Positions 1 through 36,081 of a DNA stretch of 36,081 bases are shown here, piece by piece. This stretch comes from Streptosporangiaceae bacterium (GTDB taxonomy: Bacteria; Actinomycetota; Actinomycetes; Streptosporangiales; Streptosporangiaceae), in the NCBI GenBank assembly GCA_039928335.1, contig JBDSTJ010000633.1, forward strand, positions 1-36,081, given 5' to 3'. Made by a program: the position numbers and the translations under genes. The notes below the pieces were generated by a model, which saw only the letters and a list, made by a program, of their open reading frames with translations, did no database searches and was not told the origin of the DNA. The first letter of the stretch is position 1. Every line of letters starts with the position of its first letter.

Positions 1-626
1 GGCGGCAGCCAGCCCTCGTCCTCGTCGTACCGGCGGACGATCTTGGCGGGAACGCCGGCGATCACGCAGTGGTCCGGGAACTCGCCGCGGACCACCGCGC
101 CGCCGGCGACGGCCACGTTGCGGCCCAGCCGGGTGCCGGGCAGGATCACCGCGCCGGTGCCGATCCAGCAGCCGGCACCGATCTCGACCGCGCTGTTCTC
201 CGGCCACTGGCGGCCGATGGGCACGTCCAGTTGGGAGTAGGTGTGGTTCTGGTCGGTGATGTAGACGTAGGGCCCGGTGAACACGTCGTCGCCGATCACG
301 ATCGACTGGTGCCCGACGATGTGGCTGCCCCGGCCGATCGAGCAGCTTGCGCCGATCCGCACGATCACGCCGGGTCCCAGGTCCAGGCCGGGCATGAAGC
401 CGGCCGAGATGGAGACGTGCGTGCCGACCAGGGTGTGCTCGCCGATCGAGATCCACGGGTCACCGAAGATGGCACCCTGCGGGAAGGCGATGGACACGCC
501 TTCGCCGAGCTTGTGGAAGCGCTTTCCGCCCGGTGAGCTGGGGCTGATCTCGCCCAGCCGGCGGAGGAGTGCATAACCCCGATGCACGGCCGAACCGGCC
601 AGCCTTCGTGCCCCGTCCTTCAGCAT
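1..626 (-). CDS. Hexapeptide-repeat (LbH) acyltransferase, 3' end outside window
   Basis: Manual translation from ATG 626: MLKDGARRLAG...IGASCSIGRGSHIVGHQSIVIGDDVFTGPYVYITDQNH...IGAGCWIGTGAVILPGTRLG...VIAGVPAKIVR. Absent from the ORF track because there is no stop in the window. Confidence 0.88.
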   Translation of the reverse strand, partial: MLKDGARRLAGSAVHRGYALLRRLGEISPSSPGGKRFHKLGEGVSIAFPQGAIFGDPWISIGEHTLVGTHVSISAGFMPGLDLGPGVIVRIGASCSIGRGSHIVGHQSIVIGDDVFTGPYVYITDQNHTYSQLDVPIGRQWPENSAVEIGAGCWIGTGAVILPGTRLGRNVAVAGGAVVRGEFPDHCVIAGVPAKIVRRYDEDEGWLP

Positions 627-726
627 GGAGCAAAGGTACCGGTAGCCCGGGACCGCGTTACCCGCAGGTAAGGCGGCGGGCCGTGGGGCCCGCCGCCGGT
701 GACCCCTACCAGAGGGATGAGAACGC

Positions 727-1302
727 TCAGTCGCTGCCGACGCCCCGGCTGTGACCGGTGCCGGAGCCCCGACCGACCCGGGTCTGCGGTGAGGTGCTGC
801 CGACCCCGAACGTGCGCTGCTCGCCGTGGTGGGACGAGTCCTGGCCGCGCTCGCCGAAGGACCCGCCGGGGTCGGGTTCGAGCAGGTCGGCCATCTGGTT
901 GCGCCGGCGCATCGCGACGGCGCCGACGAGCGCCAGCACGGTGATCGTCCCCAGTGCGCCGAGTGCGGTGTTGCGGAGCCGGTGCCGCGGCGGAGTCGGT
1001 TCGATCAGCCGGGCGGTGCCGGTGAGGACGGTGCTGATCCTCGGTGCGACCGAGCTGTCCATGAAGTGCGCGGCGCGGTCGAACTGCGGCGCTGTCCACC
1101 CCCGGGCGTCCAGGATGCGGACCCCGGCCAGGTCACGGGCTCGGCCGGCCGAGGGCTTGAGGTGCCCGGCGGCGTTCCTGACTCCGTGCTGGCTTCTCGA
1201 CATCATGTGCCAGGCCCCGTGCTGGGCCCCCGACATCATGCCTTTGAGCTTTCCGTGCGGTACTGCGACCGGCGTACGGCGGGCAAAGATTCGAACGGGC
1301 AC
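727..1302 (-). CDS. Hypothetical membrane-anchored protein divergent from ppiA (DUF5324-like position)
   Basis: GTG preceded by GGAGG; 191 aa with one hydrophobic segment (ALGALGTITVLALVGAVAM). Confidence 0.65.
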   Translation of the reverse strand: MPVRIFARRTPVAVPHGKLKGMMSGAQHGAWHMMSRSQHGVRNAAGHLKPSAGRARDLAGVRILDARGWTAPQFDRAAHFMDSSVAPRISTVLTGTARLIEPTPPRHRLRNTALGALGTITVLALVGAVAMRRRNQMADLLEPDPGGSFGERGQDSSHHGEQRTFGVGSTSPQTRVGRGSGTGHSRGVGSD

Positions 1303-1438
1303 GCTAACCTCCCCGATTGCATTGGACCCTGAACTGGTCCTTACCCGACATCACTCTGTGTAATCAGGTGATGACGAACGGGTGCCCGCAGGAGCGTGGG
1401 AGGATGGAACGCACTGTTTTCTTTCGAGGAGGACCTTC

Positions 1439-1954
1439 ATGGCGGAGACTCTCGCCACCCTGAACACCAGCCTGGGCAAGATCGTTATCCGGCTGTTCGC
1501 GGACCAGGCCCCGGAGACGGTCGCCAACTTCACCGGCCTCGCCGAGGGCACCAAGGAGTGGAAGCACCCGCAGACCGGGGTCGTCTCGACCACCCCGCTC
1601 TACGACGGCACGATCTTTCACCGGATCATCAAGGACTTCATGATCCAGGGTGGGGACCCGCTCGGCCAGGGCATCGGAGGCCCCGGCTACAAGTTCGCCG
1701 ACGAGTTCCACCCCTCGCTCAGCTTCGACCGTCCGTACCTGCTGGGCATGGCCAACAGCGGGCCGCGCACCAACGGATCGCAGTTCTTCATCACCACGGT
1801 TCCGACCCCCTGGCTGACCGGCAAGCACTCCATCTTCGGTGAGGTCATCGAGGGCAGGGACGTCGTGGACGCGCTCGGCGTCGTGCCGACCGGCCGCAAC
1901 GACCGCCCGGTCACGGACGTCACGATCGACTCCGTCACCGTCACGCGGAACTAG
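1439..1954 (+). CDS. ppiA: Cyclophilin-type peptidyl-prolyl cis-trans isomerase
   Basis: FHRIIKDFMIQGGDP, MANSGPRTNGSQFFIT, WLTGKHSIFG; GAGGAGG RBS before ATG 1439. Confidence 0.97.
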   Translation: MAETLATLNTSLGKIVIRLFADQAPETVANFTGLAEGTKEWKHPQTGVVSTTPLYDGTIFHRIIKDFMIQGGDPLGQGIGGPGYKFADEFHPSLSFDRPYLLGMANSGPRTNGSQFFITTVPTPWLTGKHSIFGEVIEGRDVVDALGVVPTGRNDRPVTDVTIDSVTVTRN

Positions 1955-1967
1955 TCGTCGCGCACCC

Positions 1968-2807
1968 GTGAACGAAGCCGTTCCCGAGACCGGGGTGCCG
2001 ACCTGCTATCGGCATCCCGGTCGGGAGACCCACGTCCGGTGCACCCGCTGCGACCGGTACATCTGCCCTGACTGCATGCAGGAGGCCTCGGTCGGCTTCC
2101 AGTGCCCGGAGTGCGTCCGCGAGGGCAACCGGGGCATGCGCCAGGCCCAGGCCCCGTTCGGCGGCCAGGCCGTCACGACCGCCTGGGCCACCCGCACGCT
2201 GATCGCGGTCAACGTGCTGATCTTCTTCTTGGAGTACGGGCTGGGCGACCCGACCCGGGTCGCCGGCGACTTCGGGCTGTGGCCGCCGGCGGTCGCCGAC
2301 GGGGAGTACCACCGTCTGATCACCTCGGCGTTCCTGCACTACGGCCCGGCCCACCTCGCGCTGAACATGTGGGCGCTCTATGCCGTCGGGGAGGCGCTGG
2401 AGGGCTGGCTCGGCCGGACCCGGTTCCTGGCGCTGTACTTCCTGAGCGCGCTCGGTGGCAGCGTGCTCTGCTATCTGGCGTCGGCGGTCACCAGCAACAC
2501 CGCGGGCGCGTCCGGTGCGGTCTTCGGCCTGTTCGGCGCGATCTTCGTGGTCGCCCGCCGGATGAACATGAACATCAGGCCGATCGCGGCCGTGATCGTG
2601 CTGAACCTCGTCTTCACCTTCGTGTGGGGCGGGATCAGCTGGCAGGGGCACATCGGCGGGCTCGTCACCGGCGCGCTCGTCGCGGCCGCTTTCGTCTATG
2701 CCCCGCAGGCCCGGCGGACGGCCGTCCAGGTGGGCACGAGCGTCTTGGTCGTGCTGATCTTCCTGGTCCTGATCGTGCTGCGGACGACCGCGCTCACCAC
2801 GATCTGA
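1968..2807 (+). CDS. Rhomboid intramembrane serine protease with N-terminal Zn-finger
   Basis: CYRHP..CTRCDRYICPDC..CPEC N-terminus; HLALNM, GASGAVFG, ISWQGHIGG. Confidence 0.95.
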   Translation: MNEAVPETGVPTCYRHPGRETHVRCTRCDRYICPDCMQEASVGFQCPECVREGNRGMRQAQAPFGGQAVTTAWATRTLIAVNVLIFFLEYGLGDPTRVAGDFGLWPPAVADGEYHRLITSAFLHYGPAHLALNMWALYAVGEALEGWLGRTRFLALYFLSALGGSVLCYLASAVTSNTAGASGAVFGLFGAIFVVARRMNMNIRPIAAVIVLNLVFTFVWGGISWQGHIGGLVTGALVAAAFVYAPQARRTAVQVGTSVLVVLIFLVLIVLRTTALTTI

Positions 2808-2810
2808 ACC

Positions 2811-2883
2811 TGTGGATGAACCTGTGGATAACCACAAAGAGCCTGGGGACAGGCCGATTGGACCGTCCCCAGGCTGTGGATAA
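2811..2883. promoter_or_regulatory. Cluster of DnaA boxes
   Basis: Perfect TGTGGATAA at 2823-2831 and 2875-2883; TGTGGATGA at 2811-2819; weaker TGGGGACAG (2844-2852) and CCGTCCCCA (2863-2871). Confidence 0.85.
2840..2875. terminator. Inverted repeat between convergent rhomboid and crgA
   Basis: AGCCTGGGGAC (2840-2850) / GTCCCCAGGCT (2865-2875), perfect 11-bp arms. May instead reflect two inverted DnaA boxes. Confidence 0.45.
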
Positions 2884-2892
2884 CTTTTGACT

Positions 2893-2928
2893 AACGACTC
2901 GACGAACCAACGACTCGATGAACTAACG
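2893..2928. repeat. 16-bp tandem repeat (about 2.25 copies) at crgA stop
   Basis: AACGACTCGACGAACC / AACGACTCGATGAACT / AACG. Confidence 0.7.
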
Positions 2929-3180
2929 CCACTTGGTGGAGAGCACCACACCGACGATGATCAACGCGAAGCCGATGCCGAGGTTCCAGTTGCCCAGGCC
3001 GTCCATCACCGGGATGTTCGCCCCGGTGCTCGCGGCCACGTAGTAGGTCGCGATCCAGGCGAGCCCGATCAGCCAGGAGCCGACCATGGCCGGCACCAGC
3101 CAGCGCGGGGTGATGGCGGCCTTCTCAGCCCGCACGGGCGGGGTGTAGACGGCCTTCTTGCGAGTCTTGGACTTGGCCAC
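2923..3180 (-). CDS. crgA: Cell division protein CrgA
   Basis: MAKSKTRKKAVYTPP...PRWLVPAM...GLAWI...LGNWNLGIGF...STKWR; conserved synteny. Confidence 0.95.
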   Translation of the reverse strand: MAKSKTRKKAVYTPPVRAEKAAITPRWLVPAMVGSWLIGLAWIATYYVAASTGANIPVMDGLGNWNLGIGFALIIVGVVLSTKWR

Positions 3181-3259
3181 TGTGAATCTCCTTGAGCGGG
3201 ACGCGGGCGCGCGTCAGCCGCGCAAACGTGTGATCCGGCAAAGTCTATCGCTGAAAGCG

Positions 3260-3525
3260 GGGGCAACCCCCACAGCGTCAGCGATCGTAGTGCATCCTCC
3301 TGGTAACTTGACAGCCCGGCGCGGCGGTGCGACCGGAGTGCAAATAATGGATCAACGACTCATCGGCACCAGCGCGGTCAGGTGCGTCGGCAATACCCTG
3401 AGCCTGCAGGCGTCGTCTCCGCACCACCGTTCCGGATCACCGCCACCGGGGGCCCCGCGCGACTGCGGGCCGCACTCGAGATCTCCCCGGAGATCTCCCT
3501 CTCCAAGGACTTCGTCAGCCAATGA
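3260..3525 (+). pseudogene. DUF881 family gene remnant (5'-truncated, frameshifted)
   Basis: IVVH..GGATGVQIMDQRLIGTSAVRCVGNTLSLQ, then 1-nt loss near 3410, continuing VVSAPPFRITATGGPARLRAALEISPEI..DFVSQ* with ATGA overlap into the sortase. Confidence 0.8.
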
Positions 3526-4169
3526 TCCGCAGCATGATCAGGAGCATCGGTGAGCTGTGCATCACCGGCGGCATTCTGCTGCTCTTCTTCGTCGCCTACG
3601 AACTGTGGGGGACCGGTGAGTTCACCCACGCCCAGCAGAGCACCCTCGCCAAGGACCTCGACCGGGTGTGGGCCGCGCCCACGGTCACCACGGAGAAGCT
3701 CAAACTCGGCGACGGCGTGGCGCTGATCCGGATCCCGCGCTTCGGCAAGGACTTCACCTACGTGGTCGTCGAGGGCGTGTCCGTCGAGGACCTGCGCCGC
3801 GGCCCTGGCCACTATCCCAAGACCGCGCTCCCCGGCCAGGTCGGCAACTTCGTGATCTCCGGGCACCGCACCACTTACGGCGCGCCCTTCAACAAGGCGG
3901 GCGAGCTCCGCGCGGGCGATGAGATCCTGATCGACACCCGTGAGAAGCAGTACGTCTACAAGGTCACCAGCGACAGGGTCGTCGAGCCGACACAGCTGGA
4001 CGTCACCGCCCCGGTCCCCTTCCACGCCGGCGCCAAGCCGACGAAGAAGATGATCACGCTGACGACCTGCCATCCCAAGTACTCCGCCCGGCAGCGCCTC
4101 ATCGTGTTCGGGGTGCTGGACCACGAACTGCCCAGGGTCAAGCCGCCCGTGCCCGGAAAGGCCGCCTGA
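3522..4169 (+). CDS. Class E sortase
   Basis: GELCITGG N-terminal TM, GPGHYP, ISGHRTTYGAPF, TLTTCHPKYSARQRLIV (His/Cys/Arg triad). Confidence 0.95.
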   Translation: MIRSMIRSIGELCITGGILLLFFVAYELWGTGEFTHAQQSTLAKDLDRVWAAPTVTTEKLKLGDGVALIRIPRFGKDFTYVVVEGVSVEDLRRGPGHYPKTALPGQVGNFVISGHRTTYGAPFNKAGELRAGDEILIDTREKQYVYKVTSDRVVEPTQLDVTAPVPFHAGAKPTKKMITLTTCHPKYSARQRLIVFGVLDHELPRVKPPVPGKAA

Positions 4170-4170
4170 G

Positions 4171-4335
4171 ATGTACCTCTGGATCTGGCGGCACCTGCCG
4201 GCCAAGAGCCCCGCGATGAAGTCCCTGCTGGCGCTGGTCCTGCTCGCCCTGGTCGCGGCGGCGCTCTGGTACGGCCTGTTCCCCTGGCTGGAGCCGCGGA
4301 TCAAGTTCGACCACGGCACCGTGAATGACACCTAG
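4171..4335 (+). CDS. Small conserved membrane protein (54 aa)
   Basis: Manual translation MYLWIWRHLPAKSPAMKSLLALVLLALVAAALWYGLFPWLEPRIKFDHGTVNDT*; fills the gap between sortase and trpG; shorter than any ORF in the track. Confidence 0.85.
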   Translation: MYLWIWRHLPAKSPAMKSLLALVLLALVAAALWYGLFPWLEPRIKFDHGTVNDT

Positions 4336-4900
4336 GGTCCTGGTCGTCGACAACCACGACAGCTTCGTCTTCACCATCGTGCAGTACCTGCGGGAGCTGG
4401 GCGCGGACTGCGACGTCCGGGCCCGGGAGGACGTCGCGGCCACCGACGCCAAGGCCGTGGACGGCGTCCTGCTGAGCCCCGGCCCCGGCCACCCCGCGGA
4501 CACGGGCGTCTGCCTGGAGCTGGTGGACGACGCGGTGGGGTCCGGGCGGCCGCTGCTCGGAGTCTGCCTGGGCCACCAGGCCATCGCGCACCGCCTCGGC
4601 GCGACGGTCGCCCGCGCGCCCGAGATCGTGCACGGCTACACCAGCGACATCCGGCACACCGGCGCCGGGGTCTTCACCGGCCTCCCGTCGCCCTTCAGAG
4701 CCACCAGGTACCACTCGCTGGCCGTGGACCCGCAGACCGTCCCCGCGGCCCTCGAGGTGACCGCCTGGACCCCGGACGACGTGATCATGGGCGTACGGCA
4801 CCGGAACGCACCGGTCGAGGGCGTGCAGTTCCACCCGGAGTCGATCCTCAGCGCACACGGACACGCCCTGCTGCGGACCTGGCTCGGCACCCTGGATTGA
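4325..4900 (+). CDS. trpG: Anthranilate/aminodeoxychorismate synthase component II (class I glutamine amidotransferase)
   Basis: VVDNHDSFVF, SPGPGHP, LGVCLGHQAI, RYHSL, GVQFHPES. Confidence 0.95.
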   Translation: MTPRVLVVDNHDSFVFTIVQYLRELGADCDVRAREDVAATDAKAVDGVLLSPGPGHPADTGVCLELVDDAVGSGRPLLGVCLGHQAIAHRLGATVARAPEIVHGYTSDIRHTGAGVFTGLPSPFRATRYHSLAVDPQTVPAALEVTAWTPDDVIMGVRHRNAPVEGVQFHPESILSAHGHALLRTWLGTLD

Positions 4901-4961
4901 AGAATCTTCAACCAAGTCCAAAGAATGTGTAACGCGCGTCCCAGGAGATCGATAGACGAGT

Positions 4962-5004
4962 GAGGGCTTCCGCCATCGCCCCCGAGTGGCGGAAGCCCTC
5001 TTTT
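4962..5004 (+). terminator. Intrinsic terminator downstream of trpG
   Basis: GAGGGCTTCCGCCA (4962-4975) / TGGCGGAAGCCCTC (4987-5000) followed by TTTT. Confidence 0.8.
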
Positions 5005-5018
5005 CGCGCCCGGAACCA

Positions 5019-5060
5019 GAAGAACCCCGGTCCCTCCTTGCGGAGAGGCCGGGGTTCTTC
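5019..5060 (-). terminator. Hairpin terminator of pknB operon
   Basis: GAAGAACCCCGG (5019-5030) / CCGGGGTTCTTC (5049-5060), 10 bp after the pknB stop. Confidence 0.8.
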
Positions 5061-5070
5061 GTTGGTCCCG

Positions 5071-6969
5071 CTAGGGCAGCGGCAGTCCGCCCGCGCCCGG
5101 CTGACCCGACTGGGACGGGTTGGGCGTCGGCGGCACCGAGGGGTTGTTCGTCGGCGGTGGCTGAACGCCCTTGGCGATGTAGACCACGATCCGGGTGTTC
5201 TTCGTGACTTCCTTGTTGCTCTCGGGGTTGGTCTTGAAGACCTTGCCGACCTCGACGTCGCCCTCGGGCGCGGCCTCGATGAACGTGTAGTTCGTGAAGC
5301 CCGCGGCCTTGAGTGCCGCTTCGGCACCGGCCCGGTCCAGCCCGTCGAGCACCGGGATCGGGAACTTCTCGACCGCCTTGGCGACCACGAGGTCCACCGC
5401 GGAGTCCTTGGCGACCTGCTTGCCGACCCCCGGCTTCGTCGACAGCACGGTGTCGGGCGTGGCGTCGGCCTTGGCCTTCGTGGTCACCTCGCCGAGCCGG
5501 AGCCCGAGACCGCTGAGGATCTGGATGGCCTCCTGCCGGGACTTCCCGATGATGGAGGACGGGATCGCGACCTTGTCCGGCTCCGGTTTGCCGGCGGAGA
5601 CGTACAGGGTGACCTTGCCGCCCTCCTCGACCTCCTTGCCGACGTCGGGGTCGGTCCGGATCGCCTTGCCCTTGTCGATCGTCTCGCTCGGCTCCTGCTC
5701 GACGGTGACGACGAGTTTGAGCGCCTCGAGCGCGGCCTTGGCGGCGGTTCCCGAGGTCCCCTCGACGGCGGGGATGCTGACCTTCTTGACGTCGTCCTCG
5801 CCGCCGCTGCCGTTGGTGAGCCAGACGGCCATGCCGGCGAACAGGCCGATGATGAGGATGGCCAGCAGGACCCACAGGCCGGCCTTCTGGGCGTTCATGC
5901 CGGGCTGGTCGTCCCGGTCGTACTGCTGGGCCCGGCGGTTACCCGCCTGGGTGTCGTCGTACTGCACCGGCGGCAGGTCCGTGGTGTAACCGGAGCCGTA
6001 ACCGCTGGCGGCCGGCTGGGCCCGGGTCGCTCCGCCGGGCACCTGCCCCATCACCTGGGTGCCGGCCGCGACCGGCGGCCCGACGACCATGGTGGACGTC
6101 GACTGCGAGGAGACCTGCATGCCCTGCATGGCCCGCTGGATGTCGGCGCGGAACTCCGAGGCGCTCTGGTAGCGGTGCGCGGGGTCCTTGGCCATCGCCT
6201 TGAGCACGATGTTGTCGGCCCAGCGCGGGATCTCGGGATCCAGCTGGGACGGCGGGATGGGCTCCTCCCGCACATGCTGGTAGGCGATCGCCACCGGCGA
6301 GTCGCCCTGGAACGGAGGCCGCCCGGTCAGGAGTTCATACAGCACACAGCCGGCCGAATAGAGGTCGCTGCGGGCGTCGACGCGCTCGCCGCGGGCCTGC
6401 TCCGGGGAGAGGTACTGGGCGGTGCCGATCACCTGGGCGGTCGCGGTCATCGTGGCGGCCGAGTCCGACATCGCACGGGCGATGCCGAAGTCCATCACCT
6501 TGACCTCGTGCGCACGGGTCAGCATCACGTTGGCGGGCTTGATGTCGCGGTGCACGATTCCGCCGCGGTGGCTGTAGTCCAGGGCTCGCAGGATGCCGTC
6601 GGTGATCTCCAGGGCGCGCTCGGGCAGCAGCCGCCGCTCGGCACCGCTCTCCGGCCGGATCAGCTCACGGAGCGTGTGCCCCTCGACGTACTCCATGACG
6701 ATGTACGGGACGGCCTGGCCGTCGATCTCGTCCTCGCCGGTGTCATAGACCGCCACCACGGACGGGTGGTTCAGCGACGCCGCGGACTGGGCCTCGCGCC
6801 GGAACCTCGCCTGGAAGGTGGGATCCCGCGCCAGGTCGGTCCGGAGCGTTTTGATCGCGACGATACGATCCAGACGCAGGTCTCTGGCACGGTAGACCTC
6901 GGCCATGCCACCGCGCCCGATGACTCCATCGAGCTCGTACCGGCCGCCGAGCAGCCGAGGCTGTGTCAT
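5071..6969 (-). CDS. pknB: PASTA-domain Ser/Thr kinase PknB
   Basis: GRYELDGVIGRGGMAEVY, HRDIKPAN, DFGIARA, GTAQYLSPEQ, TM, about 3 PASTA repeats. Alternative start 6978. Confidence 0.97.
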   Translation of the reverse strand: MTQPRLLGGRYELDGVIGRGGMAEVYRARDLRLDRIVAIKTLRTDLARDPTFQARFRREAQSAASLNHPSVVAVYDTGEDEIDGQAVPYIVMEYVEGHTLRELIRPESGAERRLLPERALEITDGILRALDYSHRGGIVHRDIKPANVMLTRAHEVKVMDFGIARAMSDSAATMTATAQVIGTAQYLSPEQARGERVDARSDLYSAGCVLYELLTGRPPFQGDSPVAIAYQHVREEPIPPSQLDPEIPRWADNIVLKAMAKDPAHRYQSASEFRADIQRAMQGMQVSSQSTSTMVVGPPVAAGTQVMGQVPGGATRAQPAASGYGSGYTTDLPPVQYDDTQAGNRRAQQYDRDDQPGMNAQKAGLWVLLAILIIGLFAGMAVWLTNGSGGEDDVKKVSIPAVEGTSGTAAKAALEALKLVVTVEQEPSETIDKGKAIRTDPDVGKEVEEGGKVTLYVSAGKPEPDKVAIPSSIIGKSRQEAIQILSGLGLRLGEVTTKAKADATPDTVLSTKPGVGKQVAKDSAVDLVVAKAVEKFPIPVLDGLDRAGAEAALKAAGFTNYTFIEAAPEGDVEVGKVFKTNPESNKEVTKNTRIVVYIAKGVQPPPTNNPSVPPTPNPSQSGQPGAGGLPLP

Positions 6970-7370
6970 GTCATGCATCCTGTCGTCTCTGCCCGAAGCT
7001 TGTCATCCGAACTTAGCGCCCTCGGTCGACTGCTCGAGGGAACCGGGTCGGTGGACGGCGACGTTGTGGTAATCGTAACGCTCGGCGTCGGCTCGGGTGT
7101 GGGGATAGGTGTGGCCGGGCGGGAACCCAGGTGTTTCCCTGGCTTCGCCGGGTTAACCACGGCCGGTGAGAGGACCAGGGTGGTCCGCCCCCTGTGGGAC
7201 GTTCCGGAACCCCGTCTGGGTGGCAAATCGGGCAAAAAGGCTGGGGACTGCTGGTGTTTCTCCGCTCCCCGGTCGGCGACGAGGTCAGCCGCGGTCGGCC
7301 ACGTCGCGCCCACACCACCGGCCGCCGGCTGTTCCAGCAGGCGGTACCGGTGGTTGAGCGGCGACGTCAC
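6966..7370 (-). pseudogene. pknA: pknA remnant with kinase domain deleted
   Basis: Starts with GTGA overlap on the pbpA stop; LNHRYRLLEQPAAGGVGATW is a degraded kinase subdomain I; no HRD or DFG; Pro/Thr-rich tail; occupies the pknA slot. Confidence 0.7.
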
Positions 7371-8842
7371 TTCTTGAGGAGGGAATCCGTGATCGCGGCG
7401 GCGATGGGGCCTGCGGTGCTGGCACCGAAGATCTTGGTCGAGCCCTCGACGAACACCGCGAAGGAGTACTTGGGATTGTCCGCGGGAGCGAACCCGATGA
7501 ACCAGGCACCACCGATCGTTTCGGTCAGCTCGGTGGTGCCGGTCTTGCCGGCGATGTTGCGGCCCCGCAGGTTGGTGGCGGTGCCGCTGGCGACGACCTC
7601 GCGCATCATGTCCTCGAGGGCGGAAGCGCTGTCCTCGCTGATCGGCTTGGCGAAGTCCTCGGCGTCGGCCTCGTAGAGGTTGTCGCCATCCCGGCTCTGG
7701 ATCTTCTGGACGACATAGGGCTTCATGATCGTGCCCTTGTTGGCGATCGCGGCGGCCACCATGGCCATCTGCAGCGGGGTCGCCTTGGTCTCACCCTGGC
7801 CGAACGAGCCACGCAGGATCTCACCGTGGTCGCTGGTGTTGTGCGGGTACTCGCTCGCGGGGGCGGAAAGGTCGTCCTCGATCTTGATCTTCTCGTAGAA
7901 GCCGAACTTGCGCGACTGGTCGACGACCTTCTTGTTGCCCAGCAGGTCGTCCCGGTCGCCCAGGAGCGCGTACGTGGTGTTGCAGGACTGGGCGAACGTG
8001 CCGATCAGCGGTGCCTGGGCCGCCCCGCAGATGTTGTCGGTGTGGCTGTTGGTGATCGGCTTGGAGGTGCCGGGCACCGTGACCGAGGAGGGGGCCGGGA
8101 CCGGGTCGTCCTTGCCGTGGCCGTCCTGGAGGAACGCCGCCGCGACCACGGTCTTGAACGAGGAGCCGGGCGGGAAGATCTCCTTGTAGGCCTTGTTGAC
8201 CAGCGGCGCGTTCGGGTTCTTGTTGAGCTCGGTGAGCTTCTTCTGGGCCTGGTCGGCCTTGGTGACGTCGGCGACCGAGTTGGGGTCGAACGAGGGGAAG
8301 CTCGCCGCGACCTTGATCGCGCCGGTCTTGACGTCCATCACCACGGCGGCGGCACGCCGCTGGGTCACCTGGATCTCCTTGAAGGCGATCCGCTGGGCCT
8401 TCGCGTCGACGGTCGTGATCAGGTTCGCGCCTTCGGGCTTCTTGCCCGCGAGGGTGTCGAGCCAGGAGTTGACGCTCTGCCGCTTGTCCTTGCCGTCGAG
8501 AAGCGAGCTGAAGGCCAGCTCCAGGCCGTCCTTCTGCTGAGTGCCGGCGAAGAAGCCGGTGACCGGGACGAAGGCCGCGCCGTCCTGGACATACCTGCGC
8601 TGGTACTTGGACTTGGCGTCGTCCTTGTTGAGCTTCTCGGAGAAGGCGAGCTTGACGCCGTCGGCCGAGATGATCTCGCCCCGGTCGCGGAACAGCGCAT
8701 CCTGGTACTGCCGGGTGTTGAGCCTGTTGGCCTGTAGCTTCTCGGCCTGGGTGCCCTGGATGTAGTTGATGTTGATCATCAGGATGACCACCAGGGCCAG
8801 CCCGACCAGGGCCACCCGTTTGAGCTGCTTGTCCATCGTCAT
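7367..8842 (-). CDS. pbpA: Class B penicillin-binding protein PbpA
   Basis: PPGSSFK (SxxK), SCN (SxN), AGKTGT (KTG); ATGA-coupled to rodA. Confidence 0.93.
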   Translation of the reverse strand: MTMDKQLKRVALVGLALVVILMININYIQGTQAEKLQANRLNTRQYQDALFRDRGEIISADGVKLAFSEKLNKDDAKSKYQRRYVQDGAAFVPVTGFFAGTQQKDGLELAFSSLLDGKDKRQSVNSWLDTLAGKKPEGANLITTVDAKAQRIAFKEIQVTQRRAAAVVMDVKTGAIKVAASFPSFDPNSVADVTKADQAQKKLTELNKNPNAPLVNKAYKEIFPPGSSFKTVVAAAFLQDGHGKDDPVPAPSSVTVPGTSKPITNSHTDNICGAAQAPLIGTFAQSCNTTYALLGDRDDLLGNKKVVDQSRKFGFYEKIKIEDDLSAPASEYPHNTSDHGEILRGSFGQGETKATPLQMAMVAAAIANKGTIMKPYVVQKIQSRDGDNLYEADAEDFAKPISEDSASALEDMMREVVASGTATNLRGRNIAGKTGTTELTETIGGAWFIGFAPADNPKYSFAVFVEGSTKIFGASTAGPIAAAITDSLLKK

Positions 8843-10401
8843 CTTGCGTCCCCCAAGTTCACGATCTGGGTCATGCCCTCGTCCTGGATCGCCACCGGGG
8901 CGGGCCTTCTGGCCTGGTCGCTGAGCCGGCACAAGATGGCGATCAGGATCCAGTTGGCCAGCAGCGAGGATCCGCCCTGCGTCAGAAACGGCGTGGTGAG
9001 TCCCGTGAACGGGATCAGTTTGGTGACACCGCCGACGATCGCGAAGATCTGCAGGGCGAAGACGAAGGAGATTCCGCCGGCGAACAGCTTGGCGAACTCG
9101 TCCCGTGTCTGGACCGCGACCTTCATGCCGCGCTCGATCAGCAGAGCGTAGACGACCAGCAGAGCCATCAGGCCGGTCAACCCGATCTCCTCACCCAGTG
9201 AGGTGAAGATCTCGTCGCTGAAGGACAGGTCGTTGAGGAACGGCTGGCCCTGGCCGAGGCCGGTGCCGAGCACCCCGCCCTGGCCCATCGCGAACAGGCC
9301 CTTCATGAGCTGGTCGCTGGTGGAGTAGTTGCCGTCCATGCCGACGCACGCGGACTGGCTGATCGCGACGTCCGCGCCGGTGGCGCTCTTGATCGTCTGG
9401 ATGATGGAGCCGTCGGGCAGCTTGCAGCCGCCGCCGAAGTAGGGCTCGGGATTGAGCCAGATCTCGACCCGCTGGCTGACGTGCTCGAGCGGCCCGCCGA
9501 TGATCTGGGCACCGACGAACAGCAGCAGGGCCCCGCCGATGAACAGCAGCAGGCCGATGGCGACCCAGGTGGCCTTGCCGGTGGCGATGTAAAGCATCGC
9601 GACGAACAGGCCGAAGAACAGCAGCGCGGTGCCGAAGTCGTTCTCGACGGCCATCACGACGAGGCAGATGAACCAGAACGTGAGGATCGGGAACAGGTCA
9701 CGCGAGCGGGGCAGCTCCAGGAAGAGGACCTTGCGGCTGACCAGGGACAGCGCCGCTCGCTTTTTCACCAGATAGCCGGCGAAGAAGGCAATGAACGCGA
9801 ACTTGCAGAACTCGGCGGGCTGCAGGCTGAATCCGGCGAGGTTGATCCAGATTCGGGAGCCGTTGATGTTCTGCCCCACGACCGGGAGCATCGGCATGAC
9901 CAGCAGCAGCATGCCGACCGCGCCCAGCGTGTAGTGGTAGCGCTGGAGGATCTTGACATCCTTGAGCAGGATGATCGCGGCGATGAACAGGCCGATCGAC
10001 AGGATCGTCCAGACCAGTTGGCCGGTCACGTCGGCGCCGCTGCCGAACGGGACGAACTTCTCGCCCCGCAGCTTGGCGCGTTCGATCGCGTCGATGACCG
10101 ACTGCTGCTTCGACTGGTCGATCCGGTAGATCATCGCCAGGCCGATGCCGTTGAGGAACACCCCGAGCGGCAGCAGCACCGGGTCGGCGTAGGGCGTGAA
10201 GCGCTGCATCACGTAGAAAGCGCCCGCGGACAGGGCCGCGATGGCCAGGCCGTAGGTGAACACCCCCGAGGGGAGCTTGCCGTCACGGGCCAGGCCGACC
10301 TGGGCGAAGGCCGCGACCATCACGATGATCGCGAAGATGAGCAGCCCGAGGGACGCCGTCCGCCGCGTCCGGTGCGGCGACGGTGTGACTGCTGCGCTCA
10401 T
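8839..10401 (-). CDS. rodA: SEDS family peptidoglycan glycosyltransferase RodA
   Basis: PYADPVLLP, GSRIWI, SLQPAEFCK, NDFGTALL, IGEE-like LGEEIGL, LIPFTGLTTPFLTQGGSSL. Confidence 0.94.
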   Translation of the reverse strand: MSAAVTPSPHRTRRTASLGLLIFAIIVMVAAFAQVGLARDGKLPSGVFTYGLAIAALSAGAFYVMQRFTPYADPVLLPLGVFLNGIGLAMIYRIDQSKQQSVIDAIERAKLRGEKFVPFGSGADVTGQLVWTILSIGLFIAAIILLKDVKILQRYHYTLGAVGMLLLVMPMLPVVGQNINGSRIWINLAGFSLQPAEFCKFAFIAFFAGYLVKKRAALSLVSRKVLFLELPRSRDLFPILTFWFICLVVMAVENDFGTALLFFGLFVAMLYIATGKATWVAIGLLLFIGGALLLFVGAQIIGGPLEHVSQRVEIWLNPEPYFGGGCKLPDGSIIQTIKSATGADVAISQSACVGMDGNYSTSDQLMKGLFAMGQGGVLGTGLGQGQPFLNDLSFSDEIFTSLGEEIGLTGLMALLVVYALLIERGMKVAVQTRDEFAKLFAGGISFVFALQIFAIVGGVTKLIPFTGLTTPFLTQGGSSLLANWILIAILCRLSDQARRPAPVAIQDEGMTQIVNLGDAR

Positions 10402-10417
10402 GACCGGTCAGGTCCCT

Positions 10418-12037
10418 TCACTGCGTCGGGCAATTCTTGTCCTTCTGGCACGTGTCGCTGTTCTTGGCCAGAGTCCGGAAGGCCTCGACGGCTTCGTTGA
10501 GAGTCTTGGTCTTGATGCCGTCGGGACCGTTGAGCTGGTCCGCCGCGCTCTTGGGGAGCCTGGCGAACTCGACCTTCGGGGGAAGGTCGGCAGGGAGCTG
10601 AGCGGCGGGGACCGGCGCGCTCTGACAGCCCTTGACGGCCGACGCCTGCTTGATCACCACGAGGTCGCCCTCGTGCGCGAGCTCGAAGGTGTACTTGCAG
10701 CTGCCGTTCTCGAACCTCGTCCTGATCTCGGCGAGGCTGCCGTCCTGCTGCTTGTGGCTCTTGACCTCGTTGGCCAGGCCGGTGGGGAGGTCCGACAGCC
10801 GCACGTTCGGCTGTTCCTTGGCCCCGGCCTTCGAGGTGAACTTCACCCCGAGGAAGCCGTCGGCCTTGCCCTGGTAGAGCACGACCCTGTCACCGTCGGC
10901 CTGCAGGAAGTAGCCGCTCTTGGCCGAGTGCCAGCCGTAGAAGCCCGCGCCCGCCACGAGCACGGCGACGACCGCCACCGCGCCCAGGAGCAGCGGAGCC
11001 TTGCTGCGGCCGCGCGGCGGCGGCGGGGGCAGCAACTGCGGTCCGGTGCCGCCGGGTCCCTGCGGCGGCGGGGCCATCGGGGGCGCCTGCTGCTGTTGCT
11101 GCATCGGGGGGTAGGGGGCAGGGCTCGGCGGCGGGGCGTACTCGCCGTTCAGCTGCAGTGAGGGCTGCGGGAGGGTGTCGCGGATGTGGTCGGCGGCCCG
11201 CTGGGCGGGAGTGTCGACGGCGGGGGCCTGCGGGGTCTCCTGAGCCTTGCTCGCCGCGGCTCCGGCCAGCAGCGGCTTGGTGGCCACCGACACCGCCGTC
11301 GGCCGGTCGAGGTCGACGACGTCGGCCACCACGCAGGTGATGTTGTCGGGTCCGCCGCCCCGGTTGGCCAGGTCGATCAGCTGCCTGATCGCCTGCTCGG
11401 GGTCCTCGTGGCTGCTGAGCACCTGGTGGATCGTCTCGGCGCTCACCACCCCGGACAGGCCGTCGGAGCAGAGCAGATAACGGTCGCCGATCTGGGCCTC
11501 GCGCAGCGACAGGTCGGGTTCGACCTCGTTGCGCCCGTCCAGGGCCCGCAGCAGCAGCGAGCGCTGCGGGTGGGTGGCGGCGTCGTCCAGGCTGATCCGT
11601 CCCTCGTCCACCAGCGACTGCACCAGGGTGTGGTCGTGGGTGATCTGGAACAGCTCGCCGTTGCGCAGCAGATAGGCCCGCGAGTCGCCGATATGGACGA
11701 GGGCGACCTGACTGCCCGACCACAGCATCGCGGTGAGGGTGGTGCCCATGCCCTGCAGGGACGGGTCGCCCTCGACGATGTGGTGGAGCTTGTCGTTGGC
11801 CGCCTTGACCGAGTGCTCGAGCGCGACCAGGAGCTGGTCGGCGGGCACGTCGGTGTCCAGCTTGCGGAGGGTCTCGATGGCGGCGGCGCTGGCTATCTCG
11901 CCGCCGACATGGCCGCCCATGCCGTCGGCGACGGCCAGCAGCCGCGCGCCGGCGAAGGCGGAGTCCTCGTTGCCCTCGCGGAGCATGCCGACATCGGAAC
12001 GGGCGGCATAACGAATGCCGATACGTGGAGTACTCAT
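10418..12037 (-). CDS. pstP: PP2C-family Ser/Thr phosphatase PstP
   Basis: SDVGMLREGNEDS, VADGMGGH, GMGTT, HIGDSRAY, LLCSDGL, GGPDNIT; TM and extracellular tail; ATGA-coupled to fhaB. Confidence 0.96.
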   Translation of the reverse strand: MSTPRIGIRYAARSDVGMLREGNEDSAFAGARLLAVADGMGGHVGGEIASAAAIETLRKLDTDVPADQLLVALEHSVKAANDKLHHIVEGDPSLQGMGTTLTAMLWSGSQVALVHIGDSRAYLLRNGELFQITHDHTLVQSLVDEGRISLDDAATHPQRSLLLRALDGRNEVEPDLSLREAQIGDRYLLCSDGLSGVVSAETIHQVLSSHEDPEQAIRQLIDLANRGGGPDNITCVVADVVDLDRPTAVSVATKPLLAGAAASKAQETPQAPAVDTPAQRAADHIRDTLPQPSLQLNGEYAPPPSPAPYPPMQQQQQAPPMAPPPQGPGGTGPQLLPPPPPRGRSKAPLLLGAVAVVAVLVAGAGFYGWHSAKSGYFLQADGDRVVLYQGKADGFLGVKFTSKAGAKEQPNVRLSDLPTGLANEVKSHKQQDGSLAEIRTRFENGSCKYTFELAHEGDLVVIKQASAVKGCQSAPVPAAQLPADLPPKVEFARLPKSAADQLNGPDGIKTKTLNEAVEAFRTLAKNSDTCQKDKNCPTQ

Positions 12038-12561
12038 CGCAACTCGATTACGGTCTTGCCGATTCGCACGGGGACGCCGATGGGAAGTTGAGTTGGCCGG
12101 GTCACCTTGGACCGGCCCAGATAGGTGCCGTTGGTCGAGTTCAGGTCTTCCAAGATCCACACACCGTCCTGGGCGAAGATCCGCGCATGGCGGCTGGATG
12201 CGTAGTCGTCCGTCACGACGAGGGAGGCGTCAGTGGCCCGCCCGATGGTGATCGGGCCCGAAGAGGCCAGATCGATCGTCGTTCCCTGGAGCGGGCCTTC
12301 GGTGACCACCATCGTGGTGGGTTCGCCTCGGCCCGGCCTGGGGGATGCCGGCGACTGAGCGGGTTGACGTGCCTGGGCGGGTTGGCGGGCCTGCGCCGGC
12401 TGCCTGCCCTGGGCAGGCTGACGGGCGGGCTTGTTCGCCGCACGAGCAGCGGCCTTCGACCCGAACAGGTCCGCGCGGATGACGCCCACGGCTGCGATGA
12501 CGAACAGCCAGAGGACCGCGAGAAACGCGATCTTGATCAGCGTCAGTGTGATCGGGTTCAT
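12034..12561 (-). CDS. fhaB: FHA domain protein FhaB/FipA
   Basis: N-terminal TM (FLAVLWLFV), IGRA, DDYASSRHARI, EDLNSTNGTYL. Confidence 0.93.
   Translation of the reverse strand: MNPITLTLIKIAFLAVLWLFVIAAVGVIRADLFGSKAAARAANKPARQPAQGRQPAQARQPAQARQPAQSPASPRPGRGEPTTMVVTEGPLQGTTIDLASSGPITIGRATDASLVVTDDYASSRHARIFAQDGVWILEDLNSTNGTYLGRSKVTRPTQLPIGVPVRIGKTVIELR
12355..12426 (-). repeat. 4 x 18-bp coding repeat, (A/G)RQPAQ, in FhaB linker
   Basis: ARQPAQ GRQPAQ ARQPAQ ARQPAQ with synonymous variation. Confidence 0.8.
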
Positions 12562-12570
12562 GGAGGGGTG

Positions 12571-13311
12571 CTACTCCCGGTCGCGGCGGAAGACAAGGTT
12601 GGTCCGGCCGATCGTGATCCGGGTCCCGTCGACGAGGGTCACTCGCCGGATCGGTTGACCGTTCACAAAACTGCCGTTGGTAGACCCTAGATCCACCAGG
12701 ACGATTTCTGGACCCTCTACGCGGATCTCTGCGTGGTGGCGTGACACTCCGGGATCGACCAACCGCAGATCGCAGTCGGTTCCCCGGCCCAGCAGCGTCA
12801 CCGGAGTGGCGATGTCGTAGGACTGGCGCGCCCCCTCACCCGTTGTCACGTCCAGGCGGGGGCGGCCCCCGAACACTCCCGGACGTCCCTGCGGCACGTC
12901 GCTGGCCGGCTGGCGGATCTCGCCGCCCTCGACCGTCGACCCCCGGATGACACCGGACCGGATCCGGAACATGCCGGTGCCGAGGTCCCCGGCCGGCTCG
13001 AACCGCACCCGCACCGGGCCCACGAAGGAATAACCCTGCTCCTTCGCGTACTCCCGAGCGAGGTTCGCCAGCTCCTGGCTCAGGCTGTCGGCGTACACCT
13101 CAAGCCGTTGCCCGTCCGGATGCGAGATCTCGACGACGAAGTCATTGGGCACCAACGTGCGCCCCTGGGCCACGATCGCGGCCCGTTCGTCCATCTCCCG
13201 CTGTACCGCGCTGGCTACCTCTACCGGCTGCAGCTCCGACTTGAAGGCCCTGGCGAAGGCACCCTCGACCATGCCCTCGAGCCTGCGCTCGAACCGCTGT
13301 AGGACACCCAC
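12571..13311 (-). CDS. fhaA: DUF3662/FHA domain protein FhaA
   Basis: MGVLQRFERRLEGMVEGAFARAF, LGRG, VSRHHAEI, DLGSTNG; GAGGAGG RBS upstream of GTG. Confidence 0.94.
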   Translation of the reverse strand: MGVLQRFERRLEGMVEGAFARAFKSELQPVEVASAVQREMDERAAIVAQGRTLVPNDFVVEISHPDGQRLEVYADSLSQELANLAREYAKEQGYSFVGPVRVRFEPAGDLGTGMFRIRSGVIRGSTVEGGEIRQPASDVPQGRPGVFGGRPRLDVTTGEGARQSYDIATPVTLLGRGTDCDLRLVDPGVSRHHAEIRVEGPEIVLVDLGSTNGSFVNGQPIRRVTLVDGTRITIGRTNLVFRRDRE

Positions 13312-13439
13312 TGGGCACCTCCTCTCCCCACTCGTAGACGATCGTATCTGCGTGCTGGTTCGGGCCTTGCACGCGTTTCCAAACCACCCTCGGCTGCGTG
13401 CTAATCTTTTCAAGCGCCAGCAAGAACGGCTGCAGGCAA

Positions 13440-13522
13440 GGGCGAGTGGCGGAACGGCAGACGCGCACGGTTCAGGTCCGTGTGCCCGAAAGGGTGTGAG
13501 GGTTCAAATCCCTCCTCGCCCA
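13440..13522 (+). tRNA. tRNA-Leu(CAG)
   Basis: Acceptor GGGCGAG/CTCGCCC-A; anticodon arm CACGG-TTCAGGT-CCGTG; variable arm GCCCGAAAGGGT; T-loop GGTTCAAATCC; CCA not encoded. Confidence 0.97.
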
Positions 13523-13565
13523 CGTAGGGGTACCGACGAAAGTCCGTGCCCCAGAGTGGCGGAAC

Positions 13566-13597
13566 AAGCTCCAGCGCGGCAAGCGTTGGGGCTTTTT
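13566..13597 (+). terminator. Intrinsic terminator after tRNA
   Basis: AAGCTCCAGCGC-GGCAA-GCGTTGGGGCTT (with G-U pairs) running into a T tract. Confidence 0.8.
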
Positions 13598-13667
13598 CTG
13601 TTTGTTACGGCCTGGTCACGGCGGGTGGGTGTGTGTTGGGCTGGGTTTTCTGGTTCTGGGAATGCTG

Positions 13668-13708
13668 ACGCCCGGGGCCTGTGTTGGGTGGTTTCAGGCT
13701 CCGGGCGT
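13668..13708 (-). terminator. Hairpin after transposase stop
   Basis: ACGCCCGGGGCCTG (13668-13681) / CAGGCTCCGGGCGT (13695-13708), one mismatch. Confidence 0.65.
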
Positions 13709-13731
13709 GTTGTGTTGGTGTGATTTTCGCG

Positions 13732-15549
13732 TTAGCCGGCAGGTTGTTCGAGGTGGCCTTTGGGTGTCCAGGTGCCCAGGGGTTGGGTGGTTCTGCGGCG
13801 GGCGCGGCGCCTGGGGATGCCGTTGGCGCCGGGGAAGGTGTCGGTCCAGGCGTCGATTTTCCGTTGGTTGGCGCGGGCGAGTTGGAAGGCCAGCAGGATG
13901 CTCTGGGCGGCGATGCCGCGGATTCGTCGGTTCTGGGCGCGTTCGATGGCTTCGTGGGCGTCGTTCTTGGTGTAGCCGTTCATGCCTTCGACGGCGTTGC
14001 GGAGTTTCCCGTAGGTCTGTTGCCACTGGGGGCCGCCGTAGGGGTAGTACTGCCACTGTTTCGCCCCGAACTCGGGTGCGAGGGTGATGCTGGTCTGTTC
14101 ACAGATTTTTGGTGGTCTGACCGGGCTGGGCACGGGCTGGATCAGGGGTAGAGCTGGGTTGGTGCCCATGCTGGCGGGTTTGAGGGGGCATTGGACCTTC
14201 CCTGCGGCGGCTGGGCACATTCGTCGCTGGTGTCCTTCTTCGTCTGGGTGGCCTTTCGCGGGCAGGAGGTAGGGTGTGCGGGCGTTGATCCGTCTGGACC
14301 AGGTTTCGGGGTCGATGCGGGCGGGGTCGTTGTCGGGCCGGTGCAGGTCGGTGGTGGCGTCGATGAGGTGTTGGGGCATGGACGGGCAGGCCCAGGAGCC
14401 CTCGATGAGGGGTGCGCCGTAGGCGGATCCCTGGATGCCGAGCTGGTCGCTGCGGTAGTCGTAGGAGGGCCGGTAGCCCAGGGCGAGGAGTGGTAGCTGC
14501 CATTCTTTGGGTTTGGAGTTGTTGTAGGCGGCGTCGCCGGCGAGGTGCCCGGCGGGCCAGCCGCGTCCCCGGATGTCGGTGAGGATTTTGATGCCGATCG
14601 CTCCGGGCCGGTGCCCGGGTTTGCCGAGTTTCATGCCCAGGACCAGGGCGGGGATCTCGGTGGGGTCCCCGAGGCCGTGCAGGGCGGGGTTCGGGATGTG
14701 GTGGGGGTTGCGGGTCACGGCCAGGGTGGCGTCGTAGCCGAACAGGAATTTCGGGTGGTTCCGGGTTCGTTTTCGGTTGGCTCGTCCGGTTCCTGCGGGG
14801 TTGGGGCGGTGCGGGTCGGCGTGGTCGCCCTCGCGTACGTACCAGCCGGCGTCGGTGTCGGTGGAGGTGTGCGTGGCGAGGGGGTCGGTGCGGACACCGC
14901 GCGCGAACGTGGCGATCACGGTGGCGTCGACTCCCAGAGACCCGTCCCAGTGTTCGTGCATGAGGTGGGCGATCGAGGCGACGGAGGCCTGGAGGATGGT
15001 GCCGCAGATCCGGTCCAGGCGATCCTCCCGGACGGCCAGGGCGTCGGTGTCGGCGTTGGCGGCATAAGCGGCTGCTTCCTGGAGGGGGAGCCGGGAGTTC
15101 TTGGGCAGCGGTGAGGGGTCCATCTGGGCGAGGATCGCGTGGAACAGGCGCAGGACGACGCCGTAGGCCGCTTCGAACCCGTCGCGGTCGTCGGGTTTGT
15201 CGGTCAGCCCGAACCTGCGCCTCCATTCCTCGGGGATCCCCCAGAAGAGGATGTCGGTGACCTGGTTGAAGGCCACCGATCCGTTGCGGCGCGAGCACAG
15301 GGTCATGCCGACCAGGAGCCCCTCGACGGTGCAGGTGCGGGGCCGTCCGGTGCGGGCGGTGACCAGGTCCTGGAGCTCCTGGGCGATCCCGGTCGAGGCG
15401 ATGAACTCCGTGGCGCGCCGGACCCGCAGGTCGTGGAAGAAGATCCGGTCCTCCCGGATGCTCCCCCATCCGTGGTCCTTGCGCCCGCCAGAGGCGGGCA
15501 GAGCTCCGCTGAAGCGGTTGACGGAGCTGGAACAGGGCTGGTCGCTCAT
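13732..15549 (-). CDS. Putative DDE transposase (IS4/IS5/IS1182-like signatures), 605 aa
   Basis: TGRPR N-terminal motif; LGVDATVI (D1), FGYDATL, LAGDAAY (D2), Cys cluster (CP..CPA..CP..C), YGKLRNAVEGMNGYTK (Y-R-E-K). ATG overlaps the upstream stop (ATGA). Confidence 0.72.
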   Translation of the reverse strand: MSDQPCSSSVNRFSGALPASGGRKDHGWGSIREDRIFFHDLRVRRATEFIASTGIAQELQDLVTARTGRPRTCTVEGLLVGMTLCSRRNGSVAFNQVTDILFWGIPEEWRRRFGLTDKPDDRDGFEAAYGVVLRLFHAILAQMDPSPLPKNSRLPLQEAAAYAANADTDALAVREDRLDRICGTILQASVASIAHLMHEHWDGSLGVDATVIATFARGVRTDPLATHTSTDTDAGWYVREGDHADPHRPNPAGTGRANRKRTRNHPKFLFGYDATLAVTRNPHHIPNPALHGLGDPTEIPALVLGMKLGKPGHRPGAIGIKILTDIRGRGWPAGHLAGDAAYNNSKPKEWQLPLLALGYRPSYDYRSDQLGIQGSAYGAPLIEGSWACPSMPQHLIDATTDLHRPDNDPARIDPETWSRRINARTPYLLPAKGHPDEEGHQRRMCPAAAGKVQCPLKPASMGTNPALPLIQPVPSPVRPPKICEQTSITLAPEFGAKQWQYYPYGGPQWQQTYGKLRNAVEGMNGYTKNDAHEAIERAQNRRIRGIAAQSILLAFQLARANQRKIDAWTDTFPGANGIPRRRARRRTTQPLGTWTPKGHLEQPAG

Positions 15550-16481
15550 GAACGGCCTCGCAGAAGAACGGCGGCTTCGGCGGGGCCGGTGGGGCGGCAG
15601 TAGGGCAGGATCCGGGACAGGCCGTGTAGGGTCTCCAGCCCGGCGGCGGAGATGATCACGGGTAGGGGCAGGCCCGCGTCGATGAGGCCGACCAGCCACG
15701 TGGTCCGCAGCCGGGTCGTCTTCATCGCCGGGGTGCTCGCGGCGGGGTGAGCGCGTGAGAGGAAGTTCGTGACGAGGTTCCCGCCGCGGTTGGCCGCGTC
15801 CGGTCGGAACAGGTACGGCCGGGCGGTCATCCGGGCGGCGTGATCGGCCAGGACCGTCTCCCAGGCCCGCTGGCACACCACCGTCCGGGCGCGTTTGCCG
15901 CGCACCGCGACGACCAGCGGATCGTCTGGTCCGCGCCGCTCGCGCACGTCGCCGGGCCGCAGCGGGGCGATCTTGCCGGAGTCCAGGCCGCAGCCCAGGC
16001 CGAGGGCCAGCAGAATGCTCAGCCCGTCCCGCAGTTCCCGGCTGGGCTGCCCGGCCGCCCACGCCCACAGTGCGGACTGTTCGGCCGTGGTGTAGGGCAG
16101 GGAGGCCGCGGACCCCGACAGGCGGGCAGGCCTGCCGGTCGCGCAGTCACCTCCCAGGACCGCCTCCCGCAGCCGCAGCAGCTTGGACCGGTAGTTCGCC
16201 CGGGTCGCCTCACCGGCCTGGGCGCAGCCCACCGCGGTGAACCGTTCGATGTACTCCCGCGACAGCCACATCGCAGCCTGCACCGGATACCCCTCGGTGT
16301 CGGCGAACAACGCCAGCTTCGCCAGCACCCCCATCAGCTCCGCGGCCGGATACGACACCAACGGCGCGGCCCGGACGACCGTGGCCCTGACCTCGGCGGC
16401 CACCCGCCGCCACCCGGGCGGGTTGCCGGCCGGAACGTAGGACTCCACACCCGCGGGGAAGCCCGCATGCTGCTCGTTCAC
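15546..16481 (-). CDS. Tyrosine-recombinase-fold protein 1, catalytic residues degenerate
   Basis: TRANYRSKL; PYT; LGLGCGLDSGKIAPLRPGDV (box I Arg replaced by Asp); VRGKRARTV; TRLRTTW; AAGLETLHGLSRILPY. Start uncertain (16481 or 16532). Confidence 0.7.
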   Translation of the reverse strand: MNEQHAGFPAGVESYVPAGNPPGWRRVAAEVRATVVRAAPLVSYPAAELMGVLAKLALFADTEGYPVQAAMWLSREYIERFTAVGCAQAGEATRANYRSKLLRLREAVLGGDCATGRPARLSGSAASLPYTTAEQSALWAWAAGQPSRELRDGLSILLALGLGCGLDSGKIAPLRPGDVRERRGPDDPLVVAVRGKRARTVVCQRAWETVLADHAARMTARPYLFRPDAANRGGNLVTNFLSRAHPAASTPAMKTTRLRTTWLVGLIDAGLPLPVIISAAGLETLHGLSRILPYCRPTGPAEAAVLLRGRS

Positions 16482-16637
16482 ATCGGCCTGCCATCGACGC
16501 GTCCAGAAGAGAACCCTTCCCTTCAAGATCATCAAATGCCCACGTCGCAGGGGTGCTACACCATTCGCATCTCGGGGCGGTGTTTGCCCGGGCACTGGTG
16601 GTTCACAATGTGGGCTGTGGCCGGTGACGACTCTCGA

Positions 16638-16922
16638 ATGATGCGGCCCCGCGAGTTCGTGCTCGACGGGGACTGGCCGAGGGCGCTGATGGCCGACCAC
16701 CACGGCGCCCGGGTCGCCCAGGGCCTGGCCCGCAGGGTGGCCGAGGAGATGGACAGGCAGCAGATCAGCGCCCAGCGCCTGGGCGTGCTGAGCGGGGTGA
16801 ACCGGCAGACGATCGCGAACGTGCTGGCCGGGTCGGTCTGGCCGGATCTGCTGACCATGGCCAACCTCGACCGGGCCCTGGATCTGCGGCTGTGGCCGGA
16901 CCTGTGCGACCGACAGCGCTGA
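16638..16922 (+). CDS. XRE-family HTH regulator
   Basis: ISAQRLGVLSGVNRQTIANVLAGSVWPDLLTMANLDRALDLRLWP. Start 16608 or 16638. Confidence 0.85.
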   Translation: MMRPREFVLDGDWPRALMADHHGARVAQGLARRVAEEMDRQQISAQRLGVLSGVNRQTIANVLAGSVWPDLLTMANLDRALDLRLWPDLCDRQR

Positions 16923-16974
16923 ACGGGCCGTACGGAAAAGACGAAGCGGACGGGGCATGACAATTCTCGCCATC

Positions 16975-16993
16975 TCTCCGGCCTGGCCGGAGA
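16975..16993. terminator. Palindrome between convergent HTH and recombinase-like gene 2
   Basis: TCTCCGGCC-T-GGCCGGAGA. Confidence 0.45.
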
Positions 16994-17155
16994 CTCTGGC
17001 AGACGACCGCGTCCGCGCCCGGTCGATCCCCGCGCGCCGCAGGGCGGCGCACAGTAGGGTCGAAGGCGTTGACCTGGCTATCTGATGACCGTTGGGTGCA
17101 GGTCGGCAATTGCCGTCGCCGGGGTTCCAGCCCGGCGGCGGTCTGCCGTTGGAGA

Positions 17156-18280
17156 TCAGCCCAGACGACCGCCCTGATCACGGCCGCACAGCTCGATCAC
17201 CCGGTCGGGCTCCGCGGCGCGCGGCCCCGGAATCGAAAGGTTCGCTGGGGTGCGCAGGAGCCGGGCGGCCTCGTCGGGGTCGGTGGCGGTCAGATAGGGC
17301 GTGACCCGGTCAAGGGTCCTGCGGGTGTGCGGCCCGGCCTGAGCGAAGATCACGTCCAGCGGTACCCGTGCGTCGATCCTTCCGACGAACCACGTCGCAT
17401 GCAGTCTGCTCAACTGCAACGTGGGAGTGTCGGGGCTGAGATCGGCCCGTGCCAGGAGACCCGACACCAACGACACCGTCCGGGTGGCGCTGCCCGGGCG
17501 GAACACCGGGCTGCCGGGTTCGGCGTTCTTCGGCAGTTCCGCCAGGAGATGGTCCTCCCAGGACTCCAGGCACACCGCCGGCGGCCGGTAGGCCTCGCCC
17601 TGGACCACCACCTCCAGGTGCGCCCGGTCTCCTGACCGGAGTACGTCCCGCATCCGGACATCGACGATCGCCGGTGGCAGCAGGCCGCACCCGTACCCCA
17701 GGCACATCAGCATCTTGCAGCCCTGGCGCAGCAGTTCGGTGCGCTGGCCGCGCGCCCACCACCACAGGTCCCTCATCTGCTCGGGGCTGTAGGGCCGCCA
17801 CGGGCTGATCTCCCACAGCGTCTGCGCCGGGATCCGGTGGTCGCGTCCCTGCAGGACGGCCTCACGCAGCTTCGTCAACTGCCTGGTGTAACGGTCCCGG
17901 GTCCCCTTGGAGAGGTTCCCGCAGCCCACCGTGACGAACCGGTCGATCAGCTCCCGAGCCAGCAGGACCGGAGCCTGAGGCGGGTAGCCGTCGTTATGGG
18001 CGAACACGGCCAGCCGTGCGGTGACCAACAGCAGTTCCTGAGCCAGCTCGGGGCTGCCCGGGTCGGCCCGGGCGACGATCCGCCGGACCTCCTCCTCCAT
18101 CACCGCCCAGGCTTTGGACAGCTCGACCGGTCGGAACCGTTCGATCCGATCGATCACCTGGTCCCGCCGGCGGAAGACACCCGCGGCAGGACGCTTCGTC
18201 CCGGCCATCGCCGCCCCAGCACGCGGGCGGTACGGTCTGGAATCCGCCGACACGGGCGGAAATGCGGGTTCATCATGCAT
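17156..18280 (-). CDS. Tyrosine-recombinase-fold protein 2 (paralogue of 15546-16481), degenerate
   Basis: Shares IDRFVTVGC/IERFTAVGC, LREAVL, PY, LWWWARGQ/LWAWAAGQ, LGYGCGL, VFRP, RLHATW, AARLLR. Start 18208 or 18280. Confidence 0.72.
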   Translation of the reverse strand: MHDEPAFPPVSADSRPYRPRAGAAMAGTKRPAAGVFRRRDQVIDRIERFRPVELSKAWAVMEEEVRRIVARADPGSPELAQELLLVTARLAVFAHNDGYPPQAPVLLARELIDRFVTVGCGNLSKGTRDRYTRQLTKLREAVLQGRDHRIPAQTLWEISPWRPYSPEQMRDLWWWARGQRTELLRQGCKMLMCLGYGCGLLPPAIVDVRMRDVLRSGDRAHLEVVVQGEAYRPPAVCLESWEDHLLAELPKNAEPGSPVFRPGSATRTVSLVSGLLARADLSPDTPTLQLSRLHATWFVGRIDARVPLDVIFAQAGPHTRRTLDRVTPYLTATDPDEAARLLRTPANLSIPGPRAAEPDRVIELCGRDQGGRLG

Positions 18281-18553
18281 GAGAACTCCAAAAATGATCA
18301 TGTGTCGGCCGGGGCGTGCGCGAAAGACACGAACACGCCGGACCGACGACAGACCACAACCCGACGACACCGCGTCACCGCGCTGTATCGTCAGGTAAGG
18401 CCCTGTCGTTTCTTGGGTGCAGCGACGTCTTCGCCGCTGTGGGAACGTGTGGCGTCGCCTGCCGCCGGGCCCTTAACCCGGCGGTAGGCAACCTCCTGCC
18501 GTGAAGCAGGCGTGACACCCACGGGACCTGCCCGTGACCGGTCGTTCTTTCGA

Positions 18554-19369
18554 TCAGACGGCTTTCTCCGAGAACGCGGCCGTGGTGACGTACTGGAAAC
18601 GTCCCGAGGGACGCCTGGCCAGCAGACCGTCAGCGGCCATGTCCTTCAGCAGGTTCATCAGCGCTTCCCGGTCCAAGATCCCCAACTGGTCGGCGATCTC
18701 GGTCGGCCGCCACCGCCGCGCCGAATGCTCGTGCAGGAACGCCAGAACCTGAGGCCGGTCGATCAGGGTGGTCTGGCGAGAGGGATCCCGGACGGCCCCG
18801 AACAGCGGGTAGGTCACGTTCGCCGCCGGATCCTCTCCTCCGGTCGCTGTCTGCGACGACGCGGGCGACTGCTCGGAGTCGGCAAGCCGGTACATGGAGG
18901 CGGCCGTCTTGACCAGCCGCCCCGTCTTGGTCATGTACTTCATCAATGACCGGACGCTCTCGAGGCTGGCGTCCTCGCCCATCTCCCGCGCCACATCCTT
19001 CGGGTGCCGGGCCCTCGACCGGTCCGTCGCCATGATCCTGACGATCAGATCGCACCGCGTCGGTGCAGCACCGGGCCTGCCCTGTTTCCGTGGCGGCGCC
19101 TCTTCGGCGTCACCCGGCCCCGGAGCGGTGCCATCCGTCCCCGTGACGGCCTCGGTGGCCATGGCGTCGGCGAGAAGGACCTTCAACGTCTCCTCGGCCT
19201 GCTCCATCAGAGCCAGCCTGCCGCGCACCTGGTACAGAACGACCTCCAGGTGCGTCACCTGGACACGCAAGGGAGCCATGTCCCCCTGCAGAAACCCCAG
19301 CGAATCCGCATATGACCAACTTGCCGATCTCGTTGTCGAGTGCTCTTCGTCGCCCACGAGCCGAGACAT
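18554..19369 (-). CDS. Hypothetical protein, coiled coil plus two winged-helix-like segments
   Basis: Heptad segment LRVQVTHLEVVLYQVRGRL; HPKDVAREMG..SVRSLMKYMTKTGRLVK..YRL and WRPTEIADQLG..LLKDMAADGLLAR..GRFQY. Start uncertain. Confidence 0.6.
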   Translation of the reverse strand: MSRLVGDEEHSTTRSASWSYADSLGFLQGDMAPLRVQVTHLEVVLYQVRGRLALMEQAEETLKVLLADAMATEAVTGTDGTAPGPGDAEEAPPRKQGRPGAAPTRCDLIVRIMATDRSRARHPKDVAREMGEDASLESVRSLMKYMTKTGRLVKTAASMYRLADSEQSPASSQTATGGEDPAANVTYPLFGAVRDPSRQTTLIDRPQVLAFLHEHSARRWRPTEIADQLGILDREALMNLLKDMAADGLLARRPSGRFQYVTTAAFSEKAV

Positions 19370-19617
19370 TACCCCGAGTAGTCGACCGAGCACTCGATTT
19401 CGGATGTGGCAGGGGGAGCGTGTCTCGGGAGACCGCGCGAGACCAACGCCGCGTAGGCCTACCTGAACTGTCATGGCCGCCCTACCCGGCAGGCAACACT
19501 CCTCGTGCCAGACCGCGATTCATCATTCCGGGAGGGTTCGGCGAACGCGACGTCGGGCGCGGTCGCGGTGAGGGCCGCGTCGGACGGAGGTCCCGCGGGG
19601 CCGCTGCTCCTCGATGC

Positions 19618-20100
19618 TCAGGTCTTCGTGCCAACAGGTGTCGGCCCGGGCACCCCGGGGGCGGGCGTGAGGGCGGGGGCGAGGCGTTCGATGCGGGAGG
19701 AGGGTTCCCAGAAGGCCTTCTCGAACGCGGCGTCGGTGTCGGCACGGACGGGGTCGGGCACCGACCAGCGCAGGACGGCGTGGATACCGAGTTCCTCATA
19801 AGCGGTGTCGCAGACCGCCGCGATCAGATCGTCGGTGCGCAACACGTCCTGGACGTGCGCGGTGTGTCCGGCGTGCAGGGGTAGCCCGTGCCTGTGTGCG
19901 GTGCTGACCGTCCGCGGATGGACGCGGGGTGCGGGGTCGGTGCCGGCGGAGAGAGCGGGCACGGTGTCGCGCTGATTCCACAGGGCCGCGGCGAGCTGGG
20001 AGCGGCGGAGTTGTGTGTGCAGACGAACACCACCCGGGACGCCGCCCGGGTGAGGACCGCGACGGCAGGGTTCAGCCCGGCGAGGGCGTGGGCGGGTTGG
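19618..20100 (-). pseudogene. arsC: ArsC/LMW-PTP arsenate reductase-like, frameshifted in the CX5R loop
   Basis: VVFVCTHNSA, 1-nt loss near 20002, then SQLAAALW..SAGTDPAPRVHP..VCD..WSVPDPV. No clear start. Confidence 0.8.
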
Positions 20101-20198
20101 GTGAGCGGCAGCTTCAGTATCTGCTGCAGGCGCTGGCGGACTGATCGGCGTGACGGGCCGGTCTGGGCGGTGCTCGGGTGGGTGAGACGATCGCCGGG

Positions 20199-20486
20199 TC
20201 AGGTCGCGGGTGTGCGGTGCCAGGGCGAGGTGGGGGCGGTGCCTTTCGGGTGGGCGGTGGTCCGTAGCGCCTAGGTGGGTGGCTGGTTGCGGATGGCGCC
20301 GAGGTAGGTGTGGCCGGTGAGGTGGCACCAGGCGGGCAGGTCGATCGGGGCGGCGGGGTCGGTCGCGATCAGCTGGATGAGGGTGTCGGCGGGCAGGTCG
20401 GTGATCCGGGCGCGTAGGTCCAGGAGGAGCGTGACGCAGGCCCGGTCCGCGCCGTCGATCAGGACGGGGGTGTCCGGGCTGGTCAT
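20199..20486 (-). pseudogene. tusA: TusA-family sulfur carrier, probable premature TAG at 20271-20273
   Basis: IDGADRACVTLL..ATDPAAPIDLPAWCHLTGHTYLG; the frame continues past TAG as ALRTTAHPKGTAPTSPWH to TGA 20199. Confidence 0.7.
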
Positions 20487-21139
20487 GCGGTGGTGACGGG
20501 GAGTCCGTCGTCGGCCCATTCGGTGAGGCCGCCGTCCAGGATCCGTGCGGTGCGGCCGTGTGCGGTGAGGATCCGGGTGGCTCGGGCGGACATGACGCAG
20601 AACCGGCCCCGGCAGTAGGCCACCGCCTCGACGTGGTCGGGGAGTTCGGCCAGCCGTGCCTCCAGTTCGCCGACCGGGATGCCGAGGGCTCCGGTGATGT
20701 GCCCGGCGGCGTACTCCTGGGCGGGCCGCACATCGAGGACGACGGCTTCTCCGGTGCCCAGGCGGTGGGCCAGTTCCTGGCGGGACACTGGTTCGGCGGT
20801 GTCGCCCAAAAGTCGTCCGGCGGCGTCCCTGGCGTCGGGGAGCAGGTCGTGGGCGAGGCGTTTGACCTGTTCGAGGAGGATCACCACGCGGGGGTCGGTG
20901 ATCCGGTACAGGACCCGGGTGCCGGACCGGCGGGAGGTGACCAGCCCGGCCGCGGCCAGGGTCTTCAGTTGCGCGGAGGTGTTGCTCAACCGCATTCCCG
21001 CGACGGCGGCCAGGTCCTCGACGCCGCGTTCGCCCTGGGCCAGCAGGTCCACCAGTTCGAGGCGGGACGGCGCAGCCAGGGCCTTGGTGACCCGGGTGAA
21101 CTCCGTCAGCAGCGCGGTCTTGCCCGTTGTCGGCTCCAC
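20483..21139 (-). CDS. ArsR/SmtB regulator fused to rhodanese domain
   Basis: KALAAPSRLELVDLLAQGERGVEDLA..GLV..YRI; LDVRPAQEYAAGHITGA; AYCRGRFCVMS; LDGGLTEW. Confidence 0.93.
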   Translation of the reverse strand: MEPTTGKTALLTEFTRVTKALAAPSRLELVDLLAQGERGVEDLAAVAGMRLSNTSAQLKTLAAAGLVTSRRSGTRVLYRITDPRVVILLEQVKRLAHDLLPDARDAAGRLLGDTAEPVSRQELAHRLGTGEAVVLDVRPAQEYAAGHITGALGIPVGELEARLAELPDHVEAVAYCRGRFCVMSARATRILTAHGRTARILDGGLTEWADDGLPVTTA

Positions 21140-21147
21140 ACCAGTCC

Positions 21148-21163
21148 TCCAATACTCTTTGGA
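21148..21163. promoter_or_regulatory. Putative operator of the ArsR-rhodanese regulator
   Basis: TCCAA-TACTCT-TTGGA just upstream of its start codon in an 81-bp divergent spacer. Confidence 0.55.
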
Positions 21164-21220
21164 ACAGTGTAGGAGAATGTCGTGCCGGTCGGTCCGGCCG
21201 AGCGGGAGGCTGTGGGGCGC

Positions 21221-21841
21221 ATGGGTGAGACCGGGCGGAACACCGAGCACTGGCAGCGGATCTACAGCGACCGGGGCCCGGACGGGGTGTCGTGGTTCCA
21301 GGCCGATCCGGCCCTGTCGGTGGACCTGGTCGTTCAGGCCGCGGCCGGGGACCGGGACGCACCCGTGATCGACGTCGGTGGCGGCGCGTCGCTGCTGGGC
21401 TCCCGAATGGCCGCCGACGGCCACGCCGACGTGACCGTGCTGGACCTGTCCGCCCGGGCGTTGGAGGCCTCCCGCCGCCAGGACGTGACCGGGACGGTGA
21501 TCCACCTGGAGCATGACCTGCTCACCTGGCGGCCGCAGCGCCGCTACCGGGTGTGGCATGACCGTGCGGTGTTCCATTTCCTCACCGAAACCGCAGACCG
21601 GGACGCCTACCGGAGAGTCCTGCGGAGCGCCCTGGTCCCCGGCGGGCACCTGATCCTGGCGACGTTCGCCCAAGACGGCCCCACCCACTGCTCCGGGCTG
21701 CCCGTCGCCCGCTACAGCCCCGAGACCCTGGCGGCCGAGCTCGGTGACGGATTCGTCCTCACCGCCTCCCGCGACGAGCAGCACCTCACCCCCACCGGGG
21801 CGGCACAGCACTTCACCTGGATCACCGCGACCCTGACCTGA
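21221..21841 (+). CDS. Class I SAM-dependent methyltransferase
   Basis: HWQRIY..VSWFQ, VIDVGGGAS, VLDLS, WHDRAVFHFL, FAQDGPTHCSGLPV. Confidence 0.9.
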   Translation: MGETGRNTEHWQRIYSDRGPDGVSWFQADPALSVDLVVQAAAGDRDAPVIDVGGGASLLGSRMAADGHADVTVLDLSARALEASRRQDVTGTVIHLEHDLLTWRPQRRYRVWHDRAVFHFLTETADRDAYRRVLRSALVPGGHLILATFAQDGPTHCSGLPVARYSPETLAAELGDGFVLTASRDEQHLTPTGAAQHFTWITATLT

Positions 21842-21954
21842 CGCTCTCCCCCTCGGGCGGCTTTCCGAGGCGACCACTTGTTCCATCCCCGCCCAGGAGG
21901 AAACCGCCCGCACGGCGCACGCCGGGTCGCGGGCCGGTCTGGTGCGGGGCCGGG

Positions 21955-23031
21955 TCAGCGGTGGGAGGCCAGGGGGGCGTGGTGGTCGGTGCCGTCGCGG
22001 GGGTGGGGATCGGCGTGGACGAGCGCGGCGGTCAGGCGCGGAATGGCATGGATGAGGGCGTGTTCGGCGTTCACGGTCACCTGGTGGGCACGGATCAGGG
22101 TGGTGTCGGGGTCGACGACGATGTCGCATTCGGCGCGGAGCCGGTGGCCGATCCACCGCATCCGGACCTGTCCGACGTCCAGGACTCCGGGGGTGGCCTT
22201 CAGGGTGGTCTCGGCCTGGTCGATGAGGGCGGGGTCGACGGCGTCCATCAGCCGCCGGTACACCTCCCGGGCGGCCTGGCGCAGGACCGCGAGGATCGCG
22301 ACGGTGATGAGCAGGCCCACGATCGGGTCGGCCCGGTCCCAGCCGAGCGCGACCCCGCCCGCGCCGGCCAGGACGGCCAGGGAGGTGAATCCGTCGGTGC
22401 GGGCGTGCAGGCCGTCGGCGACCAGCGCCGCCGACCCGATCTTCCTTCCCACCCGGATGCGGTAGCGGGCGACCAGTTCGTTCCCGGCGAACCCGGTCAG
22501 GGCGGCGACGGCCACGGCCCACAGGTGGGTGACCGGTTGCGGGTGGGCGAGCCGGTCGATGGCCGCCCAGGCCGCCGCGACCGACGACAGGGCGATGGTG
22601 ACGACGATGACGATTCCGGCGAGGTCCTCGGCCCGCCCGTACCCGTAGGTGTAACGGCGGGTCGGCGGACGCCGGCCGAGCAGGAACGCGATCCCCAGCG
22701 GAACCGCGGTGAGGGCGTCCGCGGCGTTGTGCAGGGTATCGCCGAGCAGCGCCACCGACCCCGACAACGCCACCACCACGCCCTGCACGACCGTCGTGGC
22801 ACCCAGCACCCCCAAGGAGATCCACAACACCTGCATCCCCTCCGCCGAGGACTCCATCGCCGAGTCGACCTTGTCGGCGGCCTCATGCGAATGCGGTGCG
22901 ACCACATGGCCGATCCGGCCCAGGAACCCCGCCCGGCGGCCACCAGCACCACCGTCATGCCCGTGCCCGTGCCCAGGACCGTGGTCGTGCTCGTGCTCGT
23001 GGGTGTCGGGGTGCTGGTGCTGATCGCTCAT
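21955..23031 (-). CDS. Cation diffusion facilitator with His-rich N-terminus
   Basis: HQHPDTHEHEHDHG; SVALLGDTLHNAAD; YGYGRAEDLAG; ADGLHARTDG; VHADP. Confidence 0.93.
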   Translation of the reverse strand: MSDQHQHPDTHEHEHDHGPGHGHGHDGGAGGRRAGFLGRIGHVVAPHSHEAADKVDSAMESSAEGMQVLWISLGVLGATTVVQGVVVALSGSVALLGDTLHNAADALTAVPLGIAFLLGRRPPTRRYTYGYGRAEDLAGIVIVVTIALSSVAAAWAAIDRLAHPQPVTHLWAVAVAALTGFAGNELVARYRIRVGRKIGSAALVADGLHARTDGFTSLAVLAGAGGVALGWDRADPIVGLLITVAILAVLRQAAREVYRRLMDAVDPALIDQAETTLKATPGVLDVGQVRMRWIGHRLRAECDIVVDPDTTLIRAHQVTVNAEHALIHAIPRLTAALVHADPHPRDGTDHHAPLASHR

Positions 23032-23357
23032 GGTTCGACGATCGCAGGAAAAGGCTCCTGCAGCACCTCGACAACAGCGCAGGTCACGCTCTTGCGACCT
23101 GTTCGCCTCGAGGGGATGGATGGCGGTAGAGCTGTCCGGCACGGCTCGCTCTACGCCGCTGACGTCGCGGGCGAACTGGCAGGACCGGGTGGAGGCGTGG
23201 GCGCATTGCCCGGGTGACGGCCAGGTGGTGTGGGCGGGGGTGCGGCGCCGCCGGGACGCGGTCCACGGTTCGGGGAAGTGCCGGACCCGAACATGGCGGG
23301 CGCGGACGAAGACCGGGACCCGCCTTGTACCGGCCGAGGGGCCGCAGGAAGCGTTTG

Positions 23358-23424
23358 ACCGTGACGCGGATCCGTCACATCGTGCCGGGCAAATCGGACA
23401 CTCGTGACGGCTGAGCGTCACGGT
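23358..23424. repeat. Inverted pair of GTGACG-N6-CGTCAC palindromes
   Basis: Sites at 23361-23378 and 23404-23421; 21-bp arms match 18/21 as an inverted repeat. Confidence 0.7.
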
Positions 23425-23489
23425 GGGACGGTCGCGGGGCAGGGCTGCGGGGCCCGCAGCGAGATCGACCGCTTGACTGCCCAGCTGTA

Positions 23490-23520
23490 TTAGTGAACAC
23501 TAACCGTTAGTGGATACTAA
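23490..23520. promoter_or_regulatory. Tandem palindromic operator overlapping ArsR start
   Basis: TTAGTG-AA-CACTAA-CCG-TTAGTG-GA-TACTAA; TTGACT at 23473-23478 upstream. Confidence 0.7.
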
Positions 23521-23833
23521 CCAAGCAGGGGACGGCTGGAGTGCGCTGGCGGACGGCACGCGGCGTGCCATCGTGAGCTGCCTCGCTGAGGGACCGCAGG
23601 CGGTGGGACAGCTCGCCGCGCAGCTGCCGGTTACCAGATCCGCGGTCTCCCAGCACCTGAAGATCCTCAAGAACGCCGGTCTTGTCAGTGAGCATGCGGC
23701 CGGCACGCGACGGATCTACCGGCTCAACCCAACGGCGGTGGCCGCGTTGCGCGATCAGCTCGACGCTTTCTGGCAGCGGGCTCTGGTCAGCTACGTAGAG
23801 GTTGCCGAACAAGCGACGGAGGAGAGTTCATGA
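23510..23833 (+). CDS. ArsR-family regulator
   Basis: ALADGTRRAIV..GPQAVGQLA..VSQHLKILKNAGLV..GTRRIYRL. Confidence 0.92.
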   Translation: MDTNQAGDGWSALADGTRRAIVSCLAEGPQAVGQLAAQLPVTRSAVSQHLKILKNAGLVSEHAAGTRRIYRLNPTAVAALRDQLDAFWQRALVSYVEVAEQATEESS

Positions 23834-24312
23834 CCCGAACCGAGACCACCGTGGTCCGCAAGCAGGTCCTGGTCAACGCGGCGATCATGCAGGCCTTTAC
23901 CGCGTTCACTGAGCGATTCGGCGACTTCAAGCCACCGGAACACAACCTGCTCGACGCGCCGATCGCCGAGACGGTGTTCGAGCCGCGCGTCGGCGGACAC
24001 ATCTACGACCGCGCGACCGACGGCAGCGTGTGCCGGTGGGCACGCATCCTGGCCTACGAACCGCCGCACCGCGTGGTGTTCAGCTGGGACATCGGCCCGC
24101 AATGGCAGGTCGAGACCGATCCGGAGCTGACCAGCGAGGTCGAGGTCCGGTTCGTCGCGGAGGGCACCGACCGCACTCGGGTCGAGCTTGAGCACCGGCA
24201 CCTCGACCGTCACGGTGCGGGTTGGCAGTCGGTCGGCGAGGGAGTCGACGGCGACCAGGGCTGGCCGCTGTACCTGGCTCGTTACGCCGCTCTGTTCGCG
24301 CGGGAGGGCTGA
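23830..24312 (+). CDS. SRPBCC/AHSA1-like protein
   Basis: FEPRVGGHIY, YEPPHRVVFSW, SEVEVRF, TRVELEHR, GWPLYL; ATGA-coupled to ArsR. Confidence 0.88.
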   Translation: MTRTETTVVRKQVLVNAAIMQAFTAFTERFGDFKPPEHNLLDAPIAETVFEPRVGGHIYDRATDGSVCRWARILAYEPPHRVVFSWDIGPQWQVETDPELTSEVEVRFVAEGTDRTRVELEHRHLDRHGAGWQSVGEGVDGDQGWPLYLARYAALFAREG

Positions 24313-24313
24313 C

Positions 24314-24769
24314 ATGGCGCCGGTCATCGTGACGGTGGAGGTGGACCGGCCCGCCGCCGAGGTCTTCGCCTACGCCACCGACCCGACGCGGTTTCCGGAA
24401 TGGCAAGCGGGCGTCATCGACGGTCACCTTGACGATTCCGGCACGCCGCGGGTGGGTGCCAGGTGCGTGACCATCCGACGCATCGGCGGGGCCGAGCGGC
24501 CGGTGACCTCGGAACTGACTCACATCGACCCGCCCAGGACGTGGGGGGTGCGCGGTATCGACGGACCCATCCGCGCCACCGTCGACCTCACGGTGGTACC
24601 GCTGACAGCGACCAGGTCCCGGCTGACCATCGCGGTCGACTTCGAGGGGCATGGCGTCGGCAAGGTGCTGGTCCCGCTGCTCGTGCGCCGTCAAGCGCAC
24701 AAGGAGATGCCGGCCAACGTCGCGAACCTGAAACGACATCTGGAATCCCGGCATTCGCAATCCTCGTAG
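24314..24769 (+). CDS. SRPBCC (polyketide cyclase-like) protein
   Basis: VEVDRPAAEVFAYATDPTRFPEWQ...ANLKRHLE. Confidence 0.88.
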   Translation: MAPVIVTVEVDRPAAEVFAYATDPTRFPEWQAGVIDGHLDDSGTPRVGARCVTIRRIGGAERPVTSELTHIDPPRTWGVRGIDGPIRATVDLTVVPLTATRSRLTIAVDFEGHGVGKVLVPLLVRRQAHKEMPANVANLKRHLESRHSQSS

Positions 24770-24799
24770 CGAGCGTGGCCGTCGCCGTCTGGTGAATGT

Positions 24800-25264
24800 T
24801 CAGCACTCGATCGAGCGGATGCGGTCCATGACCGTGCACGCGACCGAGATGAACGCGGTGATGTCCTCGGCTGGGATCTCATCGAACAGCCAGGTGTAGC
24901 CCACCCGGTATTCCTCGCTCAGGGCGGTCATCGTCTCCGCGCCCTTGGCGGTCAACGCCACCAGCGTGGCGCGCCGGTCCGTGGGGTGCTTGCCCCGCGC
25001 CGCGAAGCCGTCTTCCTCCAGGGCGTCCACCAGGCCGGTGATGTTGCGTGGGGTCACACCGATCACGTCGGCCAGTTCGCGCTGGGTGACCGGGCCGAGC
25101 TGGTGGAGCGCCCACAGCACCGACGTCCTGGCCCGGGACAGGCCGCGTTCGGCCATACCGCGTTCCATGAACTCCGACGTCATCACCGCCAGTTCGAACA
25201 ATCGTTCAAGCGCGCCGGACCCGGCCTGGGGTTGGACACCAGGTGTATTGTGTATGTACTTCAC
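24800..25264 (-). CDS. MarR-family regulator
   Basis: TQRELADVIGVTPRNITGLVDALEEDG..HPTDRRATLVALT; GGAGG upstream of GTG 25264; imperfect palindrome ATTGTGTA-N5-TTCACTAT (25247-25267) over the start. Confidence 0.9.
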   Translation of the reverse strand: MKYIHNTPGVQPQAGSGALERLFELAVMTSEFMERGMAERGLSRARTSVLWALHQLGPVTQRELADVIGVTPRNITGLVDALEEDGFAARGKHPTDRRATLVALTAKGAETMTALSEEYRVGYTWLFDEIPAEDITAFISVACTVMDRIRSIEC

Positions 25265-25316
25265 TATGTTGTATCCTCCCGATAATGAGGGTAGCCCGAG
25301 AACCGGGAGGGACGCC

Positions 25317-25946
25317 ATGAGTCACCGCCACCCCCTTTTCGCCCGTTTCTACGCCCGCACGAGCCTGCTCATGGAAAGCGGCGTCGGAGCACACCGCCGC
25401 ACTCTGCTTGAGGGACTGTCCGGCCGGGTGATCGAGATCGGCGCGGGCAACGGCCTGAACTTCCCGCACTACCCGCAGACGGTCACCGAGGTCATCGCCG
25501 TCGAGCCCGAGCCGCACCTGCGGACCATCGCCGAGACCTACGCCGAGCGCACCACCGTCCCGATCAACATCGTGAATGGTCTCGCTGATCGCCTCCCGGC
25601 CGAGGACGCCTCCTGCGACGCGGCGATCGCGTCGCTGGTGCTGTGCACGGTGCCCGATCAGGACGCCGCACTGGCCGAGATCCGGCGCGTCCTCAAACCC
25701 GGCGGCCAGCTGCGTTTCTTCGAACACGTCCAGGCCGCCACGGCCGGCAGGCACCGGATCCAGAAGGCCCTGGACGCCACCGTCTGGCCGGTGTTCGGTG
25801 GCGGCTGCCACTGCTCCCGCGACACCCGGTCGGCGATCGAACGCGCCGGGTTCTGTCTCGACCGCATCGACCAGCTCACCAGCGCCGACACCAAGCTGCC
25901 CTTCCCCGCCGCGCCGCAGATCCTCGGCACCGCCACACGCCCCTGA
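25317..25946 (+). CDS. Class I SAM-dependent methyltransferase (type 11-like)
   Basis: VIEIGAGNGLNFPHY, VEPEP, LVLCTVPD, RVLKPGG..FEHV; GGAGG RBS. Confidence 0.92.
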   Translation: MSHRHPLFARFYARTSLLMESGVGAHRRTLLEGLSGRVIEIGAGNGLNFPHYPQTVTEVIAVEPEPHLRTIAETYAERTTVPINIVNGLADRLPAEDASCDAAIASLVLCTVPDQDAALAEIRRVLKPGGQLRFFEHVQAATAGRHRIQKALDATVWPVFGGGCHCSRDTRSAIERAGFCLDRIDQLTSADTKLPFPAAPQILGTATRP

Positions 25947-26059
25947 AAGATGTGGGTGAGCATGGTGTTGATCAACGTCCCGCAGGCATCCCCGAGAAGC
26001 CGACGCGAGCGGAGAAGCGGGCGAACAGCCGATGCCGGACTGAGCCATCGTCGTGGGCT

Positions 26060-26299
26060 GGGCCAGGAGCGGAGCGTCGCCACGCACATACCGGACTGGT
26101 GCGCCGACCCTTGCAGGGCGGTGTCCCTCGCTCCAGGCACGAGATCGCGGTGGGCCATCACCTCATGCCGGGCCTCATAGCTCATCGAGGCCGCCTCGGT
26201 GCTGTGGCAGCCCCGTGCGCCGACGCTGAGGCCGTGCATCAGGAACAGTCCGCCCAGGACCGCGAGCACGCAGGCCAGGCGGGCGGCTCTCCGCCACAC
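26060..26299 (-). pseudogene. Possible fragment of small His/Met-rich membrane protein (DUF6153-like)
   Basis: VLAVLGGLFLMHGL...MAH...GMCVATL; no sensible C-terminus before running into the opposite gene. Confidence 0.35.
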
Positions 26300-26301
26300 C
26301 G

Positions 26302-26557
26302 TGGATGGGGAGGTCCAGTACGGGACAACGTGATCAGCCGCACCGTGGCGGCACCGACCTTTCTGGAGAGCGTCGAAGGAATCGTCGTCGAAGTGGCCCG
26401 CGCTGCGGAGGACGCCGACCACCACCCCGACATCGACATCCGCTGGCGCAACGTGACGCTCAGCCTCACCACCCACGATGCCGGTAACGCACTCACCGCA
26501 CTCGACTTCAGCCTCGCTGCGAAGATCGACGAGATCGCCGCACGTTACGGCGCGTAG
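26302..26557 (+). pseudogene. Pterin-4-alpha-carbinolamine dehydratase, N-terminus missing
   Basis: ISRTVAAPTF..AEDADHHPDIDIRWRNVTLSLTTHDAG..LTALDFSLAAKID; lacks the usual first helix and a clear start. Confidence 0.75.
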
Positions 26558-26736
26558 CTCCCTCACCAGACCCGGGCCCGCCCCTACTGCTGCAGGGGCG
26601 GACCCGGCCGGAGCGCGTGGCGACCGCGTCCAGCAGAACCCGGGTGCCGGTGACGTTGGCGTCCATCGCGGCTGGCAGGGTGCGTGGTGGCCATGTCCGT
26701 CTCTCCTTCGTTCTCCGCTTGCCCCATCTCAGCAAG

Positions 26737-26753
26737 ATACCCCCTAGGGGTAT
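26737..26753. promoter_or_regulatory. CsoR-type copper operator
   Basis: ATACCCC-CTA-GGGGTAT, perfect 7-bp arms with the C-tract/G-tract typical of CsoR sites. Confidence 0.7.
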
Positions 26754-26828
26754 TTCCCTCGACGGCGTGATGGTCGTCGCCTTCGATGGCGGCATTCCCG
26801 ACATCCACCTGTACGATCAACCTCCAGC

Positions 26829-26845
26829 TCCTACAATATGTCGGA
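26829..26845. promoter_or_regulatory. Putative BlaI/CopY-family operator 1, overlapping -10 TACAAT
   Basis: TCCTAC-AATAT-GTCGGA. Confidence 0.7.
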
Positions 26846-26873
26846 CCGCTGTCGAGTCGAGGGTTGGTACTGG

Positions 26874-27872
26874 GTGAATCGCCGCAGTTCAGTGGCAGTC
26901 GGGTTGGCCGTCGCGCTGTCGCTCCTAGCGACGCCTGTCGTGCCGGCGGCGGCCGAGCCGAAGCCCAGCCGCAAGGAGCTCACGGCGAAGGAGAAGAAGC
27001 TCGTCGACCAGCTGGAGGTACTCACCGAACAGCACAACGGTCTGGTCGTCCGGCTCGAGCAGTCCCAGCGTGCCGCCAAGGCCGCCAAGGGCACCTCCGC
27101 CAGAGCACAGCTGAAGCTCGACGATGCCCGCACCGCAGTCGCCCGGCTCGCAGCCGAGAGGTACAAGAACAGCGGCCTCGACACCGGCATGGCCATGGCG
27201 GTGTCAGCCGATCCGCAGAGCCTGCTCGACCGCTACTCGGCCGTCGGATTCCTGGCCGCCCAGAGCGACACCCGCATCACCGGTCTCATGACCGCGTTGC
27301 AGTCGGCCGCCCGCACCCGTAAGGCCTCCGATGACCGGATCGACCAGGTCAAACGGCTCACCAAGGAATCGGACGACAAGCGCAAGAAGATCCAGGGCCT
27401 GCTGAAGAGTGTTCGCGACAAGCTGGGCAAACCGCCGACCTCTCCCAAGGACCCACCGCCGGTCGTCGACCAGGGCCAGGCCTCGCAGAAGGCGATGGGC
27501 GCGGTCAAAGCGGCGCTGGCGCAACTCGGCGTCCCCTACTCCTGGGGCGGCGGCAACGCCTCAGGCCCCAGCTACGGCACCGATCAAGGCGCCAACATCA
27601 AGGGCTTCGACTGCTCCGGCCTGACCCTCTATGCGTACGCCCAGGTGGGCATCAACCTTCCCCACTACACCGGCGACCAGTGGAACTCCGGCGCCCGCCT
27701 CGGCCGCAGCAACCTTCGGCCCGGCGATCTCGTCTTCTTCTACGGGGACCTGCATCACATGGGCATGTACATCGGCAATGGCAAAATGATCCACGCCCCA
27801 CAGACCGGCGACGTCGTCAGGATCAGCAGTATCGACGGTCGGCCCTTCGCGGGCGGCGTCCGGGTAGCCTGA
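26874..27872 (+). CDS. Secreted coiled-coil + NlpC/P60 peptidoglycan endopeptidase (RipA-like)
   Basis: Signal peptide ending PAAA; coiled coil; LGVPYSWGGG, GFDCSGL, PGDLVFF, HHMGMY, MIHAP. Confidence 0.93.
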   Translation: MNRRSSVAVGLAVALSLLATPVVPAAAEPKPSRKELTAKEKKLVDQLEVLTEQHNGLVVRLEQSQRAAKAAKGTSARAQLKLDDARTAVARLAAERYKNSGLDTGMAMAVSADPQSLLDRYSAVGFLAAQSDTRITGLMTALQSAARTRKASDDRIDQVKRLTKESDDKRKKIQGLLKSVRDKLGKPPTSPKDPPPVVDQGQASQKAMGAVKAALAQLGVPYSWGGGNASGPSYGTDQGANIKGFDCSGLTLYAYAQVGINLPHYTGDQWNSGARLGRSNLRPGDLVFFYGDLHHMGMYIGNGKMIHAPQTGDVVRISSIDGRPFAGGVRVA

Positions 27873-27874
27873 TC

Positions 27875-27891
27875 TCCTACAGGCCTTAGGA
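27875..27891. promoter_or_regulatory. Putative BlaI/CopY-family operator 2, directly upstream of the repressor
   Basis: TCCTAC-AGGCC-TTAGGA. Confidence 0.6.
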
Positions 27892-27902
27892 AGGAAATCC
27901 CG

Positions 27903-28295
27903 GTGACGAGCAAGGGCGCGCTCGAACGGATCATCATGGACGTGCTGTGGCCCGAGACCGAGCCCCTGCTCGTCCGCGAGCTGATGGAACGGGTCAACAA
28001 GCACACCGACCGCCCTCTCGCCTACACCACGGTCCAGACCGTCGCCGACCGGCTCGTCGCCAAGGATCTGCTCGTCCGAACCCGCCACGGCAATGCATGG
28101 CGCTACGCCACCCGCCAGTCCCGCGAGGATCACGTCGCCGCCCTCATGCTGGAGGCCCTGTCCGGGGTGACCGACAGCGGCCTCACCCTGAGCAGGTTCG
28201 CCGAAGGCATCGAAGGAGAGGACGCCCACCGCCTCCTCGAGGCGCTGTCCCGGCGGGCTCTGCAGGGCTTGAAGCCGGACGGAACCGGGTCTTGA
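27903..28295 (+). CDS. blaI: BlaI/MecI/CopY-family repressor
   Basis: GALERIIMDVLW..LAYTTVQTVADRLVAKDLLVR..AWRY..SREDHVAALM. Confidence 0.92.
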   Translation: MTSKGALERIIMDVLWPETEPLLVRELMERVNKHTDRPLAYTTVQTVADRLVAKDLLVRTRHGNAWRYATRQSREDHVAALMLEALSGVTDSGLTLSRFAEGIEGEDAHRLLEALSRRALQGLKPDGTGS

Positions 28296-29215
28296 CCATC
28301 TTCGCGCTGCTCGCCGCGGCCGCCGTCGTTCTCGGCCACCTCGCCGGGCCGGCTCTCGCCCGTCAGGAGTGGACACAGCGGCACCCGGTCCCCGCGATCG
28401 TGCTGTGGCTCGCAACTCTCTGCGCCGCAGTCGCGGCCGCCGTCGGATTCGTCGCGTTCGCCGTCTTCAGTTCCCCTCAACCCGGCCACACCCTCGTCGA
28501 GTGGGCTCTGAGCTGTGCCTCGGGCCATGCCCACTCAGGGACCTGGGAAGCCGCGATCCTCAGCCTTCCGCCCGTCATCGCCTTTCTTCTCGCGGCCCGG
28601 ATCGGCGTCCGCCGCCTTCGTTCGACCATCTCCGCCCGCCACCGGCACGGGGAGATGCTGCGGCTCGTCACCCGCGAGACCGACGAGCTGGCAGACACCT
28701 GCATTCTCGACCACCCCATCCCGATCGCGTACTGCCTGCCGGCTCGCGGCCGTCCCATCGTCGTGAGCAGCGGCGCGTTGGACGTCCTGGACCCCGGCCA
28801 ACTGGCAGCCGTCCTCGACCACGAACGCGCCCACCTCCGAGGCCGTCATCATCTGATCGTCGCCCTGGTCGATGCCCTCGCCCATACCCTGCCCTGGGCA
28901 GCGACCTTCCAGCACGGCCGCACCGCGCTCGCCCGCCTGCTCGAACACGCAGCCGACGACACCGCCGCCCGCCGACACGGCGCGACCACCGTCTTCAGCG
29001 CCCTGCACAAACTCACAGTCCTGCCCAGCCCCGCCGGCACTCTCGGTGCCGGAGCCAGCGCCCCCCAAGCGCTGTCCACCCGTCTCAACCGCCTCAGCAA
29101 TCCGGTCGCCTCCGCCCACGGCCGCCGTCTCGCCTGGTCAGCAGCAGCCCTCTCCTCCCTGCTTCCCGTCGCCATCCTCACCGGCTGGATGACCGCCATC
29201 GCCCTGAACTGCTGA
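28292..29215 (+). CDS. M56-family (BlaR1-like) membrane metallopeptidase
   Basis: TTGA overlap with blaI; N-terminal TMs, AYCLP, IVVSSGAL, AVLDHERAHLRGRHHL (HExxH), LEHAADD. Confidence 0.9.
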   Translation: MTIFALLAAAAVVLGHLAGPALARQEWTQRHPVPAIVLWLATLCAAVAAAVGFVAFAVFSSPQPGHTLVEWALSCASGHAHSGTWEAAILSLPPVIAFLLAARIGVRRLRSTISARHRHGEMLRLVTRETDELADTCILDHPIPIAYCLPARGRPIVVSSGALDVLDPGQLAAVLDHERAHLRGRHHLIVALVDALAHTLPWAATFQHGRTALARLLEHAADDTAARRHGATTVFSALHKLTVLPSPAGTLGAGASAPQALSTRLNRLSNPVASAHGRRLAWSAAALSSLLPVAILTGWMTAIALNC

Positions 29216-29463
29216 ATCCAGGCGGCGGCACCGATGGCCAGGACTAGATCATGGCTCAGGCCGTGCCTGTGACTCCACGGAAAGCACGGGTGGCCGGATG
29301 CCCACGGCGGGGGCGCAAGCCCACGGTGACGCGGTGGCCAAGTACGTCATCTGGAAACAGCGGATCTGGGACGTCCGGAGTGGCAACGGCTGGAAGCCCA
29401 TGTCCGACCGAGGCGGGGTCGTCGCCAATCATTTCGATCATCCCCATGTCTCCGTGCTCTGAG

Positions 29464-29560
29464 CCGTCGGCAGTGCGACGGAGACGGCAGTGTCGTCGAG
29501 GAGCAGCACAAAGGTGACCAGGGTGAGCCCGGCAGGGGTGCCCCAACGCTCCCGTCGCCC
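29464..29560 (-). pseudogene. Short N-terminal fragment of DHA2-type MFS transporter
   Basis: RWGTPAGLTLVTFVLLLDDTAVSVALPTAQ resembles the TM1 motif LDxTxVxVALP; the rest is absent. Confidence 0.5.
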
Positions 29561-29786
29561 GATCACTCGCGCACCCGAACCGTCACCAAGCAGACCGGTC
29601 CGCCCACGAGGCACAGCATCAGCCATGATCAGTGTCCGGGACGGTTGAGGCAGCGTCGTCACCGCTTCTCGATGGTGCCCGGCCCGTAGTTCCGATGCGC
29701 ATGATGCATATCCGTTCATCAACGTTCCGGCGATGGAAGCCCCGGTACGGAACTCGGCACTCCGAACTTGGTCGACCGGTGTGTGA

Positions 29787-32387
29787 TCAGCGGTGGCTGG
29801 CCGATTCGGCTGGTGCGAGCCGGTCTGTACTGGCGATCTCCGCCGGTGCGGGCGCCTGGGGTAGGTGGAGGCGTTTGAGCATGAGGGCGTTGACGGCGAC
29901 GATGACGCTTGATCCGGACATGGACAGTGCGGCGATTTCGGGGCGGAGGACGAAGCCGAAGGCAGGTTCGAAGACGCCGGCGGCGATGGGCAGCGCGATC
30001 ACGTTGTAGCCGACGGCCCAGGCGAGGTTCTGCCGCATCTTGCGCAGGGTGCCGCGGCCGATTCGGAGGGCCGCGACCACGTCGAGGGGGTCCGAGCGCA
30101 TCAGGACCACGTCGGCGGTCTCGATGGCCACGTCCGTGCCTGCTCCGATGGCGATGCCGAGGTCTGCCAGGGCGAGAGCGGGCGCGTCGTTGACGCCGTC
30201 GCCGACCATGGCGACCTTACGTCCCTGGGCCTGCAGTTCGGCGATCTTAGCGGCTTTGTCGCCCGGGAGGACCTCGGCGATGACGGTGTCGATGCCGAGG
30301 ATCTGGCCGATGCGCTGGGCGGTGGCCTGGTTGTCGCCGGTGAGCATGACGACCTCGACTCCGGCGTCCTGGAGCGCCCGGATCGCGGGGAGCGAGGTTT
30401 CGCGGAGGGCGTCGGCGACGCCGATGAGGCCCACGGCCACCCCGTCGACCGCGACGAGCACTGCGGTACGTCCGCTGGCCGCCATCTCCTCACGGCGGCT
30501 GGAGAGTGAGCCCAGGTCGGCCCCCTGGCGTTGCATGAGACGCAGGTTGCCGACGGCGACGTGGTGTCCGTCGACCTGGGCGATAGCGCCGTGGCCGGGG
30601 ATGTTCTCGAACTCCTCGGCACGTGCCGCTGACGCGCCGGAGTCATCGTGGCGTCGGACGATCGCTGCGGCCAGCGGATGCTCGGATTCGCGTTCGACGG
30701 CGGCGGCGAGGTGGAGCAGTTCGGCCTCGGTAAGTCCTTCGGTGATGAGGTCGGTGACCTCGGGCTCGCCCTTGGTGAGGGTGCCGGTCTTGTCCATCAC
30801 CACGACCTGGATGCGGGCAGAGGTCTCCAGGGCCATGGCGTTCTTGAACAGGATTCCGCGTTTGGCACCCAGTCCGACCCCGATCATGATGGCCGTCGGG
30901 GTGGCGAGCCCGAGCGCGTCGGGGCAGGTGACGACCACGACCGTGATCGCGAAGAGCATCGCCGTGGCGAGCGTGCTGCCGGTCAGCATCCAGACCGCGA
31001 AGGTGAGGCCGCCGCCGGCCAGGGCCACGAGTACCAGCCAGAACGCCGCCCGGTCGGCGAGCCGCTGGCCTGGCGCTTTGGAGTTCTGCGCCTCCTGGAC
31101 GAGCTTGACGATCTGGGCCAGCGCGGTGTCCGCGCCGACCTTCGTGGCGCGGACCCGGATGGTGCCGTTGATGTTCATGGTGGCCCCGATGACGTCCGAT
31201 CCGGGGACCTTGTGCACCGGCATGCTCTCGCCGGTGACCGTGGACTCGTCGACCTCGCTCTCGCCCTCCTCCACGACGCCGTCGACCGCGATCTTGGAGC
31301 CTGGGCGGACCAGCATCAGATCGCCGACCACGATCTCCGACGTCGCGACCTCGAGCTCCTGGCCGTCGCGCAGCACCACCGCTTTGGGCGGTGCCAGGTC
31401 GAGCAGGGCATGGATCGCGGTGTTGGCCCCGCCACGCGCCCGCATCTCGAACCAGTGGCCCAGCAGCACGAACGCCGACAGCACGGTCACGGCCTCATAG
31501 AAGACGTCACCGCCGCCGGTCAGGGTGATCACCAGGGAGTACAGCCACCCGGTCCCTACCGCTACCGCGACCAACACCATCATGTCCAGCGTCCGGGCCC
31601 GAAGGGCCCGCAGCGCGCCGTCGAAGAAGATCGTGTCGGCGTACAGGACGACCGGGAGGCTGAGGAGCAGCGCCCACACGTCCTCGCGCAGGCCGAACGG
31701 CACCGCGACGTCTAGCCCGAACACGTCATGGCCGATCGGGGACCACACCAGGATCGGGACCGCGAGAACCACCGCGATCAGGAACCGGTTCCGCATGTCC
31801 CGCGCCATTCCCGCCATCGACATTCCGGCATGCCCGCCATGGCCCATCACCTCATGCGGGGAGCGCACACCCTCGTCTCCGGCGGCGTGCCTCTCATGCT
31901 CGTCTGCCCCACCGTGCCCGGCGTGCTGCATGGGGCCGGACGCGGTGTGCATGGCCTGCTCGGAGCCGCCGTGCCCGCTCGCGGGCAGTCGTGCGCCTGT
32001 CGGTTCCTCCGCCGGATCGCACAGATGGCTGGGCACGAGCTGGCCGGCGCAGTGGTATCCGCACTCCCGCGCCCAGGCGCGCAGCTCGGCGACCGACGTC
32101 ACACCCGGGTCGAAGACGACCGTCGCACTCTGCGCGACCGGATTCACCACCACGTGGAGGACTCCCGCGCGGCGGCCGAGAGCAGATGACGCCACCGGAC
32201 CCTGCGACGCCCAATACAGTCCGCGAAGATCCAGCACAACGGTCCGGGTGTCCTCGTGCGCCGTCGCCGCACCCCCGGCAGGGCCAGCGCCGCGCTCGTG
32301 CCGGCCGAACACGAGATACAGCAGGCCGATACCGCCAAGGACACCGATCCCGATGGCGCTCTGCGCCAACACGGACACACCGGTCAT
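29787..32387 (-). CDS. copA: Copper-translocating P1B-type ATPase
   Basis: LDMMVL, TGES, TCPDALGLATP, DKTGTLT, SEHP, GDGVNDAPAL, YN, MSGSS; His/Met-rich N-terminus; GGAG 9 nt before ATG. Confidence 0.93.
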   Translation of the reverse strand: MTGVSVLAQSAIGIGVLGGIGLLYLVFGRHERGAGPAGGAATAHEDTRTVVLDLRGLYWASQGPVASSALGRRAGVLHVVVNPVAQSATVVFDPGVTSVAELRAWARECGYHCAGQLVPSHLCDPAEEPTGARLPASGHGGSEQAMHTASGPMQHAGHGGADEHERHAAGDEGVRSPHEVMGHGGHAGMSMAGMARDMRNRFLIAVVLAVPILVWSPIGHDVFGLDVAVPFGLREDVWALLLSLPVVLYADTIFFDGALRALRARTLDMMVLVAVAVGTGWLYSLVITLTGGGDVFYEAVTVLSAFVLLGHWFEMRARGGANTAIHALLDLAPPKAVVLRDGQELEVATSEIVVGDLMLVRPGSKIAVDGVVEEGESEVDESTVTGESMPVHKVPGSDVIGATMNINGTIRVRATKVGADTALAQIVKLVQEAQNSKAPGQRLADRAAFWLVLVALAGGGLTFAVWMLTGSTLATAMLFAITVVVVTCPDALGLATPTAIMIGVGLGAKRGILFKNAMALETSARIQVVVMDKTGTLTKGEPEVTDLITEGLTEAELLHLAAAVERESEHPLAAAIVRRHDDSGASAARAEEFENIPGHGAIAQVDGHHVAVGNLRLMQRQGADLGSLSSRREEMAASGRTAVLVAVDGVAVGLIGVADALRETSLPAIRALQDAGVEVVMLTGDNQATAQRIGQILGIDTVIAEVLPGDKAAKIAELQAQGRKVAMVGDGVNDAPALALADLGIAIGAGTDVAIETADVVLMRSDPLDVVAALRIGRGTLRKMRQNLAWAVGYNVIALPIAAGVFEPAFGFVLRPEIAALSMSGSSVIVAVNALMLKRLHLPQAPAPAEIASTDRLAPAESASHR

Positions 32388-32487
32388 GGCTGTCATCTCC
32401 AGACGATCACGAGAATCGCCGCCGGGTTCGGTTTCTCCCGGACGGCAACTCCACCCTCCACTGCCCGCGCCTGAACGAACAGAGTAC

Positions 32488-32504
32488 TCCGACGATATGT
32501 AGGA
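32488..32504. promoter_or_regulatory. Putative BlaI/CopY-family operator 3 in the copA divergent promoter
   Basis: TCCGAC-GATAT-GTAGGA; reverse complement TCCTAC-ATATC-GTCGGA has arms identical to operator 1. Confidence 0.72.
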
Positions 32505-32599
32505 GGACTTTCGTCCCTGCGTCCGCGGCCCTTTGCCGGTATTCCCCGGCGGTAGGAGAACCCAGCCTTGAAGGGCATCCACCGAGAGGAGCAACAGCC

Positions 32600-32905
32600 A
32601 TGACCCACCAGCCAGCGCACGACGTTCAGCCCCAGCCGTCCGCACCCCAACGTCCGGACGGGATCCCTCGCTGGCGCACCGTGAACATCACTGCCCGTGA
32701 GCGTACCGGCCGGATCATCATCGGCCTGGGAGCCGTCCTGGCCGGCATCATCCTCCTGTCCGGTGCAGGATCAGCCCTGATGGTCGTCTTGACCCTCCTG
32801 CTCACGGCGGTAGGACTCGACCTCGTCGTGACCGGAGCACTCGGCCACTGCCCGCTCTACCAGAGGCTCGGCCACGTGCCGCCCTCACTGCGCAGGCCCT
32901 CATGA
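32600..32905 (+). CDS. DUF2892/YgaP-like membrane protein
   Basis: NITARERTGRIIIG...LVVTGALGHCPLYQRLG; GAGGAG RBS. Confidence 0.82.
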   Translation: MTHQPAHDVQPQPSAPQRPDGIPRWRTVNITARERTGRIIIGLGAVLAGIILLSGAGSALMVVLTLLLTAVGLDLVVTGALGHCPLYQRLGHVPPSLRRPS

Positions 32906-33141
32906 CCACGCCGGGCCACGACCACGGACATGACCTGGGCCGACCTGAGACCACCAAGCCCGACCGCCACGGCGGGCACGGCGGGCACGGCTGGATGATG
33001 ATCGCCTGCTGCGTCCCGATGCTCGTCATCGCCGTCGTCCTCGTGGCGACCGGCGTCGTCGGCTTCGGCTTCGTGTTCGTCGCGATCATGTGCACCGCGA
33101 TGATGGCGCTGATGATGCGTGGGATGGGCGGCGAAGGGTGA
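32902..33141 (+). CDS. Small His/Met/Cys-rich membrane protein
   Basis: GHDHGHD..HGGHGGHGWMMIACCVPML..MCTAMMALMMRGM; ATGA-coupled. Confidence 0.8.
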   Translation: MTTPGHDHGHDLGRPETTKPDRHGGHGGHGWMMIACCVPMLVIAVVLVATGVVGFGFVFVAIMCTAMMALMMRGMGGEG

Positions 33142-33265
33142 GCGCGCCGAGGACCCGCTCCCTGGGCCATTCGCTCTCCTATGACACCCCTGGCGCCGCG
33201 GCGTCACACTCTGTATTCGCACACCGCTCGACTGGTGGCCACGGCCGCAGGACAGGAGCTTCACG

Positions 33266-33559
33266 ATGATGGATTGGAACGACGGAGGTATGAGCGGCTG
33301 GGGCTACGCACTCATGACCCTCAGCATGGTCATGTTCTGGAGCCTGGTGGTCTTCGCGGTGATCTCACTCGTCCGATCCGGCAACCGAACAGGCCAACAG
33401 CACCATCACCATGACACCGCCCCGCCGTCCCCACCCGAGCAGCTGCTCGCCGAGCGGTTCGCCCGAGGTGAAATCGAGGCCGACGACTACGGGCAGCGCC
33501 TCGCAGTACTCCGCGGCGGCCACCAAGAGGGCGAAAGCAGTACGGCCGTCAACTCCTGA
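33266..33559 (+). CDS. SHOCT-domain membrane protein
   Basis: GWGYALM..TM..PEQLLAERFARGEIEADDYGQRLAVL; AGGAG RBS. Confidence 0.88.
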   Translation: MMDWNDGGMSGWGYALMTLSMVMFWSLVVFAVISLVRSGNRTGQQHHHHDTAPPSPPEQLLAERFARGEIEADDYGQRLAVLRGGHQEGESSTAVNS

Positions 33560-33822
33560 ACTTCGGGCGCGCGCTGGGCTCGACACCACCGTTTCGCGGA
33601 CCTCTATCGAGAGCGGGTGTGCGCGCCCAGCGGCGTTCTCATGATGGCGGGATGGCTGGCAGTGATCCCATCCACCTGTACATTCGAGCCAGCCCTTGGG
33701 CGATATGTCTTGTTTGTCATTTGACTGGCGATTTTGCCGATGCGCTGTGGGAATCTCGACCGTACGTTTGCGGCGCAAACTCCCCTTGGTGAGGGAGACC
33801 GACCTCGGAAAGAGGTGACCAC

Positions 33823-34725
33823 ATGCGCCGGAAGACCTGTCTCTGCATCATGGCAGCGGTTCTTTTGATCATGTCGTCCATCAGCACGGCTCTGGCAGGG
33901 TCCGCCTCCGCGGCGACGCAGACCGTCACGGTCAGGTACGGGCCGTGGACCATTCCCGGCGGGACGATGGACCGCCCAGGCCAGATCTCCAACCAGATAG
34001 CGGCAATCCCCAAGCCGTGCGGTTCGTGTGACATCGTCGGGCAGAAGCCGGATCTCGTCTACGCCGACGGCAGCGTCGCCGACATGGATACCGGTCCGAT
34101 GCTGCACCACTACGTGATCAGCAACCTCGCCGCCCGGGACACCGTCTGCCCGGCCCAGCCGCTCGGCGACCGGCTGTTCGCCTCCGGCAACGAGCGCACC
34201 GACAAGCAACTGCCGGACGGTTACGGTCTCCAGGTCCGCAACCTCGACCGGTGGATGATGCTCACCGACCTGATGAACTACGCTCCGACCCCGCAGACGG
34301 TCTACATCTCGATCACCTACACCCTCGCCGGGGCGGGATCGACCAAGCCTGTCCGCTCCCTGTGGCTGGACGCGGGCGGCTGCCTGTCGTCCTACTACGC
34401 GGTCCCGGCAGGGCCGAGCTCCCGCACTTGGGGCTGGACCGCGACCACCGGCGGCAAGATCGTGTTCGCCAACGGCCACCAGCACGCCGGCGGCGTCCAT
34501 GTGAAGGCCACCGACGACACGGCCCAGGCTCTGATCTGCGATTCGGCCGCCGAATACGACACCATGGGCGGGATGCGGACCATCGTGAAGATGGGGACCT
34601 GCGCCGGCGACCGGCTGGCCACCGTCCGCCGCGGCGACCGGGTGAGCGTCACCAGTTACTACGACTCACCGACAGCCCAGTCCGACGTCATGGGCATCGT
34701 CCACGCCTACCTGGCAGCCGGCTGA
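33823..34725 (+). CDS. Secreted protein resembling copper type II (PHM/DBH-like) monooxygenase
   Basis: Signal peptide (ASA); MLHHYV, GHQHAGG, ICDS, DVMGI motifs in PHM order; several Cys. Confidence 0.7.
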   Translation: MRRKTCLCIMAAVLLIMSSISTALAGSASAATQTVTVRYGPWTIPGGTMDRPGQISNQIAAIPKPCGSCDIVGQKPDLVYADGSVADMDTGPMLHHYVISNLAARDTVCPAQPLGDRLFASGNERTDKQLPDGYGLQVRNLDRWMMLTDLMNYAPTPQTVYISITYTLAGAGSTKPVRSLWLDAGGCLSSYYAVPAGPSSRTWGWTATTGGKIVFANGHQHAGGVHVKATDDTAQALICDSAAEYDTMGGMRTIVKMGTCAGDRLATVRRGDRVSVTSYYDSPTAQSDVMGIVHAYLAAG

Positions 34726-36081
34726 TGAGGCGCGGCACCCAGAACGCCCGGGCAGGGCTCACGGTCGCGTCGGTCATCGCGGCTCTGGGCCTGGTGCCCG
34801 CCGGAGCGGGGGCGCTGCCGACGGCACCGGTTCCCGTGGCCGGGGACTGGGCCGTCGCCGGGCAGAACCAGGCCAACACCCGCTACGCGGCCACCGAGAC
34901 CCTGATCTCACCCGCGAACGTCGGCCGGCTCAGGGCCCGCTGGACCGCGACCCTCGCCGGTAACGTCGCCGCGACGCCGACGGTCTCGCTCGGCACCGTC
35001 TTCGTCCCGGACTACGGCGGGAAACTCTCGGCCGTCGACGCACTCACCGGAACCGTCCGATGGCAACGGCCGATCTCCGACTACAGCGGGGTGGCAGGGG
35101 ACATCTCGCGGACCAGCCCGGCGATCTACGGCAGCACCCTGATCTTCGGAGACGGGGTCTCCAGCCAGCAGAGCACCGGCGGCGCCCGCGTCATGGCCGC
35201 CGGTCGCACGGCCGGGACCCCGCTGTGGAACACGATCATCGACGCTGATCCCGCCGCGATGGTGACGACGTCACCGGTCGTCGACGGCAACACCGTGTAC
35301 GTCGGCACCGCAAGCCGCACCGAGTTCGGAGCCCCAGGGGCTCCGCGGATGCGCGGCAGCGTCGTCGCCCTGAACGCCGCCACCGGGACCGTCCTGTGGC
35401 GGCGGTACATGGCCCCCGCCGGATACACCGGCAACGCCGTGTGGGGGAGTTCGTTCGTCGTCGACCACACCACCGGCCGCCTGTTCGTGACGACCGGCAA
35501 CAACTACACCGTCCCCGACGGCATCTGCACCATGCCCGGCCAGCAGGACTGCCGGCAGGGGCCCGCCGACAACTACACCGACGCGGTCGTCGCGCTGAAC
35601 CTCCGAACCGGTGCGGTGGAGTGGGCGTTCAAGACCCTCACCGCCGACGTCGGCACCGGGGAATGCGACCAGTGCGGTCCGGACTTCGACTTCGGGTCCT
35701 CCCCCAACCTCTACCAGGTCACGGACAACGGCCAGATCCGCACCCTCCTGGGCGTGGGCCAGAAGAGCGGCATCTACTGGGCCCTGGACCCCGCCACCGG
35801 CCGGGAGGTGTGGCACACCGAAGTCGGCCCCGGCAGCGACCTCGGCGGAATCGAGTGGGGCTCGGCCACCGACGGCCGCAGGATCTACGTCGCCATCGGC
35901 AACGCCGAACACGAGGAGTACGACATCGTCGGCGCCGACGGCACCACCACCACGACCGACGGCGGATCCTGGGCGGCCCTGGACGCCGTCACCGGCCGGA
36001 AACTCTGGCAGGTCGCCGACCCCTACGGCACCCTCGACGTCGGCTTCGTCAGCGCGGCAAACGGCGTCGTCTACACCGGCG
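34725..36081 (+). CDS. Secreted PQQ-type beta-propeller dehydrogenase (PVA-dehydrogenase-like), 3' end outside window
   Basis: Manual translation from ATG 34725: signal peptide, DWAVAGQNQANTRY..ISPANVGRL..W, RGSVVALNAATG, GNAVWGS, TTGNNY, PDFDFGSSPN, GQKSGIYWALDP, GGIEWG. Not in the ORF track (no stop). Confidence 0.85.
   Translation, partial: MRRGTQNARAGLTVASVIAALGLVPAGAGALPTAPVPVAGDWAVAGQNQANTRYAATETLISPANVGRLRARWTATLAGNVAATPTVSLGTVFVPDYGGKLSAVDALTGTVRWQRPISDYSGVAGDISRTSPAIYGSTLIFGDGVSSQQSTGGARVMAAGRTAGTPLWNTIIDADPAAMVTTSPVVDGNTVYVGTASRTEFGAPGAPRMRGSVVALNAATGTVLWRRYMAPAGYTGNAVWGSSFVVDHTTGRLFVTTGNNYTVPDGICTMPGQQDCRQGPADNYTDAVVALNLRTGAVEWAFKTLTADVGTGECDQCGPDFDFGSSPNLYQVTDNGQIRTLLGVGQKSGIYWALDPATGREVWHTEVGPGSDLGGIEWGSATDGRRIYVAIGNAEHEEYDIVGADGTTTTTDGGSWAALDAVTGRKLWQVADPYGTLDVGFVSAANGVVYTG

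Follow-up and report, generated by a model that had tools for sequence, protein, structure and literature searches.

A candidate transposon family at tRNA 3' ends in Actinomycetota, combining a DDE transposase with a dead tyrosine-recombinase fold

Results

Structure of the element at tRNA-Leu

The window (the whole stretch of DNA analysed, 36,081 nt, from a Streptosporangiaceae contig) contains an element inserted next to an intact tRNA-Leu gene (Table 1). The first base of the element, 13527, follows immediately after the duplication ACGTA. The far end was searched for within the window and not found there; it was located at the terminus of contig C714, where it matches the 13527 end and is followed by the second ACGTA copy as the final 5 bases of the contig. 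The terminal repeats are ~16 bp, and 14 of the first 15 bases of the inverted repeat are identical to the C714 end.

Table 1. Features of the insertion site and the element (positions in the window)
Feature	Position	Strand	Remarks
tRNA-Leu(CAG)	13440..13523	+	ARAGORN; target gene, intact, adjoins fhaA (Pfam match)
Target-site duplication ACGTA, 5 bp	13522..13526	+	Begins at discriminator A73
Transposase-3'-side end	13527..13564	+	Terminal inverted repeat, two boxes, terminal hairpin
Terminator-like hairpin	13566..13594	+	Carried by the element
DDE transposase, 605 aa	13732..15549	-	ATG 15549; D208/D339/E521, Cys-rich insertion, Tn5/IS1182-like fold
YR1, tyrosine-recombinase (YR) fold, 311-328 aa	15546..16481 (or ATG 16532)	-	Obligate partner
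XRE-type HTH gene	16608..16922	+	Divergent; weak HTH_3 match, E 0.00095
YR2, second dead YR paralogue	17156..18280	-	Fast-evolving, lineage-specific
306-aa ORF	18554..19474	-	Weak winged-helix match; beyond the span of the earlier note
Passenger genes for metal and redox homeostasis	19618..36081		Pfam; extends to contig end

Empty alleles, with which the earlier note had proposed a comparison, were present in 4 of 9 same-genus genomes. The duplication has the same register in relatives. In the empty alleles a native hairpin stands directly after N73+4. The placement of the genes just past the tRNA-Leu terminator has to be revised, because the hairpin at 13566-13594 belongs to the element; it likely replaces the displaced tRNA terminator. 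The duplicated tRNA 3' segment that is the attL/attR hallmark of tyrosine-integrase islands at tRNA genes was absent, as only 5 bp are duplicated and these lie outside the inverted repeats. Because the tRNA stays intact, the target site is reusable and elements stack.

The two boxes of the transposase-3'-side end start at 13533 and 13556, and the terminal hairpin spans 13527-13552. Right-end structures were taken from single-sequence folds and not from RNAalifold, which on a poor alignment gave no consensus for them. A strict left-end pattern had no match in five relatives; once it was relaxed, left ends turned up in two. A promoter-like site was looked for and none was found.

We infer that the passenger region lies within the element or within a stack of elements; in the empty relatives, the backbone that follows the tRNA corresponds to contigs C689, C347 and C698 and not to this region. 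In 22 of 79 loci the 306-aa ORF is again found beside the module. A contig joining a left and a right end (run X1) was considered as the product of a circular intermediate and set aside. Its depth (4.9) is close to that of the tRNA junction (4.5), both values being low and taken from contigs only, and two relatives show stacked ends at the same place.

The transposase

The 605-aa ORF overlaps the YR1 stop codon by ATGA, the coupling reported earlier. The D, D and Cys-rich insert also held up, while the third motif had to be corrected to Y-x3-R-x3-E-x6-K (Y513, R517, E521, K528) from a YxxR reading. D208, D339, R517, E521, K528 and C445/C454/C483 were invariant in 107 homologues, and transposase length across relatives was 545-605 aa. 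An RNase H/DDE fold is present, as indicated by the conserved D, D and E and by structural matches: to Tn5 with Z 14.2 (rmsd 5.5 over 300 residues; Foldseek probability 0.99, E only 9e-3), and to IS1182/IS5-type models (DUF772+DDE_Tnp_1) with TM 0.51-0.54. Pfam, NCBIfam, PHROGs and PADLOC contained no meaningful match to the transposase, YR1 or YR2, and a PDB sequence search with the transposase profile gave no real match. Weak DDE matches were found in 5 and 4 of 83 relatives.

The recombinase-fold proteins and the XRE gene

YR1 matched XerA (Z 15.3), SroF (Z 12.1) and MrpR (Z 10.8), with a profile match at E 1.6e-7. The CB+CAT fold was found by folding for YR1 and follows for YR2 from its identity to YR1 (40% over 299 aa, E 1e-57). 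The motif losses described before were borne out in both proteins. In YR1, GCGLD, TRLRTTW and AAGLET replace GLR, HxLRH and LGH; the R-K-H-R-H/W-Y positions read D, -, T, R, L, I, so that the protein has lost the Arg of box I, the Tyr and the His at both positions. YR2 has GCGLL, QGEA and RLHATW at the catalytic motifs. YR2 sits on a long branch in the maximum-likelihood tree (a quick version with 62 rows, 24 near-duplicate rows having been dropped), and its dN/dS was 0.65 and 0.92 against distant relatives, near saturation. It is probably a diverging duplicate.

The divergent XRE gene and the second integrase-fold paralogue are both where the earlier note placed them. The XRE gene, which probably regulates the operon, occurred in 41 of 70 loci and was absent from minimal elements. 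Co-occurrence holds for the integrase-like partner and not for XRE as a constant member. Since minimal elements carry only YR and transposase, XRE and YR2 are accessories.

Linkage, catalytic loss and selection across the family

A YR gene lay upstream of the transposase in all 70 full-length transposase relatives, none of these loci being without one, and in the reverse search the transposase was linked to YR in 40/40. The proposed linkage of homologues to a recombinase-like gene is thus complete. The junctions between the two genes are mostly 4-bp or 1-bp stop-start overlaps.

None of 126 YR homologues kept at least four of the five scored catalytic positions. Fifteen of the 126, all in one clade, retained the Arg of box I, that of HxxR and the Tyr (R..R..Y); this clade is without the His, the His/Trp and the loop Lys. 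The claim of catalytic loss stands in that no homologue has the full set; because this clade retains Arg-Arg-Tyr, a "dead" YR is not universal. In Streptomyces pairs dN/dS was 0.15 for YR and 0.19 for the transposase, indicating purifying selection on YR. Together with the missing full catalytic set, this speaks against mere local decay.

Complete elements of 3.1-3.3 kb are filled by YR and transposase, and two-gene elements of 3.1-3.2 kb whose YR is fully dead still targeted precisely. Clade C, with a YR that has lost both box-I Arg and Tyr, includes intact, precise two-gene elements. Some family members carry cargo of at least 10 kb. The family comprises 1,050 transposase clusters at 50% identity (E up to 1e-30), and YR relatives were present in 41 of 201 genomes of the host's family. 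No relatives were found in phage and viral collections. Named homologues are annotated as 'hypothetical protein' or as a generic recombinase.

Targeting of tRNA genes

The main property of the family, base-pair-precise targeting of tRNA 3' ends, is one that the earlier note had missed. The element end lay 24-25 bp from the tRNA T-loop in 66 of 79 loci, many of the Streptomyces loci sharing one orthologous tRNA-Leu and so not being independent. Insertion has one fixed orientation at a fixed 24 bp from the T-loop TTC, and covers many tRNA isotypes and four end-sequence clades in the same register. Among 25 ends in five genomes, 16 abutted the 3' end of a tRNA gene or a remnant of one, 6 fell where stacked elements join, and 3 lay elsewhere. 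Target duplications were seen in 12 of 19 end pairs and 13 of 29 ends. In one genome, copies sharing 99% identity sit at tRNA genes for Leu, Arg and Asn, an indirect sign of transposition, which is predicted to depend on D/D/E. By sequence, the family is a tRNA-3'-end-targeting transposon with a 5-bp duplication and short terminal inverted repeats.

No tRNA lay beside the transposase in the plasmid-borne relatives L131-L133 or at the distant loci L139-L141 and L143, all of which have the YR. The plasmid ends of L131 and L132 nevertheless have, close to the expected spacing, an AATCC core that resembles a T-loop (two cases, anecdotal). The tandem-junction spacers in L064, L066 and L068 differ from the local duplication.

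Discussion

Within the literature searched, no description of a DDE transposase with a dead YR at tRNA 3' ends was found. To that extent the view that no named IS/Tn family has this layout stands; the family is apparently undescribed, with TnsF as its closest precedent. TnsF, of the Tn6022-type Tn7-like elements, and Tsy were described by Faure et al. 2023. According to that paper (PMC10293859), TnsF is likewise an inactivated YR domain used with a DDE transposon to pick a conserved chromosomal site. It differs in its N-terminal zinc fingers and tandem CB domains, in targeting comM and in working with TnsABC and TniQ, whereas the present module has a plain CB+CAT YR of ~300 aa, two-gene minimal elements, no ATPase, a Tn5/IS1182-like transposase and a tRNA 3'-end target. 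TnsB, TnsC and TniQ/TnsD genes are absent, the complete minimal elements being filled by YR and transposase. Tsy, according to the same paper, uses active tyrosine recombinases and has no DDE enzyme. The paper also describes Tn7-like tRNA homing via TnsD/TniQ, e.g. CyCAST, 30-33 nt downstream of tRNA-Leu, which shares with our module the fixed-distance, oriented insertion beyond an intact tRNA gene (PMC10293859). The module differs from CyCAST-type elements in lacking TnsB, TnsC and TniQ, in inserting at the discriminator base and in using many isotypes with one element. Tn7 too makes a 5-bp target duplication.

Transposases of IS1182, IS5 and IS4 have a YREK-like motif, a Cys-rich insert and short terminal repeats, and the module resembles them in all of these and in fold. 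IS1182 is a single-ORF element with a DUF772 + DDE_Tnp_1_6 transposase; our transposase has no Pfam match to these domains, 5 of 83 relatives have a weak one, and its structural neighbours carry both. The module is set apart from these families by the obligate YR gene, the strict tRNA targeting and, in some members, cargo of at least 10 kb.

The locus is the mobility module of a transposon that inserts at tRNA 3' ends, and we lean slightly towards the dead YR being the target selector for the DDE transposase. This role is inferred from linkage, selection and precedent, the last comprising TnsF and the T-loop-targeting integrases (PMC1762012). The YR would bind T-arm DNA (TTCRANYCC with the symmetry that flanks it) in the manner of tyrosine integrases that insert at tRNA genes, and would itself bring in the complex of transposase and ends, without an ATPase of the TnsC kind. 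Staggered 5-bp strand transfer by the transposase would follow, and the element end would provide the tRNA transcript with a substitute hairpin and terminator. The element probably excises by Tn5-like cut-and-paste, a circular intermediate also being possible. More tentatively, and with somewhat less than even confidence, we propose a two-protein, ATPase-free system in which the universal T-arm is recognised by a domesticated tyrosine integrase that serves as the direct docking partner of a Tn5-like transposase. Insertion of >10 kb cargo at a harmless site would then be base-pair-precise, oriented and reloadable. If so, swapping the selector would shift the target, and YR2 would be an alternative selector.

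A possible but on balance less than probable explanation is that site choice lies with the transposase itself or with some host factor at tRNA genes, and that the dead YR acts as a cofactor for end pairing or assembly or as an operon repressor. Two known systems speak for this and against a selector. As described in a preprint (bioRxiv 10.1101/2022.12.17.520857), IS1202/ISAba32 are single-gene DDE elements of ~1.5 kb that insert in one orientation, 5 bp from Xer sites (dif), the XerCD sites of a host recombinase, with a 5-bp duplication; they thus target at a fixed distance with no selector of their own, and no recombinase-like gene of their own is described. MrpR of prophage SPbeta (PMC10516654) is a YR fold that lost catalysis, kept DNA binding and turned repressor, and YR1 resembles both it and SroF; it differs in being a phage repressor with no transposase coupling. 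The two repeated boxes and palindrome of the right end could be a dimer site, and the YR-bearing copies away from tRNAs, on plasmids and at the distant loci, point the same way, although the T-loop-like core at two of the plasmid ends fits a selector. Against this explanation, YR is kept even in clades with a separate XRE regulator and in four clades that have different end sequences yet share one target geometry, and translational coupling suggests stoichiometric partners.

It is improbable that the YR is still catalytic, whether by non-canonical chemistry or in some family members, and works like the tyrosine resolvases of Tn4430-type elements, as a resolvase or as an excisionase that forms circles. 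The 15 sequences with R..R..Y would suit such activity, as would the odd spacers in L064, L066 and L068, since circle junctions would differ from the local duplication in this way; these spacers are also explicable by recombination between copies, and the R..R..Y clade lacks the other catalytic residues. YR1, YR2 and clade C have neither box-I Arg nor Tyr, and clade C still forms precise elements, while inverted-repeat ends with 5-bp duplications are the signature of DDE chemistry. Tn3-family elements with a tyrosine resolvase have a ~1000-aa TnpA, 38-bp repeats and an active resolvase. Here the transposase is far shorter, has no Tn3 Pfam match and is closer to Tn5 than to Tn4430 TnpA (Z 9.2), and the repeats are short and the YR dead. 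It is highly improbable that an ordinary IS jumped into an integrase island and that the YR genes are the decaying remains of that island: the long branch and high dN/dS of YR2 would fit, and this reading may apply to YR2 alone, but for YR1 it is refuted by the linkage in both directions, the conserved coupling, the purifying selection on YR1-type genes and the position of both genes within shared ends.

Across Actinomycetota, many Streptomyces among them, this large, unannotated transposase family forms stacked islands at tRNA genes. It goes undetected by Pfam, by NCBIfam and by island finders that rely on integrases. Islands linked to tRNA genes can thus arise by DDE chemistry. If the dead YR is indeed a target selector, a tyrosine recombinase would have been converted to this role a second time, independently, and the module would be a targeted integrator much simpler than Tn7 or CAST that could serve for safe-harbour insertion in actinomycetes.

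Organisation of the element and its transposase

The four ORFs described in the earlier note were confirmed (see table below), as was the ATGA overlap of the 605-aa transposase ORF with the stop codon of YR1, the first tyrosine-recombinase-fold protein (YR). The D, D and E...K residues of the proposed transposase motif stood, but its YxxR spacing did not; the real motif is Y-x3-R-x3-E-x6-K. YR1 and the second copy, YR2, are 40% identical. According to Pfam, the context of the window is the actinobacterial fhaA-pknB region, and the passengers are metal and redox homeostasis genes (LMW phosphatase/ArsC-like, TusA, ArsR-rhodanese, cation efflux, MarR, heavy-metal P-type ATPase, M48 peptidase and NlpC/P60).

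Features of the window and of related end sequences
Feature	Coordinates	Strand	Remark
tRNA-Leu(CAG)	13440-13523		ARAGORN
X1 contig, far end/right end spacer	13523-13556		
Right end	13527 (first base)		
Transposase (605 aa)	13732-15549	-	
YR1	15546-16481	-	
XRE (HTH gene)	16608-16922	+	
YR2	17156-18280	-	
Passenger genes	19618-33000		Pfam
Partial second right end, contig C714 (L080)	7657-7772		81% to window 13560-13676
Right end, locus L003	~11950-12150		adjoins CRISPR-like repeat array

The transposase had no match in Pfam, NCBIfam or PHROG, and its family is large: one search found 329 homologues, and a second, at E up to 1e-30, gave 1,050 clusters. Among 83 diverse members D208, R517 and E521 never vary, and at least 90% keep D339 and K528; weak DDE Pfam matches occurred in 5 and 4 of them. 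The proposed DDE fold was borne out by the predicted model (pLDDT 91). Its first core strand carries D208, D339 follows a later strand and E521 belongs to a long helix. Among solved structures it comes closest to Tn5 transposase (Foldseek E 9e-3, prob 0.99; Z 14.2). The closest named predicted models are DUF772 + DDE_Tnp_1 proteins (TM 0.51-0.54), which we take to be of IS1182/IS5 type.

Ends and target sites

The right end, on the 3' side of the transposase, begins directly after ACGTA. Five of nine same-genus genomes carry it at the identical base; the other four are empty and have a native hairpin at the insertion site. The genes had been placed just past the tRNA-Leu terminator, which was incorrect, as the terminator-like hairpin is part of the element. 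Within the clade of the window, the tRNA-sense strand of right ends opens with a hairpin, followed by the terminator-like hairpin; against mononucleotide shuffles the right-end hairpin had z < -2 in 21/23, and the tRNA-sense strand was more stable than the opposite strand in 19/23.

Because the post-tRNA backbone of the empty relatives matches other contigs and not the window, its remaining 22.5 kb are, by this comparison, inserted DNA. Contig C714 terminates in an inverted copy of the end (14 of 15 bases), then ACGTA; since the assembly does not join the two contigs, we infer that their ends belong together. In a contig from sequencing run X1 the C714 end is joined to another right end, which fits a stack of elements, as in two relatives; the spacer at this joint is ~11 bases, not 5. 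The partial second right end in C714, surrounded by DUF305, two-component, DUF347 and M48 cargo, points to an element that was stacked or deleted. Two same-genus loci (L153, L154) have right-end remnants at tRNA-Leu and neither transposase nor YR in the next 19 kb; by gene content these are non-autonomous or decayed elements.

Near-identical copies within single genomes define an element of 3.2 kb bounded by inverted repeats of ~16 bp, with a duplication of 5 bp that begins at the discriminator base. From 381 stretches found, 79 loci were kept. The distance from the transposase-3' end to the T-loop TTC was 24 bp in 63 and 25 bp in 3 of these (66/79), most of the Streptomyces cases being one orthologous tRNA-Leu and hence non-independent; the remaining 13 comprised 3 stack junctions, 3 others and 7 without an end called. 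The spread of target arms is stronger evidence for targeting than the locus count: with a search pattern that itself demands 24-bp spacing, two promiscuous clades had 19 and 14 distinct arms (2 of the 14 from unpublished genomes G270 and G062) and two narrow clades 5 (Leu-type) and 2 (Ala). Counting ends across five whole genomes gave 25, of which 16 sat at a tRNA 3' end or remnant, 6 marked stack junctions and 3 lay elsewhere. The duplication was exact in 12 of 19 end pairs; of the other seven, inspection shows a match in one, two are tandems and four are unexplained or in stacks. It was exact for 13/29 ends in a further set. The phylum tally was 13/401 genomes, three unpublished genomes included.

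No tRNA lay beside the transposase at the plasmid copies L131-L133 or the distant loci L139-L141 and L143. L131 and L132, on Streptomyces linear plasmids, are distant XRE-YR-transposase modules remote from tRNAs; in both, an AATCC core resembling a T-loop lies roughly as far from the presumed end as usual. At L003 the right end adjoins the repeat array and not a tRNA. Ends at L073, L108 and L129 lie beside short pieces of the tRNA-Leu 3' end, which looks like the work of an integrase island that split the tRNA at a later time and moved the transposon away. At tandem junctions L064, L066 and L068 the 5-bp spacer is unlike the local-tRNA duplication, and could be a circle-junction relic or reflect inter-copy recombination.

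Linkage and residue loss of the recombinase-like proteins

All 70 loci with a full-length transposase had a YR gene directly upstream, and 8 of the 9 with a 5'-truncated transposase lacked it. In reverse, transposase sequence lay downstream in 40/40 fetched regions around YR matches, some of which duplicate loci of the 79-locus search. The proposed co-occurrence thus held for the YR, but only in part for XRE (41/70) and for a second YR (4/79). Two same-genus genomes, one also among the 79 loci, carry the second YR in an identical five-gene order. In a quick tree YR2 clusters with extra YR copies of other loci on long branches. At L016 and L045 the order is reversed, a fast-evolving YR adjoining the transposase and a YR1-type copy lying distally.

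The YR profile matches archaeal Xer (E 1.6e-7), and the predicted YR1 model resembles Cre and XerA. Both YR1 and YR2 lack the box-I Arg and the Tyr, in agreement with the claim that they are catalytically dead. Among 126 distinct YRs the box-I Arg is retained in 15, the HxxR motif has its His in 0 and its Arg in 121, V, L or I stands at the His/Trp position in 118, Tyr is present in 17, and no sequence has 4 or more of the 5 positions scored. The 15 R..R..Y sequences make up a single clade of minimal elements. In one clade whose YR is fully dead, complete elements of 3.1-3.2 kb with two genes sit at the ends of Met, Thr, Lys and other tRNAs. Median pairwise dN/dS, by a simple counting method with non-independent pairs and dS depressed by GC-rich DNA, was 0.15 for YR vs 0.19 for transposase (136 Streptomyces pairs) and 0.43 vs 0.38 (91 R..R..Y-clade pairs). 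From these counts and ratios, the loss of catalytic residues extends across the family, and the protein is being maintained.

Target selection

We lean towards the YR as putative selector, which would pick the target site for the DDE transposase, because some factor must read a fixed-distance site common to many tRNAs and minimal elements encode two proteins only. Tyrosine integrases use the T-loop (PMC1762012), and TnsF gives a tested precedent for a selector (PMC10293859). The main rival reading, less likely, is that the transposase or a host factor does the targeting and the YR is an end cofactor or repressor; there are precedents in IS1202 for such targeting (bioRxiv 10.1101/2022.12.17.520857) and in MrpR for a repressor (PMC10516654).

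Full-text literature, which covered few subscription papers, yielded no description of a YR-transposase tRNA-end transposon, and passages of a tyrosine-recombinase classification (PMC8138268) mention no such group. Every single ingredient has precedent; the combination has none in the literature searched. What the comparisons show is an element of DDE type that targets tRNA 3' ends precisely and whose YR is obligate, conserved and mostly dead.
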